Made by a program: the position numbers and the translations under genes. Positions 1 through 64,000 of a stretch of DNA of 64,000 nucleotides are shown here, in pieces. Origin of the DNA: Acidobacteriota bacterium (GTDB lineage: Bacteria > Acidobacteriota > Thermoanaerobaculia > UBA5066 > Gp7-AA6); assembly GCA_046726795.1 (NCBI GenBank), contig JBKPBH010000027.1, forward strand, positions 4,215 through 68,214. The letters are read 5' to 3'. The first letter of the stretch is position 1, and every line of letters begins with the position of its first letter. The notes beneath the pieces are model-generated. The model was not told where the DNA came from and made no database searches. It was given only the letters and a program-made list of their open reading frames with translations.

Positions 1-298
1 AGCGGGCACCGTGACGGACAAGATGGCGCCGGTGCTGCGCAAGATCTATGACCAGATGCCCGAGCCCAAGTGGGTCATCTCCATGGGGGTCTGCGCCTCT
101 TCGGGAGGGTTCTACCGCGCCTACCACGTCACCCAGGGGATCGACGAGATCATCCCGGTGGACGTCTACGTGCCCGGCTGTCCTCCCACGCCCGAGGAGC
201 TGATGTACGGGATCTTCGAACTGCAACGCAAGATCCGGTCGGGCGAGATGTCGCGGGACAGCCGGTCGGCGAAGCGGGCGGCGGAAAGACCCGCTTGA
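1..298 (+). CDS. nuoB: NADH-quinone oxidoreductase subunit B, C-terminal fragment (5' end outside window)
   Basis: ORF 11..298 has the NuoB C-terminal motifs ([22 protein letters not shown]); the frame is open to the window edge. Confidence 0.9.
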
Positions 299-2025
299 GT
301 GCCGTCGCGTCTCCTTCCCTTTCCGCTCCGGCGGAGCGGATCCGCGAGCGCCTTTCCTCCTCGCCCTTGTCTGAGAGGGTCCAGGTCCGGGACCTGGACC
401 TGCCCACTCTCGAGGTCTCTCCGGCCGACTGGCCCGCGCTGGCCCGGTGGCTGCGGGACGATCCCGAATGCCGCTATGACCTCTTCCTCGACCTCGCCGG
501 CGTGGACAACCTGCGGAGGCCGGGACAGAAGGCCCGCTTCGAAGCGGTCGTCCATCTCCACTCACTGCCACGCAACGAGCACGTTCGTGTCAAGGTCCTC
601 CTGCCCGACGGCGCACCTCCTTCGCTTCCGACGGTTCGCGAGGTCTGGCCCGCCTCCGATTGGTTCGAGCGAGAGGCCTACGACCTCTTCGGGTTCGACT
701 TCCCGGGGCACCCCAACCTGCGCCGCATCCTGTGCCACGACGCCTTCGTCGGGCACGCGCTGCGCAAGGACTATGCGCCCGGACAGCGCTGGTTCGCGGC
801 GGAAGAGGACCTGAAGATGCCCCCCTGGGCGCTCGAGACGGGCGCCCACGCCGGGCACTTCGAGACGCAGACCCTGTCGATCGGTCCGTCGCATCCGGCC
901 ACCCACGGGATCATTCACCTGATCGCCCGGCTGGACGGAGAGCGCATCACCCGCGCCGAGACGCAGATCGGCTATCTCCACCGCTGCTTCGAGAAGATGT
1001 CCGAGACGCACACCTGGAACGGCGTCATTCCGTACGCCGACCGGTTGAACTACGTCTCGGCCATGAACAACGGCGTGGGCTACGTCCGGACCGTCGAGAA
1101 AATGCTCGGGATCGAGATCCCGGACCGCGGCGTGCTCGTGCGCACGATTCTCTCGGAGTTCTCGCGCATCATGGACCACTGCGTCAACATCGGAGCGAAC
1201 CTGGTGGACATCGGAGCGCTGACGAACTTCTGGTACCTCTACCAGCCGCGCGAGACGATCTACGACTTGCTCGAGGCCTGCTGCGGCGCCCGGCTGACCG
1301 TGTCCTACGTGCGCGTCGGAGGGCTCGCGATCGACGTCCCCGAGGACTTCGTGCCTCGCTGCCGGAGCCTCCTCGAGTCCATCCCGAAGTTCTTAGACGA
1401 CGTGGACCGCCTCGTCACGAACAACCGGATCGTGCGAGGCCGCCTCCAGGGCACCGGCGTCGTCTCTCGAGAGGACGCGGTCGCCTGGGGATTGACGGGT
1501 CCGATGCTACGCGCCTCCGGAGTCCCGTACGATGTCCGCCGCTCCCGTCCCTACGACTTCTACGACCGGTTCGACTGGGACATCCCGGTCTCCTCTGACG
1601 GCGACAGTTTCTCGCGCTATCTCGTCCGCATGGAGGAGATGCGCCAGTCGCTCTCGATCATCCGGCAGGCCCTGGAGATCTTCCCCGAGAAGGGCCCCGT
1701 CAACTCCAGCGACTGGCACGTCGTCCTGCCGCCCAAAGACGCCGTCTACCACGACATGGAATCGCTCATCTACCACTTCAAGCTGGTCATGGAGGGGATC
1801 AAGGTCCCCCGGGGCGAACGCTACGAATGGGTCGAGGGGGCCAACGGGGAGCTCGGCTTCTACGCCATCTCGGAGGGGTCGGGCGGCCCCTACCGGCTGA
1901 AGGTGCGCCCTCCGTGCTTTCCCATGATGGCGGCATTCGAGAAGATCGTGGTCGGCGGCACGATCTCCGATGCCATCGCGACGCTCGGGACCCTGAACAT
2001 CATCGCGGGAGAGCTCGACCGGTGA
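295..2025 (+). CDS. nuoCD: NADH-quinone oxidoreductase fused subunit C/D
   Basis: N-terminal half is NuoC-like ([24 protein letters not shown]), C-terminal half is NuoD-like ([11 protein letters not shown]...[33 protein letters not shown]). Start taken at TTG 295 overlapping the nuoB stop; no in-frame ATG before residue ~170. Confidence 0.88.
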
Positions 2026-2030
2026 GCGGT

Positions 2031-2681
2031 GTGGTGGACGTGAGAGCGCGGGTCGGGAAGCTGACGCTCGCGCAGCGCCTCTACCTGCCGCAGGTCCTGG
2101 CGGGCATGCGGGTCACGATCCGCCACTTCCTGCGCAACCTCTTCGCGATCCGCCGGCTCCCGACGATCCTCTATCCCGAACAGAGGCGCGACTACTCCGA
2201 CCGCTTCCGCGGCAAGCACATCCTGAAGACACGCGAGGACGGGACCCTGAAGTGCGTGGCCTGCTACATGTGCGCGCAGGTCTGCCCGGCCGAGTGCATC
2301 ACGATCGTGGCCGGGGAGCACCCGAGGATCGCCTACGAGAAGTATCCGGTCGTCTTCGATATCGACATGCTGCGCTGCGTCTTCTGCGGCTTCTGCGTGG
2401 ACGCCTGTCCCAAGGACGCCATCTGGATGTCCCGCAACTACGAGATGGCGTTCTTCAACCGCCAGGAGGCGATCTTCGGAATCGACAAGCTGATCGAGAA
2501 GCCGGGGATCCCGGTCAAGGACGGCTACGGCTACCGCCCCTACTATCCGGGCGACGGCACCGTGCCTCCCGCCGACGCGTCCACGACCTCGGTGACGCCG
2601 GGGGACGGCGAGCGCGAGGAGCTGCGCGGCCGCCTGCCCGTCTTTCGTCCGTCGGCGCCCGGGCTCGCGGCCAAGGGGTAA
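2031..2681 (+). CDS. nuoI: NADH-quinone oxidoreductase subunit I (2x[4Fe-4S] ferredoxin)
   Basis: Two CxxCxxCxxxCP motifs (CVACYMCAQVCP, CVFCGFCVDACP). Start is ambiguous among GTG 2022/2031/2034/2040, with GTG 2022 overlapping the nuoCD stop. Confidence 0.88.
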   Translation: MVDVRARVGKLTLAQRLYLPQVLAGMRVTIRHFLRNLFAIRRLPTILYPEQRRDYSDRFRGKHILKTREDGTLKCVACYMCAQVCPAECITIVAGEHPRIAYEKYPVVFDIDMLRCVFCGFCVDACPKDAIWMSRNYEMAFFNRQEAIFGIDKLIEKPGIPVKDGYGYRPYYPGDGTVPPADASTTSVTPGDGEREELRGRLPVFRPSAPGLAAKG

Positions 2682-2682
2682 A

Positions 2683-2780
2683 CCCCCTTTGTCATTCTGA
2701 GCGAAGCGAAGAATCTGCCCTCGTCCAGCGGCCACGGAGCAGATCCTTCGTCGCTCCGACTCCTCGGGATGACAAGGGGA
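2683..2780. terminator. Long imperfect palindrome between convergent nuoI and the Mo-oxidoreductase gene; putative bidirectional terminator
   Basis: ccccctttgtcattctgagcgaagcgaagaatct ... agatccttcgtcgctccgactcctcgggatgacaagggga; outer arms ccctttgtcat/atgacaaggg are reverse complements; no U-tract. Confidence 0.5.
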
Positions 2781-2806
2781 GGACGCTCCTCAGGATGATA
2801 GGGGGC

Positions 2807-5023
2807 TCAGGGCATCTTCTCCACCCGCACCAAGGCGTTGTAGTCGGGTTCACCGGATTGCTCGTCCAGCGCCGTGCCCGACAGCAGGCCCATTCCCTCG
2901 GGCCAGTGGACGGCGAGGTTGCCGGGCTTGATGGGCGAGATCCTGATGCGGCCCTGGAAGATCCCCGAATCCGACGACAGCCGCACGGGGTCCCCGTCGG
3001 CGAGCGAGAGCCGGATGGCGTCGTCGGCGCTCATCAGGACATCGTGGCGGGAGGCGCCGGTCAGGGGATCGGTCTCGCGGTGGACCATCGAGTTGAACTG
3101 CTTGCCGCGACGGGTCGAGAGACGAAAGAGGCCGTTCGAGAACGCGCGACGGGGGAGAGCCACGGCCGAGAAGCGCGCCTTGCCCCCCGGCAGGGGGAAG
3201 CGGCCGTCCGCGTAGAGACGCTCGCCGCCCCACTGGACCTGATCCCCCTGTTTCGAGAGAGTCTCGATCCCCGCGTAGAGAGGAACGGCGCGGACGATCT
3301 CCTCGCGGATCGCCTGCGTCGAAGCGAAGCGGATCCGGCCGGAGTCTTGGGGGCGTGCCCGCGCCGCGACCTCGCAGAGGACTTCCCACTCCGGCCGCGC
3401 GCCCGGAATGCGCCGGCCGGGGATCTCCGGCGAGTAGATGATGCGCCGCTCGGTCGAGGTCTCCGTGACGCCGCCCGGCGTCTCGTAGCGGGTCGCGGCC
3501 GGAAGGAGAAGAACCGTGTCGGAGGGCTCGACGAGCATGGCGCTCGACACCACGATGTCCTGGTGGACCCGAAGCCCCGGCCTCTCCAGCGCGGCGCGGC
3601 TGCGCGCCGCGTTCGGCAGGGTCTCTAAGAAATTGCCCCCGACGATCCAGAAGACGTCGAGGCGTCCCGCGGCGCTCGCCTCGACCTGCGCGACCGCCGG
3701 CAGTCCGGCCGAGCGCGGGGGCTCGAATCCCCAGACTCGCGCCCAGCGGTCGAGCGTCTTCCCGTCCACGTTCGGAACGCAGCCGACCTCGGCGCCCCCC
3801 TGGACGCCCGAGTGGCCCCGGATCGGAGTCAGGCCGGAGAAGGGCCGTCCCGGCAGACCTCGAGCGAGCGCGACGTTGACGAGCGCGCGGACCGTATCCA
3901 CGCCGTGCGCGTGCTGTGTCAGCCCCATCGCCCAGACGAATTGGGTCCGAGGATGTGCCAGCAGGAGGCGGGCGAAGCTCCGCATCGCCTCTTCCGTCGC
4001 GCCGCTCTCGCGAGCGAGATCCTCCCAGGACTGAGCCCGGACCGCCTCGGCCGCGCCTTCGAAGGCCTCCGTGTGGCCGCGCACGAAGTCCGCGTCCACG
4101 CCGCCTGGCTCTTTGAGCAGTGCCTTGAGGACGCCGTTGAAGAACGCGAGGTCTCCGCCGGTGTCCACGTCGAACCAGTGATCGGCCAGCCGCGTCCCGA
4201 AGAGCGCGCTCTCGAAGACCGACGGGACCCAGTAGCGCTCGAGCCCCGGCTCGCGGTAAGGGTTGACGACCGCGATCCGCGCCCCGTTCTTCTTCGCCAG
4301 GTGAAGGTACTTGGTCGTGACGGGCTGGTTGTTGGGGACGTTCGAACCCAGGAAGACGAGAAGATCGGCGCCGAGCCAGTCCCGGTAGCTCCCCGTCATC
4401 GCGCCGTGGCCGAGGGCCTGCTTCATCGCGGCCGTAGAAGCGGCGTGGCACAGCCGCGCGGAGTTGTCCACGTTGGCCGTCCCGAGGAATCGCGCAACCT
4501 TCTGGGCGGCGTAGTAGGTCTCGTTGGGGATCCCGCGCGAAGTCAGATAGAAGGCCACGCGTCCGGGATCGGCGGCGCGAAGTCTCGCAGCGGCGAGGTC
4601 CAGCGCCTCGCCCCAGCCGATCCGACGGAACCCCATTTCGCCCCGGCGCCGGATCATGGGCACGGGCAACCGTCCCATGTCCCGGAGCTCTTGCGAGGAG
4701 AGTCCCCGGAGACGCCCGGCGTCCTCGAGCCTCTCGGGATCGAGTGGGGGCATCGTGTTCAGCCGCATCAGCTCCAGCCGCACCATGCACAGGTGAGTGC
4801 CGTCGATCGTCCAATCCGAGAGGCCGGAGGTGCCGAGCGCGCAGCCGTCGCAGACACCCCGTTTCAGGATCCGCCAGGCGAAGGGGATCTGGTCCCGGTT
4901 CTCCCACACGATGCGCGCCATCTCGCGGAAATGCCGGGGGCCGGTCTCTTTGAGGCCGAAGGGGGATAAGGAGAACCAATGTGATCGGCGCAGGGGCATC
5001 CGGGGAGATTCTAGCGACTGCAA
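2807..5023 (-). CDS. Molybdopterin oxidoreductase, formate dehydrogenase-like (YdeP/FdhF-like alpha subunit)
   Basis: 738 aa; N-terminal Cys cluster ([29 protein letters not shown]), MGD-type domains, C-terminal beta-barrel typical of the Fdh-like YdeP family. Confidence 0.8.
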
Positions 5024-5045
5024 GTCGAAACGCCGGCCGGGCCTT

Positions 5046-6089
5046 CTACCGCAGTTCCTCCATCATCTTCTCGAGGGCTTCGCGGCCGGGGCGGACGCGC
5101 TCCAGGGGAAGCGTCGCCAGGGGCTCCGCGGGCAGGTCGAGGAGAGCGAGGAAGTCCTTCTTTTGCGGCTCGACGTAGATCAGGCCCGTCAGGAACTCGC
5201 CCTTCTCCTGCGCCTCGTGGAGCAGATTGAAGGCGGCTCTCTTGTCGGTCGCGTCGTAGTCCTCGCGCAGCTTCTTCAAGCGGATGTGCGACCCGTCGTG
5301 CAACGTGACGTCCTGGGTCGTGCCCGGGTCGTAGTCCACGGTGATCTCGTCGAAGTAGGGGACGAAGCCGATTTCCTGGATCGGGATCTCGTGGTCCTTG
5401 GCCCACTTGTAGGACTTGGTCGAGTCCTCGTGGTTGTTGAAGGTGACGCACGGGGAGATGACGTCGAGGAGCGCGGTTCCGCGGTGCGAGATCGCGCCCT
5501 TCAACAGCGCCAGGAGCTGTTTCATGTCCCCCGAGAAGGAGCGCGCCACGTAGGCGCAGCCGAGCTCGATCGCCATCGCGCAGAGGTCGATCGCGGGCAG
5601 GTCGTTGACGACGCCGGTCTTCAGCTTCGATCCCAGGTCCGCGGTGGCCGAGAACTGCCCCTTCGTCAGGCCGTAGACCCCGTTGTTCTCGACGATGTAG
5701 ATCATCGGCACGTTCCGGCGCAGCAGGTGCATGAACTGCCCGGCCCCGATCGAGGCGGTGTCGCCGTCGCCCGAGACCCCGATCGACAGGAGCGTCGTGT
5801 TGGCCAGCATCGCCCCCGTCGCGACCGCCGGCATGCGGCCGTGAACGGCATTGAAGCCGTGGCCGCGGTCGGCGAAGTAGGCCGTCGTCTTCGAGGAGCA
5901 ACCGATGCCCGACATCTTGGCCGCTTTGTAGGGGGATACGCCCATTTCGTAGAAGGCCTGCGTGATCTGCCGGGTGATGACATCGTGCCCGCACCCGACG
6001 CAGAGCGTGGACTTCAACCCGCCGTACTCCTTGGTGGTCAGGCCGATGCGGTTGGTGGGAGGGGACTTGGGTTGGGCGACGGAGGACAT
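5046..6089 (-). CDS. korB: 2-oxoacid:ferredoxin oxidoreductase beta subunit (TPP-binding)
   Basis: Starts [11 protein letters not shown] (trimmed from the 806 aa ORF); TPP motif GDGD...[11 protein letters not shown]; its ATG overlaps the korA stop. Confidence 0.85.
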
Positions 6090-7939
6090 CACTTTTTCTC
6101 CCCGGCTTCGATCCCTTCGACCACCGTCTCGGCATCGATGGGAAAGCCGTCGTAATGGCGGAGCGAACGCAGCTTGGCCGAGTCCCCGGGGGGAAGCTCG
6201 AGCCGCAGGAGATCGAACATCTGGCCGTCGCGGTTCTGGTCCACGACGTAGATTCGGTCGTGGGACGCGACGAAGTCCGCGACCTCGTCTCCGATGGGAA
6301 GGGCCCGCAGGCGCAGGTAGTCCGTGCGGGTTCCCTTGCGCGAGAGGATCTCGCGGGCTTCCTGGATGGCGAAGTCGGAGGAGCCGTAGGCGATCAGGCC
6401 GATCCCCGACCCCGAGCCGTTGGAGAGGATGGGCCTGGGCACGAAACGGCGCGCCGTTTCGAACTTGCGGGCGAGCCGGTCCATGTTCGCCTTGTAGTCG
6501 TCGGGCTTCTCGGTGTACGTCGCCCGCTCGGAGTGGCCGGAGCCGCGGCAGAAATAGGCGGCCGCCGGGTTGTCGATCAAGCCGGGCAACGTACGGTACG
6601 GGATGCCGTCTCCCTCCACGTCCCTGTAGCGCGCGAACTCCTGGAACTTCCGGATGTGCTCCTTCAACTCCTCTTCGGTCCGGATCAGCTTTCCGCGGTC
6701 GACCGGCTTCTCGGGGTAGGCGAAGGGTTCTGCCATCCAGTTGTTCATCCCGAGGTCGAGATCCGTCATGATGAACACCGGCGTCTGGAAACGTTCGGCG
6801 AGGTCGAAAGCCTCCATGGCGAGTGCGTAGCACTCCTCGACCGAGCCGGGAATCACGAGGATGTGCTTGGCATCGCCGTGGGAGAGGAAGTAGGTCGAGA
6901 GGATGTCCCCCTGCATCGTCCGGGTCGGGAGCCCCGTCGAAGGGCCCACACGCTGCACATCCACGATGACGGCGGGGACCTCCGCGTAGTACCCGAGGCC
7001 TACGAACTCGGACATGAGCGAGATGCCGGGGCCGGACGTCGTCGTCATGGCCCGCGCGCCCGCCCAGCCGGCGCCCATGACCATGCCCGCCGCGGCCAGC
7101 TCGTCTTCGGCCTGCACGATCGCGTAGGTGGGCTTGCCCGTGACCGGGTCCTTCCGGAACCGCCGGCTGTACTCGATGAACGCCTCCGCGAGCGATGAGG
7201 ACGGCGTGATGGGGTACCAGGCGAGGACGTTGACGCCCGCCAGCACGCAGCCGATCGCGGTCGCGGCATTGCCGTCGATGATGATCTTGCCGGCCGTCTT
7301 GTTCATGCGCTCGAGCCGGTAGGGGTCCGTCCTGGTCAGATTCTCCTTCGCCCAGCCGAACCCGCCCTGGATGGCGTTCCAGTTGATTTCGACCGCCTTC
7401 TCCTTGCCCTTGAATTGCTTGACCACCGCCTTGCGGATCTCCTCCATGTCGATGTCGAGGAGCCATGCGGCCACGCCGACGTAGATCATGTTGATCGCGA
7501 GGCGCCGCAGCTTTCCGTCGTGCACGAGCTCCAGGACGAGCTTGGAGAAGGGGACGGGGTAGAGGTGCAGGTCGTCCCGCACTGACGTCAAGTTCAGGCT
7601 CTCCTCGTAGATGACCGCGGCGCCGGGGTGGACGGTCCGGACGTCCTCGTGGACCGTTTCGGGGTTCATGCAGATCAGGACGCCGACGTCGCGCCGGCGC
7701 GCGATGAAGCCCTCCTTGGAGGCCCGGATCGTGAACCAGGTCGGAAGTCCCTGGATGTTGGAAGGAAACAGGTTCTTGCCCGAGACGGGAATCCCCATCT
7801 GGAAGATCGACCGCATGAGGATGTTGTTCGAGGACATGCTCCCCGAGCCGTTCGCGGTGGCGACATGGATCGAGAAGTCGTTGACGACACTGGCGCCGCC
7901 CGCCTGTTCGAGGGTTTTTTCTTCAAGGACCGTGCTCAC
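6089..7939 (-). CDS. korA: 2-oxoacid:ferredoxin oxidoreductase alpha subunit
   Basis: KorA-like N-terminus (VNDFSIHVATANGSGSMSSNNIL). Start set at GTG ~7939, preceded by SD aaggag 7 nt upstream; the 40 codons upstream of it look non-coding. Confidence 0.82.
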   Translation of the reverse strand: MSTVLEEKTLEQAGGASVVNDFSIHVATANGSGSMSSNNILMRSIFQMGIPVSGKNLFPSNIQGLPTWFTIRASKEGFIARRRDVGVLICMNPETVHEDVRTVHPGAAVIYEESLNLTSVRDDLHLYPVPFSKLVLELVHDGKLRRLAINMIYVGVAAWLLDIDMEEIRKAVVKQFKGKEKAVEINWNAIQGGFGWAKENLTRTDPYRLERMNKTAGKIIIDGNAATAIGCVLAGVNVLAWYPITPSSSLAEAFIEYSRRFRKDPVTGKPTYAIVQAEDELAAAGMVMGAGWAGARAMTTTSGPGISLMSEFVGLGYYAEVPAVIVDVQRVGPSTGLPTRTMQGDILSTYFLSHGDAKHILVIPGSVEECYALAMEAFDLAERFQTPVFIMTDLDLGMNNWMAEPFAYPEKPVDRGKLIRTEEELKEHIRKFQEFARYRDVEGDGIPYRTLPGLIDNPAAAYFCRGSGHSERATYTEKPDDYKANMDRLARKFETARRFVPRPILSNGSGSGIGLIAYGSSDFAIQEAREILSRKGTRTDYLRLRALPIGDEVADFVASHDRIYVVDQNRDGQMFDLLRLELPPGDSAKLRSLRHYDGFPIDAETVVEGIEAGEKK

Positions 7940-8050
7940 CCATGAACTCCTTTTCCGTGCTCGTTTGGGGACCGCAGGAACCGGGAATGATACCAAACGA
8001 AGCCTTTTCAGGCGAAAACCGCGCTTAGAATCCAACCGGAGGTTCCGCGA

Positions 8051-10144
8051 ATGCATTTCCTCTTTCGCGCCGCGGGCGGCGCCCTTCTGCTCTTCCTGGT
8101 TCGGGACGCCTCGTGGGCCGCGTCGGGACGCCCCTTTCGGTTCGACGAGCTCGCGAGCGTCCGGCGCGTGGGGAGCTTCTCCCTCTCGCCCGACGGGCAG
8201 TGGGTCGCCTACTCAGTGGCAACGCCCGACGTGGAGGAGAACCGCATACGAACGGGGATCTGGATCCAGCCCGTGGCGGGGGGCGAAGCGCGAAAGCTGA
8301 CGTCCGGGGACAAGCGCGACTCGGACCCGAAGTTTTCTCCCGACGGAAAGAGGCTGGCGTTCCTCTCCAATCGCGACGGCGGCTCCCAGATCTACGTCCT
8401 CGACCTGGCGGGCGGGGAGCCCGTGAAGGCGAGCGCTTTTCCGATGGAAGTCCGCGGCTTCCGGTGGTCGCCCGATGGCGGGTTCTTCGTCTTCACCTCG
8501 GATGTCTTCCCCGACTGCGCCGACGCCGCCTGCAACGAGAAGAAGTCGAAGCAGCGGGAGAAGTCCAAGACGAAGGCCCGCGTGGCCGAGCGCCTCCTCT
8601 TCCGGCACTGGGACTCCTGGAAGGACGGCCTGCGGACGCACATCTGGAGGTCACCCGTCTCGGGGCCGGCCCCGGCGGCCGTGGACCTGACCCCCGGGGA
8701 TCGCGACGCTCCGCCCTTCTCCATCGGCGGCGGCGGCGACTACGACATCTCGCCGGACGGCCAGGATCTCGTCTACGCGTCGAACCCGGACAGGGTCGAG
8801 GCCCTCTCGACCAACGGCGACATCTGGATGGTCCCGTTCGACGCGAAGGGAAAGGCGCGGGACCTGACCGCCGCCAACAAGGCCTACGACGGCACGCCGA
8901 AGTTCTCTCCCGACGGAAAATGGATCGCGTACCGCTCGCAGAAGCGCCCCGGATTCGAATCCGACCGGTTCGCGCTCATGCTTCTCGAGCGGGCGACTGG
9001 AAAGATCCGGTCCCTGACCGAAGACTTCGACGGAATGGTCGAGTCGTTCACCTGGGCGCCGGACTCCCGCTCGCTCTGGTTCACCTCCCACGTCGGCGCC
9101 CGCGGGACGATCTTCCGCGTCGGTCTCGAGGGAAAGCCCGCGGAGATCTGGCGCGGAGGCTCGGCCTCCGACCTGACGGCGTCTCGGGACGGGCGGAAGA
9201 TCTACTTCTCGTCGAGCTCGCTCTCCCGCGCTCCCGAGATCTGGAGCGCCGGCGCGGACGGGAAGGGCGCCGCCGCGGTCACCCACGTCAACGACGGGCT
9301 CTGGAGGGAATTCGAGATGGGAGAGGTCTCCGAGCGTGTGACCCGCTCGGCGGACGGGCGGGATCTACAGGCCTGGCTCGTGAAACCCCCGGGCTTCGAT
9401 CGCTCGAAGAGACACCCGGCGGTTTTCCTGATTCACGGCGGCCCGCAGGGCGCCTGGACGGATTCCTGGTCCACCCGCTGGAATCCCCAGGTCTGGGCGG
9501 CCTACGGCTACGTCGTCTACGCCGCCAACCTGCGCGGCTCGACCGGTTTCGGGCAGAAGTTCGTGGACGAGATCTCGGGTGACTGGGGAGGTAAGGTCTA
9601 CGAAGACCTGATGCGCGCCGCCGATGACCTCGAATCGCTCCCCTTCGTGGACAGGACCCGCGTCGGAGCTGCCGGCGCCTCATACGGGGGTTACATGATC
9701 GATTGGATCGCCGGCCACACGAGCCGGTTTGCGGCGCTCGTCTCCCACGATGGCGTCTTCGACACGGTCTCCTCGGGCCTCGAGACCGAGGAGCTCTGGT
9801 TCCCGGCCTGGGAGTTCAAGGGTTTCCCCTGGGACCCGGGCTCGGTCTATCAGAAATGGAACCCCATGCTCTCGGCCGACAAGTTCAAGACGCCGACCCT
9901 CGTCATCACGAGCGAGCGGGATTTCCGTGTTCCCTTCGGCCAGGGCCTCCAGTTCTTCACCGCTCTGCAGGTGCGCGGGGTGCCGTCTAAGCTCCTGACC
10001 TTCCCCGACGAAGGCCACTGGGTCTTGAAGCCCGGCAACTCCCGCCTCTGGCACGCCACGGTGATGGACTGGCTCCATCGCTATCTTGGCGGCGCCGCCC
10101 CCGACCCCGGGGCTCTGGACACCGCCTACAGCGTGACGAGGTAG
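8051..10144 (+). CDS. S9 family serine peptidase (prolyl oligopeptidase / acylaminoacyl-peptidase-like), secreted
   Basis: Signal peptide, beta-propeller region with repeated SPDG motifs, C-terminal alpha/beta-hydrolase with GASYGGYM nucleophile elbow and D/H. Confidence 0.85.
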   Translation: MHFLFRAAGGALLLFLVRDASWAASGRPFRFDELASVRRVGSFSLSPDGQWVAYSVATPDVEENRIRTGIWIQPVAGGEARKLTSGDKRDSDPKFSPDGKRLAFLSNRDGGSQIYVLDLAGGEPVKASAFPMEVRGFRWSPDGGFFVFTSDVFPDCADAACNEKKSKQREKSKTKARVAERLLFRHWDSWKDGLRTHIWRSPVSGPAPAAVDLTPGDRDAPPFSIGGGGDYDISPDGQDLVYASNPDRVEALSTNGDIWMVPFDAKGKARDLTAANKAYDGTPKFSPDGKWIAYRSQKRPGFESDRFALMLLERATGKIRSLTEDFDGMVESFTWAPDSRSLWFTSHVGARGTIFRVGLEGKPAEIWRGGSASDLTASRDGRKIYFSSSSLSRAPEIWSAGADGKGAAAVTHVNDGLWREFEMGEVSERVTRSADGRDLQAWLVKPPGFDRSKRHPAVFLIHGGPQGAWTDSWSTRWNPQVWAAYGYVVYAANLRGSTGFGQKFVDEISGDWGGKVYEDLMRAADDLESLPFVDRTRVGAAGASYGGYMIDWIAGHTSRFAALVSHDGVFDTVSSGLETEELWFPAWEFKGFPWDPGSVYQKWNPMLSADKFKTPTLVITSERDFRVPFGQGLQFFTALQVRGVPSKLLTFPDEGHWVLKPGNSRLWHATVMDWLHRYLGGAAPDPGALDTAYSVTR

Positions 10145-10161
10145 GTCCGGGGAGCGCGCCG

Positions 10162-11091
10162 TCAGAAGCCGATCTGCGCGGCCAGGCCGTGGCGGATCGG
10201 CACGATCTCCAGGGTCGCCTTCGACAGGACTCCCTTTTCCTGCTCGCCGTGGCGGTGAACGAGGAAGTGGCCGACGGCGGTGCCCAGAAACGCCCCCGCC
10301 ACGACGTCGCTCGCGAAGTGATCGCGCGTGTTGATGCGGTCGAACGCGACGACGGTGGCCAGGCCGTAGGCGATCACCGGGATCGGCCAGCTCTTCGAGC
10401 GGGCGGCGATGACGGAGGCGACGGCGAAGGCTTCGGTCGTATGGCCTGAGGGAAAGGAGTCGTGTTTCGAGCCGGGGACGAACACGCTCCGTCCGTCAGA
10501 CTCTGAAGGTCTCTCCCGGCCGAACAGCCGTTTCAAGACACCGGTGTTCAGCACGTAGGCGAGAATCCCGGCTTCGACCGCGTCGCGCCCTGTCTCGCGC
10601 ATGTTCTCGTGGTTGAGGAGCGTTCCCGCGATCCAGAGGCTTCCCGAGAGCTGGAAGCCGTATTGCGCGCCGAGAGGCGTGCTGGCGCTGGAGATACTGT
10701 TGGTGACGTGGGAGCGGTTCTTCTGGGCCGCGCGGTCGATGCTGCGGTCGGCGAACATGAGGCCTCCGACGATCACGACGCTGCCGGCCAGTTTCTCCCA
10801 ATCCTTCTTGTCCCAGGTGATCGGCGCCTTCACCAGGGCCACCGAGTCGGAGCCGTAGCGCCTGACCTCGCGCACGAGGGCGCCATAAAAGCGTGCCGCA
10901 AGCTTCGGCTTGGGCTGTGGCGCGGGCTCGGGCGGGGGTTCCTGGATCGTCGGGTCGATCGCGGGACACTCATCCGGAGGGGAGGTCGCCTCTTCCTGCG
11001 CCGCCAGGCCTGCGGCCAGAGACAGGGAGAAGGCCACGGCCAGGGCCGCCCCACGCCACTTCAGCCGCCGGGGGCCCTCCCTTCGACTCAC
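10162..11091 (-). CDS. PAP2 family phosphatase (phosphatidic acid phosphatase type 2-like), secreted/membrane
   Basis: PAP2 motifs KRLFGRERP, PSGHT, SRDHFASDVVAG. Start trimmed to GTG 11091 giving signal peptide VSRREGPRRLKWRGAALAVAFSLSLAAGLAAQ; the upstream 165 codons of the ORF look non-coding. Confidence 0.7.
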   Translation of the reverse strand: MSRREGPRRLKWRGAALAVAFSLSLAAGLAAQEEATSPPDECPAIDPTIQEPPPEPAPQPKPKLAARFYGALVREVRRYGSDSVALVKAPITWDKKDWEKLAGSVVIVGGLMFADRSIDRAAQKNRSHVTNSISSASTPLGAQYGFQLSGSLWIAGTLLNHENMRETGRDAVEAGILAYVLNTGVLKRLFGRERPSESDGRSVFVPGSKHDSFPSGHTTEAFAVASVIAARSKSWPIPVIAYGLATVVAFDRINTRDHFASDVVAGAFLGTAVGHFLVHRHGEQEKGVLSKATLEIVPIRHGLAAQIGF

Positions 11092-11347
11092 ATCTCGAGG
11101 TTTAGCAAGACATGGGCCGTTTCGAGCTCCGGTGGGGCTCCCGAAGCGTTTCGGCACGGCGTGATGCGCCGCGTCCTGACTCGACGTCCGCGCGGCGTTC
11201 GGCGTCTGTCTCCTCACGCCGCCGTTCTTCATCGTGCCCCCTCGAGGCACGACGGGATAAACGGAACACCGAAATGACCCGCAGGCTTCAAGCTCGCTCC
11301 GTCTGGGACAGAAACTGGCCGTCCGCGGTTTCGTAGGATTGGGAGAG

Positions 11348-12556
11348 ATGTCACACACGGCGGACTCGAGGCGAGTCTGGCTCGCCGCCATCGCGCGCAA
11401 CTCCGCGATCTCGATATCGGTCGGCGTGGCGATCGTTTTCCTTGTCCTTCTCTCGCGCCAGGACCTGTGGGGGTGGCGGCTGGCCCTCTGGGGAGGGCTT
11501 GGCGGCTTCCTGACATACCTCTCCTGCCACTTCCTCGATGCGACCGTGGGGAACCGCATCCGACGCCGGGAGCTCTTGCCAGGCAAGCTCGTGGGCGTGC
11601 CCCTCTATTTTCTCGGCGGTTGTTTCGGGGAGCTCGCAGCCACCTCGCTCCTCAAGGCGTTGAAGCTCCTGCCTTTCACGATGAGCGGACGCGATTGGCG
11701 GATCGCGCTTCTCGTGGGCGGCGGGGTCTCGATCGTCATTGGGCTCCTCTTCTATTCGTTCCGGCTCTTGCGCCGACGACTGCAGGAGTCGGTCGAGCGG
11801 ATCAAGGAACAGGAATTCGCCGAGAAAGAGCTCGTGCTGGCTCGGTCGATCCAGAGGCGCCTCCTGCCGCCGCAAGAGCTCGCGGGACCGGGATACCGGA
11901 TCGCGGCGAGGAACCTGCCGGCGCGCTTCGTGGCGGGCGACTTCTACGATGTCTTCCGCCTCTCCGACGGCGCCCTGGGCGTCGCCGTGGCCGACGTCTC
12001 CGGCAAGGGAATCGGAGCGAGCCTCATCATGGCGTCCGTCAAGGCCGTCCTGCCGCTGATCGCCGAGGGTCGAAGGGCCGCCGAGACGTTGACGGAGTTG
12101 AACCGCAAGCTCTTCGCCGAGCTTGCCCCGCGCGAATTCGTGGCTCTGGCGTACGCGCGCTTCCAGCCGGAGAGCGGCCGACTCGAGCTCGCCAACGCCG
12201 GCCTGCCGGACCCCTATCTGCTTCGTCCGGACGAACGGGCAGAGCCGCTCGGCGCTCCGGGGACGAGGTTTCCGCTGGGCGCGCTCCCGGACGTGGCCTA
12301 CGACAGCCTGCGCATCGCGCTCGCGCCGGGCGAACGCCTCCTCTTCCTGACCGACGGTCTTCCCGAGGCTCCGACCGCGTCGGGAGATCCCCTCGGCTAC
12401 GAGGCGCTGGCCCGTCTCGTGCCGCCGCTCGACGGTGAGCCTCCCGGAGTCCTGCTCGACCGGCTCTTCGCCGCGGTGCGTCAGGCGACGCAGCCCACCC
12501 TCGAGGACGATTGGACCGCGCTCGTGCTCGAGGCCCGGACGGCCGGGCCGCCGTAA
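11348..12556 (+). CDS. Membrane-anchored PP2C-type Ser/Thr phosphatase (SpoIIE/RsbU-like)
   Basis: Four to five N-terminal TM helices followed by a PPM/SpoIIE domain (GDFYDVF...VADVSGKGIGASLIMASV...DGL); ATG 11348. Confidence 0.7.
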   Translation: MSHTADSRRVWLAAIARNSAISISVGVAIVFLVLLSRQDLWGWRLALWGGLGGFLTYLSCHFLDATVGNRIRRRELLPGKLVGVPLYFLGGCFGELAATSLLKALKLLPFTMSGRDWRIALLVGGGVSIVIGLLFYSFRLLRRRLQESVERIKEQEFAEKELVLARSIQRRLLPPQELAGPGYRIAARNLPARFVAGDFYDVFRLSDGALGVAVADVSGKGIGASLIMASVKAVLPLIAEGRRAAETLTELNRKLFAELAPREFVALAYARFQPESGRLELANAGLPDPYLLRPDERAEPLGAPGTRFPLGALPDVAYDSLRIALAPGERLLFLTDGLPEAPTASGDPLGYEALARLVPPLDGEPPGVLLDRLFAAVRQATQPTLEDDWTALVLEARTAGPP

Positions 12557-12565
12557 ACTCGGGCC

Positions 12566-13339
12566 ATGGCGCCCCGCCGGGTCGTTTCGCTCTGTCCTTC
12601 CATCACCGAGACGCTGGTGGCGATCGGGGGCTTGAAGAGGCTCGCCGCGGCGACGAGGTACTGCGTGCGTCCCAAGGGGCTGCTCTGGGGGCTGCCGCGG
12701 ATCGGGGGGACCAAGGACCCGGACATCGGCCGGATCCTCGACTTGAAGCCGGACCTCGTCTTCGCCAATGAGGAAGAGAACCGGATCGAGGACGTGAAAG
12801 CGCTCGAGGCGGCGGGAGTCGAGTTGGACGTGACCTTCCCGAGGACCGTCGCGGAGGTGCCCGGCGCGGTTCGCCAGTGGGGAATGCGCCTGGCCGAGGG
12901 CGCGGAGCTCGAGGCGGAATCCCTGGCGCGGCGCATCGAGGAGGAGCACGCGGCGCTCGCCCGCGAATCGCCATCGCTCCCGTTCCTGTACGCCTACTGG
13001 ATCTGGAAGGATCCCTGGATGACCGTCTCGGACGACACCTACATCGCTGATCTGGTGCGCCTGGCCGGCGGCGTGAACGTCTTCGGCCGCGAGCCGGAGC
13101 GCTACCCCGCCTCGACTCCACAGGACGCGCTCGCCCTCGGGGCCGATGTGCATTTCTTCCCGAGCGAGCCGTACCCCTTCCGGCGGCAGCGGCACGAGGC
13201 CTTGACCGAACAGCTCTTCGGGCGAGAACGGGTCCGCCTCTTCGTCCAGGGCGACGACTACTGCTGGCACGGCGTCCGGACCCTGGACGGCCTGAAGACG
13301 ATGCGCCAGTTGAGGGAGCGATTGGAGACGGAGCGGTAG
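12566..13339 (+). CDS. Periplasmic substrate-binding protein, BtuF / Fe-siderophore (class III) type
   Basis: Overall pattern fits PBP class III (DLKPDLVFANEEEN...); low specificity. Confidence 0.55.
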   Translation: MAPRRVVSLCPSITETLVAIGGLKRLAAATRYCVRPKGLLWGLPRIGGTKDPDIGRILDLKPDLVFANEEENRIEDVKALEAAGVELDVTFPRTVAEVPGAVRQWGMRLAEGAELEAESLARRIEEEHAALARESPSLPFLYAYWIWKDPWMTVSDDTYIADLVRLAGGVNVFGREPERYPASTPQDALALGADVHFFPSEPYPFRRQRHEALTEQLFGRERVRLFVQGDDYCWHGVRTLDGLKTMRQLRERLETER

Positions 13340-13348
13340 AGGACGACG

Positions 13349-13394
13349 CCTTATTTATTCAGTTAAGACTGCACTTTCTCCTAATTAAATAAGG
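13349..13394. terminator. AT-rich hairpin between convergent genes (bidirectional terminator candidate)
   Basis: ccttatttatt-(loop cagttaagactgcactttctcct)-aattaaataagg; strongly AT-rich against a 68% GC background. Confidence 0.5.
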
Positions 13395-13399
13395 CCGCG

Positions 13400-14002
13400 C
13401 TACTGCCGCCGATTCAGCAAATCCAGGAACTCCTCGCGGACAGGGCGGTTGAAGAAGATACCCCGGATGGCCGAGGTGACGGTCAGGGCGCCGGGCTTCT
13501 TGACCCCGCGCATCTCGACGCACAGGTGTCTCGCCTCGACGACGACCATCACGCCCTGGGGGGACAGCTTCTCGGCGAGGAACCCCGCGACCTGCTCGGT
13601 CAGCCGTTCCTGGAGCTGCGGCCGCTGCGCGTAGAACTCGACGATCCGCGACATTTTGGAGAGCCCGACGATCTTGTCGTTGGGGATGTAGGCCAGGTGC
13701 GCGTGCCCGTAGAAGGGGACGAAGTGATGCGAACAAAGGGAGTAGAACGGTATGTCCTTCTCGATGATCATGGCCGTGTAGCGCTCGTCGTTGGAGAAGA
13801 ACGTGATGTTCGGCTCGGCCCCCTCGGCGAGCCCCCGGAACATCTCCAGGTACATCTTGGCCACGCGCTCGGGCGTCTCCGTGAGGTTGGCGTCGGAGAG
13901 GTCGAGGCCGAGCAGCTCGATCACCCGGCGCATCTGCGCCGCGATCGCGCGGATCTTCTCCTCGTCCTCGACGGAGGGGACGGTCGCGACAGTCTCGCTC
14001 AT
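13400..14002 (-). CDS. folE: GTP cyclohydrolase I
   Basis: Trimmed to MSETVATVP...; FolE motifs ([33 protein letters not shown]); its ATG overlaps the stop of the upstream prx (ATGA). Confidence 0.9.
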
Positions 14003-14463
14003 GCGGCGGCGCGCGTCCTCTCGAGGAGCTTTCCGATGTCCCGGGCCACGGGGATGTCGCTCGTCACGATCTCCTTGATCCTCCCGTCCTTTCCGACGAT
14101 GAAGGCGGTCCGGGCGGAAAACCCCTTGTCCTCGAGGTAAACGCCGTATTTCTTCGACACGTCTCCCTTGGGATGGAAGTCGGCGAGCAGCGGGTAGATG
14201 ATTCCATTCTGCGGCGCGAAGGCCTTGTGCGCCCAAAGCGAATCCACCGAGATTCCCAGGACCTCGACGTCGTCGCCCCCCTGCGCGGGAAGAATCTCGG
14301 CGCACAGCTTCGTCTCCTTCGAGCAGGTCGGAGAGAAATCGAGAGGATAGAAGAGCAGCAGGACGTTCTTCTTGCCTCGGTAGTCCGAGAGGGTCACCTT
14401 GTCTCCCACCGTCGAGGGGAGAGTGAAATCCGGGGCCATGTCGCCGGGCTTGAGTTGGGTCAT
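13999..14463 (-). CDS. Peroxiredoxin (Bcp/AhpC-TSA family)
   Basis: Trimmed to [13 protein letters not shown]; Prx active site [13 protein letters not shown]; SD taaggag 9 nt upstream of the ATG. Confidence 0.85.
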
Positions 14464-14600
14464 ATGTAGCGGCTCCTTACAGCATTTGTGCCAGCCGCCG
14501 ATTCTACCGCCTGGGGAAGCCGGTGCTCGGTTTTCGGTCGAGGGTCCAGCCAGGTCGCCGCTGCCCCCGAGAGCCGAGCACCGAGAACCGCTCACCGTTC

Positions 14601-15707
14601 CTACGTGATCGTCTTGTGAAACGCCCGAGTGCTGCCGGCGACGAGGACCGCGGCGATGACGAGCAAGGCCGCGACGCTGCGCCAGAGGTCGCCGAAGACC
14701 GCCCCGCGGATGATGATGCCCCGCGAGATCGCGATGAAGTGGGTGGCGGGGAGCAGCTGCGCGAGGACGCGAAGGGGAGCCGGCAGCGAGGAGAGGGGAA
14801 AGATGTATCCGGAAAGCATGATCGAAGGGAGCAGGAGCATCTGCGCGAGCTGGATGGCCTCCATCTGCGAGCGCGCCCGCGAGGAGACAAGCAGTCCCAT
14901 CGACAGGAGCGCGAAGAGATAGATGACCGAGAGGCCCAGCAGGAGAAGCAGGTTGCCGTGAATCGGCACGCGGAAGACGACCGTCATGAGGAACAGGATG
15001 AAGAGCAGCTGCGCGAAGGCCAGGACGAGGTAGGGGAGGAGCTTGCCGAGCACGACCGCGACGGGAGAAGCCGGCGTGACCATGAGCTGCTCGAGCGTGC
15101 CGCGCTCGCGCTCTCGGACGATCGCGAAGGCGGCCAGCAGCGTGCCGGAGAAAGTCAGCAGGATGGCCACGAGCCCGGGGATCAGCAGGTTCGCGCTCCT
15201 CGAGTCGGGGTTGAAGAGGAAGAGCGGGTGGGTGCGGATGGGAAGGTCCTTCGCGCCCGCGCGCTCGGCCAGCTCGGTCACCGACCGGGCGAAGGCGACC
15301 CCGTTGGCCGCGGCCAGCGCCTGAGCCGAGATCGAGGAATCCGAGCCGTCGATCAGGACGAGGACGTCGGCCGGCTCGCGATTCAACCGCCGCCGCGCGT
15401 AGTCGGGCGGGACCTCGACGCCGACCGAGGCCCGGCCCGAGACGATGAACTCCTTGAGGAACGCGCGCGAGGGGGCGTAGGCGACGATGTCGAAGTAACT
15501 CGTGTTGACGAAGTCGTTGAGCAACTGCCGGCTCTCCTGGGTCCGGCTCTGATCGAAGACGACGGTGCGGACGTGCTTGACGTTCGTGTCGATCAGGCCG
15601 AAGAGGACGAGCTGGAAAGCGGGGACCAAGAGCGCGAACTGGAGCGTTCCCCGGTCGCGGATCATCTGGACCGCCTCTTTCTTCAAGACAGGCAGGAAGC
15701 CTCTCAT
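14601..15707 (-). CDS. ABC-2 type transporter permease
   Basis: Trimmed to [14 protein letters not shown]; six TM helices, ABC-2 family; its ATG overlaps the ATPase stop. Confidence 0.8.
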
Positions 15708-16735
15708 CTGGCCGTCCTGGCCCGCTCGGGGATCTCGCCGCGCTGCTCGATCTGGAGCCGGGTCAGCCGCACGAACACGTCCTCGAGCGAGGCCTCGATG
15801 GGTCGGATCGTGACCTTCGCGTGGGAGGCCTCCTCGAGGTCCCGCGCGATTTGCGCATCGGGCACGTCGGCGCGCACGAGCAGATGGAGCGCGTTGCCGA
15901 AGATCGTGACCTCCTCGACGTAGGGGAGCTTGCGCGCCTGGCTCATGACGGCCGCGGCCCCCTGCTCGCAGTCGGCCTCGACGCGCCGCGTCCCCTCCGG
16001 CGTGATCTCGGGGAGCCTCGTCAAGTCGGCCGGGTCGCCTTCGACGAGCATGCGAGAGAGATAGAGGTACGCGACGCGGCCGCAGCGCTCCGCTTCGTCC
16101 ATGTAGTGGGTGCTGACCAGGAGCGTGACCCCTTCGCCGGCGAGCGTGAAGAGGAGATTCCAGAGCTCCCGGCGGGCGACCGGGTCGATGCCTGCGGTCG
16201 GCTCGTCCAGGAACAGGACGCGCGGGCGATGCATGAGCGCTGCCGCCAGCGCGAGGCGTTGCTTCCATCCACCGGAAAGCTGCCCGGCGAGCCGCTCGCG
16301 GTATGGGCCGATGGACGTCAGCCCGATCGCCCACTCGCGCCGCTCCTTCAACTCCGCGCCCTTCAGGCCGTAGACCGACGCAAAGAAGTCGAGGTTCTCC
16401 TGCACCGTCAGGTCCTCATAGAGCGAGAACCTCTGGGGCACGTAGCCGATGCGTCGGCGGACCTCTTCTCCCTGCTTGGCGACGTCCAGGCCGTCCACGA
16501 AGGCGCGCCCTTCCGTCGGCGTGAGCAGACCGCAGAGGATCCGGATGAGGGTGGACTTGCCGGACCCGTTGGGGCCGAGCAGTCCGTAGATCTCGCCTCG
16601 CGGCACGTGCAACGAGACCTTGTCCAGCGCGCGAACCGGCCCGAAGTCGCGGGACACTCCCTCCACGACGATTCCGTCGTCGCGGGCGCTGGAGGAGGGC
16701 TCGCGCGCCGGCGACCCGGTCTCGGGCCCGGTCAT
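15704..16735 (-). CDS. ABC transporter ATP-binding protein
   Basis: Walker [10 protein letters not shown], signature LSGGWKQR, Walker [13 protein letters not shown]; start trimmed to MTGPETG (ATGA overlap with the hlyD-like stop). Confidence 0.88.
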
Positions 16736-17664
16736 TCGGCCAGCCTCACCGTGGCCGCCATGCCCGGCTTCAATTCCGGGGTCGGTTCGATCGCGACTTT
16801 GACACCGAAGACCTGGTCCATGCGCTGGTCGAGCGTCTGAACGTTGCGGGGCGTGTACTCGGACTGCGTGCGGATCTCGACGACTCTTCCGGGGAACTCC
16901 CGCTTTGGGAAGGTGTCCACGGTCAGGGCCGCCCTCTGGCCGACTCGCACCCGACCGAGCTGCGGCTCGGGTACGTAGACGCGCACCCAGAGCTGGGAGG
17001 GCTCGAGCATACGGGCGACAGGCTGATTGGCCACGACCAGGTCTCCGGGACGCAGGTCCATCGATTCGATCACCCCGGCGGCCGGCACTCGTACGACCGC
17101 TTCGGCGCGCTGGCGCTCGAGGTAGCCCTGCTGCTTCTCCTCCGCTTCGAGAGTCGCTCGGGCCACGGCGATGTCTTCGGGGCGGTTGCCGCGTTCGAGC
17201 TCCAGCGCCGCCTCGCGCGCGACCCTGGCCTGCGTGGCGGCGTCGTCGTACTGCTGCTGCGCCACGACGCCCCGGTCGAGGAGGGTCTTCAGACGCAGAC
17301 GCTCTCTCTCGGTGTTCTGCGCCTGCGCGCGGGCTCGGGCGATTTCTTCGGGCCGGGGCCCGCGCAGGGCCTTGGTCAAGTTGGCCCGCGCCTGCTCGAC
17401 ACGGGCCCGTTCCTGCTGGATCTGGAGATCGATCAGGTCGGTCTCGAACTGGACGATCGGCTGGCCGGCCGAGACCTGCGCGCCCTCTTCCACGAGAACC
17501 CTCGTGACTCGTCCCCCGGTCAGGGAGCCGACTTCCACATCGCGCGCCTCGATCGAGCCGGAGAGGACGAGGGCCTTGTCCCCTTTCCTCGACATCAGCC
17601 ACCAGATGGCGCCGGCCGCCGAGAGAATCACGACGACGAGAACGATGAGGGAGCGGCGGCTCAT
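16732..17664 (-). CDS. HlyD-family membrane fusion protein (periplasmic adaptor)
   Basis: N-terminal TM, coiled-coil and lipoyl-like/beta-barrel segments ([20 protein letters not shown]). Confidence 0.8.
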
Positions 17665-18293
17665 CGGCTTCGTCTCCTGGGGCGAAGCGCGCCCTTCTTC
17701 CAGATCTCGAGGACGGTGCCGAGGTACGCCTCCAGCGGGATCGGCGGCTGGATCCTGAGGACTCGATGGAAGAAGACGTAAGACTGGAGAGATCCGAGGA
17801 AAGCGAGGGCGCCGGCCCTCGCGCTCGGCAGGGAGACTCTTCCGGCGGCTCGGGCCCGTCTTAAGTACGTCTGCAGCGCCGCGACGACGAGCGCAGGCGG
17901 AGAGTTCTTCTGGCGAGGGTCGAAGGGAAGACGGATCGTGCGGGCCTCTTCCTCCGTGCGGGCGCGCAGAAAGCGGGCGATGTTCTCTCCCATCTTCTGC
18001 TCGATGAAGGGGATGAACTCGCGGGCCAGCCGGCGCAACACCTGCGCCGGGTCCGCGTCCGAGGGCACGGAGGCGAGAAAGCCCGCCGGCAGCTCTTCCG
18101 CGGAGGGCTCCGATTCCATGGCCAGGGCGAAGAGAGCTTGCTTGGTCGGAGCGTGGCGCAGCAGCGCCGCCGGGGAGACTCCCAGGCGCGCCCCGATGTC
18201 CGCGAGCGTCGTCCCCTCGAACCCCCGCTCGGCGAAGGCCCGGCGCGCCTCGGCCAGGACCTGCTCCCGCGTCACCCGTTCCGGCCGCCCCAT
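17661..18293 (-). CDS. TetR/AcrR family transcriptional regulator
   Basis: N-terminal HTH ([48 protein letters not shown]); first gene of the efflux operon. Confidence 0.8.
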
Positions 18294-18296
18294 GAG

Positions 18297-18322
18297 AGTA
18301 AATAAATATACAGTTATTTACT
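18297..18322. promoter_or_regulatory. AT-rich imperfect palindrome immediately upstream of the tetR ATG (candidate TetR operator/promoter)
   Basis: AGTAAATAA-ATATACAG-TTATTTACT lies 4-29 nt upstream of the tetR start and overlaps the last codons and TAA of polX. Confidence 0.5.
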
Positions 18323-20077
18323 AAAGGTCAAGGGGGAATCTGGAAGCGGGCCGCCGCGCCGTTTTTCGAGCCATTGCTGCAGCTCGTCCGCCGTCATGGC
18401 GTTCACGGTGGCGTCCGGGCCGACCCAGCCCTTTCGGGCAATCCCGAGGCCGAGCTCGACTAAGCCGAGCTCCGCGACGGAATGGGCGTCCGGGCCGATC
18501 GAGAAAAGGGCTCCCTTCTCCACGGCGCGGCGGACGTGCCTCCAGTCGAGGTCGAGCCTCTCCGGCGAACCGTTGATCTCCAGGGCGCAGCCCGACTCGG
18601 CCGCGGCGTCGAGGACGGCCTCGATGTCCGCGTCCACGCCCTCGCGCGTTAAGAGCAGGCGGCCCGTCGGGTGGCCGAGCACCGAGACACGCGGGTTGCG
18701 CACGGCTCGCAGCAGCCTCGCCGTCTGCTCCGCGCGGGGAAGGCCGAAGCGCGAGTGAATCGAGGCAACGACGAGGTCGAAGACGCCGAGGAAATCGTCC
18801 CCGAAGTCGATCGAGCCATCCGACAGGATGTCGGCTTCCGTCCCGTGAAAGATACGGAAGCCGGGGGATCTCCGCTGCAGGGCCCGGATCTCCTCGCGCT
18901 GCGCGAGAACGCGCCCCTCGTCCAGGCCTCCGGCGTACGCGGCGGTCTTGCTGTGGTCGGTGATCGCGACCCAGGAGTAGCCGGCGGCTCGGGCCCCTCC
19001 GACCATGTCCTCGAGCGTGTCGCGGCCGTCGGACTCGACCGTGTGGACGTGGACAATGCCCCGCAGGTCTTCGCGTGAGACGAGCCGGGGCAACTCCCCC
19101 CGCTCGGCCGCCTCGATCTCTCCTCGGCCTTCCCGCAGCTCCGGCTCGATGTAGGGAAGACCCAGGGCCGCGTAGATCGCCGCTTCGCTGGCGCCGGGGA
19201 GGGCCTCCCCGGGGGGCTGGGTCCGGAACAGACCGTACTCGTTCAACTTCAGGCCCATCCTCTTCGCACGCCCGCGCAGCTCCACGTTGTGCTCCTCGGA
19301 GCCCGTGAAATACAGCCACGCCGCGGGAAACTCCGCTTCCGACACGATCCGAAGATCGGCGGCGAGACCGTCGGTGAACCGCACGGAGGTTTTCGTCGGC
19401 CCGTCCGCCGTGATGTCGGCGACCCGCGGCAGGCGGCAGAAGGCGTCGGCCAGCGCTCCTGGATCCGGAGAGGCGGCGACGATGTCGATGTCGCGAACGA
19501 TCTCCTTTCGGCGTCGCAGGCTGCCCGCGATCTCGATCCGGGAAGCGAGCCCGGCGCTCTCCAGAGCGGCGAGCGCCTCCTCGGCGCGCCGGCGGGCCCG
19601 GCTGTAGCGGTGAAGGCCGGCCGAGGAGCGCAGGAGCGCGATTCCCTTCAGGATCCGTTCGGCGGTGCGGGAGCCGAACCCTTTGACGCCGGCGAGTCTC
19701 CCTTCTCGGCATGCGGCTTCCAGCGCTTCCAGCGAGTCAATGCCGAGTGTCTCGTGGAGTTGCCGCGCCTTCCGCGCGCCCAGCCCCGGGATCGTCAAAC
19801 ACTCTCGAAGGCCGGGAGGAAACCGCGCGCACAACTCCTCGTAGTAGGGGAGCGAGCCGGTCCGCACGAGGGTCTCGATGTTGCCGAAGAGCCCCGCCCC
19901 GATGCCCGGGACATCCAGGAGGTCGCGGCTGGCGACCGCGGCTTCCAGGTCTCCCGGAAAGGCCAGAATCGCCTGCGCCCCCATCTCGTAGGCCCGCACC
20001 CTGAACCGATTCTCGCCGGCCAGCTCCAGCATCGCCGCGATCTCAGCGAGCACGCGAGCGACCTCTCCGCGGTCCAT
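18314..20077 (-). CDS. polX: DNA polymerase X family protein with C-terminal PHP domain
   Basis: Trimmed to MDRGEVARVLAEIAAMLELAGENRFRVRAYEMGAQAIL (Pol beta-like N-term) plus a PHP histidinol-phosphatase-like C-term (VHVHTVESDG...HS); alternative ATG at 20101. Confidence 0.8.
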   Translation of the reverse strand: MDRGEVARVLAEIAAMLELAGENRFRVRAYEMGAQAILAFPGDLEAAVASRDLLDVPGIGAGLFGNIETLVRTGSLPYYEELCARFPPGLRECLTIPGLGARKARQLHETLGIDSLEALEAACREGRLAGVKGFGSRTAERILKGIALLRSSAGLHRYSRARRRAEEALAALESAGLASRIEIAGSLRRRKEIVRDIDIVAASPDPGALADAFCRLPRVADITADGPTKTSVRFTDGLAADLRIVSEAEFPAAWLYFTGSEEHNVELRGRAKRMGLKLNEYGLFRTQPPGEALPGASEAAIYAALGLPYIEPELREGRGEIEAAERGELPRLVSREDLRGIVHVHTVESDGRDTLEDMVGGARAAGYSWVAITDHSKTAAYAGGLDEGRVLAQREEIRALQRRSPGFRIFHGTEADILSDGSIDFGDDFLGVFDLVVASIHSRFGLPRAEQTARLLRAVRNPRVSVLGHPTGRLLLTREGVDADIEAVLDAAAESGCALEINGSPERLDLDWRHVRRAVEKGALFSIGPDAHSVAELGLVELGLGIARKGWVGPDATVNAMTADELQQWLEKRRGGPLPDSPLTFSK

Positions 20078-20110
20078 CGATCGATTGTAGCGGGGTAACA
20101 TGGCGCGCCG

Positions 20111-20935
20111 ATGCGCGTGGACCTGCACAGCCACTCTTCCGTCTCCGACGGCCTCGACTCGCCGGCCGAGCTGGTCCGGAAGATGAAGACGGCAGGAATC
20201 GAGACCTTCGCGCTGACCGATCACGACACGCTGCAAGGGCTGCCGGAGGCGCGCGCCGAAGCGGAGGCAGTCGGCATCGAGCTCGTCCCGGGCGCCGAGG
20301 TCTCGGCCGATTTCCAGGGGCAGGACGACGTCCACATCCTCGCCCTGTTCGTGGACGAGACGAACCCCCGGTTCAACGCGCGCCTGGCCGAGCGTCAGGA
20401 GAATCGGCGCCGGCGGGGGGAGCTCATGGCGGAAAAGCTGATGGCCGCGGGCTACCCGCTCGACCTCGACGCGATCCGCCGCGACGTCGGCGGCGGCGTC
20501 TGGGGGAGGCCGCACCTGGCGCGCGCTCTCGTCCGAGCCGGGCACGCCGCCTCCAACGAAGACGCCTTCGAGCGGTTTCTGGGCCGCGAGCGCCCCTGGT
20601 ACGTGCCTTCGACGAAATGGGCGGCGGCTGACGTGATCGAGGCGGTCCGCGAGGCCGGCGGAGTTTCCTCGCTCGCGCACGCCGTCTGGTACAAGGACGC
20701 GGAGGGTCTCATCCGCGCGCTGGTCGAGGCGGGACTCGACGCCATCGAAGTCTTCCATCCCGACCACGCGGCGGCGGAGGAGGCGCGGTTCGGGGGCCTC
20801 GCTCGGGAGCTCGGCCTGCTCGTGACGGCCGGCAGCGACTTCCACGGCGCTCCGGAGGGGCGCAAGCACCCGGGCGGCGTGGTCGGCACCGCGGAAATGC
20901 TGGGCCTTCTGCGAGGCCGGGCGCGTCCCCGATGA
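20111..20935 (+). CDS. PHP domain phosphoesterase (TrpH/YciV-like)
   Basis: MRVDLHSHSSVSDG...ALTDHDT PHP motifs; divergent from polX with an intergenic gap of <=33 nt. Confidence 0.7.
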   Translation: MRVDLHSHSSVSDGLDSPAELVRKMKTAGIETFALTDHDTLQGLPEARAEAEAVGIELVPGAEVSADFQGQDDVHILALFVDETNPRFNARLAERQENRRRRGELMAEKLMAAGYPLDLDAIRRDVGGGVWGRPHLARALVRAGHAASNEDAFERFLGRERPWYVPSTKWAAADVIEAVREAGGVSSLAHAVWYKDAEGLIRALVEAGLDAIEVFHPDHAAAEEARFGGLARELGLLVTAGSDFHGAPEGRKHPGGVVGTAEMLGLLRGRARPR

Positions 20936-21315
20936 TCCCGCCGGAAGCACCGGTACGTCCCTTCTGGGTGCTTCTCGTGCAACGGGGGGCGCCGGACGCC
21001 CTCTACGAGGCCGCCGCGATGACGGCCGCGGCGGTCTCGCTCGGGATCGACGTCACCGTGATCTGGTTCGACGCGGCGCTCGAAGCGCTGGCCTCGGGAC
21101 GCCTGGCGCAGGACGAAGGGGAGACCGGTCACGCCGGCCGCCTGCTTGCCGAGGCGCGAGAGGCAGGCGGCGGCGTGCGCTTCCTCGCCTGTTCCGCCTC
21201 CATGGTCAATCGAAGGATCGATCGCGAGGCCGTCGCCGGGTGTGTGGACGACGTCGTCGGCTGGCCGACGGCGATCGCGCTCATCCGCTCCGCCGAGCGC
21301 TCCTTCGTCTGGTAG
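20932..21315 (+). CDS. DsrE/DsrF/TusD-like small protein
   Basis: 127 aa; FWVLLVQRGAPD...RFLACSASMV has a DsrE-like fold signature with a conserved Cys; ATGA overlap with the PHP gene. Confidence 0.45.
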   Translation: MIPPEAPVRPFWVLLVQRGAPDALYEAAAMTAAAVSLGIDVTVIWFDAALEALASGRLAQDEGETGHAGRLLAEAREAGGGVRFLACSASMVNRRIDREAVAGCVDDVVGWPTAIALIRSAERSFVW

Positions 21316-21384
21316 CAGATACGGAACGAAGGCCGCTCCCGGGCCTCGGACATCATTTGTCCCTCGCACAGCGTCCAATAGGTC

Positions 21385-21393
21385 TGTGGATAA
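21385..21393. promoter_or_regulatory. Perfect DnaA box (TGTGGATAA, reverse complement of TTATCCACA) upstream of dnaB
   Basis: Exact 9-mer consensus, followed by the palindrome atcgaa-atttttt-tcgat; a second 2-mismatch box ttgtggaaat lies at 21448-21457. Confidence 0.5.
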
Positions 21394-21469
21394 CGCGATC
21401 GAAATTTTTTTCGATGCGTCTCTCCCGGCGCGACGCCGGCCTCCCGGTTGTGGAAATCGTTTTCGACCG

Positions 21470-21500
21470 TTGACAGCGCTGCACACAGCGGAATAAGAAT
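21470..21500 (+). promoter_or_regulatory. Putative sigma70-type promoter for dnaB
   Basis: TTGACA-18 nt-TAAGAAT, 23 nt upstream of the dnaB ATG. Confidence 0.35.
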
Positions 21501-21523
21501 CCGACGCTCGCTCCCAAAAACGA

Positions 21524-22891
21524 ATGCTCGAAGAAGCCGTCGCCGAGAAGGCACTGCCGCAGAACGCCGAGGCCGAACGCGCCATCCTCGGCTCGATCCT
21601 GCTCGATCCGTCCGCCATCGCTCTGGTCGTTCCGATCCTCCCGAACGCGGACGAGTTCTACAGCGACAAGCACCAGAGGATCTATCGAGGCATGCTCGAT
21701 CTCTTCGGGCGGTCCGCCGAGATCGATCTCCTGACTCTCAAGGAGGAATTGAACACGGGCCAGGTGGAGACCGTGGACGCCGCCTACCTGTCCTGGCTTC
21801 TCGACGGCGTGCCCGACATCGGCAACGTCGAGCATTATGCCCGGATCGTCAAGGAGAAAGCGACGCTGCGACGCTTGATCCGCGCCGGCCAGCGGATCGT
21901 CCGCGACGGGCTCACGCAGGAGAAGACGGCGGAGGAGCTTCTCGGGGAGGTGACCGGCGAGATCTTCGAGATTGCGGACGATTCGGTGCGCGAGGCGTTC
22001 ACCCCCATCGGAAAGATCGTCAAGCACAACCTCGAGGTGATCGAAGACGCCCGGACCCGCCAGGGGATGCTCTCGGGCCTGGCGACCGGCTTCACGGAGC
22101 TCGACCGGATGACCTCGGGACTCCAGACATCGGACCTGATCATCCTGGCGGCCCGGCCTTCGGTCGGGAAGACCTCGCTCGCCTTAAACATCGCCCAGCA
22201 CGTCGCCCTGCGCGAGGCGAAATCGGTGGCGTTCTTCTCGCTCGAGATGTCCATGGAACAGCTGGGGTTTCGCGTCCTCTGTTCGGAAGCGGACGTGGAC
22301 GCCAAGAAGGTCCGCGACGGCTATGCTTCGAAGGAGGCGATCGGACGTCTCGTGCTCGCGCAGACCACGATCGCGGGGGCGAACTTCTTCATCGACGACA
22401 GCGCTGGAGTGAACGTCCCGATGATGCGCGCCAAGGCGCAGCGCCTGAAACGCGAGAAGGGGCTGGACCTGCTCATCGTGGACTACCTCCAGCTCATGGC
22501 GGGACACGGCCGGTTCGACAACCGCACCCAGGAGGTTTCCCAGATCTCCCGCGGTCTGAAGCTCCTCGCCAAGGAGCTGAAAGTTCCGATCATCGCCCTC
22601 TCGCAGCTCTCCCGTCAGCCGGAGCAGCGCAAGGGAGACCTGCGCAAGCCACAGCTGGCGGATCTGCGCGACTCGGGCTCGCTCGAACAGGACGCCGACG
22701 TCGTGATCATGCTCTACCGGGAGGAGCTCTACGACCGCAACACCGAGCGCAAGGGGATCGCCGACGTCATCATCGCCAAGCAGCGCAACGGCCCGGTCGG
22801 CGATTTCGAGGCCGTCTTCCTGCCCGACCACATGACCTTCCGCAACTATGCCCGAGAGGCACCGCCTCCCTCCTCGGACCAGCCCTTCTAG
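21524..22891 (+). CDS. dnaB: Replicative DNA helicase
   Basis: DnaB N-domain plus RecA-like core (ARPSVGKTSLALNIA, Walker B LLIVDYLQLM, SQLSRQPEQR). Confidence 0.95.
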   Translation: MLEEAVAEKALPQNAEAERAILGSILLDPSAIALVVPILPNADEFYSDKHQRIYRGMLDLFGRSAEIDLLTLKEELNTGQVETVDAAYLSWLLDGVPDIGNVEHYARIVKEKATLRRLIRAGQRIVRDGLTQEKTAEELLGEVTGEIFEIADDSVREAFTPIGKIVKHNLEVIEDARTRQGMLSGLATGFTELDRMTSGLQTSDLIILAARPSVGKTSLALNIAQHVALREAKSVAFFSLEMSMEQLGFRVLCSEADVDAKKVRDGYASKEAIGRLVLAQTTIAGANFFIDDSAGVNVPMMRAKAQRLKREKGLDLLIVDYLQLMAGHGRFDNRTQEVSQISRGLKLLAKELKVPIIALSQLSRQPEQRKGDLRKPQLADLRDSGSLEQDADVVIMLYREELYDRNTERKGIADVIIAKQRNGPVGDFEAVFLPDHMTFRNYAREAPPPSSDQPF

Positions 22892-22905
22892 AAGAAGTCG
22901 TGCGC

Positions 22906-22972
22906 TGTTGAGTCATGAGCCGTGAGTTAGCCTTGTCTGTTTGAACTCACGACTGACGACTCCTGACTCACT
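22906..22972. repeat. Intercistronic stem-loop (dnaB-alr) with arms made of tandem heptamers
   Basis: Left arm tgttgag tcatgag ccgtgag; right arm actcacg actgacg actcctg actcact; begins 15 nt after the dnaB TAG. Confidence 0.55.
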
Positions 22973-24083
22973 CCTGTTCTCCCGTCCGACCCTCGCCGTC
23001 GTGGACCTGGGGGCCATCGCCCGCAACTACGGGCTGCTGAAGAAACGCGTGGGTGGCGCCGTGGCGGTCTTTCCCGTCGTCAAGGCGGACGCCTACGGGC
23101 ACGGGGCGGTACCGGTGGCGCGCCGGCTGACCGCGGAGGGGGCGCGGACGCTCGCCGTCGCGATCGCGGAGGAAGGGATCGCGTTGCGGCGCGCGGGCGT
23201 TGCGGGCGAGATCCTGCTGCTGAACTTTTCCGACCCGGCGGAGACCCCGCTGCTGCGAGCCTACGGCCTGACGCCGGCGCTCTATGACCTCGAGCACGCC
23301 GCCGCCTTCGCCCGTGCCGCCGCCGCTCTGCCTTCCCCGCTCCCGGTCCACGCCAAATTCGACACCGGGATGGGGCGGCTCGGGCTCGCGCCGGAGGACA
23401 CCGGCGCCCTCGCCGGTCTCTTCCGAGGTTCGCGGCTGAAGCTGGCGGGCGTCTTCGCGCAACTTTCGTCGGCCGAGGATTCCACGTCTCCCGCGACGGC
23501 GGCCCAGGTGCGGGGGCTGGCCGGCGTGGTTTCGGCCCTGCGCGGGATGGGCCTCGATCCCGGCCTCGTCCACCTCGCCAACTCCGCCGGAGTTCTCGCG
23601 CGCCCGGATTCCCACTTCGACGCGGTGCGTCCTGGCATTGCCCTCTATGGGATCCCTCCATCGCCCACGATGGAAAGAGAGGGCCTCGAACCCGCGCTGA
23701 CTCTGGAGACTCGCGTCATGTCCGTGAGACGGGTGCCCTCCGGCACGTCCCTCGGATACGGCGGAGTCTTCGTCACGCGCCGGCCTTCGACCATCGCGGT
23801 CCTTCCGATCGGCTATGATGACGGCCTTCGAAGGTCCTTCTCCGGTCGGATTTCCGTGTTGGTCGAGGGCAAGGAGGCGCCGATCGTCGCTGCGGTGAGC
23901 ATGGATCTGACGCTCGTGGACGCGACAGACTGCGGCGCCGCCCGGGGCGATCGGGTCGTGTGTCTGGGGGCGGAGGGCCGGCGTTGTGTGACCGCGTGGG
24001 ACCTCGCCCGCGCGGCCGGGACGGTCCCGTATGAGATCCTCTGCGGGATTTCCGCCCGCGTGCCCAGAAGGTATCGGGATTGA
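22941..24083 (+). CDS. alr: Alanine racemase
   Basis: PLP motif VVKADAYGHG and C-terminal domain; the ORF-track start TTG 22941 lies inside the heptamer hairpin, and the alternative start is GTG 23001 (VDLGAIARNY). Confidence 0.88.
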   Translation: MNSRLTTPDSLLFSRPTLAVVDLGAIARNYGLLKKRVGGAVAVFPVVKADAYGHGAVPVARRLTAEGARTLAVAIAEEGIALRRAGVAGEILLLNFSDPAETPLLRAYGLTPALYDLEHAAAFARAAAALPSPLPVHAKFDTGMGRLGLAPEDTGALAGLFRGSRLKLAGVFAQLSSAEDSTSPATAAQVRGLAGVVSALRGMGLDPGLVHLANSAGVLARPDSHFDAVRPGIALYGIPPSPTMEREGLEPALTLETRVMSVRRVPSGTSLGYGGVFVTRRPSTIAVLPIGYDDGLRRSFSGRISVLVEGKEAPIVAAVSMDLTLVDATDCGAARGDRVVCLGAEGRRCVTAWDLARAAGTVPYEILCGISARVPRRYRD

Positions 24084-24853
24084 CGCGCTTCCTCGAGGCG
24101 ATCGGCCGCGTCGTCCTACGGGTCTTCGAGGAGGTCGGGCACTTCTTCTCGATGCTCGGAAGCGTCGCGGCCTGGGCGGTGCGGCCTCCCTACGATGTGG
24201 CCGAGCTGTTGCGGCAGATGGTCCGCGTCGGGTACGACTCGATTCCCGTCGTCTTCGTCACGACTCTCTTCACCGGCATGGTGCTCGCGCTCCAGACCTT
24301 CAACGGCTTCGCCCGTTTCCACGCCCAGAACCTGGTCGGAAGCGTGGTGGCCCTGTCGCTGACACGGGAGCTCGCGCCGGTGCTGACCGCGCTCATGGTG
24401 ACCGGGCGCGTCGGCAGCGCGATGGCCGCGGAGCTCGGCACGATGCGGGTCACCGAGCAGATCGATGCCTTGACCTCGCTCGCCACCGAGCCGGTGCAGT
24501 ACCTGATGGTGCCGCGGGTCACGGCGTCCATCCTGATGCTCCCGCTCCTGGTCATCATGGGGGATGTCGTTGGGATCTACGGCGGCTATTTCGTGGCGGT
24601 GCAGCTGCTCGGCGCGAACCCCGTCGCCTATCTCGACAACTCCTTCCAGTACCTGCACGTGAGCGACGACGTCGTTTCGGGCGTCATCAAGGCGGCGGTC
24701 TTCGGGCTGATCTTTTCGCTGATCGCCTGTGTGCGCGGTTACTACACGGAGGGGGGCGCGGAGGGCGTGGGCCGCTCGACAACGAGGGCCGTCGTCTCCG
24801 GCAGCCTGTCGGTCCTCGTCGCGGACTTCTTCCTGACCAAGCTTCTGTATTAG
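24080..24853 (+). CDS. mlaE: MlaE-family ABC transporter permease
   Basis: Aligns with MlaE/Ttg2B (LRQMVRVGYDSIPVV...LTRELAPVLTALMVTGRVGSAMAAELGTMRVTEQIDAL); TTG start overlaps the alr stop. Confidence 0.8.
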   Translation: MTRFLEAIGRVVLRVFEEVGHFFSMLGSVAAWAVRPPYDVAELLRQMVRVGYDSIPVVFVTTLFTGMVLALQTFNGFARFHAQNLVGSVVALSLTRELAPVLTALMVTGRVGSAMAAELGTMRVTEQIDALTSLATEPVQYLMVPRVTASILMLPLLVIMGDVVGIYGGYFVAVQLLGANPVAYLDNSFQYLHVSDDVVSGVIKAAVFGLIFSLIACVRGYYTEGGAEGVGRSTTRAVVSGSLSVLVADFFLTKLLY

Positions 24854-24862
24854 GACAACGCG

Positions 24863-25672
24863 ATGGAAGGCAAGGCCTCCACGGCCCCGCGCCCCGAAGA
24901 GGCTTCCCCGAAGCTCGAGGCGGAGGATCTGCACAAGTCCTTCGGCGACAAGGTCGTGCTGGACGGCATCTCGTTCTCGGTCGCGCAAGGGGAGTCGCTC
25001 GTGATCGTTGGCCCTTCCGGCACGGGGAAGAGCGTTCTCCTGAAGCACTTGATCGGCCTGATCCGGCCCGATTCCGGGAAGGTCTTCGTCGCGGGCGAGG
25101 ACTTCTGGGCGCTGTCTCACGTCGAGCGCAACCGCGCCCGCAAGAGGTTCGGCATGTCGTTCCAGGAGGGAGCGCTCTTCGATTCGATGTCGGTCTTTGA
25201 CAACATCGCCTTTCCCCTGCGCCGATCGGGACAGCCGGCGGACCGAGTCCGCGAGCGCGTGAGGGAGTGCCTGGAGATCGTGCACCTGCCCAACGTCGAG
25301 GAGAAGCGCACGTCGGAGCTCTCCGGAGGCATGCGTCGGCGTGTCGGATTCGCGCGCGCGATCGCCCACGAGCCCGAAATCCTGCTCTTCGACGAGCCCA
25401 ACACGGGGCTCGACCCGATCATGACGGAAATCATCGACGAGGTGATTCTCGAGATGCGCGAGCGCATGAAGCCGACGATCGTGACGATCACGCACCACAT
25501 CGAAAGCGCCCGGAAAATCGGGGACCGGGTCGCCCTGCTCTTCGGGGGAAAGCTCCTCTATGACGCCCGGCCCGACGAGTTCCTCGCGGCATCGGATCCG
25601 GCCGTGCGGCAGTTCGTCGAGGGAAAATCCCAGGGTCCCCTGACGCGGGATTTCGAGGTGTCGGCGCGATGA
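24863..25672 (+). CDS. mlaF: MlaF-like ABC transporter ATP-binding protein
   Basis: Walker A GPSGTGKS, signature LSGGMRRRV, Walker B LLFDEPNTGLD. Confidence 0.85.
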   Translation: MEGKASTAPRPEEASPKLEAEDLHKSFGDKVVLDGISFSVAQGESLVIVGPSGTGKSVLLKHLIGLIRPDSGKVFVAGEDFWALSHVERNRARKRFGMSFQEGALFDSMSVFDNIAFPLRRSGQPADRVRERVRECLEIVHLPNVEEKRTSELSGGMRRRVGFARAIAHEPEILLFDEPNTGLDPIMTEIIDEVILEMRERMKPTIVTITHHIESARKIGDRVALLFGGKLLYDARPDEFLAASDPAVRQFVEGKSQGPLTRDFEVSAR

Positions 25673-25706
25673 TCGAATCCGGACGAGGTTTCCCTTCGGA
25701 GGGCGC

Positions 25707-27152
25707 ATGAACACTGCGGCGAAGGTCGGAGGGTTTTTCCTGGTGATCCTGATCCTGGCGGGTCTCCTGATCTGGAGGATCGAGGACCTGCGCTTGGGTC
25801 GGGGACCGGCCAAGAAGATCTCGGTCGAGTTCAAGGACGTGGCAGGCCTGGACGCCAAGTCCACCGTGCGCCTGGCCGGCGTCCGCGTGGGGAAGGTGGC
25901 CCGGATCCGCCTGACGTCCGACGGGCGCGCGATCGTGGACATGGACCTCGATCACGAAGTGGAGCTGCGGCGCGGAGCGTCGGCCTCAATCGCGAATCTG
26001 GGTCTGCTCGGAGAGAAGTACGTCGAGCTCGTGCCCGGGCCGGTGGGCGCGCCCGAGCTTCCCGAGGGGACGACACTCAAGGGGGACATCCCCGTCAGCT
26101 TCGACCAGATCACCAAATTGGCGAGAGACATCGAGGTGGACGTCAAGGACATCACGAAGAATCTGAGCCAGTCGCTCGGCGGGCCCCAGGGGGAGGAGCG
26201 GCTCCGCACGATCATCGACAACATCAAGATCATTACCGAGGATCTGCGCGTGATGGTCGCCTCCAACCGCGGCAACGTGGACGCGACGCTGGCGAATCTC
26301 AAGGATCTCACGGAGGGGATGACGCAACTGGTGGACCGCGTGGACAAGCTCATCGCCTCCAACTCCGCCAACGTCACGCAGGGCATCGCCAACATCAGGG
26401 ACGTCTCCGGCAAGCTCGAGACAACGGCCGAGAACCTCAACCAGATCACCGGCAAGATCAAGTCCGGGGAGGGGACTGTCGGGAAGCTCGTCGAGAGCGA
26501 GGAAACCCACAAGAACCTGAACGAGGCCCTGGTCGCGGTCAAGGAAGGGGTCGCGGGGCTGAACAAGGCCCTGGGATCGGTCGGGCGGACCCGGTTCGAC
26601 CTGGGCGTCCGTTCCGAGCTGCTGACGCGCTTCTCGAAGGGAAAGGGCTACTTTTCCCTCGACATCAATCCCCCCGAGTCCCCCCGCTTCTATCGGTTCG
26701 AGCTGTCCACGGAGCCCTTCGGGCGCCGCGTCTCCTCGACGAGCGTCGAGACGACGACCTTTCCGGACGGGCACGTCGAGGTCAAGACGACCGACACGCA
26801 GGAGTTCAAGGACGACTTCGCCATCACAGCGCTCTTCGGATACCGGTGGAGGGACTGGGGCCTGCGGGCCGGGGTCATCGAGTCCCGCGGCGGCGCGGGC
26901 CTCGACTACAAGCTCCTGAAGGACCGCCTTCGCCTCTCGGCCGACGTGTGGGACTTCACCCGCCCCGATTTTGCCGCCCATGCAAAATTCACGGGCCGCT
27001 ACTTCATCTCGCCTTCCGTCTATTTTCAGGGGGGCTGGGACGACTTCCTGAACCGCTCGCGGGCAGCCGACTCGATCTTCGTGGGGGCGGGCGTGCGCTG
27101 GACCGACGACGACATCAAGTACCTGCTCGGCTCGGTGCCCATCAAGCCGTGA
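25707..27152 (+). CDS. mlaD: MlaD/MCE-domain protein
   Basis: N-terminal TM followed by an Mce domain (KISVEFKDVAGLDAKSTVRLAGVRVGKV) and a long coiled-coil C-terminal extension. Confidence 0.75.
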   Translation: MNTAAKVGGFFLVILILAGLLIWRIEDLRLGRGPAKKISVEFKDVAGLDAKSTVRLAGVRVGKVARIRLTSDGRAIVDMDLDHEVELRRGASASIANLGLLGEKYVELVPGPVGAPELPEGTTLKGDIPVSFDQITKLARDIEVDVKDITKNLSQSLGGPQGEERLRTIIDNIKIITEDLRVMVASNRGNVDATLANLKDLTEGMTQLVDRVDKLIASNSANVTQGIANIRDVSGKLETTAENLNQITGKIKSGEGTVGKLVESEETHKNLNEALVAVKEGVAGLNKALGSVGRTRFDLGVRSELLTRFSKGKGYFSLDINPPESPRFYRFELSTEPFGRRVSSTSVETTTFPDGHVEVKTTDTQEFKDDFAITALFGYRWRDWGLRAGVIESRGGAGLDYKLLKDRLRLSADVWDFTRPDFAAHAKFTGRYFISPSVYFQGGWDDFLNRSRAADSIFVGAGVRWTDDDIKYLLGSVPIKP

Positions 27153-27240
27153 AACGTGAACCGTAAAGCGTCAAGCGTGACCCGGAGCGGCCGAGACGGG
27201 ACGGCGCTTCGTTTCGGGTTTCACGTCTAACGTCTGAGGA
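27147..27240. repeat. Stem-loop with tandem-heptamer arms between mlaD and radA
   Basis: Left arm ccgtgaa acgtgaa ccgtaaa gcgtcaa gcgtgac spans the mlaD TGA; right arm gcttcgt ttcgggt ttcacgt ctaacgt ctgagga; cgtgaaacg and cgtttcacg are complementary. Confidence 0.55.
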
Positions 27241-27247
27241 TCCGAAT

Positions 27248-28591
27248 ATGCCCCGCGCCACGACGGTTTTCGCGTGCCAGTCCTGCGGGGCTTCGTCGTC
27301 CAAGTGGCTCGGCCGCTGCCCGGACTGCGGGGAGTGGAACAGCTACGTCGAGGAGCTTCGGGCGGAGAGGGCCGCTCCGCAGGCGGCCCTCCCCGCCTCG
27401 ATGGCGCAGGTGCAGGGCGAAGCGAGCACGCGGCTGGCGACCGGCCTGCCGGGTCTCGACCGGGTGCTCGGCGGAGGACTGGTCGCGGGTTCGGTCGTTC
27501 TTCTGGGCGGCGAGCCCGGCATCGGCAAGTCCACCTTTCTCCTCCAGGCGGCCCGCGCCCTCGCGACACTGGGCGGCGATGTCCTCTACGCCACCGCGGA
27601 GGAGTCGGCGGCTCAGGTCCGGATGCGAGGCGAGCGGCTTCGCGTGCGGGAGGAGACCCTGCTGCTCGCCGCCGAAACGGACGTCGAGCGCGTCGTCGCG
27701 GCCGCCGAGCGCCGCCCGCCGGCGCTGCTGATCGTGGACTCCATCCAGGCCGTTCGAGAACCGGCTCTCTCGTCGGCGGCCGGCACAGTCACGCAGGTGC
27801 GCGAGTGCGCCTCGGTCCTGCAGCGGTTCGCCAAGACGCGAGACGTGCCGGTCATCCTGATCGGCCACGTGACCAAGGACGGCAGCCTCGCCGGTCCCAA
27901 ATCGCTCGAGCACCTCGTGGACACCGTCCTGACGCTCGAAGGGGAGAGGACCTCTCTGCGGCGCGTCCTGCGCGCCACGAAGAACCGGTTCGGGCCGGTC
28001 GAGGAGCTCGCGCTTTACGACATGACCGGGGAGGGTCTTTCCGAGATCTCCAATCCTTCGGCTGCGCTCCTGGCCGAGCGGCGGGCCGGCCTTCCGGGCA
28101 GCGCCGTGACGGCCACGCGGGAAGGGTCCCGTTGCCTTCTCGTGGAGATCCAGGCACTCGTCGGGCCGCCGGCGGCGGGCTCCCCCCGGCGTGTGGCGAT
28201 CGGTTTCGATCCCGGACGGCTCGCCCTTCTCCTGGCCGTTCTCGAAGGGTCGGGCCTGCCGCTGGCGTCCCGGGAGGTCTTCGTCTCCTGCGCGGGAGGC
28301 CTCTCCACCGCCGAGCCCGCGGCGGACCTGGCCGCGGTGGCGGCGCTGGCCTCTTCCGCCCGAGGGCGCGCCATCCCCGCGGACGTCGTCTGCTTCGGCG
28401 AAATCGGATTGCTCGGCGAAGTTCGTCGAGTTCCGGCGGCCAGCTCCCGTCTGAAGGAGGCCGTGGCCATGGGCTTTCAAACAGTTTACCTGCCCTCCGG
28501 AGACGCGGCGGAAGCCGGGCGCTTTCAGGATCTCGCGATCCGCCCCGTCGAGCGGGTCAGGGACTTCGTCCAGGAGATTTGTGATTTGTGA
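27248..28591 (+). CDS. radA: DNA repair protein RadA/Sms
   Basis: N-terminal Zn ribbon CQSCGASSSKWLGRCPDCGEW, RecA-like Walker A GEPGIGKST, KNRFG motif, Lon-like C-terminus. Confidence 0.95.
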   Translation: MPRATTVFACQSCGASSSKWLGRCPDCGEWNSYVEELRAERAAPQAALPASMAQVQGEASTRLATGLPGLDRVLGGGLVAGSVVLLGGEPGIGKSTFLLQAARALATLGGDVLYATAEESAAQVRMRGERLRVREETLLLAAETDVERVVAAAERRPPALLIVDSIQAVREPALSSAAGTVTQVRECASVLQRFAKTRDVPVILIGHVTKDGSLAGPKSLEHLVDTVLTLEGERTSLRRVLRATKNRFGPVEELALYDMTGEGLSEISNPSAALLAERRAGLPGSAVTATREGSRCLLVEIQALVGPPAAGSPRRVAIGFDPGRLALLLAVLEGSGLPLASREVFVSCAGGLSTAEPAADLAAVAALASSARGRAIPADVVCFGEIGLLGEVRRVPAASSRLKEAVAMGFQTVYLPSGDAAEAGRFQDLAIRPVERVRDFVQEICDL

Positions 28592-28659
28592 TTGTTGATT
28601 TGTGATTTGTGATCAGGGCAGCAAGCGTCGCTTCGCCCCCTCACTCATCACAAATCACC
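28576..28659. repeat. Tandem heptamer array (GATTTGT x5) spanning the radA stop codon, with a downstream inverted copy
   Basis: gatttgt gatttgt gattgtt gatttgt gatttgt encodes the last radA codons (ICDL*); atcacaaatcac at 28647-28658 is the reverse complement of gtgatttgtgat at 28581-28592 (12 bp stem). Confidence 0.6.
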
Positions 28660-28673
28660 TCGCCGATTGTCCA

Positions 28674-29255
28674 TCAAAGCGATGGCCGAAAACGAGGTGA
28701 GCGCTCGTTCTCTCGCTCCAAGGACACGAGAAGCCGCAAGGGCGCGGGGCCGGGCGAATCGGGCGGGAAAGGGGCGATCAGGGTGACGCGGGCGGCCGGA
28801 TCCAGCTGGAATGCGGCCGGTTCGAACGTTCGCCGCTCCACCACCCGGTAGCGCCGCAGACCCAGGGAAGTCGTCAGGCGGACCCGGTCGCCAAGCCTCA
28901 TCCGGCCGACCGCCTGGGCGCATCGCCCTCGCGAGATCGCGATCGCCGAGGGCGTGCCGGTCTTCTCCTCTCCGGGCAGCGCCGTCTCCGGCACGTGACC
29001 GGCGCCCCGGGCGAGTGTGTTCGCCGCAATCCCCTCGAGCACGGGCGCATCGAGCGCCAGTCGCGCCACGGTCAACCGGGCGATGAGGTCGCCCTCCGGG
29101 ATTCGGGACGCGCGGGCCCCCGACGAAGAGCGAACCACGCTTCCTGCCCGCCGTTCGATTCCGGAATAGACATCCCGCGCGAAGGGAACGGTGAACAGGA
29201 TCCCGAACCCGAGACCGACGGAAGTTAAGGCCGGAGCGAGCCTGTGGGAGAACAT
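28674..29255 (-). CDS. Sortase-like transpeptidase-fold protein (possibly catalytically degenerate)
   Basis: N-terminal TM; sortase-like layout ...LARGAGHVPETALPGEEKTGTPSAIAISRGR...LGDRVRLTT..YRVVERRTFEP...VTLIAPFP. By my alignment the canonical AGHR His and TLxTC Cys positions read SRGR and TLIAP. Confidence 0.4.
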   Translation of the reverse strand: MFSHRLAPALTSVGLGFGILFTVPFARDVYSGIERRAGSVVRSSSGARASRIPEGDLIARLTVARLALDAPVLEGIAANTLARGAGHVPETALPGEEKTGTPSAIAISRGRCAQAVGRMRLGDRVRLTTSLGLRRYRVVERRTFEPAAFQLDPAARVTLIAPFPPDSPGPAPLRLLVSLERENERSPRFRPSL

Positions 29256-29329
29256 TTTTCTGGAGCCGGATAGCCTGGCGCCCGGCCCCGCCCGAGGGCG
29301 AGGACCGGGCGCAGGAGTCCTGTTTGGAT

Positions 29330-29983
29330 CTAGAGGGTCTTCCGACCGATCAGCAAGCCGGCCGCTATGAGGGCGAGGCCTGCCAGGGCCATTCGAGGAA
29401 ACACGGAGGCCGTCTTGGGGAGCGTCGTCTCGGCCGGAGCCGGCGCAGCCGGAGGCGGAACGTACGCGGGCGCCGGGGGCGCCGGGGCGGGCGCCGCGGG
29501 TTCCGGAGGGGGCGCGGCCATGGTCGAAGTCGAGGTCGATGTCGTGCTCTGCGCGATGACGGTGGAGGTCGTCGTGATGCCCACCTCCTTGCGGTCGATG
29601 ACCTCTCCGCTCACGTTCAAGGCGACGACCGCGATCCGGTGACTCCCCGGGGGGACGCTGTCGATCGTGGCGGTATTGGACTCCGTCCCCTTCAGCGTGG
29701 CCTTGCGTTGATTATCGAGATAGACGTCGAAGCGCGGCTGCGGGAAGTTGGCCTCTCCGAAACGGGTGCCCTGGCCCGCCCCGAAGACCTGGTGGTTGTA
29801 GTCCACGGTGACGCGGACGCTGCTTCCGGAGATGGTGGCGCCCTCGGCGGGCTCCATCAGCTTCAACTTGAGAGTGTTCTTGGTCGGGCCGCCGGTGTTC
29901 GGGTCGGCGTTCTGGGCGAGAGCCGTTCCGGCAAAGGCGCAAAGGGCGACTGCGGCGATGAGGGTCGAGATTCTCCTGCGCAT
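29330..29983 (-). CDS. Secreted protein with C-terminal sortase-type sorting signal (LPKTA + TM + basic tail)
   Basis: Signal peptide MRRRISTLIAAVALCAFAGTALAQ, globular domain, Pro/Ala/Thr-rich linker, then ETTLPKTASVFPRMALAGLALIAAGLLIGRKTL; strong SD aggaaggaga upstream. Confidence 0.55.
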   Translation of the reverse strand: MRRRISTLIAAVALCAFAGTALAQNADPNTGGPTKNTLKLKLMEPAEGATISGSSVRVTVDYNHQVFGAGQGTRFGEANFPQPRFDVYLDNQRKATLKGTESNTATIDSVPPGSHRIAVVALNVSGEVIDRKEVGITTTSTVIAQSTTSTSTSTMAAPPPEPAAPAPAPPAPAYVPPPAAPAPAETTLPKTASVFPRMALAGLALIAAGLLIGRKTL

Positions 29984-30115
29984 GGTCTCTCCTTCCTGTG
30001 AGGGCGACGCCCAAAAAGCGACGCCGAGGAGAGGCGAAGCAAATGCCGGGCCAATATCAACGGGACGGCCCAGGTTTCAAGGTCCAAGCCTCGAGGGGCC
30101 CGAAGCTTGAGCCTT

Positions 30116-31003
30116 CTAGAGCCGGCAGTCTTCTCCGGTCAGGGTCCTGTAGGCCTCGAGGTATTTCTCGCGCGTCGTGCGGACCACTCCCTCCGGAAGA
30201 CGCGGCGCGGGAGGCCGCCGGTCCCAGCCCGTCGAGTCGAGCCAGTCTCGGACGAACTGCTTGTCCAGCGAGTGCGGGCTGTGCCCCGGCCTGTAGTGGG
30301 CCGAATCCCAGTAGCGCGAGGAATCGGGGGTGAACGCTTCGTCGATCCAGACGAGACGCCCTTCCACTCGCCCGAACTCGAGCTTCGTGTCCGCCAGAAT
30401 CAATCCCCGGGAGGCCGCATGATCCCGCGCCCGGCAGTAGAGGTCGAGCGTCAAGTCGCGCAGCCGCTCGGCTTCTTCGCGGCCGGTCTGGTTGACCATC
30501 TCATCGAAGGTAACGTTCTCGTCGTGGCCGCGCTCGCTTTTTGTCGCCGGAGTGAAGATGGGGCGAGAGAGACGGTCGGCCTCGACGAGCCCCGCCGGAA
30601 GGCGGACTCCACAAACCTGCTTCGTCTTTCTGTACTCCGCCCAGCCCGAGCCCGCGAGGTAACCGCGAGCCACGCACTCGAACGGAATCACCTCGGCCTT
30701 TCGAACGATCACCGAGCGCCCGGCGAGCATGGCTCGGTCGGACTGGAGCGGTTCGGGGAAGCGCTCGACTTCCGTTTCGATCAGGTGGTTCTCGACGTCG
30801 ACGAACTTTCGGAACCAGAAATTCGAAAGCTGAGTCAGGATCTTCCCCTTGTCGGGAACCCCCGGTGACAGGACGCAATCGAAGGCCGAGATGCGGTCGC
30901 TCGCGACGAGGAGAAGGCTGTCCCCGAGGTCGTAGAGCTCACGGACCTTGCCGCGCCGGGACAGGCGAGCGCCGGAGAGGTGAGTTTCCACGACGGCGGC
31001 CAT
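30116..31003 (-). CDS. purC: Phosphoribosylaminoimidazole-succinocarboxamide synthase
   Basis: SAICAR synthetase motifs (GKVRELYD, LILADTKLEFG). Confidence 0.95.
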   Translation of the reverse strand: MAAVVETHLSGARLSRRGKVRELYDLGDSLLLVASDRISAFDCVLSPGVPDKGKILTQLSNFWFRKFVDVENHLIETEVERFPEPLQSDRAMLAGRSVIVRKAEVIPFECVARGYLAGSGWAEYRKTKQVCGVRLPAGLVEADRLSRPIFTPATKSERGHDENVTFDEMVNQTGREEAERLRDLTLDLYCRARDHAASRGLILADTKLEFGRVEGRLVWIDEAFTPDSSRYWDSAHYRPGHSPHSLDKQFVRDWLDSTGWDRRPPAPRLPEGVVRTTREKYLEAYRTLTGEDCRL

Positions 31004-31092
31004 CGGGAGGGTGACATTAGCATGAAGACGCCCCGGGGTTGAGAGTGGAGGGCTACCAAGAGCGACGCCCGGCTCTGGTATCGTTTCGCGCG

Positions 31093-32556
31093 ATGCGTTT
31101 GCGGGTCACCGATTCCGCGCCCCGCACGGGGCGCCGGCTCTGCGTGGCGTTTCTGCACGAGGCCAAGAATCCGGCGGCGCAGGCGCCCGCGTCCGTTCGG
31201 AAAGAGCTCGAAGAGGCCTGCCGCGTATCGGCCTTCCGCGGCCGGGAAAAGGAAGTCGCCGGAGCTCTCACGAAACGCGGCGGCTGGGTTCTCGTCGGCC
31301 TGGGCCCCGCCGAAGGCCCGCTCGCGAAGCTCCGTCGGGCGCTCCGCCGCGCCATCCGGGATGCCCTCCGGCAGCCGGGGCGCGGGTTGCTGCTCGCCTT
31401 CGGAGAAGGGATCGGAAAAGGGCGAATGCGGGTGCTCCTTCGCGAGCTCGCCCAGGGGGACTACCGCTTCCGGCGCTACAAGTCGGGCCAGGACGCGCGC
31501 AAACTCGCCCGGGGAGCCGACGCGGTCGTGCTGCCGCCTCCCGGGATCCCGGCGGCCGGGCTCGAGAGAGAGGCGCGCGAGGCCGAGCTGCTCTCGGAAG
31601 CCGTCTGCTGGGCCCGAGACCTCGGCAACACGCCGGGGAACGACCTGGGCCCGTCGGAGCTCGCGCGGGCGGCGCGGGCGATGGCGCGGCGGGAGGGGCT
31701 GCGCCTGACCGTCCTCGGCCGGAGAGAGATCGCGCGGGAACGGATGGGAGGACTCCTGGCCGTCAACTCAGGGAGCGCCCGCCCGCCCGTCTTCCTGATC
31801 GGCGAGCACCGCCCAGCCCGCTCCCGGGGGACGGCCGTGCTCGTCGGCAAGGGAATCACGTTCGACTCGGGTGGTATCTCGATCAAGCCCGCCGCTTCGA
31901 TGGGGGAGATGAAGTACGACATGATGGGGGCGGCGACGGTCTTCGCGTGCCTGCGGGCGGCCAAGCGTCTCGAGCTTCCAGTCCGGGTCGTCGCGCTGGC
32001 GCCGGTGACGGAAAACCTGCCGAGCGGTTCGGCCTGCCGCCCGGGAGACATCCTGCGTATGCGCAACGGCAAGACCGTCGAGGTGGACAACACCGACGCC
32101 GAAGGCCGGCTCGTGCTGGCCGACGCGCTTTCGTACGCGGAGAAATTCCGTCCCGACGTTCTGCTGGACTATGCCACGCTGACCGGAGCCGTCCTGGTCG
32201 CGCTCGGCCACGAGTGCGCGGGCCTCATGACCCCGGACGAGACCCTCGCGCGCGAGCTCATCGCCGCCGGCGAGACCACGAGCGAGAGGCTGTGGCGCCT
32301 CCCCATCTGGCCGGATTACCGGGAAAACCTGAAGTCCGAATGGGCCGATATGAAGAACACGGCGGGACGCTCGGCCGGCACGATCAATGCCGGGGTCTTC
32401 CTGAAGGAATTCGTCCCGAAGGGAGTCGCCTGGGCGCATATCGACATCGCCGGCGTCGCGCATTTCGAGAAGGAGCACGCCGGATACGACGCCGGGGCGA
32501 CCGGTTTCGGCGTCGCTCTGACGATGGAATTCCTGAGAGACCATTTTGGCCGCTGA
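31093..32556 (+). CDS. pepA: Leucyl aminopeptidase (M17)
   Basis: M17 catalytic motifs VGKGITFDSGG, NTDAEGRL; start chosen at ATG 31093 (MRLRVTD), with GTG 31039 as the alternative. Confidence 0.9.
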   Translation: MRLRVTDSAPRTGRRLCVAFLHEAKNPAAQAPASVRKELEEACRVSAFRGREKEVAGALTKRGGWVLVGLGPAEGPLAKLRRALRRAIRDALRQPGRGLLLAFGEGIGKGRMRVLLRELAQGDYRFRRYKSGQDARKLARGADAVVLPPPGIPAAGLEREAREAELLSEAVCWARDLGNTPGNDLGPSELARAARAMARREGLRLTVLGRREIARERMGGLLAVNSGSARPPVFLIGEHRPARSRGTAVLVGKGITFDSGGISIKPAASMGEMKYDMMGAATVFACLRAAKRLELPVRVVALAPVTENLPSGSACRPGDILRMRNGKTVEVDNTDAEGRLVLADALSYAEKFRPDVLLDYATLTGAVLVALGHECAGLMTPDETLARELIAAGETTSERLWRLPIWPDYRENLKSEWADMKNTAGRSAGTINAGVFLKEFVPKGVAWAHIDIAGVAHFEKEHAGYDAGATGFGVALTMEFLRDHFGR

Positions 32557-32619
32557 GATTTGAGGAGTGGAGCGTCGCGGGTTGTGTCCGCGGCTCCCGC
32601 CGGCTGCTTCCCGACTCGA

Positions 32620-33975
32620 CTAACCTCGGGCGGGCGGGGGCCTCAGGAGGGCGGCGACCGGGATCGAGCGGGCGCCGTTCTTTCCGACCGCGCGGATCGC
32701 GAAGAAGTGGTTGTCCGTCGAGACTCCCTTGAGGATGTTCTCTCCCGCAGAGGCAACGAAATCATAGACCGACCAGCGCGGCTCGGTCGTCTCGCGCCAG
32801 AGGATCTCGAAGCCTTCGCGCTCACCGTCCTCCTCGGCCGACCACGCGATTTTCGCGTCCGGCGTGACGCCGCCGGCGATTGTGACGTCTCTGGGCGCGG
32901 CCGGCGCCAGGGCGAGCTGGCGCAGCGTCTCGGCGTTGGCTCGCGCGACGTGGCCGAGGAATTCGAAGCTCAAGAACTGGAGGAGGTCGCCGTACTGCCG
33001 CCCGTTCTCCACGCGCGGCGTCTGGTGCTCGTGGTCGTAGTTCTCGAGCGGCTCGGTGAACCGCACGGCCGGAAGACCCGCCTCCACAAAGGGGCGGTGG
33101 TCTCCTGCGCGCCCCAACCGGTCGAGGCGGAAGACCAGACGGACGGCGTCGCGACCGGCCACCTCTTCGACGGCCCGCGCAAGATCCCGCGAGGGGGAGT
33201 CCACCCCGTCCGGGCCTCCTCCCGAGAAGACGCGCACGCGGTGCGGACCACCCGGCGCGGTGTCCGCGCCGACGATGTCGTTGTTTAGCAGGCCGCCGAT
33301 CGTGTAACCCTTCTCCTTCAGGTACTCGAGCAGCCGCTTGCCGCCGAGGAGCCCCTGTTCCTCCCCCGAGACCGCGGCGAACAGGAGGCTCGCCCGGTAG
33401 GTTCCGCCAGACAACAGCCGCGCGCATTCGATCGAGACCGCCGTGCCCGAGGCGTCGTCGTCGGCTCCCGGCGCGTCGGCCTCGGGATCCATGATGGAGG
33501 ACGGCATCGAATCAAAATGGCCGGAGACGACGTAGACGGTCTTCGCGAGTTTCGGATCGCTCCCCGGCAGGAACGCCAGCACGTTCTCCAGCCGCGCCGC
33601 CTTGTCGCGCGTGCGCGGGGCCGTCGCCTCGAATCGGTCTACGACGACGGTCAGTCTACCGCCCGACGATTTCGCAATCTGGGTGAGGCGCGCGAGGATT
33701 TTGTCGCGCCCGCAGCCGATGCCGCGCCGTGGATCGTCCCAGGATGAGAGCGAGTGCCGCGTTCCGCAGGAGACGAGATCCTCGATCGTGGCCCGGAGCG
33801 ATTTCTCGTCCACCGCCTTGCGGGAGATCGCCCCGACGGGAGGAGGCGGCGATTTCGGCCGCGGCCGGGCCGTCGTCGGCTCGGCGGGGTCCTGTGCCGC
33901 GAGAGCGCCGGCCGCCAGACACGCCGCCGCCGCGAGTTTGACTGCCAGGAATCGCTTTGTTAGGTTCGCGCTCAC
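32620..33975 (-). CDS. M28 family Zn aminopeptidase, secreted
   Basis: Signal peptide VSANLTKRFLAVKLAAAACLAAGALAAQ; M28 motifs HFDS, DDDASG, SGEEQGLLG, followed by a C-terminal beta-sandwich. Start is GTG 33975 with SD ggag; the upstream 470 codons of the ORF were judged spurious. Confidence 0.75.
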   Translation of the reverse strand: MSANLTKRFLAVKLAAAACLAAGALAAQDPAEPTTARPRPKSPPPPVGAISRKAVDEKSLRATIEDLVSCGTRHSLSSWDDPRRGIGCGRDKILARLTQIAKSSGGRLTVVVDRFEATAPRTRDKAARLENVLAFLPGSDPKLAKTVYVVSGHFDSMPSSIMDPEADAPGADDDASGTAVSIECARLLSGGTYRASLLFAAVSGEEQGLLGGKRLLEYLKEKGYTIGGLLNNDIVGADTAPGGPHRVRVFSGGGPDGVDSPSRDLARAVEEVAGRDAVRLVFRLDRLGRAGDHRPFVEAGLPAVRFTEPLENYDHEHQTPRVENGRQYGDLLQFLSFEFLGHVARANAETLRQLALAPAAPRDVTIAGGVTPDAKIAWSAEEDGEREGFEILWRETTEPRWSVYDFVASAGENILKGVSTDNHFFAIRAVGKNGARSIPVAALLRPPPARG

Positions 33976-34761
33976 ATGCCACTCCGCGAGTTTCGGATCG
34001 GTCCGGTCGGGGAGGAAGTCTATCCTCGCTTCGTCGCGGAGCTCGCCGAGCGGTTCGACGACCCCGCCCTCGACCGCAACCTCGTCGCGCGCGACACGCT
34101 CTGCCAGCTCTATCTGGGCCGTCCTTTCGGGGAAGGAGCGCTGACGGATCGCCGTCTCCCGATCGAGACGAAGTCCCTGCTCGCGAGCCTGGACCCGCGC
34201 AACGCAACGCTCGAGGCGGAGTACTACCGGGAGATCGACCTCGCGAAGTGGGCGAAGGTCAAGCCACTTCTCTGGTTCTGGCAGATGTTCGATCACTCTC
34301 CCGTCGGACGAAACGTGCGTCTGGGCACCCAGGTCCGGGCAATGCTCGCGCAACGCGTCTTCAGGCGCTGCGGCAAGAGCGTCCGGATCTTCCACGGCGT
34401 CGAATTCTCCTTCGGCTACAACCTCTCCGTCGGCGACAGCGTGACAATCCACCGAAACGTCCTGATCGACGACCGGGGCGAGGTCGTTCTCGGAAACGAG
34501 GTCTCGATCTCCGATTACGCCAACATCTATTCCCATTCCCATTCGGTCGAGGACATCCACGACGTGACGCTCGGCCGGACGGTCATCGGCGACCGCGCGC
34601 GGATCACCTACCACGCCGTCGTGCTGTCCGGAGTCACGATCGAAGCCGATGCGCTGGTCGGCTCCATGGGCGTGGCCTCCAAGCCCGTCCCAGCCGGAGT
34701 CATCGCCGCCGGCATCCCCGCCAGGCCCATCGGACAGAAGAAGACCCGCCCCCCGGCCTGA
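33976..34761 (+). CDS. Hexapeptide-repeat (LbH) sugar O-acetyltransferase, WcaF/CapG-like
   Basis: LWFWQ...RIFHGVEFSFGYNLSVGDSVTIH...SHSHS...hexapeptide repeats through ...AAGIPARPI; the only in-frame start upstream of the conserved LWFW motif is ATG 33976. Confidence 0.68.
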   Translation: MPLREFRIGPVGEEVYPRFVAELAERFDDPALDRNLVARDTLCQLYLGRPFGEGALTDRRLPIETKSLLASLDPRNATLEAEYYREIDLAKWAKVKPLLWFWQMFDHSPVGRNVRLGTQVRAMLAQRVFRRCGKSVRIFHGVEFSFGYNLSVGDSVTIHRNVLIDDRGEVVLGNEVSISDYANIYSHSHSVEDIHDVTLGRTVIGDRARITYHAVVLSGVTIEADALVGSMGVASKPVPAGVIAAGIPARPIGQKKTRPPA

Positions 34762-34936
34762 CCCCGCAGGGACGATTCCGGGTCGCTTCCACGTGTCGTC
34801 CGGACCGACGACGGCACCGCAGGGGCCGGATCGAACGGACGCAACGGCCTGTCGGCCAAGCCCCGTCACGATCACGCCTCGAGGCTCGCGGCTCGGCGGC
34901 CGCCCGGGCACCCGGCGCCCTGAGATAATTCCGCCC

Positions 34937-36601
34937 ATGCTGCGGCGGCTGACGGTCAAGAACCTGGCGATCGTCGAGGATCTGGAGATGGAGCTCGAGG
35001 GAGGGCTGACGGTCATCACCGGGGAGACGGGCGCCGGCAAGTCCATCCTCGTGGACGCGCTGTCGCTGCTGGCCGGAGGGCGGGGATCCGTGGAGCTCGT
35101 GCGCGATGGAGCAGTGCGGCTGACGGTCGCCGGGGAGTTCGAGGCGGACGCGGCGGTGCGGCGGATTCTGTCGGAGGCCGGGCTGCCCGGGGGCGCCACT
35201 CTTCTTCTGCGCCGGGAGTTCTCTCCCGACGGCAAGGGACGGGTCTTCGTCGAGGACGAGCCGGCTTCGGTCCGGACGCTGGCGAAGATCGGCGAGAGGC
35301 TCGTGGCGATCCATGGCCAGAACTCGGAGCGCGAGCTCGCCGAGGCCGCGGCCCCACTCGAGCTGCTCGACGCCTTCGCGCGCGCCGACGCCGAGAGCCT
35401 CGCCACGAGCGAGGCGGCAGGAGCCTGGAAACAGGCGCGGGAAGCCAGGGAGGCGCTGGAAGACTCGCGCCGGGACCGGGGGGCCAGGCTCGAGATGCTC
35501 GACTATCAGATCCGCGAGATCCGGGACACGGCGCCGGACGAGAAGGAGGAAGAAGAGCTGCTCGGTCGGCGCGAGAGGCTCGTCCACGCCGACCGCATCC
35601 GTTCGGCCGCCGAGGCGGCGCTCGCCGCCCTGTCGGAGGCGGAAGGCTCGGCGGCGGACCGTCTGGGCGAGGCGGCGAAAGCGTTCGGGCTCCTCGCGGC
35701 GATCGATCCGCGCGAGAAGGCGCACCTCGAGGAGATCGAAGATGTCAAGCGCCGGGTCGCGGACCTCGCGGCGGCGGCTCGGGACGCGGCCGGGGAGAGC
35801 GAGGGCGATCCCGATCTCCTGACGCGTATCGAGTCGCGCCTGGAGAGGTTGTCGCGGTTGAAGCGCAAGTACGGCGGCACTCTGGCCGAGGTCCTCGCCG
35901 TTGCGGAAAGGCTTGAGCGGGAGCGCGAGGAGTTATCCAACATCGAAGACGCGCTCGGCCGCCGGCAGAAGGAGGAAGAAGCGTCTCGCTCCCGCTACCG
36001 CGAGGCGGCTGGCGTGCTGTCGGCGAAGCGCCGCGCGGCTGCCGGGAAATTCTCGGCCGCCGTCGAGACGGAGCTCCAGGCGCTCGCCATGGAGAAGGCC
36101 CGCTTTCGGGCGGTGCTCGAGCCGTTCGCGGAGGACGCGCCGAGGGCCTCGGGACTCGAGACAGCCTCGTTCCTGTTCGCGCCGAATCCCGGTGAGGCCT
36201 CCAAGCCCGTCGAGAGAATCGCGTCGGGAGGGGAGTTGTCGCGGCTCCAGCTCGCCATCCAGTCGGTGGCGGCAGGGCACGGCGGCGGTCGCACCCTCGT
36301 CTTCGACGAAGTGGACTCCGGCATCGGAGGCCGGACGGCCGAGGTCGTCGGGAAGAAATTGAAGGCGCTCGCAGCGCGGGGTCAGGTTCTCTGCGTCACG
36401 CACGTCCCGCAGATCGCGGCGGTGGCGGATCGTCACTTTCTTGCCGAGAAATCGCAGCTCAAAGGAAGGACGATCGCGACGGTGCGCGTTCTCGAAGGCA
36501 AAGAGCGCGTGGGAGAGATCGCCCGGATGCTGGCTGGCGAAAGGGTTCCGGAGACCGCCATCAAGCATGCGCGGACGCTGCTCGCGGCGGGGCAATCGTG
36601 A
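34937..36601 (+). CDS. recN: DNA repair protein RecN
   Basis: Trimmed to MLRRLTVKNLAIVEDLEMEL; Walker A GETGAGKS, long coiled coil, signature SGGELSRL, FDEVDSGIGG. Confidence 0.9.
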   Translation: MLRRLTVKNLAIVEDLEMELEGGLTVITGETGAGKSILVDALSLLAGGRGSVELVRDGAVRLTVAGEFEADAAVRRILSEAGLPGGATLLLRREFSPDGKGRVFVEDEPASVRTLAKIGERLVAIHGQNSERELAEAAAPLELLDAFARADAESLATSEAAGAWKQAREAREALEDSRRDRGARLEMLDYQIREIRDTAPDEKEEEELLGRRERLVHADRIRSAAEAALAALSEAEGSAADRLGEAAKAFGLLAAIDPREKAHLEEIEDVKRRVADLAAAARDAAGESEGDPDLLTRIESRLERLSRLKRKYGGTLAEVLAVAERLEREREELSNIEDALGRRQKEEEASRSRYREAAGVLSAKRRAAAGKFSAAVETELQALAMEKARFRAVLEPFAEDAPRASGLETASFLFAPNPGEASKPVERIASGGELSRLQLAIQSVAAGHGGGRTLVFDEVDSGIGGRTAEVVGKKLKALAARGQVLCVTHVPQIAAVADRHFLAEKSQLKGRTIATVRVLEGKERVGEIARMLAGERVPETAIKHARTLLAAGQS

Positions 36602-37737
36602 CCGAGGCAAGAGTTCCCCCCTCCCCCCGGTCGGCCGCTCGCTCCGCGAGGCGCGGCCTTCGGTCGCGGCCGACGCAGAAGTCAGCGGGGGGAGACCCCC
36701 CGAGCCCCCTCGCTCCCGTGGGGCGATATTCGAGGTCCGTCCTGTTTCCCGGGATCGGGGAGGAGGGCCAGAGGCGCATCGAAGAGTTCTCGATCGTGTT
36801 CGTCGGCGTCGGGGCGGTTGGAGCCGCGGCGGCGGAGGCGGCGGCGCGGGCGGGGATTGGTCGGATCACGCTCGTGGATCGGGACGTGGTCGAGGAGTCG
36901 AACCTCTCACGGCAGTTCCTTTTCGACGCCGAGGACGCGGCGCGCGTCGCGCCCAAGGCCGAGGCTGCGGCCGCTCGGCTGGGCGAGATCGCTCCGAACC
37001 TCCGGGCCCGCGGCGTCGTGGCGGACCTGGATCACCGGAACGCGCGTAAGATCCTCTCCGGCCACGATCTCGTCTTCGACGGCTCGGACAACTTCGAGAC
37101 GCGCCTGCTCGTTTCCGACGCCGCGCAGGCACTCCGCCTTCCCTCTCTTTACGCGGCCTGCGTCGGCGAGAAGGGCCTCGTGGCCGCGAGCGTTCCGGGG
37201 GAGACGCCCTGTCTTCGCTGCTACCTGGAGTCTCTCCCGCCGGCCGGCTCGGGGCCCACGTGCGATACGGCCGGCATCGTTCCGACGCTTCCTCTGCTCG
37301 TCGCCTCGGCCGGCGTCACGGAGGCCCTGCGCCTCGCGGTCGGCCGGCGCGTCTCGCGCGGCGTTCTTTCCCTCGAGATCTGGAAGGAAGGCCTCACGTC
37401 GCGGCGTCTCTTCGAGCGAGCGCGTCCGTCGGCGGCCTGTCTTGTGTGTGCCGGTAGTCGGTTCCCCGCGCTGGAAGGAGAAGGCGCCTCCGAAGTCGTC
37501 AAGCTCTGCGGGCGCAACTCCGTTCAGGTCGCCCCCGCCGGGCGCGAGAGACCGGACTTCGCGTCGCTCGAAGCCCGGCTCTCCCGCGTCGCCCGGGTCC
37601 GCAGGTCCGAGCAGCTTCTCTCGGCCGACCTCGAGGATGTGAGCCTCTCGGTCTTCTCCGACGGACGCTGCATCGTGCGAGGAACCAACGATCCCCGGCG
37701 AGCTCGGGTTCTTTACGAGCGCTACGTCGGGAGGTGA
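36598..37737 (+). CDS. ThiF/MoeB-family E1-like adenylyltransferase with C-terminal extension
   Basis: RYSRSVLFPGIG...VGVGAVG Rossmann, ESNLSRQ, and two CxxC pairs (CLRCY, CLVCAG), followed by ~100 aa beyond the E. coli MoeB end. GTG 36598 overlaps the recN stop; alternative start GTG 36718. Confidence 0.78.
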   Translation: MTEARVPPSPRSAARSARRGLRSRPTQKSAGGDPPSPLAPVGRYSRSVLFPGIGEEGQRRIEEFSIVFVGVGAVGAAAAEAAARAGIGRITLVDRDVVEESNLSRQFLFDAEDAARVAPKAEAAAARLGEIAPNLRARGVVADLDHRNARKILSGHDLVFDGSDNFETRLLVSDAAQALRLPSLYAACVGEKGLVAASVPGETPCLRCYLESLPPAGSGPTCDTAGIVPTLPLLVASAGVTEALRLAVGRRVSRGVLSLEIWKEGLTSRRLFERARPSAACLVCAGSRFPALEGEGASEVVKLCGRNSVQVAPAGRERPDFASLEARLSRVARVRRSEQLLSADLEDVSLSVFSDGRCIVRGTNDPRRARVLYERYVGR

Positions 37738-37741
37738 GGCG

Positions 37742-38347
37742 ATGCGCCGCGTGCGGATCGCGGACCTGATCGCTTCGCCGGAGGAGATCGGGGAGCTCCG
37801 GATGTTCCTGGCGCAGGGACGGCTCGTGGCCATACCGACCGAGACCTTCTACGGTCTGGCGGTGGATCCAACGAGCCGGGAGGGTGTGCGGCGGGTCTTC
37901 GAAGCGAAGGGGCGCGAGGAGGGAAAGCCGGTCCCCGTCGTGTTCGCGACGCGCAAGCAGCTCGAGGAGCTCGGAGCGGCCCCTCCGGACGACGTGCTGG
38001 CCAGCTATTTTGGCATCTGGCCGGCACCGCTGACCGTCGTTCTGCCGCTGAAGAAGCCGATCGCCGCCTCGGTCGATCGTCCGAACCTCGCCCTGCGCAT
38101 TCCGGCATGTCCCGAGCTGGTCCGTCTCCTCGAGGCGATCGGTCCGGTCACCGCGACGAGCGCGAATCGGAGCGGGGAGGCGCCCCTCACGGACCCGGAT
38201 GAAGTGGCCCGGATCTTCGAGGGAGCCGTGGACCTCCTCGTGGACGGCGGGCCGACTCCCGGCGGAAGACCCTCGACGCTTCTCGACGCGACCGTGGATC
38301 CGCCGGTGGTCCTGCGGCCGGGAGCGTTTTCCTGGCCTGCCCGATAA
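37742..38347 (+). CDS. tsaC: L-threonylcarbamoyladenylate synthase (YrdC/Sua5 family)
   Basis: YrdC-like fold (AIPTETFYGLAVDP...KGREEGKPVPV...TATSANRSGE). Confidence 0.88.
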   Translation: MRRVRIADLIASPEEIGELRMFLAQGRLVAIPTETFYGLAVDPTSREGVRRVFEAKGREEGKPVPVVFATRKQLEELGAAPPDDVLASYFGIWPAPLTVVLPLKKPIAASVDRPNLALRIPACPELVRLLEAIGPVTATSANRSGEAPLTDPDEVARIFEGAVDLLVDGGPTPGGRPSTLLDATVDPPVVLRPGAFSWPAR

Positions 38348-38385
38348 GAGACGGCCGGACGCCGCATGCTAGATTCTCCGCGCCA

Positions 38386-38916
38386 ATGGGATTGATCAAG
38401 GAATTCGGAGGGAAGACTCCGAGCATCGGCGAGCGGGTCTATCTGGCCGAGACGGCCGCGGTCATCGGGGACGTCGTCCTCGAAGACGACGTTTCGGTCT
38501 GGTACAACTCCGTGCTGCGCGGGGACTGCCATTCGATTCGGGTTGGCGCGCGCTCGAACATCCAGGACAACTGCGTGATCCACGTCACTCAGGACAAGTA
38601 CCCGACCGTGCTCGGCGAAGAAGTCACGCTGGGCCATGGAGCGATCGTGCACGGCGCAGTCGTGCGGTCGGGCGCGCTCATCGGGATCCGCGCCACGGTC
38701 TTGGACGGCGCCGATGTCGGGGAGTCCGCCTTCGTCGGAGCCGGCGCCCTCGTGACGCCCCGCACCGTCGTGCCCCCCCGCACACTGTGGCTGGGCTTTC
38801 CTGCCCGGCAGATCCGCGTCCTGTCGGAGGCCGAGGTCGAGGACCTGAAGCACTTCCATCGGAACTACCTCGACTACAAGAAGGAGTACTTCCGCGTCGA
38901 CGGGAAGTGGGCGTAG
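38386..38916 (+). CDS. Gamma-class carbonic anhydrase family protein (LbH, YrdA/PaaY-like)
   Basis: Hexapeptide repeats with conserved His (NIQDNCVIHV, LGHGAIVHGA). Confidence 0.85.
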   Translation: MGLIKEFGGKTPSIGERVYLAETAAVIGDVVLEDDVSVWYNSVLRGDCHSIRVGARSNIQDNCVIHVTQDKYPTVLGEEVTLGHGAIVHGAVVRSGALIGIRATVLDGADVGESAFVGAGALVTPRTVVPPRTLWLGFPARQIRVLSEAEVEDLKHFHRNYLDYKKEYFRVDGKWA

Positions 38917-38930
38917 CTCTTCGAGCCACG

Positions 38931-40207
38931 ATGAAGTACCGCGCGGTCAAAGGAACCCGAGACCTCCTTCCCACCGAGAGCGAGAGGTTCGCGGGCGCGG
39001 AGGCGGCGGCCCGCCGTGTCTTCACCGCCTATGGCTACGGGGAAGTCCGGACGCCTTGCCTGGAGGCGACCGAGCTCTTCGCGCGCTCGGTCGGCGAGAC
39101 GACCGACCTCGTGCACAAGGAGATGTACACGTTTCCGGATCGCAAGGGGCGATCGTTGACGCTGCGGCCGGAGAACACCGCCGGGGTCGTGCGCGCCGTC
39201 ATCGAAAACGGCCTTGCGGCCGGCCCTATGCCTCTGCGGCTCTGGTACGAAGGGCCTCAGTTCCGGTACGAGCGCCCACAGGCCGGGCGTTACCGGGAGT
39301 TCCGGCAGATCGGAGCGGAGCTCCTCGGGGTCCCGGGGCCGGCGGCGGAAGTCGAGATCCTGACGATGCTCTTCGACTTTCTCGAAGCGCTCGGTTTCCG
39401 AGGGCTGACCGTGGCTCTCAATTCCGTGGGGACCGCTCAATCCCGGGAAGCTTTCGGAAGGGCCCTGAAGGAATACCTGTCCCCGCACTCCTCTGGTTTC
39501 GGCGAGGACGACCGCCGCAAGCTCGAGGAAAACCCCCTGCGCCTCTTCGATTCGAAGGACGCGGCCGTCCGCGCCGCCCTGGAGGGATCGCCCCGGACCC
39601 TCGACTTCCTCGACGCCGGGTCCCGCCAGCACCATGAAGAGGTCCGGCAGCTGCTCGGCGAGTCGGGCCTTCCCTTTCGCGACGAGCCGTCCCTGGTCCG
39701 CGGACTCGACTACTACACGCGAACCGTTTTCGAAGTCACTTCGGCGGAGCTCGGCGCGCAGGATGCGATCCTGGGAGGCGGCCGTTACGACAACCTGGTC
39801 GAGTTGCTGGGAGGTCCCGCCCTGCCCGCGATCGGATTCGCCATCGGCGAGGATCGCCTCCTCCAGGCCGCCCCGCGCCCGGCTCCGTTGCGGTCCCTGC
39901 TCCTCGTGCTGCCGCAGGGTCCGGAAGACCTTGCCGACGCTCTCCGTCTGGCCGGCGAGCTGCGGGCCGGCGTCGGCGGAGCGGTCGAAGTCGATCTGCT
40001 CGCGCGCGGATTCAAGAAGGGGATGGCAAGGGGCAACGCTCTCTTCGAGGAAGCCTCGGCGCGCGGGCTCGACTCGGAAAAGATCTTCGCCGTCCTGCTC
40101 GGCGCGCGAGAAAGAGAAGAGGGGACCGTGACGGTCAAGCGGCTCGCCTCGGGCGAGCAGGAGACGATCCCGCGCGCCCGGGTCGCCGGATGGTTCGGGG
40201 GGCGGGC

Positions 40208-40211
<4 letters not shown>
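38931..40211 (+). CDS. hisS: Histidine--tRNA ligase
   Basis: Trimmed to MKYRAVKGTRDLLP; class II aaRS motifs (RYREFRQIG, GGGRYDNLV) and anticodon-binding domain. Confidence 0.95.
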
Positions 40212-41979
<1,768 letters not shown>

Positions 41980-41983
<4 letters not shown>

Positions 41984-43065
41984 GAGAGCCCCGTCGGATC
42001 GCGGCCGGCGGCTCCGAGGGGAGCTGGGAAAGCATCCTCTGGATCGGGCCGGGCCTTCTGGAGGCACCAGCTCCGTATCTGGCCTCTCCCTCGGGCCGTT
42101 ACGTCCTGGTGTCTTCGGCCGGCTCGCAGGAGGCGGCTCGCAGGATCCGCGCGGGGCTCGCGGGCCGGATCCTGGCGGACGTCGAGATCGACGACCGCGA
42201 AGAGGCGAAGACGCTGACCACGGTGGCGCGTATCGCCGACGCCGCGCTGGCGGCCGGCCTGCGCCGCGACGACGCGCTGGTCGCGGTCGGAGGCGGAGTC
42301 GTCTGCGACGCCGCCGGGTTCTCGGCCGCGATCCTGCTGCGCGGGATCCCCTGGAATGCCGTGCCCACGACGACGGGCGCGATGGCGGACGCCGCGATCG
42401 GGGGAAAGACCGGCGTGGACCACGCGGCCGGCAAGAATCTGCTGGGGGCGTTCCATCCGCCTCGGGCGGTCGTGATCGATCCCGCGGCGGCCGCCACGCT
42501 GCCCGGCCGGGACTTCCGAGCCGGTCTGGTCGAGGCCATGAAGGCGGCCTGGATCGTCGACGCGGACCTGGCCGCCCGGGCGGAACGGGACATGGGGAAG
42601 ATCCTGGCGCGCGAGGAGGAAGCGCTCCTCGACCTTCTCTCTGGCGCGGCCGCGATCAAGGCCGCGATCGTCTCGGAAGATCTGAGAGAAGGGGACCGGC
42701 GCCGCCTCTTGAACTTCGGTCACACTCTCGGCCACGCGTTCGAGGCCGCCGGCGGATACCGCGACTTGAAGCACGGAGAGGCCGTGGCCTGGGGGATCGC
42801 GGCGGCGCTCGAGATCTCGCGGAACCGGGCGGGGCTGCCCGCGGAGGACGCCGAGCGGGTCCGGGAGGCCCTCCGGAGTCTCGGCCCCTTCCCAAAACCG
42901 TGTCGGGATCCGGCTGTCCTCGCCCCCTTTCTGTCCCGGGACAAGAAGTCCACGGCGCGGGGGACGGCGGGTGTCTTGCTGGAAGCGATCGGACGAGGCC
43001 GGATCGACGAGGCGATCCCGCTCGAGGAATGGCTCGACGCGGCGGCCAGGCTCCGGCTCGACTGA
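41980..43065 (+). CDS. aroB: 3-dehydroquinate synthase
   Basis: GGGVVCDAAGF, NFGHTLGHAFE motifs; GTG 41980 overlaps the aspS stop (GTGA); the upstream 120 codons of the ORF overlap aspS and were trimmed. Confidence 0.88.
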
Positions 43066-43092
43066 GTCCACCGGCGTTATAATCGTCAGACC

Positions 43093-44826
43093 GTGGCCGG
43101 GCGTTCCGCGAGGCGTCGGATTCGCCTCTTTGTCGTCCTGTCAGGCGCGCTCGTTCTGGCCTCGCTGGTTCCTCTGCTGGTTTCCGACGGTGTCCTCATC
43201 CGCCGCAACCAGCGGACCCTCGAGACGCTGGAAGAGAAGTACCTGACCAGGTCCTCCTCCGCCCTGGCGGACCACCTGGCGGCCTTCTATGGCTCCGCGC
43301 GGGAGAGGCTGAAGAGCGCGGCGGCTTCCCTGTGGCTGGCCGGACAGCTCACCGGGAAGGACCCCTTCACTTCGGAGGACGGTCCGCGCCTCCTCGGGTC
43401 CTTCCTCTCGGGCCGCACGCCGCTCGTGGCGTTGCGGGGCTTCAACGTGACCGGCTCGGGCCGCTTCGTGGGACCCGACGTGCGCTCGCCGTCGCTCGAC
43501 TACGAGTTCCGCAAGGGTTTCGAGTCGGCGCGCGACGGCGTGCTTTACCAGGGCAAACCCTTCTGGATGCCGGAGCTCGGTCCCGTGGCGGTTCTCGCGC
43601 TGCCGGTGATGGACGAGGGGAAAGGCCGGTCCGGGGTCGTCGAGGCTCTGGTGTCCTGGCAGCCGATCGCCAACGAGTTCCGCGACGAAGCGCACAGGGA
43701 AGTCCACGTCAGCCTCATCGACCGGGAAGGAGACGTCCTCTTTCCCCTCTTCGCGCGCGCCCAGAAACGCCGCGGGTCGCTCCTGGTGGCCGACTTCATG
43801 CGCTTCCCCGCCAGGTTGACCCGGTCGGAGATGACGCCTCGGGGCGCCGTGCTCGCTTCCATCGCGCCGGTCGGGCAGCCGGACTGGGGGGTCCTGGTCG
43901 AACGCGACCGCGACCTCGCCTTCGCGTCGGTGGACCTGATGGTGCGAGACACCGTGATCTGGAGCGCGGTCGCCCTGGCCTGCGCCCTGCTCCTCGGCAT
44001 CGTGTTCGCTCGGCGTCTCTCCGACCCGATCGCCCGCCTGGCTCAATCGACCTACGCCATCAGCGAAGGGGAGTACGGGGCGACCGTCGAAGTCGCCGGG
44101 ACGGCGGAGATCGCGGACCTGTCGGAGAACTTCAACCGAATGAGCGCGTCGATCCGGACGGCCTTCGACCAGGTCCAGAGAGCGGCCCGGGAAAACCGGG
44201 AGCTGTTCCTGGCCTCCATCCGCGCGCTCGCAGAGGCCATCGACGCCAAGGACCCCTACACGCGAGGCCACTCGGAACGCGTGGCGGCCTACGCGGCGGT
44301 CGTTGCGTCGGAGATGGGGCTGCCGCCTCCGGAGGTCGAGCGCATCCGCCTGTCCGCTCTCCTCCACGATGTCGGCAAGATCGGGGTGGACGACCGCATC
44401 ATCCGCAAGCCGACGGCCCTGTCGGAGCAAGAATTCCAGTTGATGAAGACCCATCCGATCAAGGGGGCCGCGATCATGTCGGCGATTCCCCAGCTGGCCG
44501 ACGTCATCCCGGGCATGAAGTACCACCACGAGAAGTGGGGCGGCGGCGGATATCCGGAGGGTTTGAAGGGCGAGGAGATTCCGCTGCAGGCCCGGATCGT
44601 CACGGTCGCCGACACCTTCGACGCCATGACCACGACGCGCCCTTACCAGCAGGCCATGGAGACCGACTACGTGATCCAGAGAATCAAGCAGTTCGCGGGC
44701 GTCCGCTACGATCCCGCGGTCATCGAGGCCTTCGTGCGGGCCTATGAGAAGGGAGAGCTCACGCCGATCCCCGTCCGTCCGGCGCTCGAGGAGCCGGAGG
44801 AGTCGGAGCTGGCCGAAGCGCTTTGA
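43093..44826 (+). CDS. HD-GYP domain c-di-GMP phosphodiesterase with periplasmic sensor and HAMP domain
   Basis: N-terminal TM, ~250 aa periplasmic region, second TM, HAMP, then HD-GYP motifs (HSERVAAYA, HDVGKIG, HHEKWGGGGYPEGL). Confidence 0.8.
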   Translation: MAGRSARRRIRLFVVLSGALVLASLVPLLVSDGVLIRRNQRTLETLEEKYLTRSSSALADHLAAFYGSARERLKSAAASLWLAGQLTGKDPFTSEDGPRLLGSFLSGRTPLVALRGFNVTGSGRFVGPDVRSPSLDYEFRKGFESARDGVLYQGKPFWMPELGPVAVLALPVMDEGKGRSGVVEALVSWQPIANEFRDEAHREVHVSLIDREGDVLFPLFARAQKRRGSLLVADFMRFPARLTRSEMTPRGAVLASIAPVGQPDWGVLVERDRDLAFASVDLMVRDTVIWSAVALACALLLGIVFARRLSDPIARLAQSTYAISEGEYGATVEVAGTAEIADLSENFNRMSASIRTAFDQVQRAARENRELFLASIRALAEAIDAKDPYTRGHSERVAAYAAVVASEMGLPPPEVERIRLSALLHDVGKIGVDDRIIRKPTALSEQEFQLMKTHPIKGAAIMSAIPQLADVIPGMKYHHEKWGGGGYPEGLKGEEIPLQARIVTVADTFDAMTTTRPYQQAMETDYVIQRIKQFAGVRYDPAVIEAFVRAYEKGELTPIPVRPALEEPEESELAEAL

Positions 44827-44838
44827 GACGGCGAGAGC

Positions 44839-44938
44839 GGCTGGGCGACTGGGCGACTGGGGGACTGGGGGACTGGGAGAAAACTTGAAAGCAGCACCGG
44901 CCTCTCTCCCAGTCTCCCCGTCTCCCAGTCCCCCAGTC
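44839..44938. repeat. Stem-loop with tandem octamer arms (GACTGGGN x5 and YCCCAGTC x4)
   Basis: ggctgggc gactgggc gactgggg gactgggg gactggga ...spacer... tcccagtc tccccgtc tcccagtc ccccagtc; begins 12 nt after the HD-GYP TGA. Confidence 0.65.
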
Positions 44939-44944
44939 CGCTGT

Positions 44945-45697
44945 TTGTTCGCCGTGCTGGCTCTCATTGCGATAATTCCCTTTGCCGGCGCATGCTCGTC
45001 GCAAAGGAAGGCGCAGACCTCGACCGAGCTGCTCTTGAACGAACGGATGGCCGCCGTTCTGCTGCGGGAGGGACGCGCGCGCGAGGCGGAAGACGCTTAT
45101 CGCGATGTGCTGCGCTCGGATCCGAAGAAGCCCGACCTCCATGACGGGCTGGGCCTCTGCCTGCTCGCGCAGGGGAAGCTGCGCGAGTCGCTCGACTCCT
45201 TTGACCGAGCCGTCAAACTCGACGCCGAGAAAGCGCTCTACCGGATCCACCGCGGAATGGCTCGCACGCAGCTCGGCCGGTACGGGGAGGCCGAGGAAGA
45301 CTTCCGCGTCGCGGAGAGATCTCCGGCACCCGAGGACCAGCTCGACCTGGCGTTGAACCGCGGCCGGATGCGACTTCGGATGGGAGACGACGCAGCGGCC
45401 GAGGCCCAGTTCTCCGTCGCGCTCTCTCGGGAACCCAAGTCCATGGACGCGCTGCTCGGGCGGGGCATGGCCCGCGAATCGCGCAAGGACTTCGCGGCGG
45501 CCGCCGAGGACTACCTGGAGGCCGTTCGCCTGCAGCCCAGGAGTCCGGAGGCGAATCTGCACCTGGGTCTGGCGCTCGTGACCCTGAAGAAAACGGCGCT
45601 CGGCCGCCGATACCTCGAGCGCACCGTGGAACTCGACCCCACCGGCGCCGCCGGCGCGAAGGCTCGCCTCCTGCTCGAGAACGGTCCGCCGAGCTAG
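44945..45697 (+). CDS. TPR-repeat lipoprotein
   Basis: Lipobox FAGAC followed by four to five TPR repeats. Start TTG 44945 or GTG 44954; an upstream in-frame TTG at 44885 would make the right repeat arm code SPSPSPP. Confidence 0.6.
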   Translation: MFAVLALIAIIPFAGACSSQRKAQTSTELLLNERMAAVLLREGRAREAEDAYRDVLRSDPKKPDLHDGLGLCLLAQGKLRESLDSFDRAVKLDAEKALYRIHRGMARTQLGRYGEAEEDFRVAERSPAPEDQLDLALNRGRMRLRMGDDAAAEAQFSVALSREPKSMDALLGRGMARESRKDFAAAAEDYLEAVRLQPRSPEANLHLGLALVTLKKTALGRRYLERTVELDPTGAAGAKARLLLENGPPS

Positions 45698-45784
45698 CGT
45701 TTGCGCGGCCGCTCGACGCGGCCGGGAGAGAGCGAACCGGCGACTCGCCCGCGACGCGGTGGAATCAGGAATAATCCAGGCAAG

Positions 45785-46753
45785 ATGAGCGAGAGCACTC
45801 CCGGATCGCCCGATCGCGAAAGGGCGCGGTCCGGCTTCTTCGCGAAGGTCCGGCGCGGGTTGTTCATGACCCACACCGAGATCCTGGAGAAGCTCGGCTC
45901 GGCGGTGAAGAAGGGACTCGGCTTCGACGAGTCGGTAATGGAATCGCTCGAGGAAGCCCTGATCTCCGCGGATGTCGGCGCCGAGACGGCCGAGGCTCTC
46001 ACCGGCGCGGTCCGATCCCGCACGGCGGCGGCGGATCGGACGGACCTCGCGGACCTGCGACGTCTGGTGATCGAGGAGATCGAGCGCTTGATCGCCGCGG
46101 CGCCGAAACCGCCGGACGTCGCACCTGTTCCCCTGGAGGTCGTCTTCCTGGTCGGCGTCAACGGCTCCGGCAAGACCACGACGACGGCCAAGCTCGCGGC
46201 GCGGTATCTCGAGCGGGGCGATTCCGTGCTCCTGGCGGCGGCGGACACCTTCCGCGCCGGGGCGATCGAGCAGCTCGCGATCTGGGCGGCGCGGCTGCAG
46301 GCGCCGGTCGTCCGCCACCGGGAGGGCGCCGATCCTTCGGCGGTCCTCTTCGACGCGATTGCGGCCGCGAGGGCCCGCGGCGTCCGGACGCTCCTCGTGG
46401 ATACGGCCGGCCGTCTCCATACCAAGAAGAACCTGATGGAGGAGCTGGCCAAGATGCGCCGGATCGCGGGCCGCGAGGTGCCTGGAGCTCCGCACCAGAC
46501 CCTTCTCGTGCTCGACGCGACAACGGGCGTCAACGGCCTCTCTCAGGCACGCAGGTTCGTGGAGGCGGCCGGCGCCACCGGGGTCGTGTTGACGAAGCTC
46601 GACGGAAGCGCGAAGGGGGGAGTCGTCCTGGCCATCTATCGCGAACTCCGGCTCCCGGTCCTCTACGTCGGAGTCGGCGAAGGCCTGGACGACCTCATCC
46701 CGTTCAATCCCTCCGATTACGCGCGTGCCCTGCTCGGAGACGATGGATCCTGA
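45785..46753 (+). CDS. ftsY: Signal recognition particle receptor FtsY
   Basis: Trimmed to MSESTPGS; NG domain motifs (GVNGSGKTTT, DTAGRL, TKLDGSAKGG). Confidence 0.9.
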   Translation: MSESTPGSPDRERARSGFFAKVRRGLFMTHTEILEKLGSAVKKGLGFDESVMESLEEALISADVGAETAEALTGAVRSRTAAADRTDLADLRRLVIEEIERLIAAAPKPPDVAPVPLEVVFLVGVNGSGKTTTTAKLAARYLERGDSVLLAAADTFRAGAIEQLAIWAARLQAPVVRHREGADPSAVLFDAIAAARARGVRTLLVDTAGRLHTKKNLMEELAKMRRIAGREVPGAPHQTLLVLDATTGVNGLSQARRFVEAAGATGVVLTKLDGSAKGGVVLAIYRELRLPVLYVGVGEGLDDLIPFNPSDYARALLGDDGS

Positions 46754-47945
46754 ATCTCTCATGAGTCGCCGAGACTCTCCCATCGACCCGAAGTGGATGG
46801 ACCGCGCGCTGGAGCTGGCAGAACGCGGCCGGTACACGGTTTCGCCAAACCCCATGGTCGGAGCCGTCGTGGTGAAGGCCGGCCGAATCGTCGGCGAAGG
46901 CTTTCACGAGCTGGCGGGCGGTCCCCACGCCGAGGTCGTGGCGCTCGCCGCGGCCGGAGCGCGCGCGCGGGGCGCGGACCTGTACGTGACGCTCGAGCCC
47001 TGCTCGCACTTCGGGCGGACCCCACCCTGCGCCGATGCGCTCGTGGACTCCGGGGTCGCGCGGGTCATCGTGGCGGCGAGGGATCCGAATCCCGTCGTCG
47101 CGGGGCGCGGGACGGCGGCGCTTTCCCGCGGGGGCATCGAGGTCATCGAGGCCGACTTGGGACGGCGGCGGCGCGCGGAGCGCCAGAACGAGAAATTCCG
47201 GGTCTGGATCTCAGCCCGGCGTCCCTTCGTGCTCGCCAAGTGGGCGCAGACGCTGGACGGGAAGATCGCGGCGGCGGGGGGCGGCAGCCGATGGATCACC
47301 GGGGCGGAATCCCGGAAGCGGGCGCTTCTTCTCCGGGAAGAATACGACGCGGTCTTAGTCGGTGCGAACACCGTGATCGCGGACGATCCCAGGCTGACGC
47401 GCCGCCTGGGAAAGAATCGCGCGACCCGGCACCGGCGGATCGTCCTGGACGGCCGGCTCCGGGTCTCCCAGAACGCCCGCCTCTTCCACTCTCCGGAGGG
47501 GACGGTCGTGGTGACCAGCCGCCCCGAAGGCCACGGCGATGTCCGGCGGCTCGCTTCACGCGGGGTCTGCGTCTGGAGCCTGCCCGGCAGGGAGGGACGG
47601 GTGAGTGTTCCGCGCCTCTTGAGGAGGCTCGCCCGCGAGGGAATCGCGAGCCTCCTGGTCGAGGGAGGAGGAGACACACTCTGGCAGTTCTTTCGCGCCG
47701 ATCGGGTGGATCGGGTCGCCGTCTTCCTCGCGCCCCGGATCCTCGGCGGCGGCCGCGCCCCGGGGGCCGTCGGCGGCCAGGGCTTCTCGCTTCGCTCCAC
47801 GCCTCGCCTCCAAGATGTCGAGGTCGAGGGCCTCGGGGAGGACCTCTTCATCACCGGCCGCGTCTCCCGTGACCGGCGGGCCGGGGGACTGGGCGACTCC
47901 GTGACCGGGACAAGGCGGACGACCGGGAGAAAGCAGTCACTGTGA
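46743..47945 (+). CDS. ribD: Bifunctional riboflavin biosynthesis deaminase/reductase
   Basis: Deaminase HAEV...PCSHFGRTPPC plus reductase domain; ATG 46743 overlaps the ftsY 3' end (alternative ATG 46761). The last ~30 aa overlap a degenerate GACTGGG repeat copy. Confidence 0.88.
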   Translation: MDPESLMSRRDSPIDPKWMDRALELAERGRYTVSPNPMVGAVVVKAGRIVGEGFHELAGGPHAEVVALAAAGARARGADLYVTLEPCSHFGRTPPCADALVDSGVARVIVAARDPNPVVAGRGTAALSRGGIEVIEADLGRRRRAERQNEKFRVWISARRPFVLAKWAQTLDGKIAAAGGGSRWITGAESRKRALLLREEYDAVLVGANTVIADDPRLTRRLGKNRATRHRRIVLDGRLRVSQNARLFHSPEGTVVVTSRPEGHGDVRRLASRGVCVWSLPGREGRVSVPRLLRRLAREGIASLLVEGGGDTLWQFFRADRVDRVAVFLAPRILGGGRAPGAVGGQGFSLRSTPRLQDVEVEGLGEDLFITGRVSRDRRAGGLGDSVTGTRRTTGRKQSL

Positions 47946-47999
47946 TCACCGATCTGCCGGTCTCCCCATCTCTCAGTCTCCCAGTCGTTGACCGGCAGA
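47883..47999. repeat. Second, degenerate copy of the GACTGGG/CCCAGTC element plus a 10 bp stem hairpin downstream of ribD
   Basis: gggggactgggcgactcc lies inside the ribD 3' end and shares the 12-mer gactgggcgact with 44847-44858. The hairpin tctgccggtc...gaccggcaga (47953-47999) has a loop containing tctcccagtc, identical to 44921-44930. Confidence 0.55.
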
Positions 48000-48015
48000 C
48001 TAGACTCCCTTAGAG

Positions 48016-48627
48016 ATGTTTACCGGGATCGTCACCGGGATGGGCGAAGTCGTGTCCCTGGCACGCCGGCGCGGCGGAGCGCGGCTCACCATCCAGCCTC
48101 CGGCGCGTTATGGCCGCTTCGAGCGGGGAGAGAGCGTCGCCGTATCCGGCGTCTGCCTGACCGCGATCCGAGGCGGGCGGCACCTCGTGACCGACCTGTC
48201 CGCAGAGACTCTTCGGCGCTCCACGCTCGGCCTCGTGCGCCCCGGAGGGGTCGTCAACCTCGAGAGAGCCCTCGTCTGGGGGGATTGCCTCTCGGGCCAC
48301 TTCGTGCTTGGACATGTCGACGGAGTCTCCCGGGTTCTCTCGGTCGCGGCGGCCGGGAACTCCTGGACCTGCCGGTTCTCGATTCCTGAGGGGACGTCTC
48401 GCTTCGTTGTCGAAAAGGGCTCCGTGGCCTTAGACGGGGTGAGCCTGACCGTCGCGGGCAGGGGGGCCCGGGAATTCTCGGCCGCGATCATTCCGGAGAC
48501 CCGGCGCCGGACCACCCTCGGACAGGCTCGCGCCGGCACCCGCCTCAATTTCGAGGCGGATGTCTTCGCCCGCTACGGCGCGGCGGGATGGCGCCGGCGC
48601 GTCGGTCAGCCGCAACGCGTCTCATGA
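48016..48627 (+). CDS. ribE: Riboflavin synthase
   Basis: MFTGIV...two lumazine-binding repeats (GESVAVSGVCLT / GSVALDGVSLT). Confidence 0.9.
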   Translation: MFTGIVTGMGEVVSLARRRGGARLTIQPPARYGRFERGESVAVSGVCLTAIRGGRHLVTDLSAETLRRSTLGLVRPGGVVNLERALVWGDCLSGHFVLGHVDGVSRVLSVAAAGNSWTCRFSIPEGTSRFVVEKGSVALDGVSLTVAGRGAREFSAAIIPETRRRTTLGQARAGTRLNFEADVFARYGAAGWRRRVGQPQRVS

Positions 48628-49619
48628 TCCTCTTCGAAGGATCTCGGGCTCCGACCGTCCGGGCCGGAGAGTTCGAGCTGGCCTCACGCCGGATTGCGGC
48701 CCGGGCCTTTCCGTACGCGGGGGAGGTCGGGGGCGCCCGGTTCCGTTTCGATCCGATCGAGCGGCGTTTCCACTCGCGCTCGGCGGAGGGGACCGTCCTG
48801 GCGGGGCCTCACGAGCCCCCGGCATGGAGAACCGCGCTCTTGCGCGGACCGGCGGGACCAGTCCTGGTCGGCCCTGGCTCCGTCGGCGAAGAAGTCCGCG
48901 GCGTCTACCAGGCCGCGGCGGAAGGCGCCCGTCAGTCCGGGCGCGCCGTCTATCTTCTCGATCCGGAGCCCTCGGGTCTCCCGGAGGGGCCTGGGGCCGC
49001 CTTTACGGCTCTCTTCGTGTGGTTCCCGGGATTGGAGGCGCCCGACCAGACGCTCGCGGAGGCGCGTGCGCGCGGAATCGCGGCGGGCTGGCTCCTGCCG
49101 CTCGTCGCCGGCTGGACCGCGACCCCGGAGATCGAGGACGACGCGGCGCGGCGCGCCGCTCTCTCGGGGGCTTCGTTTCTGGCCGGCGTCCCGCTCGCCG
49201 ACGACGGCCTGGCTCGGCGCGTCGCCCTGGAGGCGGCTGCCCTGACGACGCCCGAGTCGGTCGAGACGCTCTTCGAGCGGGTGCATCACGGGGCCGAACC
49301 GGATGAAATGCGGAGAGCTCAGGACCGCCTTCGCGAAGCCTGTGCGCGCGAGGGACTCGCCTGCGTGCCGCCGCGGCCCGTGGGCACGCGGGAACCGGCC
49401 GCCAACGCGGCCGCCGCGGCGCGCCTCGAGGAGAAGGCGGAGGCGACGTCCGGCGACGAGCATCGAGCGGCCCTCTTCCATGCGGCGGCGCGCTGGTTGG
49501 ACGAATCGGGGCGCGACCTCGGGCCGATCGCCCGGGAAGGGAACCTGCCCAAGGTCTTTCCCTTCGGAGCGGACCTCGCCCGCGAGGTCGAGGAAGCGCT
49601 GACGGTCGGTAGACCGTGA
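48624..49619 (+). CDS. Hypothetical Ala-rich protein, function unknown
   Basis: 331 aa ORF; ATGA overlap with the ribE stop and GTGA overlap with the hemW start suggest translational coupling; no motif recognised. Confidence 0.4.
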   Translation: MILFEGSRAPTVRAGEFELASRRIAARAFPYAGEVGGARFRFDPIERRFHSRSAEGTVLAGPHEPPAWRTALLRGPAGPVLVGPGSVGEEVRGVYQAAAEGARQSGRAVYLLDPEPSGLPEGPGAAFTALFVWFPGLEAPDQTLAEARARGIAAGWLLPLVAGWTATPEIEDDAARRAALSGASFLAGVPLADDGLARRVALEAAALTTPESVETLFERVHHGAEPDEMRRAQDRLREACAREGLACVPPRPVGTREPAANAAAAARLEEKAEATSGDEHRAALFHAAARWLDESGRDLGPIAREGNLPKVFPFGADLAREVEEALTVGRP

Positions 49620-50800
49620 CTTCGCCGTCGCCGCCCGCCTCCCATCGCCCGGCCACCCGATCGCCCGATAACCCGATTCCCTCCGGGATCTACGTTCACC
49701 TTCCGTATTGCCGATCGCGATGCGGCTACTGCGCCTTCGTCGTCAGCACCGACGAGTCGACGCAAGGTGCCTATCTCGACGCCCTCGGGCGCGAAATCGA
49801 GATTCTCGCGATCGAAGCGCGGGGCGCTTCTTTCGACTCCGTGTACCTGGGAGGAGGGACGCCTTCGCGGACCTCCGAGGCGGACCTAGCGCGGCTTTTG
49901 GACCGGTTGCGCCGGCGCTTCGCCGTCTCCCCTTGCGCCGAGGTGACACTCGAAGCGAACCCCGAAGATGTCACGGCCGCGGTCGCGCGATCCTGGGCCG
50001 AGGCGGGGGTGACCCGCGTCTCGGTCGGAGTCCAGTCCTTCGAGGACCGGGAGCTCTCCGCGGTGGGACGCCGGCACGACGCCGCGGCCGCCCAACGGGC
50101 CCTCGAAACTCTCGCCGGCTTGCGGCTGTCGGTCTCCGGCGACCTGATCCTCGGGCTTCCCGAGCAGACCACCGCGAGCTTCCGGGCGAGCCTCGCGCGG
50201 TTGCGCGACTCGGGAGCCGGGCACATCTCGGCCTATCTCCTCGAGGTGGAGAAATCGAGGACGATCGAGGAAGACCGCCGCGCGAGTCCCGAGCGCTACC
50301 TCTCCGACGACGCGCAGGCCGAGGCATGGCTGGAAATGGGGGAGACACTCGCCCGGGCCGGCTTCGTCCACTACGAGGTCTCCAATTGGGCGCTCCCGGG
50401 CCGGCGGGCCCGTCACAACATGAAGTACTGGATGCGGACGCCGACGCTCGGGCTCGGAGTCTCGGCTCACGAGCTCTGGCACGGCCGGCGCCGCGCCAAC
50501 GTCTCGGCCCTGCCGCGATACATCGCGGAGCTCGCCGCGGGGCGCCGGCCGCTCGCCGCGGACCATCTCGTGGACGAGGAGGAGGCAGCCGGGGAACGCA
50601 TCGTGCTCGGCCTGCGACTTCGCGAAGGGGTTCCGGCGCGGGACATCCAGGATCGGATCCTCGGCTCCCACGACCCAACCTTGTCGGAGGACTATGAATC
50701 CTGGAAAGACGAAGGCCTCCTCGTGGAAGAGGCGGGGCAGGTGCGCTTGACCGAGCGCGGCTTTCTTCTCTCGAATGAAATGCTCTGCCGGTTTGTTTGA
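49616..50800 (+). CDS. hemW: Radical SAM heme chaperone HemW (HemN-like, oxygen-independent coproporphyrinogen oxidase family)
   Basis: CRSRCGYCAF (CxxxCxxC) radical SAM motif and HemN-like C-terminal domain. Confidence 0.85.
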   Translation: MTSPSPPASHRPATRSPDNPIPSGIYVHLPYCRSRCGYCAFVVSTDESTQGAYLDALGREIEILAIEARGASFDSVYLGGGTPSRTSEADLARLLDRLRRRFAVSPCAEVTLEANPEDVTAAVARSWAEAGVTRVSVGVQSFEDRELSAVGRRHDAAAAQRALETLAGLRLSVSGDLILGLPEQTTASFRASLARLRDSGAGHISAYLLEVEKSRTIEEDRRASPERYLSDDAQAEAWLEMGETLARAGFVHYEVSNWALPGRRARHNMKYWMRTPTLGLGVSAHELWHGRRRANVSALPRYIAELAAGRRPLAADHLVDEEEAAGERIVLGLRLREGVPARDIQDRILGSHDPTLSEDYESWKDEGLLVEEAGQVRLTERGFLLSNEMLCRFV

Positions 50801-50852
50801 GCCCGAGCATAGAATTTCGCCTTCGTCCGGGAAGAACCGAAAGGAGACTGTT

Positions 50853-51488
50853 TTGAATTCGCGATCACGGAAGACGGCGGCCCTCGCGCTCGCCACCCTT
50901 CTCCTGGGAGGTGTCCTCCAGGCCGAGGCCTTCTCGTCCGTTCACTGGAAATCCAGGAGCGAGATGGTCGGGGGCTCTCAGGGAGACATGACAACCGAGT
51001 CCGAGCTCTGGATGAAGGAAAAGAAGGTCCGGGTCAAGACGAAAGCCATGGGAATGAACATGAATGTCGTCAAGTCCGGGGACTTCGTGTACCAGTGGCA
51101 GGAAGGGGAGACCACCGGGATGAAGATGTCCACTACCATGCGGCGGCGCGGCGGCAGCTCGATGGACTACGTGGAGAAGATGGAGGACATCCGCACCAAA
51201 GGGAAGAAGGTCGGCGCCGAGACGGTGGACGGCCATTCCTGCGACGTTTACGAGTACTCGGAGACGGCGGGCGAGCGGGGACCCATCCAGCAGAAATACT
51301 GGCTGGCGCGGGACCTGAAGAACTTCCCGGTCAAGGTGGTATCCGAAACCGGGGGAATGAAGATCACCACCACCAACTCCGACATCGAGATCGGCGCTTC
51401 CGTGCCGGATTCGATGCTGACCCCGCCCGAGAACGTCAAGTTCCGGGACATGTCCGAGATGATGAAGGGGATCGCGCCGAAGAACTAG
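50853..51488 (+). CDS. Secreted Met-rich hypothetical protein (DUF4412/LolA-like fold suspected)
   Basis: SD aaggag + 6 nt + TTG 50853; signal peptide LNSRSRKTAALALATLLLGGVLQAEA; many Met in the mature region; family assignment is tentative. Confidence 0.45.
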   Translation: MNSRSRKTAALALATLLLGGVLQAEAFSSVHWKSRSEMVGGSQGDMTTESELWMKEKKVRVKTKAMGMNMNVVKSGDFVYQWQEGETTGMKMSTTMRRRGGSSMDYVEKMEDIRTKGKKVGAETVDGHSCDVYEYSETAGERGPIQQKYWLARDLKNFPVKVVSETGGMKITTTNSDIEIGASVPDSMLTPPENVKFRDMSEMMKGIAPKN

Positions 51489-51490
51489 GA

Positions 51491-51518
51491 GTCGATCGTC
51501 GACAGTCGATGGTCGAAA
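51491..51518 (+). repeat. Tandem heptamer array (GTCGANN x4) immediately after the stop codon
   Basis: gtcgatc gtcgaca gtcgatg gtcgaaa starts 3 nt after the TAG at 51486-51488. Confidence 0.55.
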
Positions 51519-51526
51519 GTTCCGCG

Positions 51527-51560
51527 AAAAAGAAAGGCCTGGCTCGCGCCGGGCTTTTTC
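51527..51560. terminator. Bidirectional intrinsic terminator between the secreted-protein gene and hppA
   Basis: aaaaagaaa-GGCCTGGC-tcgc-GCCGGGC-ttttt; 7 bp GC stem with one G.U pair, flanked by A- and T-tracts. Confidence 0.65.
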
Positions 51561-51595
51561 ATGTCTTACTTTCCTCCGCGTCTCCGCGTCTCGTT

Positions 51596-53764
<2,169 letters not shown>

Positions 53765-53810
53765 CTCTTGGAGTGATTCCGTTTCCGCTTGGGCGGGACG
53801 ATATCAAAGT

Positions 53811-53897
53811 ATTTTGGATTCTGGATTTTGGATCTTGGATTGCGACAGGAGATCCCGGCTCAATCCAAAATCTAAAATCGAGAATCTAAGATCGTGC
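53811..53897. repeat. AT-rich stem-loop with tandem heptamer arms between exbD (3' end) and hppA (5' end)
   Basis: ttttgga ttctgga ttttgga tcttgga ...aggagatcccggc... tccaaaa tctaaaa tcgagaa tctaaga; the right arm ends at the exbD stop codon. Confidence 0.6.
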
Positions 53898-54310
53898 TAT
53901 TGGATGGGCACCGTCTCCAGCACGATCCCGATGTTCTTGGCGCCGGCGTTGCGAACAATGTCCATGACCTTGATGACCTCGCCGTAGTTGGCCGCGTCGT
54001 CTCCTGAGAAGAAAACCGTCTTGTCGCGCCGGTTCTTCAAGATGTCCCCGACCTGCTGTGCAAGCTGCTGGGGGGTCACCTGCTGCTTGTTCAGGAAGAT
54101 CTGATTCTGGGGCGTGAGCGAGACGATTACCTGGTCCACCAGGGACTGCGGCTGGTCCACCGTCGCCTTCGGCGGGACCTTCACGTCGTATCCCATCTGC
54201 AGGAGAGGCGTGATGACCATGAAGATGATCAGGAGCACGAGGACGATGTCCACGAGCGGGGTGATGTTGATGTCGCTCTTGTAGTCGCCGGATCCGCCGC
54301 CGGGAACCAT
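53897..54310 (-). CDS. exbD: Biopolymer transport protein ExbD/TolR
   Basis: SDINITPLVDIVLVLLIIFMV TM followed by a periplasmic domain. Confidence 0.85.
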   Translation of the reverse strand: MVPGGGSGDYKSDINITPLVDIVLVLLIIFMVITPLLQMGYDVKVPPKATVDQPQSLVDQVIVSLTPQNQIFLNKQQVTPQQLAQQVGDILKNRRDKTVFFSGDDAANYGEVIKVMDIVRNAGAKNIGIVLETVPIQ

Positions 54311-54371
54311 GCCGAGTTTCTCCTTGGGCGGGCGTTGCTGGTTGCGGGGACAGTCAGAATCCCTGCGAACG

Positions 54372-54809
54372 TCAGCTCTTGCCCGCTCCCTTCTGCTTCT
54401 TGTCGGCGATCAGACCGACGTTCTGGAAGCCGGCCTCCTTGGCCAACTTCATGACTTCCTTGACGTCGCCGTACTTCAGCCTCTGGTCCGCCTTGATGAT
54501 GATGTCCGCGCTGGGCGACCGCTGGTAGAGCTCGTCCAGCCGCTTCTGGACGTCGTCCTTGGAGAGCTTGTCCGCTTCGAAATAATAGGCCGGAGGCGTC
54601 GCCCATCCGACCGTGAGCAGCTTCTGACTCGCGTTCTCGGGTTTCTTGTCGGGGTTGTCGGTGGTCGGGAGCTGGACGGCGATCCCCTTCTGGAGAAGGG
54701 GCGTGACCACCATGAAAATGATCAGGAGCACGAGGCAGACGTCCACCAGAGGGGTGACGTTGATATCGCTCTGGAGCTTGTCGCGGCTGCTCGCGCCGCC
54801 CATCGCCAT
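54372..54809 (-). CDS. exbD: Biopolymer transport protein ExbD/TolR (second paralog)
   Basis: SDINVTPLVDVCLVLLIIFMV. Confidence 0.85.
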   Translation of the reverse strand: MAMGGASSRDKLQSDINVTPLVDVCLVLLIIFMVVTPLLQKGIAVQLPTTDNPDKKPENASQKLLTVGWATPPAYYFEADKLSKDDVQKRLDELYQRSPSADIIIKADQRLKYGDVKEVMKLAKEAGFQNVGLIADKKQKGAGKS

Positions 54810-54830
54810 GGCCGGTCCTCCCCGGGTCCC

Positions 54831-55535
54831 CTAAGAGGCTCGAGCGCCCAGCTTGACGCCGGCGCCGCGCCGCTTGATGAAGTAGTCGAGCAGTGTCGAG
54901 GCCGAGTTGGACATCTCGACCTGGAACCGTTCGATCTTGTTCATGAAGATGTTGAAGAGCCAGACCGCCGGGATCGCGACGAAGAGGCCCAGGGCCGTCG
55001 TGATGAGGGCCTCGGCGATGCCGGTCGACACCGCCGCGATACCACCCGAGCCGGTCAGGGCCATGCCGCGGAAGGCGTTGATGATGCCGATGACCGTTCC
55101 GAACAGCCCGATGAACGGAGCCGTCGTCCCGATCGTGGCCAGACCCGAGAGCCCCTTCTTCATGTCCGCCGTCGTGATCAGGGCCTCCCGCTCGATCGCG
55201 CGCTCGGCCGCCTCGATCGGGTCGTGGCCGGGCGTGTCGGCGGACCCGGTCGTGAGGTCGTGCTGGAACTCGTAGAGACCGGCCGAAACGACGCGGGCCA
55301 GGTGGCTGTTCTTGAAGCGCTTCGAGGAGTCGATCGCCTCCTGGAGCTTGTCCTGCTTCAGGTAGCCCGTCACGAGCGTCGCGAACTGGAGCGACTGCTT
55401 CTTGGCCTTGCCGTAGTAGATGAACCTCTCGACGGCCACCGTCAGCGAATAGATGGACATCAAGATGAGCAGGATGCAGACGCCCTTGGCCAGAGGCGTC
55501 ATCGAATTCCAGAGATCCACAGGGTTAAAACTCAT
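54831..55535 (-). CDS. exbB: MotA/TolQ/ExbB proton channel
   Basis: Trimmed to MSFNPVDLW; three TM helices, GTVIGIINAF motif; SD aaggag. Confidence 0.85.
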   Translation of the reverse strand: MSFNPVDLWNSMTPLAKGVCILLILMSIYSLTVAVERFIYYGKAKKQSLQFATLVTGYLKQDKLQEAIDSSKRFKNSHLARVVSAGLYEFQHDLTTGSADTPGHDPIEAAERAIEREALITTADMKKGLSGLATIGTTAPFIGLFGTVIGIINAFRGMALTGSGGIAAVSTGIAEALITTALGLFVAIPAVWLFNIFMNKIERFQVEMSNSASTLLDYFIKRRGAGVKLGARAS

Positions 55536-55621
55536 GAAGCGCTCCTTCTCGTTCTCCTTGTTCTCAAGCCGTCCAGGCTTCCGGGCTCCATCTCCCCGGC
55601 GACCCGGCAACCCCCCTCATC

Positions 55622-56356
55622 CTAGTGCAAGTTGAACGTCACGGTCACGGTCAGGTACACGCGCACCGCCCTCCCGTTGAGGGTGGCGGGCTTGTATCTC
55701 CATTGCTGCACCGCGCGGACCGCGGAGGCATCCAGCAGCGGATTGACGGACTTCAAGACCTTCACGTCCTCGACGCTGCCGGAAGCCGTGATGATGGCCT
55801 CCAGGATGACGACGCCTTCCATCCGGGCCTTGCGCGCCGCCTCGGGATAGGTCGGCTCGACGCGGTTGGTCAGGACGGGGGCCTTGACCTCGCCTCCGAC
55901 TCGAAGCGGCTCGCCTTCGCCCGTGCCGGGTCCCGTGCCGCCCGGCACTCCGCCCAGGACGCCGCCCGGCACCCCGCCTTCGACGCCGCCCGGGACGCCG
56001 CCTTCCACCCCGGCCGGCGCCTCCGGCTCGGGCGCGGAGAGCGGCTTGGGGATGTTCTCGGGAATGATGGTCGGCGCCACCATCTCCGTCGGCCGGACCG
56101 GCACCTGCTTCTGGACCTCGGGCGCCTTGGGCTTGGGCGCCGGGGCAGCCGCCGGGGGCGGGGGGGGTGGGGGGGGGGCCGAGGCGTAGAAGGTGACCGG
56201 AATCGGAGGCTCCGGCACGTCTTCGACGAACCAGATCGAGGCGCCGAGCGCGATGCCGATGACGATCGCGTGGATGGCGATCGACACGGGCAGGGTCACG
56301 GCCTTGCGCGAATCCCCCTTGTGAGGAGCCGATTCGATCAGCGACTCTTCGAACAT
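55622..56356 (-). CDS. tonB: Energy transducer TonB
   Basis: N-terminal TM, Pro-rich spacer (PPPPPPPPAAAPAPKPKAPE) and TonB C-terminal domain. Confidence 0.8.
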   Translation of the reverse strand: MFEESLIESAPHKGDSRKAVTLPVSIAIHAIVIGIALGASIWFVEDVPEPPIPVTFYASAPPPPPPPPAAAPAPKPKAPEVQKQVPVRPTEMVAPTIIPENIPKPLSAPEPEAPAGVEGGVPGGVEGGVPGGVLGGVPGGTGPGTGEGEPLRVGGEVKAPVLTNRVEPTYPEAARKARMEGVVILEAIITASGSVEDVKVLKSVNPLLDASAVRAVQQWRYKPATLNGRAVRVYLTVTVTFNLH

Positions 56357-56385
56357 GCTTGTCCTCCAGACCCCTCAGGACACCG

Positions 56386-57219
56386 TTACTTCTTAGCCGG
56401 TTCCGGCGTCGGAGTCGTGGCGAGACTCTTCTTACGCAATTCGAGTGCCTGCTCGCGGTACTTGTCGGCGGTCGCGATGTCCTCCTGCTTCTTGGCGTCG
56501 TCGGTCTCGATCTTTGCCCGCTCGCGGTAGAGCAGGTTCATGTACGTCAGGGCGTCGAAGTTGTCCGGCTTGATCTTCAGGGCAGTCTGCAGGGCGTTCA
56601 TGCCTTCGTCGATGATCTTGGCGCGCGTGGCCGGGTCGATCTCGGGGAAGTGATAGGAGCGGTCCCAGGCCTGAACTCCCACCATGACGTAGGGCTCGGG
56701 GTTGTTGGGCTCCAGGGCCGCCCGCTTCTTCTCCCACTCGAGGCCCTGGTTGAAGTCCCCCTTCTTGAAGTACATGGCCGCGACCGACGTCATGGCCTTG
56801 ACGTCGTTGGGGTCCTTCTTCAGGAGGTCCTGGTAGAAGAGGATGGCATCGTCGTAGCGGTCGATCGCCAGGTACATGGAGACAAGGAACTCCCGGACCT
56901 TCTTGTCAGTGGGGTAGTCTTTGAGGTACGTCTGCAGCTCCTGGATCGCCTTGTTAGCGAACTCGAGGTCCTTGGGGTGCCTGGACCCGGGCTGGTACAG
57001 GGCCATGTAGGTCTCGCCAATGAACTTGTGGAGCTTCGTCTCGCCCGGGTCCAAACGCAGCGCCTCCTGGTAGTTGGCCAGCGCGGCCTGATACTGCGTC
57101 GCCTTGAAGAACTCGTTGCCCTTCTTGATCTCCTGCCGGGCCTTGATCTTGTTGCAGCCCGACAGCCCCGCAGCCGCCATCAGAAGAATGGCCGCCGCGG
57201 CCAGACGTGGACTCCGCAT
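56386..57219 (-). CDS. TPR-repeat lipoprotein, first gene of the exbBD-tonB operon
   Basis: Lipobox LSGC followed by TPR repeats. Confidence 0.7.
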   Translation of the reverse strand: MRSPRLAAAAILLMAAAGLSGCNKIKARQEIKKGNEFFKATQYQAALANYQEALRLDPGETKLHKFIGETYMALYQPGSRHPKDLEFANKAIQELQTYLKDYPTDKKVREFLVSMYLAIDRYDDAILFYQDLLKKDPNDVKAMTSVAAMYFKKGDFNQGLEWEKKRAALEPNNPEPYVMVGVQAWDRSYHFPEIDPATRAKIIDEGMNALQTALKIKPDNFDALTYMNLLYRERAKIETDDAKKQEDIATADKYREQALELRKKSLATTPTPEPAKK

Positions 57220-57424
57220 TCTTCGGTTGCTCCTTCTCTCGTGTTGTCAACCGGGAGGCCCGTCCCGGAGGGCGGAATTCTGTTGAATTCTCTCCGACAA
57301 AGCAACAGTGTTTTTCGAGACATCCGGGTGCTTCTGGCCGGTCGCCGGAGGCGGCCCGATCGTCGCAGGAAACGCGGGGAATATTCCGGCGCGGCAGGAG
57401 TTTGCGTTGACTTCAGGAGGACTC

Positions 57425-59131
57425 TTGAAAAGACCCCGACTCCTTGCCGCGGCGCTCCTGTTCGCGGCGCCGCTCCTGGCCCAGAAACCCCCCGAGCCGG
57501 CCCAGAAGCCCCCCTCGTCCGCGGACAAGCCGCTGCCGCCCGTCAGCGAGAGGGTCGAGGTCGCGGTCACCAACGTCGAGGTCGTCGTCACCGACTCGAA
57601 GGGGAAACGAGTCCCTGGCCTGACCCGCGATGACTTCGAGGTCTGGCAGGACGGCACGCCGCAGAAGATCACGAACTTCTACGCGGTGTCGGGAGGCAAG
57701 GTCCTCCTCGACGATGGCAAAGTCGTCGCCCTGGATTCCCCGGCGGCCTCCGCGGAGATCCCGGTCGACCTGAAGGCCCGCTACATCCTCTTCATCGACA
57801 ACCTGAACATCCAGCCCCAGAACCGCAACCGGATGTTCAAGCGTCTCGAGGAGTTCGTGCAGCAGACGATCGGCCCGCGCGCCGAGGCGATGGTCGTGAC
57901 CTACAACCGATCCCTGAAGACCCGGCGCAAGTTCACCTCCGAGCCGAGCGAGGTCGTGGCCGCGCTCGACGAGATCGAGAAGGAGACGGGCGGCGGCACC
58001 ACGCTCGTCTCCGAGCGGCGCGACGCCCTCCACCAGATCGACGAGTCGACCAACGCCGGCTCCGCTTTGACCATCGCGCGCAGCTACAGCCGCTCGCTGC
58101 GCAACGATCTCCTGTTCCTCGTGGACGCGTTGAAGAACACGATGAACAGCCTTGCGGGAATCGAGGGGCGCAAGATCCTGGTCTACGTCTCCGAGGGGAT
58201 TCCCTCGACGGCCGGGCTCGAGCTCTTCGATCAGATCCAGCGGAAGTTCCGGGACCAAGCCGGCACTTCGACGCTCGAGCAGTTCGAGTTCGACATGAAC
58301 GCGAAATACGCCGGCATCATCCAGTCGGCCAACGCGCAGGGGGTCACGATCTGGGCGCTCGATGCGTCGGGCCTGACGACCGAACAGCTCACCTCCGCGG
58401 AGAACCGGTCCTTCGAGACGCGCCCCAACGACTTCGTCCTGCGCCAGAACACGCAGGCGCCGCTGCAGCTCATGGCGGACCAGACCGGCGGCATGGCCGC
58501 CATCAACACCAATGACTGGAAGAAGAGCTTGGACGAGCTGTCCTCGGACTTCTCCAACTTCTACTCGATCGGCTACCGCACGACCCGCTCGGCGGTGGAC
58601 CGCCCGCACTCCGTCGAGGTGCGGGTCAAGCGCAAGGGCCTGACCGTCCGCGCGCGCAAGGGGTTCCTCGAGAAGACGGTCGAGACGAAGACAGCCGAGG
58701 GAGTCCTGGCGAGCCTCTTCTACCCGCGGGACGACAATCCTCTCGCCATCAGCGTCTCCGTCGGCGCGCAGCGCCCCTACGACCAGGAGAACTTCGCCCT
58801 ACCCGTCCGTATCGCCGTCCCGATCGGCAAGCTCGGCCTCGTGCCGACCGGCGACCACTACGAGGCGACCTTCTTCGTCTACGTGGTGGCCCGGGACAAC
58901 TCGGAAAAGCAGTCGGACCTGGCGGTCCAGCGTCAGGTTGTGACGGTCCCCGCCAAGGAGCTCGACAAGGCGCAGCGCAAGGACTGGTACTACGACTTCA
59001 CGATGACCGTGGCGCCCGGCGCCCAGCGAGTGGCTTTCGCCGTCCGGGACGGAATCTCGAACCAGGTCTCTTATTACCAGAAGAACCTGTTCATCTCGCT
59101 CCTCCCGAAGGAGACCAAAGCCAAGAGTTGA
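57425..59131 (+). CDS. Secreted von Willebrand factor A (VWA) domain protein
   Basis: SD aggagg + TTG 57425 gives signal peptide MKRPRLLAAALLFAAPLLAQ; VWA fold with MIDAS-like residues (ILFIDNLN...S..G.T). Confidence 0.7.
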   Translation: MKRPRLLAAALLFAAPLLAQKPPEPAQKPPSSADKPLPPVSERVEVAVTNVEVVVTDSKGKRVPGLTRDDFEVWQDGTPQKITNFYAVSGGKVLLDDGKVVALDSPAASAEIPVDLKARYILFIDNLNIQPQNRNRMFKRLEEFVQQTIGPRAEAMVVTYNRSLKTRRKFTSEPSEVVAALDEIEKETGGGTTLVSERRDALHQIDESTNAGSALTIARSYSRSLRNDLLFLVDALKNTMNSLAGIEGRKILVYVSEGIPSTAGLELFDQIQRKFRDQAGTSTLEQFEFDMNAKYAGIIQSANAQGVTIWALDASGLTTEQLTSAENRSFETRPNDFVLRQNTQAPLQLMADQTGGMAAINTNDWKKSLDELSSDFSNFYSIGYRTTRSAVDRPHSVEVRVKRKGLTVRARKGFLEKTVETKTAEGVLASLFYPRDDNPLAISVSVGAQRPYDQENFALPVRIAVPIGKLGLVPTGDHYEATFFVYVVARDNSEKQSDLAVQRQVVTVPAKELDKAQRKDWYYDFTMTVAPGAQRVAFAVRDGISNQVSYYQKNLFISLLPKETKAKS

Positions 59132-59206
59132 GAGTTGAGGCTTGAGAGTCGAGAAGGGAGAGGAACCCGGGAGCCCTCTCTTGACTCTCGACTCTCAACT
59201 CTGAAC
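59125..59206. repeat. Stem-loop with tandem heptamer arms spanning the VWA stop codon
   Basis: gagttga gagttga ggcttga gagtcga gaaggga gaggaac ...cccgggagcc... tcttgac tctcgac tctcaac tctgaac; the TGA at 59129-59131 lies inside the first unit. Confidence 0.6.
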
Positions 59207-59215
59207 ACTCCCGAC

Positions 59216-59911
59216 ATGGTGGACAGGCTTCCGAGCCTTCTTCTCTTCGCGAAGGCTCCCGCTCGAGGCCGCGTCAAGACGAGGCTCGTGCCGCCCCTGT
59301 CCGAGGCGCAAGCCCTCGCCCTGTATCTGGCCTTTCTCGAGGACGCGGCGACGACCTACTCGTCCCCGGGGAGGTGGCAGGCGGTTCTCGACGCCGATCC
59401 CGATCCGGACGCTCCGGCCCTGGCGGCGCTTTTTCAGGGATGCTGGCGGCGCCGCCGGCAGGCGGCCGGGGATCTCGGCGAGCGTCTGGCGGCATCCTTC
59501 GAACGCGAGTTTTCCGAAGGCGCTCCGGCCGCCGTCGCCGTGGGATCGGACCACCCGGCCTTGGAGCTCCGCCTGCTCGAGCAAGCCTTCGGCCACCTCG
59601 CCGGCGGCGACGACGCCGTCGTGATCCCGGCGGACGACGGCGGTTACTGCGCGATCGGGCTCGCGTCGCGTGCTCCCGTCCGGAAGGTCTTTTCCGGAAT
59701 CCCATGGTCGTCGTCGTCCGTCCTGAGGACGACCCGGCAGCGCTTCGAGGCCCTGGCCCTACGGGCGTCCATCCTCGAGCCGGCCTACGACGTCGACCGT
59801 CCCGAGGATCTCGACCGGCTCCGCAGGGACCTCGCGCGTCGCGACCCGGCGCGGCCAGACTATCCGCGGGCGACGGCTCGCGCGCTCGGGGTCTTTCTGG
59901 AGGCTCCGTGA
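59216..59911 (+). CDS. DUF2064 family (MobA-like nucleotidyltransferase fold) protein
   Basis: Trimmed to MVDRLPSLLLFAKAPARGRVKTRL; the upstream part of the ORF is encoded by the hairpin repeat. Confidence 0.5.
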   Translation: MVDRLPSLLLFAKAPARGRVKTRLVPPLSEAQALALYLAFLEDAATTYSSPGRWQAVLDADPDPDAPALAALFQGCWRRRRQAAGDLGERLAASFEREFSEGAPAAVAVGSDHPALELRLLEQAFGHLAGGDDAVVIPADDGGYCAIGLASRAPVRKVFSGIPWSSSSVLRTTRQRFEALALRASILEPAYDVDRPEDLDRLRRDLARRDPARPDYPRATARALGVFLEAP

Positions 59912-61452
59912 TCCCCGTCTTGGACGCGCGGCGCATGCGCGCCGCGGACGCCGCGGCGATCCGGGGCGGCATCGCCTCCGGACGGCTCATGGAAAACGCC
60001 GCCCGGGGGATTGCGGCCGAGCTCGTTCGCTCGTACCCTCAAGCCAGGACGATCGCTGTTGCCTGCGGCCCCGGAAACAACGGCGGCGATGGCCTCGCGG
60101 CCGCCCGGCTTCTCGCCGGGCGCGGCCTCTCGGTGTCCGTCTTCACGCTCGCCGACCCCGCCGCCTATCGGGGAGACGCCGCCGAGAACGCGCAGCGGGC
60201 CCGCGAGGCCGGCCTCGATCTCGTGCCCCTTTCGCGTCGAGTGGCGAGGGCCGCTTTTGGGCGAGGGCTGCGCGGGGCCGACGTCGTCGTAGACGCTCTC
60301 TTCGGAACCGGGCTGACACGACCCCTCTCCGGCGCGGCAGCCCGCGCGGTCTCCGCGATCAACGCGGCCGGTCGGCCCGTGGTCGCGGCGGATCTGCCCT
60401 CGGGACTCTCGGCCGACACGGGCAAGCTGCTCGGTCTCGCGGTCAGAGCCTCGATCACCGTGGCGTTTGCGGCCGTCAAACACGCTCACGTCTTCTGGCC
60501 GGCGCGAGGCTTCTGCGGGCGAGTCGTCGTCGAAGACATCGGGATTCCGCGGCGGGTTCTCCTGGCGCGAGCGCAGCCTCTCGCGGTGGCCGAGCCCCGC
60601 GACCTTTGCGCGTGGCTGCCTCCCCGTCCCGGCGATTCGCACAAGGCCGACTTTGGCCACCTGGCGGTCCTGGCGGGGTCGCGCGGCAAGGCGGGGGCGG
60701 CGGTGCTGACAGCCCGAGGGGCCCTCCGGGCGGGCGCGGGTCTCGTCACGGTTTTCTGTCCGGCTTCGATCGAGCCGATCGTCGTCTCCGCGCTCCCCGA
60801 GGCCATGACGCGCGCGATGCCGGAAGAGAACGGCGCTCTGGCTTCCTCGGCTGGGGAAGAGCTCCTGGAAGCGCTTGGCGGATTCGACGCGGTCGTGGCC
60901 GGTCCCGGGCTCGGCACGGCTCCGGGCACAGTCGAGGTTCTGGAAAGACTGCTGGAGGCCCCGTATTCCGTCGTGTGCGACGCGGACGCGTTGAACGCCT
61001 TCGCCGGCCGTCCCCGCGTCTTCTCCCGCCGCAGGGAAACGACCATCCTGACGCCTCACCCCGGGGAGGCGGGCCGGCTGCTCCGGATCGGCAGCTCACG
61101 CGTTCAGGAGGACCGCCTGACGGCGGGTAAGCGCCTGGCGCGGGCGAGCGGCGCGATCGTGGTCCTCAAAGGAGCCGCGACCCTGATCGTGACGCCGGCC
61201 GGCCGCGTCACGGTCAATCCGACCGGCACGCCGCTGATGGCGACCGCCGGCTCGGGGGACGTACTGGCCGGCGCCGCCGGAGCCCTCCTCGCAGCGGGAG
61301 TCGGCGCGGAGCGAGCCGCCGTCGCCGCCGCGTACCTGCACGGCCTGGCCGGAGAGCTGCTCGCCCGGACCCTCGGCGATGCCGGGCTCCTGTCCGGACA
61401 GCTCGCGGACGCGCTGCCGCTGGCGCGGCGGGCGCTGCTCGGAGCGTCATGA
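59908..61452 (+). CDS. nnr: Bifunctional NAD(P)H-hydrate epimerase/dehydratase
   Basis: YjeF-N (ACGPGNNGGDG) and YjeF-C (GHLAVLAGSRGKAGAAVL...TAGSGDVLAG); GTG 59908 overlaps the previous stop (GTGA). Confidence 0.85.
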   Translation: MIPVLDARRMRAADAAAIRGGIASGRLMENAARGIAAELVRSYPQARTIAVACGPGNNGGDGLAAARLLAGRGLSVSVFTLADPAAYRGDAAENAQRAREAGLDLVPLSRRVARAAFGRGLRGADVVVDALFGTGLTRPLSGAAARAVSAINAAGRPVVAADLPSGLSADTGKLLGLAVRASITVAFAAVKHAHVFWPARGFCGRVVVEDIGIPRRVLLARAQPLAVAEPRDLCAWLPPRPGDSHKADFGHLAVLAGSRGKAGAAVLTARGALRAGAGLVTVFCPASIEPIVVSALPEAMTRAMPEENGALASSAGEELLEALGGFDAVVAGPGLGTAPGTVEVLERLLEAPYSVVCDADALNAFAGRPRVFSRRRETTILTPHPGEAGRLLRIGSSRVQEDRLTAGKRLARASGAIVVLKGAATLIVTPAGRVTVNPTGTPLMATAGSGDVLAGAAGALLAAGVGAERAAVAAAYLHGLAGELLARTLGDAGLLSGQLADALPLARRALLGAS

Positions 61453-61928
61453 GGCGTGCGGCGGGGGACGCCGCGCCATGGAATCGGGAAGAGCGCACCG
61501 AGAGCGAGCAGGAGACCGAGCGGTTCGGCGTGCGTCTGGCGGCCGCGGTCGGGCCGGGCGACGTTGTCTATCTGGTCGGCCGGCTCGGCGCGGGCAAGAC
61601 CGCTCTGGCGCGGGGGCTGGCGCGGGGTCTCGGGGCGTCCGCGGGCCAGGTCGCCTCGCCGAGCTTTGCGATCCTCCACGAGTACGCGGGGGCGTTGGGC
61701 GAAATCGTGCTGCGCCACCTGGATCTCTATCGCCTGAAAGACGAGGAAAAAGAGCTGGCGATCCTGGGGCTGCCCGGCGCGGTGTCGGACGCTCCGGTGG
61801 CCGTCGAATGGCCCGGTCAGGCGATCGGGAAGCTTCTCCCGCCGACGATCGAGGTCCGCATCGAGGTGCTCGGGGACGCCGCTCGGAAGATCGGGCTCGT
61901 CAGAAGGCGAGGATCAGCCCGCCGTTGA
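61449..61928 (+). CDS. tsaE: tRNA threonylcarbamoyladenosine biosynthesis protein TsaE
   Basis: P-loop GRLGAGKT; ATGA overlap with nnr. Confidence 0.85.
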   Translation: MRRAAGDAAPWNREERTESEQETERFGVRLAAAVGPGDVVYLVGRLGAGKTALARGLARGLGASAGQVASPSFAILHEYAGALGEIVLRHLDLYRLKDEEKELAILGLPGAVSDAPVAVEWPGQAIGKLLPPTIEVRIEVLGDAARKIGLVRRRGSARR

Positions 61929-62571
61929 TGTCCCCGTTGCCCAGCCAGTCGCTCCGGTTGCGATCGCAGCGGCGCGTCGAATCGCAGCGGTCGCCGCGCA
62001 GGAGAGTGCCGTAGTAGCGACCGTCGAAGCGGAACCCGAAGTGCGGCGTCGCGAAAGTCTTGATCCCCGCGCCGGCGCTGGCCGTGTAACACCAGTCCGC
62101 GCCAGGGTTGGAGCAGGGCTGCGGCCGGACCCTGCAGACGTCTGGGTCCAGGCGCGCGGCTCCCATCCCGAACGTCACGTAGGGGACGACGCGCCGGTGG
62201 CCGAAGTTGAAGGTCATGTAGCCCAGGGTGTAGTCGATCGTCAGGTCTCCCAGGCGGCCGCGGGACGACTCGAAGAGCACGTCGCCGCCCGGGCTCTCGA
62301 AGTGGGTCTCGGTCCGGGAGAATTGCGCCTCGGCCTCGAAGGTGCTGGTGATGTTCCATCCGATGCGGCCGCCGTAGGTCACGCGGTCTTCCACATCCAC
62401 CTTGCTCGTGAAGAGCCCGTTGCTTCCCGCCGGGAAGCGTCCGCCGAAGAGATATCCCCCGAAGGGATTGATTTCCACGGTGCCGGAACGGATCTGAGCC
62501 AGAGAGACGCGAGCGAAGAGAGGAGAGAAGAGGACGAACAGCCCGAGCAGCGCGATCTGGGATTTCCTCAT
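61900..62571 (-). CDS. Outer-membrane beta-barrel protein (OmpW/OmpA-like)
   Basis: Signal peptide, alternating beta-strand pattern, C-terminal ...GGLILAF ending in F. Confidence 0.6.
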   Translation of the reverse strand: MRKSQIALLGLFVLFSPLFARVSLAQIRSGTVEINPFGGYLFGGRFPAGSNGLFTSKVDVEDRVTYGGRIGWNITSTFEAEAQFSRTETHFESPGGDVLFESSRGRLGDLTIDYTLGYMTFNFGHRRVVPYVTFGMGAARLDPDVCRVRPQPCSNPGADWCYTASAGAGIKTFATPHFGFRFDGRYYGTLLRGDRCDSTRRCDRNRSDWLGNGDINGGLILAF

Positions 62572-62606
62572 GGTCGGCTCCCGATGGACGAAGGAGGTGG
62601 AACGAT

Positions 62607-63104
62607 TCAGCGTGATTTCTTCTGAGGTTTCAACCGCTTTTCGATGACCTGTTTCCAGCGCTCCTCGACCTTCTCCGAATACCCCACCGCACGGTCGAGC
62701 AACAGGCGGTCCGGCCCGATGATGAATGTCGAGGGGATGCCCATGGCCGTCATCTGGCCGGCGTCCTCGGGCGACGCGAAGTAGATCGGAAGGGAGATGT
62801 TGTACCTCTTCTTGAAGGGCTCGATCTTGTTGCGGTCGGCATCGACATTGACGGCGAGCACCACGAAGTTGCGATCGCTATACCTGTCATACATCTTCTG
62901 AACGATCGGCAGCTCCATTCGGCACGGGCCGCACCAGGTGGCCCAGACGTTCAAGAGGACGACGTTGCCCCTCAGCTGGGAGAGACGGATCGAGCCGCCG
63001 TCGGCTCCGGCCAGCTCCAGGTCGGGGAAGATCGGGAGAGGGTCTTCGGCGATCGCTACGCCCGCGGCGACGAGCAGACAAAGGCTCAAGAACCACGAAC
63101 GCAT
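62607..63104 (-). CDS. TlpA-like thiol:disulfide oxidoreductase (thioredoxin fold)
   Basis: Trimmed to MRSWFLSLCLLVAAGVAIA; WATWCGPC active site. Confidence 0.75.
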   Translation of the reverse strand: MRSWFLSLCLLVAAGVAIAEDPLPIFPDLELAGADGGSIRLSQLRGNVVLLNVWATWCGPCRMELPIVQKMYDRYSDRNFVVLAVNVDADRNKIEPFKKRYNISLPIYFASPEDAGQMTAMGIPSTFIIGPDRLLLDRAVGYSEKVEERWKQVIEKRLKPQKKSR

Positions 63105-63296
63105 CAAACCGCGCAAACGGCCCTCCAGAAAAGAATATTCCGCCTTTCCCGCGTTTCGATCAAGGATCGCGTCGCAGGCGGTCTTACTCGTTTGACTCCG
63201 GGCGTCAGCGATGCTCTTGGCCCGGTCTTGAATTCTCTCGGCAGCCTGTTCGTGAAAGCATCGCCACGGCCGAAAGCCGTGATAGAAGGCTCGCCG

Positions 63297-64000
63297 ATGG
63301 GGCCTCCGCCGATCCTCGCCCGCGTCTCGCGCGGGAAGAGGGTCGAATCGGTCCATCGCGGGAGCGTGGCGGTGGTGGACGAGGAGGGCGCCCTGACGGC
63401 GTTTGCGGGCGCTCCGCAGGCGGGCATCTACCTTCGCTCCGCGGCCAAGCCGTTCCAGGCCATGGCCCTCTTAGACGCGGGGGGCGAGAAGGCGTTCCGG
63501 CTGGGCAGCGACGAGATCGCCCTGCTCTGCGCCTCCCATGGAGGGGAGCCGCGGCACGTGCGCGTCGCGAGGCGGCTTCTCGAGCGAGGCGGTTTCACTG
63601 CTGACGACCTGGCCTGCGGAGCGCACGCCCCGATGCACGAGCCCTCGGCGCGGGCTCTCATCGCTGCCGGAGAGCGACCCACAGCGCTCCACAACAATTG
63701 TTCCGGCAAGCACGCCGGGCTGCTGCTCGCATGCCGCCTTCGCGGACTCGATCCCGAGGGGTACTGGAGCCCTTCGCATCCGATCGAGAAGGTCGTGGTC
63801 GAGCGCCTGGGGGTCTTCTGTTCGGTTGCCTCCTCCCGAATCGGGATCGCCGTGGACGGATGCAGTCTCCCCGTCTTCCATCTTCCCCTCGCGGCCCTCG
63901 CCCTTGCGTACGCGAGGCTCTGCGCAGTCTCGCGGCCCGGGGGAAGGATGGGAGCCGGTGTCCGCGAAAGGATCCGACGGGCGATGTGGGAAAGCCCCGG
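63297..64000 (+). CDS. L-asparaginase II family protein, N-terminal fragment (continues past window end)
   Basis: Not in the ORF track (no stop inside the window); translation from ATG 63297 gives MGPPPILARVSRGKRVESVHRGSVAVVD...AKPFQAMALLDAGG...CASHGGEPRHV...NNCSGKHAG. Confidence 0.6.
   Translation, partial: MGPPPILARVSRGKRVESVHRGSVAVVDEEGALTAFAGAPQAGIYLRSAAKPFQAMALLDAGGEKAFRLGSDEIALLCASHGGEPRHVRVARRLLERGGFTADDLACGAHAPMHEPSARALIAAGERPTALHNNCSGKHAGLLLACRLRGLDPEGYWSPSHPIEKVVVERLGVFCSVASSRIGIAVDGCSLPVFHLPLAALALAYARLCAVSRPGGRMGAGVRERIRRAMWESP

Follow-up and report, generated by a model that had tools for sequence, protein, structure and literature searches.

A sortase-fold protein lacking the catalytic histidine and cysteine is encoded beside a sorting-signal protein in Acidobacteriota

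The sortase-like gene and its upstream neighbor

The window, that is, the whole stretch of DNA analyzed here, comprises 64,000 nucleotides of high-GC DNA (65 to 71%). It carries a sortase-like gene, hereafter the pseudo-sortase gene, and a gene for a protein with a C-terminal tag, hereafter the partner. The two genes are located on the minus strand between purC and the convergent radA gene, and their features are as follows.

28674 to 29255, minus strand: pseudo-sortase coding sequence, 193 amino acids (open reading frame list, Pfam, AF2, and Foldseek)
29148 to 29240, minus strand: predicted N-terminal helix, residues 6 to 36, with the hydrophobic membrane anchor LAPALTSVGLGFGILFTVPFA (AF2; hydrophobicity from the sequence)
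28713 to 29102, minus strand: sortase-fold domain, residues 52 to 181, eight strands (AF2 strands; Pfam match at residues 61 to 178)
29330 to 29983, minus strand: partner gene, 217 amino acids (open reading frame list, AF2, Foldseek, and homologues)
29405 to 29422, minus strand: LPKTAS sorting motif, partner residues 188 to 193 (conservation in 41 homologues)
30053 to 30080, minus strand: sigma-70-like match TTGAAA-16-GATATT upstream of the partner gene, after purC (consensus scan, pattern match only)

An earlier note had described the open reading frame as sortase-like and lacking the canonical His and Cys. The two strings quoted in that note, GAGHVPETALPGEEKTGTPSAIAISRGR and ARVTLIAPFP, are present in the protein encoded at 28674 to 29255 (minus strand), and the description was borne out by Pfam, AF2, Foldseek, and three alignments. 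The protein matched the Pfam Sortase model PF04203 with 31.6 bits against a gathering score of 26.6, and the match covered positions 1 to 121 of the 125 profile positions. The score for TIGR01076 was 31.2 bits, below the cut-off of 39.35, and the scores for the NCBIfam class models were all below their cut-offs: 39.3 bits for class E (cut-off, 160), 33.4 bits for class D (165), 32.9 bits for SrtD (140), and 31.8 bits for class GN (158). Solved sortases of classes C, D, and A were matched weakly using HMMER. The AF2 model, which was built from 51 homologues, showed a mean pLDDT of 85 and values above 93 throughout residues 50 to 180. The structure prediction suggested as a check in the earlier note thus gave a confident sortase barrel, with strands at residues 57 to 63, 68 to 74, 85 to 87, 103 to 106, 124 to 129, 132 to 144, 157 to 163, and 173 to 181. 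When the model was compared with the PDB using Foldseek, the best 50 matches were all sortases (E values of 3e-11 to 5e-9). The barrel is joined to the N-terminal helix by a linker that is disordered in the AF2 model. The basic segment MFSHR precedes the hydrophobic anchor, and both R5 and the hydrophobic segment are retained in the family consensus. By analogy with sortases, an N-in/C-out topology is predicted. The protein contains a single Cys (C112), as had been noted earlier, and two His residues (H4 and H87, the latter previously numbered H86). No second sortase was found by hmmsearch among all 603 stop-to-stop open reading frames of the window.

The partner gene lies 74 bases upstream of the pseudo-sortase gene on the same strand. 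Its product consists of a signal peptide (residues 1 to 23, with predicted cleavage between A23 and Q24), a sandwich domain (residues ~40 to 139), a linker rich in Pro, Ala, and Thr, the LPKTAS motif, a transmembrane helix, and a GRKTL tail. The C terminus, LPKTAS-VFPRMALAGLALIAAGLLIG-RKTL, reads as a textbook sortase sorting signal, and no other LPxTG-type proteins were found in the window. The AF2 model of the partner was of moderate confidence (pLDDT of 65) and showed an Ig/FnIII-like beta-sandwich of ~100 residues. Its Foldseek matches were generic FnIII/Ig-like domains (E value of 1e-5), and searches against Pfam and NCBIfam gave no significant match. The partner has more than 400 homologues, several of which are annotated as LPXTG anchor proteins. 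In 41 partner homologues, L188, P189, T191, and A192 were invariant and S193 was nearly so. The predicted mature N terminus, QNADxNTGGPTKNTL (residues 24 to 38), was invariant or nearly invariant in the same 41 homologues and opens with Gln directly after the predicted signal peptidase site. The promoter consensus scan gave one match (30053 to 30080), against 0.1 expected, which suggests that the partner and the pseudo-sortase gene have a promoter of their own.

The spacer between radA and the pseudo-sortase gene contains a heptamer tandem repeat. GATTTGT is repeated 5.4 times over the radA stop codon and the adjoining spacer (28576 to 28613), and its complement, ATCACAAATCAC, is located 27 to 54 nucleotides downstream of the repeat (28641 to 28666), giving inverted repeats of 12 to 26 nucleotides. 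These inverted repeats may form a hairpin terminator that is shared by the two convergent genes and has no T-run. A consensus terminator scan found no terminator in this spacer.

The catalytic positions and the homologous clade

The activity of Staphylococcus aureus SrtA requires each of the residues H120, C184, and R197. To our knowledge, all known sortases need the catalytic His and Cys, and the family is treated as one of obligate Cys/His/Arg transpeptidases. In the pseudo-sortase, the three corresponding codons were assigned as follows.

28932 to 28934, minus strand: Ser108, codon TCG, at the catalytic His position (SrtA H120; alignments)
28770 to 28772, minus strand: Pro162, codon CCT, at the catalytic Cys position (SrtA C184, TLxTC motif; alignments)
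28734 to 28736, minus strand: Arg174, codon CGG, retained third catalytic or substrate-positioning residue (SrtA R197; alignments)

The register was taken from HMMER alignments to solved sortases, in which IAISRG of the pseudo-sortase aligns with ITGHRG of 8t28, from a MAFFT alignment of 110 sequences, S. aureus SrtA among them, and from an alignment of 62 sequences that contained canonical sortases of Acidobacteriota. All three alignments agreed in placing I105-A106-I107-S108-R109 on I-A-G-H-R and T158-L159-I160-A161-P162 on T-L-I-T-C of the canonical sortases. The earlier note had read Arg at the His position and Ala at the Cys position. The absence of both catalytic residues stands, but each residue was misplaced by one: R109 is the conserved Arg immediately after the His position, which is occupied by Ser108, and A161 occupies the position of the Thr preceding the catalytic Cys, which is replaced by Pro162.

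The His column contained A, P, S, T, or G in the pseudo-sortase clade versus H in 36 of 36 canonical relatives, and the Cys column contained P, A, S, T, or I versus C in all 36. Such free variation of the former catalytic columns is the pattern of relaxed positions and not that of a replacement nucleophile. Arg174 was present in all sequences of both groups (25/25 pseudo-sortases and 36/36 canonical sequences). A profile alignment placing H87 or C112 at a catalytic position had been named beforehand as evidence against the loss, and neither residue fell at such a position in any alignment. As a relocated catalytic residue, C112 was rejected because its column is not conserved (C, S, N, R, L, A, or G). 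H87 was rejected because it belongs to the motif GxGHxPGTALPG and is as invariant in the canonical sortases (36/36) as in the pseudo-sortases (25/25).

The changes in the clade extend beyond the catalytic pair. H108, F113, L116, T161, and C162, which are invariant in the 36 canonical relatives, are lost, and F165, Y167, and A179 are largely lost as well. Both groups retain A106, R109, T158, P164, A171, P172, R174, and the whole segment from G84 to G95. The retained residues match A118, T180, L181, and R197 of SrtA, which we take to line its LPXTG groove. In addition, A59, T80, R137, R141, D166, and P170 are newly conserved in the clade; among these, D166, R137, and R141 are clade specific and more than 90% conserved. 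The beta3-beta4 loop of the clade carries an insertion of three or four residues. Because the pseudo-sortase has neither the nucleophilic Cys nor the His, and no longer carries the Thr in front of the Cys position, thioester-based cleavage and transpeptidation should be impossible for it, and canonical sortase activity has very probably disappeared.

A sequence error, which the earlier note had offered as one of three options because His and Arg codons can differ by one nucleotide, was excluded. The codon TCG of S108 is three substitutions away from the His codons, the codon CCT of P162 is two substitutions away from the Cys codons, and no catalytic motif was found at the proper place in the other reading frames. 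An independent ENA assembly showed 97.8% DNA identity over 9.4 kb and encoded an identical pseudo-sortase protein; the five nucleotide differences in the coding sequence were all synonymous. Because the substitutions are common to the whole family, the independent assembly is concordant, and changes of several nucleotides would be needed in both codons, sequencing error and frameshift were both rejected.

A search of 5.8 billion proteins with the pseudo-sortase gave 109 clusters. The 103 closest clusters (37 to 100% identity) all lacked both the His and the Cys, and the six most distant clusters kept AxHR and TLxTC; the earlier note had proposed such an examination of these columns in orthologs. 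The homologues lacking both residues, more than 100 in number, were from Thermoanaerobaculia/Acidobacteriota. In a profile search covering 1.84 billion 50%-identity representatives, the top 17 matches lacked the His and Cys and the other 133 were H/C/R sortases, all of which ranked below those 17. The open reading frame was intact, again lacking both residues, in 24 genomic loci of metagenome-assembled genomes (MAGs) from Thermoanaerobaculia/Acidobacteriota, and pairwise dN/dS values were 0.08 to 0.3. The mean distance was 0.75 for the pseudo-sortase versus 0.29 to 0.35 for the housekeeping neighbors. Because the gene evolves about two times faster than these neighbors, the constraint on it is moderate. 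A neighbor-joining tree united the pseudo-sortases in a single clade, divided into three subclades, that branched from within the canonical class-D-like sortases retaining His and Cys. This monophyly fits a single ancient loss of the two residues. The pseudo-sortase is a pseudoenzyme in the sense of the definition, namely, an enzyme homologue that has lost its catalytic residues and is under purifying selection, and this option was the best supported of the three in the earlier note.

Gene pairing and active sortases in relatives

The tagged partner was located immediately upstream of the pseudo-sortase gene, on the same strand, in 23 of the 24 related loci and in the window (24/25 in total). 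The upstream partners of these 23 loci end in [LM]PxT[AG][ST] followed by a transmembrane segment and a tail containing R or K. The extended motif [LM]PxT[AG][ST]xxP is retained in the partners of all three subclades, the individual forms being LP[KHTQ]TA[ST] in one, MPRTAS or LPRTAS in another, and LP[AK]TG[ST] in the remaining one. The wider order of genes is also conserved, with an M17 peptidase gene, purC, the partner, the pseudo-sortase, convergent radA, MlaD, and an ABC ATPase gene, indicating a vertically inherited core-genome locus. In the single exception to the pairing, locus L006, an intact pseudo-sortase gene follows purC after 318 bp (L006:3587-3905) with no partner gene between them. 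Another locus, L003, has the usual upstream partner (LPTTAT) and a second partner paralogue (LPKTAS) downstream (L003:10684-11310). A mirror-tree test of the pseudo-sortase against the partner, with shared phylogeny removed, gave a partial r of 0.17 with a permutation p of 0.10, showing no clear co-evolution signal apart from common descent.

Homologues of the partner also occur beside active-type sortases. At locus L033 of another Acidobacteriota MAG, a partner homologue adjoins a sortase that retains both His and Cys. This homologue shows 50% identity over the sandwich domain, starts with the N terminus QNADKNTAAPTAN, and ends in LPETAS; the N-terminal QNAD.NT is common to it and to the partners of the pseudo-sortases. 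In profile score, the L033-type sortase (P0245) ranks with the nearest canonical relatives, and the L033 pair is an ancestral-type arrangement of active sortase and partner. Canonical acidobacterial sortases also adjoin LPKTAS- or LPKTGS-type proteins at six further loci (L027, L031, L032, and L036 to L038). The canonical sisters at L028, L033, and L038 matched the class D models best, with 108 to 129 bits, short of the curated cut-offs. In the MAG DASWIB01, a pseudo-sortase (L012) occurs together with a canonical sortase (L028, 97 bits against Pfam), the one case of co-occurrence found. The pattern used to scan genomes for canonical sortases recovers only 6 of the 133 canonical representatives.

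The canonical sortase at L028 has no adjoining tagged protein. It is followed by an L,D-transpeptidase with PG_binding_1 and YkuD domains and by an M23 peptidase (L028:9716-12418). The cluster looks like one for peptidoglycan remodeling, and the sortase in it may be the housekeeping enzyme of the lineage.

Possible function and relation to known systems

Loss of the catalytic residues, the sortase fold, purifying selection, a single clade of origin, and strict pairing with a tag-bearing partner are the observations that a function of the pseudo-sortase has to accommodate. The reading we prefer, with a probability of about 0.6, is that the protein has kept its anchor, its fold, and probably its groove, and binds the tag of the partner instead of cleaving it. 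The pseudo-sortase would have descended from an acidobacterial sortase of the class-D-like type with a single neighboring substrate, and would have retained the groove in the form of I-A in beta4, T-L in beta7, the Arg in beta8, and GxGHxPGTALPG. The partner would be exported by means of its signal peptide and held in the cytoplasmic membrane by its C-terminal helix. From its anchor in that membrane, the pseudo-sortase would face the periplasm, bind LPxTAS uncut, and act as a noncovalent receptor, holder, or chaperone. In one version of this model, the pseudo-sortase keeps the partner tethered to the membrane; in another, it would gate the access of the partner to an active sortase encoded elsewhere. 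The model is drawn from the retained groove residues, the strict and ancient pairing, the preserved tag, and the active pair at L033. The topology, binding of the tag, and the outcome of binding are thus inferred, and the mirror-tree result, locus L006, and the faster evolution of the gene relative to its neighbors count against the model.

Three other explanations were weighed against tag binding. It is barely credible that the gene is decaying into a pseudogene or that it arose as a sequencing or assembly artefact. The low scores against sortase models (31 to 39 bits versus 97 for a canonical relative) and the faster evolution compared with the neighboring genes would be expected of decay, but the open reading frame is intact in every locus with dN/dS of 0.08 to 0.3, the same substitutions are found in more than 100 clusters, and AF2 gives a confident fold. 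The codons are several nucleotides away from those for His and Cys, and the independent assembly encodes the identical protein from DNA diverged by 2.2%, with synonymous changes only in the coding sequence. A function unrelated to the neighboring tag is rather unlikely, although more probable than decay. The protein could, for instance, have a structural role in the envelope or bind stem peptides of peptidoglycan; a canonical housekeeping sortase encoded elsewhere would alone process the tag, and the adjacency would be a historical leftover. The coexistence of both sortase types in DASWIB01, the pseudo-sortase at L006 with no adjoining partner, and the result of the mirror-tree test (partial r of 0.17, p of 0.10) are in line with this explanation, and the conservation of LPxTAS could be owed entirely to an active sortase elsewhere, with the pseudo-sortase not touching the tag. 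Adjacency and orientation, however, are kept in 24 of 25 loci across three subclades at 40 to 60% protein identity, a divergence that gave enough time for an unselected linkage to break, and the conserved residues are those of the groove lining rather than of other surfaces.

It is very unlikely that the pseudo-sortase is still an enzyme in which other residues, such as Asp166 with His87, Arg174, or Thr158, cleave or transfer the partner. Several observations would suit such an enzyme: no variation is seen in Arg174, Thr158, His87, or the GPAPxR loop between beta7 and beta8; D166, which follows the former Cys position by four residues, is clade specific and more than 90% conserved, as are R137 and R141; the T-[AG] cleavage site of the partner is strictly retained; and the gene pair is kept as in one-enzyme/one-substrate sortase systems. 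Nevertheless, the former catalytic columns vary (A/P/S/T/G and P/A/S/T/I) like relaxed positions, canonical sortases conserve His87 and Thr158 just as strictly, so that these are no new acquisitions, and the segment following the old His (F113 and L116) has also decayed. The literature search found no report of a Cys-independent sortase. The narrower proposal that a Cys/His-independent sortase-fold enzyme uses Asp166 with Arg174 and His87 to process the LPxT[AG][ST] site of the partner between T and [AG] appears slightly less probable still. Some room for another chemistry is nevertheless left by the newly conserved D166, R137, and R141, which lie close to where the active site used to be.

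The pseudo-sortase was compared with known systems. Class D sortases (NCBIfam NF033746 and NF058671) and the class-D-like sortases of Acidobacteriota share with the pseudo-sortase the fold, the N-terminal anchor, the motifs GxGHxPGTALPG, TL, YP, and GxAPxR, and a partner with an LPxTA[ST]-like tag. Unlike them, the pseudo-sortase lacks the catalytic His, the Cys, and the Thr preceding the Cys, scores about 33 bits against cut-offs of 140 to 165, carries the insertion of three or four residues in the beta3-beta4 loop, and has a decayed helix after beta4. Because two defining features of active sortases are missing and the NCBIfam cut-offs are not reached, we place the protein within the sortase fold family but not among the sortase enzymes.

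The gene pair also resembles those of the Gram-negative class GN "marine" sortases (TIGR03784), in which a sortase-family gene of a non-Firmicute lies beside the gene for one dedicated tagged protein, and the tag of the present partner resembles LP[QK]T[AS]T. In contrast, class GN sortases keep the His and Cys, and the pseudo-sortase reaches 31.8 bits against a cut-off of 158. In a passage of a 2021 review (PMC8225981), where Comfort and Clubb (2004) is cited for them, the single-sortase/single-substrate pairs of Gram-negative genomes are described as "not well characterized."

For a membrane-associated protease homologue that has lost its catalytic residues, is under selection, and is proposed to bind a client, client-binding pseudoproteases may be the nearest functional analogy. 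Such proteins include the iRhoms and Derlins of the rhomboid family and the LytM-domain factors EnvC and NlpD. The pseudo-sortase differs from them in its unrelated fold and lineage, and client binding, which was demonstrated for those proteins, is inferred here. Acidobacteriota are presumed to have two membranes.

A full-text literature search, with most subscription journals outside its scope, returned no published description of a pseudo-sortase family and nothing relevant on inactive sortase homologues or on sortases of Thermoanaerobaculia or Acidobacteria. If confirmed, the clade would represent a pseudoenzyme branch of the sortase family, the first found so far, and it would indicate that recognition of a sorting signal need not be followed by cleavage. 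The pair, which so far comes from uncultured genomes only, would be surprising to sortase specialists. The clade offers a natural experiment on the roles of the sortase groove beyond catalysis and a way into the unstudied sortase systems of Acidobacteriota.

The analysis also flags a systematic annotation error, by which more than 100 clusters are named as active sortases. Among the sequences P0002 to P0109, JGI and NCBI label the proteins lacking the His and Cys as "sortase A," "sortase," "class D sortase," or "LPXTG-site transpeptidase."

Follow-up and report, generated by a model that had tools for sequence, protein, structure and literature searches.

The gene at 36718..37737 (+ strand) of the window, the whole 64-kb stretch of DNA analysed, very probably encodes a MoeB/ThiF-type E1-like adenylyltransferase that starts at GTG 36718, joins an E1 core to a C-terminal TBP-like domain, and works with carrier genes located outside the window. 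Because TBP-like tails have already been described in Bacillus-type MoeB and ThiF, the gene is an ordinary member of the MoeB/ThiF family with a tail of a known kind. It is best annotated as a MoeB/ThiF-family adenylyltransferase (E1 core + TBP-like domain) of 339 aa, from 36718, rather than as a novel kind of E1 system or an enzyme linked to t6A. The wider interest lies in the family as a whole, in which textbook cofactor-biosynthesis enzymes carry a very widespread domain (849 representative clusters) that has an absolutely conserved Cys. Residues are numbered below from the start of the longest open reading frame (379-residue numbering) unless the 339-residue numbering is indicated.

The identity of the core as MoeB/ThiF-like, proposed in the first-pass annotation, is borne out. 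The Rossmann-like E1/ThiF adenylation domain (36727..37422, +; residues 44-275) matches Pfam PF00899 at E 4e-60, with 203 bits against a cutoff of 28. E. coli ThiF (1zud) is matched by sequence at E 3.6e-28, and Foldseek superimposes the core on ThiF and MoeB with E values of about 1e-20 and an rmsd of 1.9 Å across 248 columns. Two motifs, RYSRS (residues 43-47; R-x-x-R) and DGSDNFETR (D-x-x-D-N, the ATP-Mg site), are at least 90% conserved in the family and align with E. coli ThiF; their catalytic roles are known from MoeB and ThiF. The glycines of the GVGAVG nucleotide-binding loop (GxGxxG; residues 70-75, 36805..36822, +) are likewise at least 90% conserved in alignment A2. A presumed tetra-cysteine zinc site is formed by two CxxC pairs that align with those of E. 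coli ThiF: CLRC (residues 205-208; 37210..37221, +), both Cys of which are invariant in 56 family members, and CLVC (residues 281-284; 37438..37449, +), both Cys of which are at least 90% conserved, aligned to the C-terminal CxxC at which the E. coli protein ends. Between them, the PTCDTAG loop (37255..37275, +) carries a Cys (C222, or C182 in 339-residue numbering) that is invariant in A2, that aligns with the "rnCrtag" loop of E. coli ThiF, and that we take to be the equivalent of ThiF Cys184, the ThiS acyl-disulfide residue. E. coli ThiF (PDB 1ZUD/1ZFN) and MoeB (PDB 1JW9) share the adenylation core, zinc CxxC pairs, and crossover-loop Cys with the window protein, at an rmsd of ~2 Å across ~245 residues and 27-30% identity, but stop right past the second CxxC (~250 aa) and lack the TBP-like domain.

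The C-terminal extension of about 100 residues, also proposed from the first reading, is a real domain: 95 residues follow the second CxxC, and the protein ends in ...YERYVGR, confirming that there is no terminal GG. The suggestion that this tail is vaguely beta-grasp-like, by contrast, gives way to a TBP-like fold in the predicted structures. In the full AlphaFold model (pLDDT 93), the tail comprises E268-271, H281-288, E293-296, E300-305, E308-313, E318-321, and H326-337 (339-residue numbering), and a domain-only model (pLDDT 85) keeps the same order of elements; both predict a beta-alpha-beta4-alpha topology. The domain thus delimited (37492..37734, +) consists of a beta hairpin followed by alpha-beta4-alpha. 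Its best consistent Foldseek matches are TBP repeats (TM 0.55-0.58, rmsd 2.6-3.0 Å, probability 0.95-1.0), and hhalign pairs it with yeast TBP in the expected register (E 0.0012, probability 19%). Sequence similarity to TBP is faint: the Pfam TBP family (PF00352) weakly matches 8 of 40 family tails, with a best E of 8e-4, but not the tail of the window protein itself, and a sequence search with this tail by itself gives no relative in the PDB. Two motifs stand out among 327 unique C-terminal domains. LCGRNSVQ (37504..37527, +), which contains Cys304 (Cys264 in 339-residue numbering), has its Cys and Gly conserved at 100%, Arg at 95%, and Gln at 96%; FSDGRCIVRGTND (37654..37692, +), the counterpart of the TBP motif F-x-S-G-K-x-V-x-T-G in the hhalign register, has F at 99%, D at 97%, R at 100%, G at 99%, and T at 95%.

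Two other identities for the tail were considered and rejected. A beta-grasp fold is ruled out by the beta-alpha-beta4-alpha topology, the TBP-repeat matches, and a VGR terminus at the end of a helix; none of the 50 best PDB matches to the tail is a chain of ubiquitin-like, ThiS, or MoaD type, and the Pfam scan gave no ThiS match. A rhodanese or MoeZ domain, which the first-pass annotation had named as the finding that would overturn its view, was looked for and is absent: no rhodanese Pfam family matches at E values up to 0.1, the MoeZ model covers the core only, and the fold is TBP-like.

Nor is the tail unusual: a large, already catalogued subfamily, NCBIfam NF009123 (PRK12475), is defined by it. 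The window protein aligns with this profile over residues 43-378, corresponding to profile positions 4-338 of 338 with the tail included. At 294 bits it falls short of the curated cutoff (510), and it likewise scores under the cutoffs of the ThiF and MoeB equivalog models, which marks it as a divergent member; elsewhere in the family, the NF009123 scores are 655 for Bacillus mycoides (locus L035), 482 for Neobacillus kokaensis (L060), and 360-410 in other phyla. An exhaustive search of representatives placed the C-terminal domain in 849 representative clusters, always at the C-terminus, with the E1 + TBP-like architecture spanning Acidobacteriota, Planctomycetota, Chloroflexota, Bacillota, and Streptomyces; a tail-only search of a word-indexed protein database had returned gene fragments only. 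The Bacillus-type MoeB/ThiF proteins, exemplified by L035 and L060, share the ~337-340 aa length, the two-domain architecture, and motifs from end to end, including LCGR and the tail pattern F-DGR-x4-GT-D...AR..Y.RY.G-x, but are just 37-41% identical to the window protein.

A MoeB homologue with a C-terminal TBP domain was described in 2010 and again in 2013 (PMC2948915; PMC3597702). There, the "ThiF-MoeZ-MoeB group" of the TBP-domain superfamily (Brindefalk et al.) is reported from bacteria and archaea, with the extra domain lacking experimental data (PMC3597702; PMC2948915). This group has exactly the architecture found here, a MoeB homologue followed by a TBP-fold domain; it has few members, however (the 2013 clustering held three), compared with the 849 representative clusters of the present analysis, and the invariant tail Cys found here is not discussed in the accessible text (PMC3597702; PMC2948915). 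The literature searched yielded no experimental work on the TBP-like tail domain.

Relatives anchored in cofactor operons show the company that such enzymes keep. For this survey, loci were scanned with the full-length alignment, since a 12-sequence tail alignment was too diverse. In Bacillus mycoides (L035), the E1 gene lies within a moaA-E1-moeA-mobB-moaE-moaD Moco operon, and in Neobacillus kokaensis (L060) within a tenI-thiO-thiS-thiG-E1 thiazole operon. It adjoins a ThiS/Urm1-like carrier and a PLP enzyme in L030, and Thi4 and ThiS in L048; in all, carrier genes adjoin E1 in L030, L035, L048, L055, L060, and L077. Class-V aminotransferases are encoded immediately downstream of E1 in three phyla (L030, L048, and L056), and E1s of this architecture also occur beside CysO-like carriers and cysteine-desulfurase-like genes. 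The placement of the window protein among MoeB, ThiF, MoeZ, and TcdA rests on HMM scores; it is ~36-41% identical to all anchored members, identities too uniform for a ThiF or a MoeB role to be assigned.

Judged from its E. coli homologues ThiF and MoeB, the window enzyme would form a zinc-stabilised dimer that binds ATP-Mg and adenylates a small sulfur-carrier protein of the ThiS/MoaD family at its C-terminal glycine. Sulfur supplied by a cysteine desulfurase would then turn the resulting acyl-adenylate into a thiocarboxylate, and the carrier would pass this sulfur on to molybdopterin, thiazole, or both. The genes for the carrier would be situated beyond the window. Weighing against this assignment, the 64-kb window holds no ThiS, MoaD, MoaE, or ThiG homologue, no moa or thi gene, and no plausible small ORF ending in GG; the lack of a thiS, moaD, or moaE neighbour had been noted on first reading.

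How the TBP-like domain might contribute to this chemistry can be suggested only tentatively. It is possible that the domain docks a cysteine desulfurase or holds a persulfide, by analogy with the rhodanese domain of MoeZ/MOCS3/Uba4 or of E. coli ThiI. The MoeZ/MOCS3/Uba4 proteins similarly continue from an E1 core into an extra C-terminal domain bearing one conserved Cys, and a built-in sulfur relay may be the logic common to both designs; they differ in that their extra domain is a rhodanese rather than a TBP-like fold, and the MoeZ model matches the window protein over residues 41-249 only (125 bits against a cutoff of 647). Stated more specifically, the TBP-fold domain with its LCGR Cys could conceivably be an unrecognised sulfur-relay domain that transfers a persulfide from a cysteine desulfurase to the carrier acyl-adenylate. 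Three lines of evidence point to such a role: the 100% invariance of the tail Cys, the adjacency of family members to desulfurase-like genes, and a report that most Gram-positives lack IscS, that the ThiI they carry has no rhodanese domain, and that ThiI of B. subtilis is dispensable for thiamine (PMC5372745). If true, the relay would explain how ThiS and MoaD are sulfurated without a rhodanese protein in Bacillus-type and many other bacteria, and it would be a trait of the whole family, not special to the locus in the window.

It is also quite conceivable, at somewhat less than even chances, that the domain performs no sulfur chemistry and serves as a structural or docking platform, stabilising the dimer or binding MoaE, ThiG, or a desulfurase, with the Cys being structural or an additional metal ligand. 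In adaptor and COPG appendages, platform domains of the TBP fold serve as hubs for protein interactions (PMC3597702), the pTM of 0.91 suggests that the domain is packed in a fixed position on the core, and much of the F-x-D-G-R...G-T motif mirrors a structural turn motif of TBP. Weighing on the other side, the first hairpin keeps Cys-Gly absolutely invariant, along with conserved Arg and Gln, across 327 sequences of ~35-100% identity, which exceeds what packing usually needs; moreover, E. coli ThiF and MoeB function without such a domain.

The gene itself is most likely shorter than first described. The longest ORF runs from a GTG at 36598 to 37737 (+; 379 aa), and the first-pass annotation accordingly had it translationally coupled to recN through a GTGA overlap. 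Only two starts are possible for this ORF, 36598 and 36718, and the second is most likely the true one, giving 339 aa. NCBI's own call, protein P0001, is 100% identical over 339 aa and begins at GTG 36718; the shorter protein spans positions 4-338 of 338 of the NF009123 profile and is modelled by AlphaFold with a pLDDT of 93.2 and a pTM of 0.91; and ~340 aa is the length of most of the 120 closest homologues. The first 40 codons of the long ORF (36598..36717, +) have no coding signature, since their GC content by codon position (0.72/0.80/0.80) is unlike that of the remaining gene (0.74/0.53/0.83) and of recN (0.76/0.49/0.86). Most likely, this segment is not translated and is a GC-rich spacer between recN and E1 that contains hairpins (GGGGGGAGACCCCCC; GTCGGCCGC...GCGGCCGAC). 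The corresponding gap measures 50-70 nt in relatives, and the 117-nt spacer has no repeat copy elsewhere in the 64-kb window or in the loci of relatives, no Rfam match, and neither a terminator nor a promoter in a simple scan. In the window as a whole there are neither tRNAs nor Rfam families, TPP and Moco riboswitches included.

That the 379-residue frame is genuine and coupled to recN is unlikely, even if several observations speak for it. GTG 36598 does share nucleotides with the stop codon (TGA) of recN and is preceded by a G-rich stretch at a distance of 4-10 nt, and 36718 has no Shine-Dalgarno-like sequence just upstream. Similar MTEAK...PSP N-termini appear in the calls of a few homologues, and recN and E1 overlap by 4 nt in L002 and L003, yet the start there is only ~8-12 residues ahead of the RYSRQ motif. 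Against these, the extension is non-coding in its codon-position GC, is missing from NCBI's call and from most homologues, and has a low-complexity Pro/Arg/Ser composition; at such G+C content, frames stay open by chance alone. It is also frame-inconsistent with homologue P0015, whose own "N-terminal extension" corresponds to two different reading frames of the spacer. The overlap of GTG 36598 with the recN stop exists, but neither the start codon nor the coupling is confirmed, and the GTGA junction probably arises only because the longest ORF was chosen.

The neighbouring genes form a conserved housekeeping block. Upstream lies recN (34937..36601, +; TIGR00634, 464 bits against a cutoff of 408, with the profile match beginning at residue 97 of its long ORF). 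Downstream, tsaC, encoding L-threonylcarbamoyladenylate synthase (37742..38347, +; TIGR00057, 139 bits against a cutoff of 123; Pfam Sua5_yciO_yrdC), is followed by a gene for a gamma-carbonic-anhydrase-like hexapeptide protein (38386..38916, +; NF050158, 185 bits, below the cutoff of 250) and then by hisS and aspS. The block is conserved in L001, L002, L006, and L007. The adjacency to tsaC seen at first reading is real: tsaC starts 4 nt past the E1 stop, equally tightly in L001 and L003, and the two genes are probably co-transcribed. Nevertheless, the recN/tsaC adjacency is a lineage-specific gene order and not a sign of common function: the two flank E1 in just 6 of the 85 loci, which are all from Thermoanaerobaculia-like organisms or the nearest relatives of these, and a link to either gene across the family is rejected. 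The window locus differs in this respect from the Bacillus-type MoeB/ThiF loci, having recN and tsaC as neighbours and no carrier or pathway gene nearby.

The earlier hint at tsaC and TcdA is not supported. It is very unlikely that the enzyme is tied to tsaC and acts on tRNA, for example as a t6A dehydratase resembling TcdA or as an E1 for thiolation, its TBP-like domain binding nucleic acid. The close pairing with tsaC persists in relatives down to 46% identity, hisS and aspS belong to the same block, and TBP-fold domains do bind nucleic acid in TBP and RNase HIII (PMC3597702). However, tsaC occurs within 7 kb in those same 6 loci only; recN and the gamma-carbonic-anhydrase-like gene, hisS, and aspS are conserved to an equal extent, as plain synteny predicts; and TsaE is encoded 24 kb away, among unrelated genes. 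TcdA/CsdL has a ThiF-type Rossmann fold, and its t6A pathway includes tsaC, but those relatives of the window protein that are anchored, in Moco and thiazole operons, are MoeB and ThiF enzymes, and TcdA orthology is rejected, with a score of 45.9 bits against a cutoff of 304 for NF011696, over residues 57-166 of the Rossmann part only.

Hardly credible is a tail that itself stands in for the ubiquitin-like carrier as a TBP-fold analogue within the enzyme, with its C-terminus (a conserved Gly plus one residue) being processed and adenylated or thiocarboxylated: Makarova and Koonin proposed small GG-ending TBP-fold proteins, often fused to E1, as Ubl analogues (PMC2948915), and the conserved Gly is the penultimate residue in 203 of 231 full-length members and the last in 27, but this Gly is predicted to close a well-ordered helix (H326-337 in 339-residue numbering, pLDDT ~88-91) with no flexible tail, the operons of Bacillota members contain separate ThiS or MoaD genes, and the window protein ends in VGR rather than GG.

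The preferred assignment, a MoeB/ThiF-type enzyme serving a separate carrier, is set in a genome with uses for both candidate products. Among the proteins encoded in the window are an FdhF/YdeP oxidoreductase that requires Moco (TIGR01701, 590 bits, cutoff 582) and a 2-oxoacid:ferredoxin oxidoreductase that requires TPP, indicating that the organism uses both cofactors.

The studied E1 gene encodes a ThiF/MoeB-like adenylyltransferase, with a longest ORF (36598..37737, + strand, GTG start) of 379 aa. The first-pass annotation described it accurately: the motifs RYSRS, GVGAVG, CLRC and CLVC are all present in the protein, and the 95 residues beyond the second CxxC terminate in ...YERYVGR rather than GG. 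In a Pfam search of the ORF, ThiF matched residues 44-275 (E 4e-60), and the last ~100 residues gave no match. NF009123 (PRK12475, the 338-position NCBIfam model 'MoeB/ThiF family adenylyltransferase') aligns at positions 4-338 with residues 43-378; thus, the tail is already part of an existing curated model, on which E1 scores 294, under the cutoff of 510. Used by itself as the query of an exhaustive phmmer run, the tail recovered 849 representative clusters (E up to 0.001), always at the extreme C-terminus of complete proteins of ~335-350 aa, with one 834-aa fusion. The architecture has also been published. Brindefalk et al. (2013) list a 'ThiF-MoeZ-MoeB group' of MoeB homologues from bacteria and archaea that carry a TBP domain at the C-terminus, citing no experimental information (PMC3597702), and Makarova and Koonin cover small TBP-fold proteins with GG ends, frequently fused to E1s (PMC2948915). 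The tail, initially viewed as unusual, is therefore not so; E1 belongs to a known, widespread enzyme architecture, as an unexceptional if somewhat divergent member.

In an AlphaFold2 model built from a 56-sequence alignment (pLDDT 93.2, pTM 0.91), the core superposes at about 2 A on E. coli ThiF and MoeB, and the tail forms a beta hairpin followed by alpha-beta4-alpha. A domain-only tail model showed the same element order (pLDDT 85). PDB sequence and structure searches found no entry covering the tail. With the domain-only model, TBP repeats were the consistent best Foldseek matches (TM 0.54-0.58, rmsd 2.6-3.4 A, probability 0.89-1.0, E 0.04-0.5), and the TBP-fold N-domain of OGG1 was also among the matches. 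Alignment of the family tails to yeast TBP with hhalign gave E 0.0012, setting F-x-D-G-R-x-I-V-x-G-T of the tail opposite F-x-S-G-K-x-V-V-x-G-A of TBP, and Pfam TBP weakly matched 8 of 40 family tails. Together, these comparisons predict a TBP-like tail. The vaguely beta-grasp-like fold suggested at first pass is ruled out by the models and by the top 50 Foldseek matches, which include no ubiquitin-like, ThiS or MoaD chain. A rhodanese is likewise excluded by the TBP-like fold.

Only two candidate E1 starts exist, GTG 36598, which overlaps the recN TGA, and GTG 36718. GC content per codon position is 0.72/0.80/0.80 in the 40 intervening codons, compared with 0.74/0.53/0.83 in the remaining gene, 0.76/0.49/0.86 in recN and 0.75/0.52/0.83 in tsaC. 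The identical NCBI protein (P0001, 339 aa) begins at 36718, and lengths of 338-344 aa predominate among the 120 nearest homologues. In one homologue with a long 'N-terminus' (P0015), the first 12 residues match one spacer frame and the rest (REARPSVAA...) another, which points to nucleotide rather than protein conservation. The recN-E1 gap is 50-70 nt in three related loci (L001, L006 and L007); two others (L002 and L003) have a genuine 4-nt overlap, with E1 starting only ~8-12 residues ahead of RYSRQ. Codon-position GC, P0001, homologue lengths, the P0015 frames and the relatives' gaps make 36718 very probably the start. The longer start preferred at first pass was a misjudgment, and the associated 'GTGA coupling' to recN is regarded as a by-product of choosing the longest ORF. 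The spacer ahead of the probable start (36602-36717, 117 nt, roughly 78% G+C) contains two perfect short hairpins, GGGGGG-AGA-CCCCCC and GTCGGCCGC...GCGGCCGAC, and its nucleotide sequence seems to be conserved in a few close relatives; it has no repeat copy in the window, no Rfam match and no terminator-like T run.

When one genome for each GTDB species was scanned, 80 loci matched query residues 1-339; they come from Acidobacteriota (several classes), Planctomycetota, Chloroflexota, Bacillota (Bacillus mycoides, B. arachidis, Neobacillus, Calidifontibacillus and Bhargavaea), Streptomyces cavernae and others. The Neobacillus locus (L060) reads tenI-thiO-thiS-thiG-E1, and Bacillus and Bhargavaea loci (L035, L055 and L077) combine E1 with moaA, moaC, moeA, mobB, moaE and moaD, ordered moaA-E1-moaC-moeA-mobB-moaE-moaD in L035 and L055. 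A Phycisphaerae locus (L030) encodes, in this order, a PLP enzyme, a ThiS/Urm1-like carrier and E1; a Dehalococcoidia locus (L048) has Thi4, DUF6775 and ThiS upstream; and a Streptomyces locus (L056) has moaA and moeA nearby. In these last three, a cysteine-desulfurase-like class-V aminotransferase lies directly downstream of E1 (L030:9239-10405, L048:5006-6154 and L056:7998-9119), overlapping the E1 stop in L056. On NF009123, the B. mycoides enzyme scores 655 bits (above cutoff), the Neobacillus ThiF 482 and those of other phyla 360-410. Judged from operon contexts and these scores, the family appears to comprise sulfur-carrier-activating E1s of Moco, thiazole and CysO-type pathways. The DUF6775/DUF7001 'probable metallopeptidase' of L048 (L048:1095-1895), between Thi4 and the ThiS-like gene, may be a carrier-processing peptidase.

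The identity of E1 to every anchored member is a uniform 36-41%. The absence of a thiS, moaD or moaE neighbour was confirmed: the 64-kb window contains no GG-ending ThiS/MoaD-like ORF and no homologue of ThiS, ThiG, ThiO, TenI, Thi4, MoaA, MoaC, MoaD, MoaE, MoeA or MobB, nor of the cysteine desulfurases or PLP enzymes known from related loci. It does encode an FdhF/YdeP molybdopterin-dependent oxidoreductase (2807-5023, - strand; TIGR01701, 590 bits against a cutoff of 582) and a two-subunit, TPP-dependent 2-oxoacid:ferredoxin oxidoreductase (5046-7939, - strand), indicating that both cofactors are in use and that the organism requires a MoeB/ThiF-type E1. The two enzymes' genes adjoin, and a nuoB/C/D/I-like cluster, read from the sequence, occupies 11-2681 on the strand opposite to FdhF/YdeP.

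Across 327 unique tails, the Cys-Gly of LCGR and the Arg of DGR are invariant (100%), followed by the tail Phe (99%), the penultimate Gly (97%), the Gln of VQ (96%) and the Arg after LCG (95%). Among 231 full-length members, 203 have exactly one residue after the conserved C-terminal Gly and 27 have none. The fixed C-terminus (37729-37734) recalls the published ubiquitin-analogue idea for GG-ending TBP-fold proteins; in the AlphaFold2 model, however, this Gly closes a helix. In E. coli, ThiS sulfuration requires the ThiI rhodanese domain. Most Gram-positives have no IscS, and the ThiI they possess lacks the rhodanese domain; in B. subtilis, ThiI is dispensable for thiamine (PMC5372745). Given these facts, the invariant residues and the desulfurase-like genes abutting E1 in three phyla, a role of the tail as persulfide relay or desulfurase docking site is a reasonable hypothesis of fairly low probability, and it would concern the whole family rather than this locus.

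The adjacency of recN (upstream; TIGR00634, above cutoff) and tsaC (4 nt past the E1 stop; TIGR00057, above cutoff) noted at first pass holds, but not the functional meaning attached to it. TcdA orthology is rejected (score 46 bits, cutoff 304), and RecN and TsaC homologues adjoin E1 in six loci only: four from Thermoanaerobaculia/Acidobacteriota at 62-80% identity (L001, L002, L006 and L007), plus L003 and L004, which represent one 46% relative. Neither homologue occurs within 7 kb in the remaining 79 loci. Genes for a gamma-carbonic-anhydrase-like protein, hisS and aspS follow tsaC, and close relatives keep the entire block recN-E1-tsaC-gammaCA-hisS-aspS, as expected for inherited gene order. 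Co-transcription of tsaC and E1 is probable; no support was found for a t6A link of E1. The t6A genes are dispersed in the window, with TsaE (the t6A ATPase subunit; 61449-61928, + strand) 24 kb from tsaC, overlapping the end of an Nnr/YjeF NAD(P)HX repair gene (59908-61452) that is preceded by a DUF2064 gene (59216-59911). The pairing of tsaC with the gamma-carbonic-anhydrase-like gene (37742-38916, + strand), also seen in L001, L002, L006 and L007, could be functional, since bicarbonate/CO2 is a TsaC substrate.

Elsewhere, Pfam (E up to 1e-5) matched nothing in two ORFs with good coding signatures (48840-49619, + strand, 259 aa; 57308-59131, + strand, 607 aa). The ORF at 18314-20950 (- strand), called at 877 aa, encodes a DNA polymerase of PolX type with PHP, HHH and pol beta thumb domains; because these Pfam domains begin near residue 293, its true start may lie downstream, or its N-terminal part may be unrelated. 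In several Acidobacteriota, a bifunctional aroD/aroE gene (type I dehydroquinase and shikimate dehydrogenase) lies directly upstream of E1 (L010, L012, L019, L023, L040 and L046) or nearby (L013, L015 and L016), and aroB (3-dehydroquinate synthase) lies 4 kb downstream of E1 in the window (41980-43065). An 834-aa homologue, P0185, fuses aroD/aroE to E1 and its TBP domain; its cluster has 8 members, and their contigs reach 7 Mb. The shikimate pathway may be recurrently linked to this E1 architecture, or the pattern may reflect gene order and a lost stop codon.

Follow-up and report, generated by a model that had tools for sequence, protein, structure and literature searches.

A palindromic octamer-repeat hairpin at an HD-GYP/TPR-lipoprotein gene junction in Acidobacteriota and the probable lipoprotein start codon in its loop

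Results

A hairpin built from convergent octamer arrays separates an HD-GYP gene from a TPR lipoprotein gene

Within the 64-kb window, i.e., the whole stretch of DNA analyzed from a soil member of the Acidobacteriota, the forward strand carries a gene for a protein with HAMP and HD-GYP domains (43093-44826; Pfam HD_5 1.2e-38, HD, and HAMP), whose translation shows the motif HHEKWGGGGYP and whose stop codon is TGA 44824-44826. This upstream cistron is followed on the same strand by a TPR lipoprotein ORF that spans 44885-45697 (270 aa) when read from the probable start in the hairpin loop, as delineated from Pfam TPR families, an N-terminal alignment, and a table of candidate starts. The lipobox of the encoded protein reads F-A-G-A-C (Cys codon 44993-44995), and the 313 homologs found are named as Thermoanaerobaculia TPR proteins. 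The HD-GYP gene is syntenic in all relatives compared, and synteny as well as tight spacing of the downstream genes ftsY, ribD, and ribE are kept in all of them. At near-identical loci, the recorded lipoprotein products range from 216 to 289 aa, some of them starting six codons before the lipobox Cys; gene callers bias which N-termini are on record.

As the initial annotation had described, an octamer hairpin (GACTGGGN x5 / YCCCAGTC x4) begins 12 nt past the HD-GYP stop, between two genes that both lie on the forward strand. The left array, GACTGGGN x5 (44839-44878, forward strand), was recognized in the sequence itself, by pattern count, by TRF (period 8, 5.1 copies, 93% matches), and by an inverted-repeat search, and its units run in the order GGCTGGGC GACTGGGC GACTGGGG GACTGGGG GACTGGGA. 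The right array, YCCCRGTC x4 (44907-44938, forward strand; TRF period 8, 4.2 copies, 88% matches), runs TCCCAGTC TCCCCGTC TCCCAGTC CCCCAGTC. Matches to a two-unit pattern numbered 10 in the window vs. 1.06 expected, a count reached in 0 of 100 shuffles. The inverted repeat itself (44847-44880 / 44905-44938) has arms of 34 nt each with 88% complementarity. In the predicted fold these arrays lie within a G-rich 5' arm (44837-44880, five tracts of G3-5) and a C-rich 3' arm (44905-44941), the latter probably coding, with ..LPVSPSPSPPVR.. forming part of a signal-peptide n-region. The folding energy of 44820-44970 as RNA was -89.2 kcal/mol vs. -62.0 +/- 4.1 kcal/mol for shuffled sequences (z = -6.71), none of 200 shuffles being equally stable. 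The predicted hairpin (-85 to -89 kcal/mol) has a nearly perfect stem of about 40-45 bp and a loop of 24 nt (44881-44904) that holds the probable lipoprotein start, TTG 44885-44887.

The element shows three features of short-unit intercistronic simple sequence repeats (SSRs), namely at least about four tandem units of 6-9 nt, a position between aligned ORFs and less than about 50 nt from the upstream stop codon, and a convergent pair of arrays able to form a stem-loop. Independent assemblies from ENA, JGI, Logan, and NCBI show the same architecture where the two orthologous genes meet; hence, a hairpin with repeat arms is not an assembly artefact. Rfam 15 gave no matches at gathering thresholds across the whole window. 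At E <= 1, the hits were limited to eukaryotic miRNA precursors; they reflected long hairpins in general, fell on either strand, scored far under the family thresholds, and were discarded as spurious. A scan of the element (44830-44960) called neither a terminator nor a sigma-70 promoter, the promoters of Acidobacteriota lying outside the coverage of the scan.

Similar hairpins with repeat arms fill spacers across the clade

TRF detected 13 arrays of 7-8 nt units in the window vs. 0.57 in shuffles, most of them inverted pairs that fill spacers between same-strand genes, and related Thermoanaerobaculia contigs bear the same kind of repeat-built element. The junction hairpin is therefore one member of a clade-wide class. 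A second hairpin with the unit GACTGGG / CCCAGTC (47879-47986, forward strand) lies past the conserved end of ribD and ahead of the ribE start, ATG 48016; the tail of the ribD ORF extends into the left arm of this hairpin and ends within the loop, and its right arm has variant units in the same order as that of the junction hairpin. In short-unit SSRs of the known kind, one unit recurs at tens to hundreds of loci of a genome; in these 64 kb, only these two loci have a GACTGGG-type unit, other arrays using other units, and in the loci of relatives GACYGGG arrays were confined to orthologous junctions, apart from a chance match at a gene overlap in L011. Most arrays of the class are built from units without G-tracts (e.g., GATTTGT, AGAGTTG, ATTTTGG, and CGTGAAA) and keep the same size of 4-5 units, and in all 14 junction families it is the 5' arm that is G-rich. 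Elsewhere in the window, three members of the class are followed by an ATG 7-17 nt past their 3' base (27148-27240 with ATG 27249, 28566-28666 with ATG 28683, and 59124-59210 with ATG 59217) and have an upstream stop codon in or at their 5' base. Across 23 hairpins of the class, no sense-strand bias was found in G.U pairs or folding energy, so the complementarity looks symmetric at the DNA level; an RNA role is neither supported nor excluded by this test.

The hairpin arose inside a junction whose stop/start overlap marks translational coupling

In the 13 orthologs read that lack the hairpin (L009, L010, L011, L013, L014, L017, L026, L047-49, and L053-55), the HD-GYP stop and the lipoprotein start overlap by 4 nt as GTGA, ATGA, or TTGA, the NTGA codon being the lipoprotein start. 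The proteins begin with Met followed by a K/R-rich stretch, and a Lys or Arg occurs within the first five residues in 13 of 13. The overlap in these relatives means that the hairpin grew inside a junction that was marked as translationally coupled. Hairpin-bearing HD-GYP/lipoprotein junctions are confined to one crown clade, and in sister lineages the hairpin has been lost or has collapsed to plain NTGA coupling (L046, L014, P0135, and L009 vs. L004). Given that sister lineages dispense with it, the hairpin may be tolerated rather than useful.

Where present, the hairpin is conserved, with predicted folding energies of -47 to -76 kcal/mol in all 10 orthologs. Among 10 hairpin-bearing junctions, the overlapped start lies in the lipoprotein frame in seven (L003, L076, L005, L006, L079, L077, and L078), lies in the frame whose stop overlaps the loop start, as a relay would need, in three (the window, L004, and L015), and lies in the third frame in none. 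This frame compatibility is weak support, as the corresponding probability is (2/3)^7, or ~0.06, and the sequences are related. The sisters L015 and L079 are separated, in and around the right arm, by 1-nt indels at three places, which compensate one another to a total of +3. The RNAalifold consensus of six sequences retained the hairpin, with double changes in 3 pairs only and a positive covariation term; because the repeat arms leave the alignment register ambiguous, we claim no covariation support. A single origin was also considered from the N-terminus 'MKA', which is encoded in the loop of the window hairpin and, in L077, ahead of the left arm. M-K-A is a common way for signal peptides to start, and this argument was set aside as too weak.

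The element may be viewed as a neutral or selfish palindromic SSR at the DNA level, produced and expanded by slippage and template switching wherever a spacer or a tolerant coding segment, such as a signal-peptide n-region, gives room, and devoid of function, with selection doing no more than keeping a path for lipoprotein translation. Such an origin would fit the same anatomy as the reading that we propose below, from which it differs only in denying a benefit or regulation. Within clusters of >90% protein identity, and also from one sister lineage to another, the hairpin varies in presence and length; every junction has its own unit, arrays without a partner also occur, and sense/antisense asymmetry is absent, all of which fits neutral repeats. 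Likewise, the close pair L003/L076 differs at 10 positions without clear compensation, at equal folding energy. However, the unit is kept at the same junction across species whose flanking proteins share 71-82% identity, a distance at which neutral sites should be saturated, and both the strict polarity of the G-rich 5' arm and the narrow array size of ~4-5 units speak against neutral turnover. We consider a purely neutral element possible, albeit the less probable outcome.

A probable lipoprotein start within the loop

The initial annotation placed the lipoprotein start at TTG 44945 or GTG 44954, just past the right arm, and mentioned the in-frame TTG 44885 as an alternative that would translate the right arm as SPSPSPP. 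Our comparison favors the latter. TTG 44885 is in the lipoprotein frame, within the 24-nt loop and 36 codons before the Cys, and translation from it gives MKAAPASLPVSPSPSPPVRC..., with the right arm indeed read as ..SPSPSPP... Lipoprotein signal peptides combine a positively charged n-region, a hydrophobic core, and a lipobox ending in Cys. All three are present in MKAAPASLPVSPSPSPPVR-CLFAVLALIAIIPF-AGAC, as judged by eye against the lipobox rule. L004 has no ATG, GTG, or TTG in the stretch from the right arm to the lipobox Cys, and the ATG in the loop, also 36 codons before the Cys, is the only start available. In L003 and L006, the sole start is the overlapped NTG, which is in frame across the entire hairpin. 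The arm must therefore be translated in these three orthologs, which makes the loop TTG the best start in the window. Loop starts homologous to TTG 44885 are ATG codons in L004, L015 (35 codons before the Cys), and L079. Based on these comparative data, the lipoprotein most likely starts at TTG 44885 and the right arm is most likely translated. Comparative frames of this kind offer a rule for placing the lipoprotein start where gene callers disagree.

A start after the hairpin is less likely. Here, a noncoding hairpin would juxtapose the HD-GYP stop and the lipoprotein start, and a ribosome terminating there would open the basal stem and reinitiate across it, an arrangement reminiscent of the three window hairpins with a stop at the 5' base and an ATG shortly past the 3' base. 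TTG 44945 also has a counterpart in L015 (TTG 5932, 16 codons before the Cys). TTG 44945 and GTG 44954 both share the frame of the Cys codon (44993), but no such start exists in L004, L003, or L006, and either codon would yield a signal-peptide n-region without any Lys or Arg, unlike all hairpin-less orthologs. Moreover, both codons lie within the predicted basal stem, and no purine-rich Shine-Dalgarno (SD) sequence was found in the 16 nt upstream of either. We regard this placement as unlikely.

Consistent with the view in the initial annotation that the structure covers the start region and leaves no SD outside it, the sole SD-like element, GGGAG (44875-44879, forward strand), is part of the last left-arm unit, 5 nt upstream of TTG 44885. 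It is predicted to pair with 44906-44910, with a mean probability of being unpaired of 0.003; forcing the left arm to be single-stranded left a predicted residual structure of only -14 kcal/mol. With its only SD-like element buried in the stem, initiation must depend on opening of the hairpin. Start signals in the window are weak, the SD of the overlapped TTG being weakened to GAAG vs. GAGG in relatives and both starts being TTG.

A putative relay uORF crosses the left arm

Frame analysis revealed a putative uORF of 21 codons (44823-44888, forward strand) whose start, TTG 44823, overlaps the HD-GYP stop (TTGA, 44823-44826). It crosses the left arm, and its stop, TGA 44886-44888, overlaps TTG 44885 (TTGA, 44885-44888). 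A comparable relay arrangement is found in L004 (TTGA...ATGA, 15 codons) and in L015 (GTGA...ATGA, 19 codons). Judging from this layout, translation of the uORF and a relay of ribosomes through it may melt the hairpin. Signal peptides favor Lys or Arg (AAR/AGR) as the second codon, and an NTGA at the loop start is partly expected from this preference.

Discussion

We propose that convergent octamer arrays, G-rich on the 5' side and C-rich on the 3' side, grew inside the NTGA-overlapped HD-GYP/TPR-lipoprotein junction, presumably through slippage of units combined with either inverted duplication or template switching. On the mRNA, the hairpin would bury the only SD and leave TTG 44885 in the loop. 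The lipoprotein would be made from this codon, and the right arm would encode a Pro/Ser-rich n-region that is removed at the lipobox Cys. Initiation would probably not be autonomous. Ribosomes ending HD-GYP translation at TGA 44824 may reinitiate at TTG 44823, and their passage through the left arm along the 21-codon uORF could melt the stem, followed by termination at TGA 44886 and reinitiation at the overlapping TTG 44885; in a minimum version, ribosomes on the uORF would expose the SD so that a fresh 30S subunit could bind. The net effect would be that coupling of the lipoprotein to HD-GYP survives an insertion of ~120 nt, probably in an obligatory and weaker form. To this reading as a whole, a palindromic SSR inside a coupled junction with the lipoprotein starting at TTG 44885 by relay-dependent initiation, we assign a probability of about 0.5. 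The case illustrates how a gene start can survive with a hairpin of ~-85 kcal/mol inside it, and the relay, if real, would be a compact natural case of coupling through uORF-mediated unfolding.

Structure-controlled initiation, as suggested by the initial annotation, is thus retained in part. That initiation needs the hairpin to open follows from the predicted pairing of the SD, but a dedicated regulatory device is not supported, given that the hairpin belongs to a clade-wide class, is lost or collapsed in NTGA sister lineages, and lacks a sense-strand-specific pairing signal.

Intercistronic repeat hairpins of this kind are known from other phyla. Rehm et al. 2015 (PMC4692102) described heptamer SSRs in Xanthomonas (GGGAATC) and Nostoc (GGGGA(C/T)T), including convergent inverted pairs, and proposed G-quadruplex formation. 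The junction arrays share with them tandem short G-tract units, with about four or more per array, a position between aligned ORFs and <50 nt from or overlapping the stop codon, convergent pairs able to form a stem-loop, and an arrangement type that is kept between related species at varying length. Unlike those SSRs, the unit here is 8 nt long, the genome belongs to the Acidobacteriota and has many different units that are mostly not G-rich, and this copy sits inside a coding start region and is probably at least partly translated. For cyanobacterial STRR (short tandemly repeated repetitive) sequences, according to a summary in PMC2670836, 7-bp-repeat hairpins such as that between hupS and hupL were hypothesized to raise transcript stability or to confer translational coupling. 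An intercistronic hairpin of tandem short repeats is common to both systems; an octamer unit, another lineage with 68% G+C, comparative data that place the insertion at an NTGA overlap, and a loop that holds the probable start codon set the present case apart. The junction hairpin is a new-phylum example of this known kind rather than a new device. With it, the STRR and Xanthomonas-type repeat hairpins, which have been little studied, are also documented in the Acidobacteriota.

REP, BIME, and REPIN elements are high-copy, near-identical imperfect palindromes that have GTAG/CGTC heads and are associated with a RAYT transposase; for REP elements, roles in mRNA stability have been proposed. The junction hairpin resembles them as a palindromic intergenic element of ~100 nt between cotranscribed genes. 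It differs in its internally periodic arms, in units that change between loci, and in having only two related copies in 64 kb; as the periodic arms begin with GCGGCTGGG, the GTAG/CGTC head is not seen.

Coupling by RNA unfolding or termination-reinitiation is established for MS2 coat-lysis, f1 VII-IX, rpmI-rplT, and NTGA overlaps (PMC12548453, PMC6728339). Common features are codirectional genes, a downstream ribosome binding site in a (predicted) structure that upstream translation would open, and overlapping stop/start tetranucleotides, here at both ends of the uORF. Unlike those pairs, the present junction would use a putative short relay uORF across 62 nt of stem, and its hairpin is built from repeats and dispensable in sister lineages.

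A broader possibility is that one Thermoanaerobaculia clade uses repeat-built hairpins as a general operon device, in which a convergent pair of 7-8-nt arrays would occupy every intercistronic spacer, with fixed polarity (the G-rich arm first), arrays of 4-5 units, and downstream translation that depends strictly on upstream translation. If this were true, the relay uORF would carry ribosomes where a hairpin invades a coding start, and the arrays would have to be built and homogenized by a mechanism that is dedicated to them or strongly biased. We hold such a general device to be improbable.

The ~40-bp, nearly perfect duplex 12 nt past a stop codon might instead be an element of RNA processing or stability, i.e., an RNase III site at which the two cistrons are separated or a REP-like barrier to 3' exonucleases for the HD-GYP message, or a terminator or attenuator relieved by translation. 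A U-rich UGUUUGUU lies 3' of the stem, and a role in transcript stability has been proposed for STRR hairpins. However, no terminator was called, and the 24-nt loop, the ~45-bp stem, and a tail, UGUUUGUUC, whose interrupted U-run codes for C-L-F are atypical of an intrinsic terminator, which has a short G+C-rich stem, a loop of 3-8 nt, and a U-run directly after the stem; other hairpins of the class lack a U-run. Cleavage in both arms would remove the start codon at junctions with a coding arm, and ftsY, ribD, and ribE are syntenic and tightly spaced downstream in all relatives. These observations make a processing element or terminator doubtful.

Phase variation is less plausible still. The arrays lie where the lipoprotein gene begins, and 8 nt is no whole number of codons; gain or loss of units would shift the frame between the overlapped start and the lipoprotein and toggle a surface lipoprotein, and both in-frame and out-of-frame states occur among relatives, as do length variants within clusters of >90% protein identity. 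However, the units are imperfect (93% and 88% matches), and three independent samples (L002, L003, and L045) share one and the same junction sequence, as do L006-L008. The out-of-frame states all have a loop start, and none of them is therefore an OFF state.

Formation of a G-quadruplex by the left arm (G3-5 tracts, loops of 3-5 nt) in DNA or RNA is equally remote, for despite five G-tracts, a unit that approximates the Nostoc GGGGACT heptamer plus one base, and G-quadruplex formation by (GGGGACT)4 in vitro (PMC4692102), the hairpin is the minimum-energy fold even with G-quadruplexes allowed, the complementary arm being 24 nt away and the left arm alone reaching -13.5 kcal/mol. Two regularities go beyond a G-quadruplex explanation: arrays of units that are not G-rich also comprise 4-5 units, and the G-rich arm invariably lies on the 5' side.

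An octamer-array hairpin at the HD-GYP/lipoprotein junction

The HD-GYP ORF (43093..44826, + strand), assigned HAMP and HD_5/HD domains by Pfam and carrying the motif HHEKWGGGGYP in its translation, ends at TGA 44824-26. On the same strand, a left array of five octamers, GGCTGGGC GACTGGGC GACTGGGG GACTGGGG GACTGGGA (44839-78), begins 12 nt past this stop and is followed by a 24-nt loop and a right array of four complementary octamers, TCCCAGTC TCCCCGTC TCCCAGTC CCCCAGTC (44907-38). Both arrays have a period of 8 (5.1 and 4.2 copies, TRF), the arms are 88% complementary over 34 nt, and the two-unit pattern gave 10 matches in the window where 1.06 were expected. The predicted RNA fold of 44820-44970 had an energy of -89.2 kcal/mol (z = -6.7). 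The feature is real, and the initial annotation described it correctly. No Rfam family matched at gathering thresholds in a search of the window.

Among syntenic loci of relatives, all 13 hairpin-less orthologous junctions read joined stop and start through a 4-nt overlap (GTGA, ATGA, or TTGA), and their TPR lipoproteins were ~254 aa with an N-terminus of M-K/R. GACYGGG-type hairpins at this junction were confined to one crown clade (the window; L003, identical to L002 and L045; L076; L004; L005; L006-8; L077; L078; L015; and L079), where hairpin-bearing lineages were interleaved with hairpin-less sisters. Three further junctions look collapsed or partial: TTGAGAGCGCGAGACTGTCCCCCGGTCCGC, in frame, in L046 (protein 88% identical to that of the window); ATGAGCCCCCGTCCCCC.., giving MSPRPPC..., in L014; and a left array only, GACGCGGN x4, within 9929-10040 of the closest relative, L001 (91% protein identity). 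The last unit of the L001 array provides both GGAG and a GTG start, giving MKRRRIASVALMVSGLSLFVLSAC; the deposited gene call uses a later start (MVSGLSLF..), leaving too short a signal peptide, and overruns the normal end (331 aa). Protein clusters of >90% identity mixed hairpin-bearing members (285-289 aa) with hairpin-less or collapsed ones (253-256 aa, e.g., MRRDWNLF..); gain, resizing, and loss of the element are thus rapid. The hairpin unit was kept between species whose flanking protein was only 71 to 82% identical, and 10 of 10 orthologous hairpins folded at -47 to -76 kcal/mol.

The probable lipoprotein start codon and a proposed ribosome path

For each locus, all canonical start codons lying in frame ahead of the lipobox Cys were tabulated. 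The sole candidate in L004 was a loop ATG, 36 codons before the Cys. L015 offered a loop ATG (35 codons before the Cys), TTG 5932 (16 codons), which is the counterpart of window TTG 44945, and TTGs 4 and 6 codons before the Cys, while L003 and L006 had an NTG that overlaps the stop of HD-GYP and reads in frame across both arms, and other canonical starts just 2 to 6 codons before the Cys. The starts at 2 to 6 (L003, L006) and at 4 and 6 codons (L015) are too close for a signal peptide. In the window, the candidates were the loop TTG 44885 (36 codons before the Cys), TTG 44945, and GTG 44954. GGGAG lies 5 nt upstream of TTG 44885, and in the peptide from this codon, MKAAPASLPVSPSPSPPVR-CLFAVLALIAIIPF-AGAC, a positively charged n-region leads into a hydrophobic core and then the lipobox. 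TTG 44945 and GTG 44954, the starts favored by the initial annotation, probably do not serve as such: they have no SD, are located in the basal stem, and would yield n-regions without K/R, unlike every hairpin-less orthologue. Given that the start table, SD, and n-region favor TTG 44885, translation most probably extends through the right arm, whose product is later cleaved off with the signal peptide. Identical junction DNA in L045 (JGI), L003 (Logan), and L002 (ENA) received a gene call of 240 aa (LPSTAGC..) in one source and 289 aa in the others; hence, such hairpins mislead start-codon annotation.

Structural control of the start region, also proposed in the initial annotation, agrees with the predicted fold, in which the SD pairs with 44906-10 (probability of being unpaired, 0.003). 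The hairpin was predicted at -85 kcal/mol in a 137-nt context, of which -14 kcal/mol remained when the left arm was held single-stranded. Because the SD is paired and the hairpin highly stable in these models, autonomous 30S binding at the lipoprotein start appears unlikely. Hairpin-less relatives start the lipoprotein at the NTG that overlaps the HD-GYP stop. The corresponding window codon, TTG 44823, is not in the lipoprotein frame; it opens a putative uORF of 21 codons that spans the left arm and terminates at TGA 44886, overlapping TTG 44885. L004 and L015 share this arrangement (15 and 19 codons, respectively, both ending in ATGA), and in seven loci (L003, L076, L005, L006, L079, L077, and L078) the upstream start shares the lipoprotein frame, which stays open across the entire hairpin. 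Across the window, L004, L015, and these seven, the third frame never occurred, a weak statistic ((2/3)^7 ~ 0.06) from related sequences. The sisters L015 and L079 differ in the coding arm by three 1-nt indels that sum to +3. Gene calling biases recorded N-termini, and an NTGA at the start of a signal peptide is to some extent expected since K/R codons begin with A. The frame and overlap patterns fit a route that would carry ribosomes from HD-GYP on to the lipoprotein, via a uORF relay across the left arm, consistent with known RNA-unfolding and termination-reinitiation models (PMC12548453).

A wider class of array hairpins

In the window (G+C ~68%), 13 arrays had a period of 7-8 and 3.3 or more copies, versus a mean of 0.57 and a maximum of 3 in dinucleotide shuffles. 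The majority were inverted pairs, each with its own unit, occupying spacers between same-strand genes. The upstream stop falls in the 5' arm or immediately ahead of it, and the 3' arm ends a few bases short of the downstream start. Five of these hairpins, at 22917-22975 (GAGTCAT../ACTCACG), 27148-27240 (CGTGAAA/TTTCACG), 28566-28666 (GATTTGT/CACAAAT), 53811-53892 (ATTTTGG/CCAAAAT), and 59124-59210 (AGAGTTG/CAACTCT), have heptamer arms, and in three the upstream stop falls inside the first units; a TGA-containing heptamer places stops in all three frames within three units. A second GACTGGG/CCCAGTC hairpin, at 47879-47986, sits between ribD and ribE (ATG 48016). There, the ribD ORF does not stop at its conserved ..TGRV end but reads on through the left arm to a stop codon in the loop, and the L001 version is collapsed to a single CCCAGTC. 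Its right arm and that of the junction hairpin (44905-44938) carry variant units in a shared order, which suggests common descent or copying.

Homologues of the lipoprotein place the source organism among soil Thermoanaerobaculia (Acidobacteriota), and similar arrays occurred at many junctions of syntenic contigs from ENA, JGI, Logan, and NCBI; in more distant relatives they were few or absent. Orthologous junctions shared related units (TPR>ftsY, GTTTCAG/AACCTGA; ribD>ribE, GTCCAAA/CCTTGGA). In the window and loci L001-L047, the 5' arm was G-rich and the 3' arm C-rich in 23 of 23 hairpins and 14 of 14 junction families, on either strand, as in the 'convergent' orientation reported for Xanthomonas pairs. 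These 23 hairpins had no sense/antisense bias in folding energy or G.U content. The class-level regularities, a fixed polarity and a size of 4 to 5 units regardless of G-tracts, are the most promising lead.

A purely neutral or selfish palindromic SSR is possible, though doubtful: rapid turnover and DNA-symmetric complementarity fit this reading, which leaves unit conservation, polarity, and the narrow array size unexplained. A terminator is improbable: the scan called none, and the loop is longer than one would have. An RNase III or stability role has low probability. Phase variation is likewise unlikely, as units are imperfect, arrays are identical across independent samples, and no OFF state appeared among the observed junctions. 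A G-quadruplex has its sequence motif present but is very improbable, with the hairpin preferred in fold prediction and G-tracts absent from most arrays of the class.

Closest among described elements are the heptamer repeats of Xanthomonas (GGGAATC) and Nostoc (GGGGA(C/T)T), of unknown function, which comprise ~4 units between aligned ORFs near the stop codon, with 70 to 75 convergent inverted pairs per Xanthomonas genome (PMC4692102), and the cyanobacterial STRR hairpins of 7-bp repeats between hupS and hupL, suggested to act in transcript stabilization or translational coupling (PMC2670836). Unlike these, the junction element has an octamer unit and is embedded in a coding start marked by an NTGA overlap, its loop carrying a start codon, many different units occur in one genome, and the phylum is new for such elements. 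TAACTGA heptamer arrays immediately upstream of start codons in Beggiatoaceae are a related case (PMC4679880). Our literature search returned no paper tying such repeats to Thermoanaerobaculia.

Some spacers held non-complementary arrays, and arrays rather than hairpins may thus be the primary phenomenon. In the window, AGTCGAT x4.4 (51490-51520) and CTCCGCGT x2.4 (51574-51592) lie on either side of a classical stem-plus-T-run terminator between convergent genes, and the TPR>ftsY spacer of L019, L021, and L022 (about 6686-6810) contains AGCTGTC x4 and CGTTTCC x4. The GACGCGGA unit at the HD-GYP/TPR junction of L001 reads as CTCCGCGT on the opposite strand. A 12/24/36-nt periodic repeat (55938-56018) and a 25-base G-run on the + strand (56154-56178) lie in the proline-rich segment of a TonB-like gene on the minus strand, beside ExbB/ExbD genes, and are ordinary.
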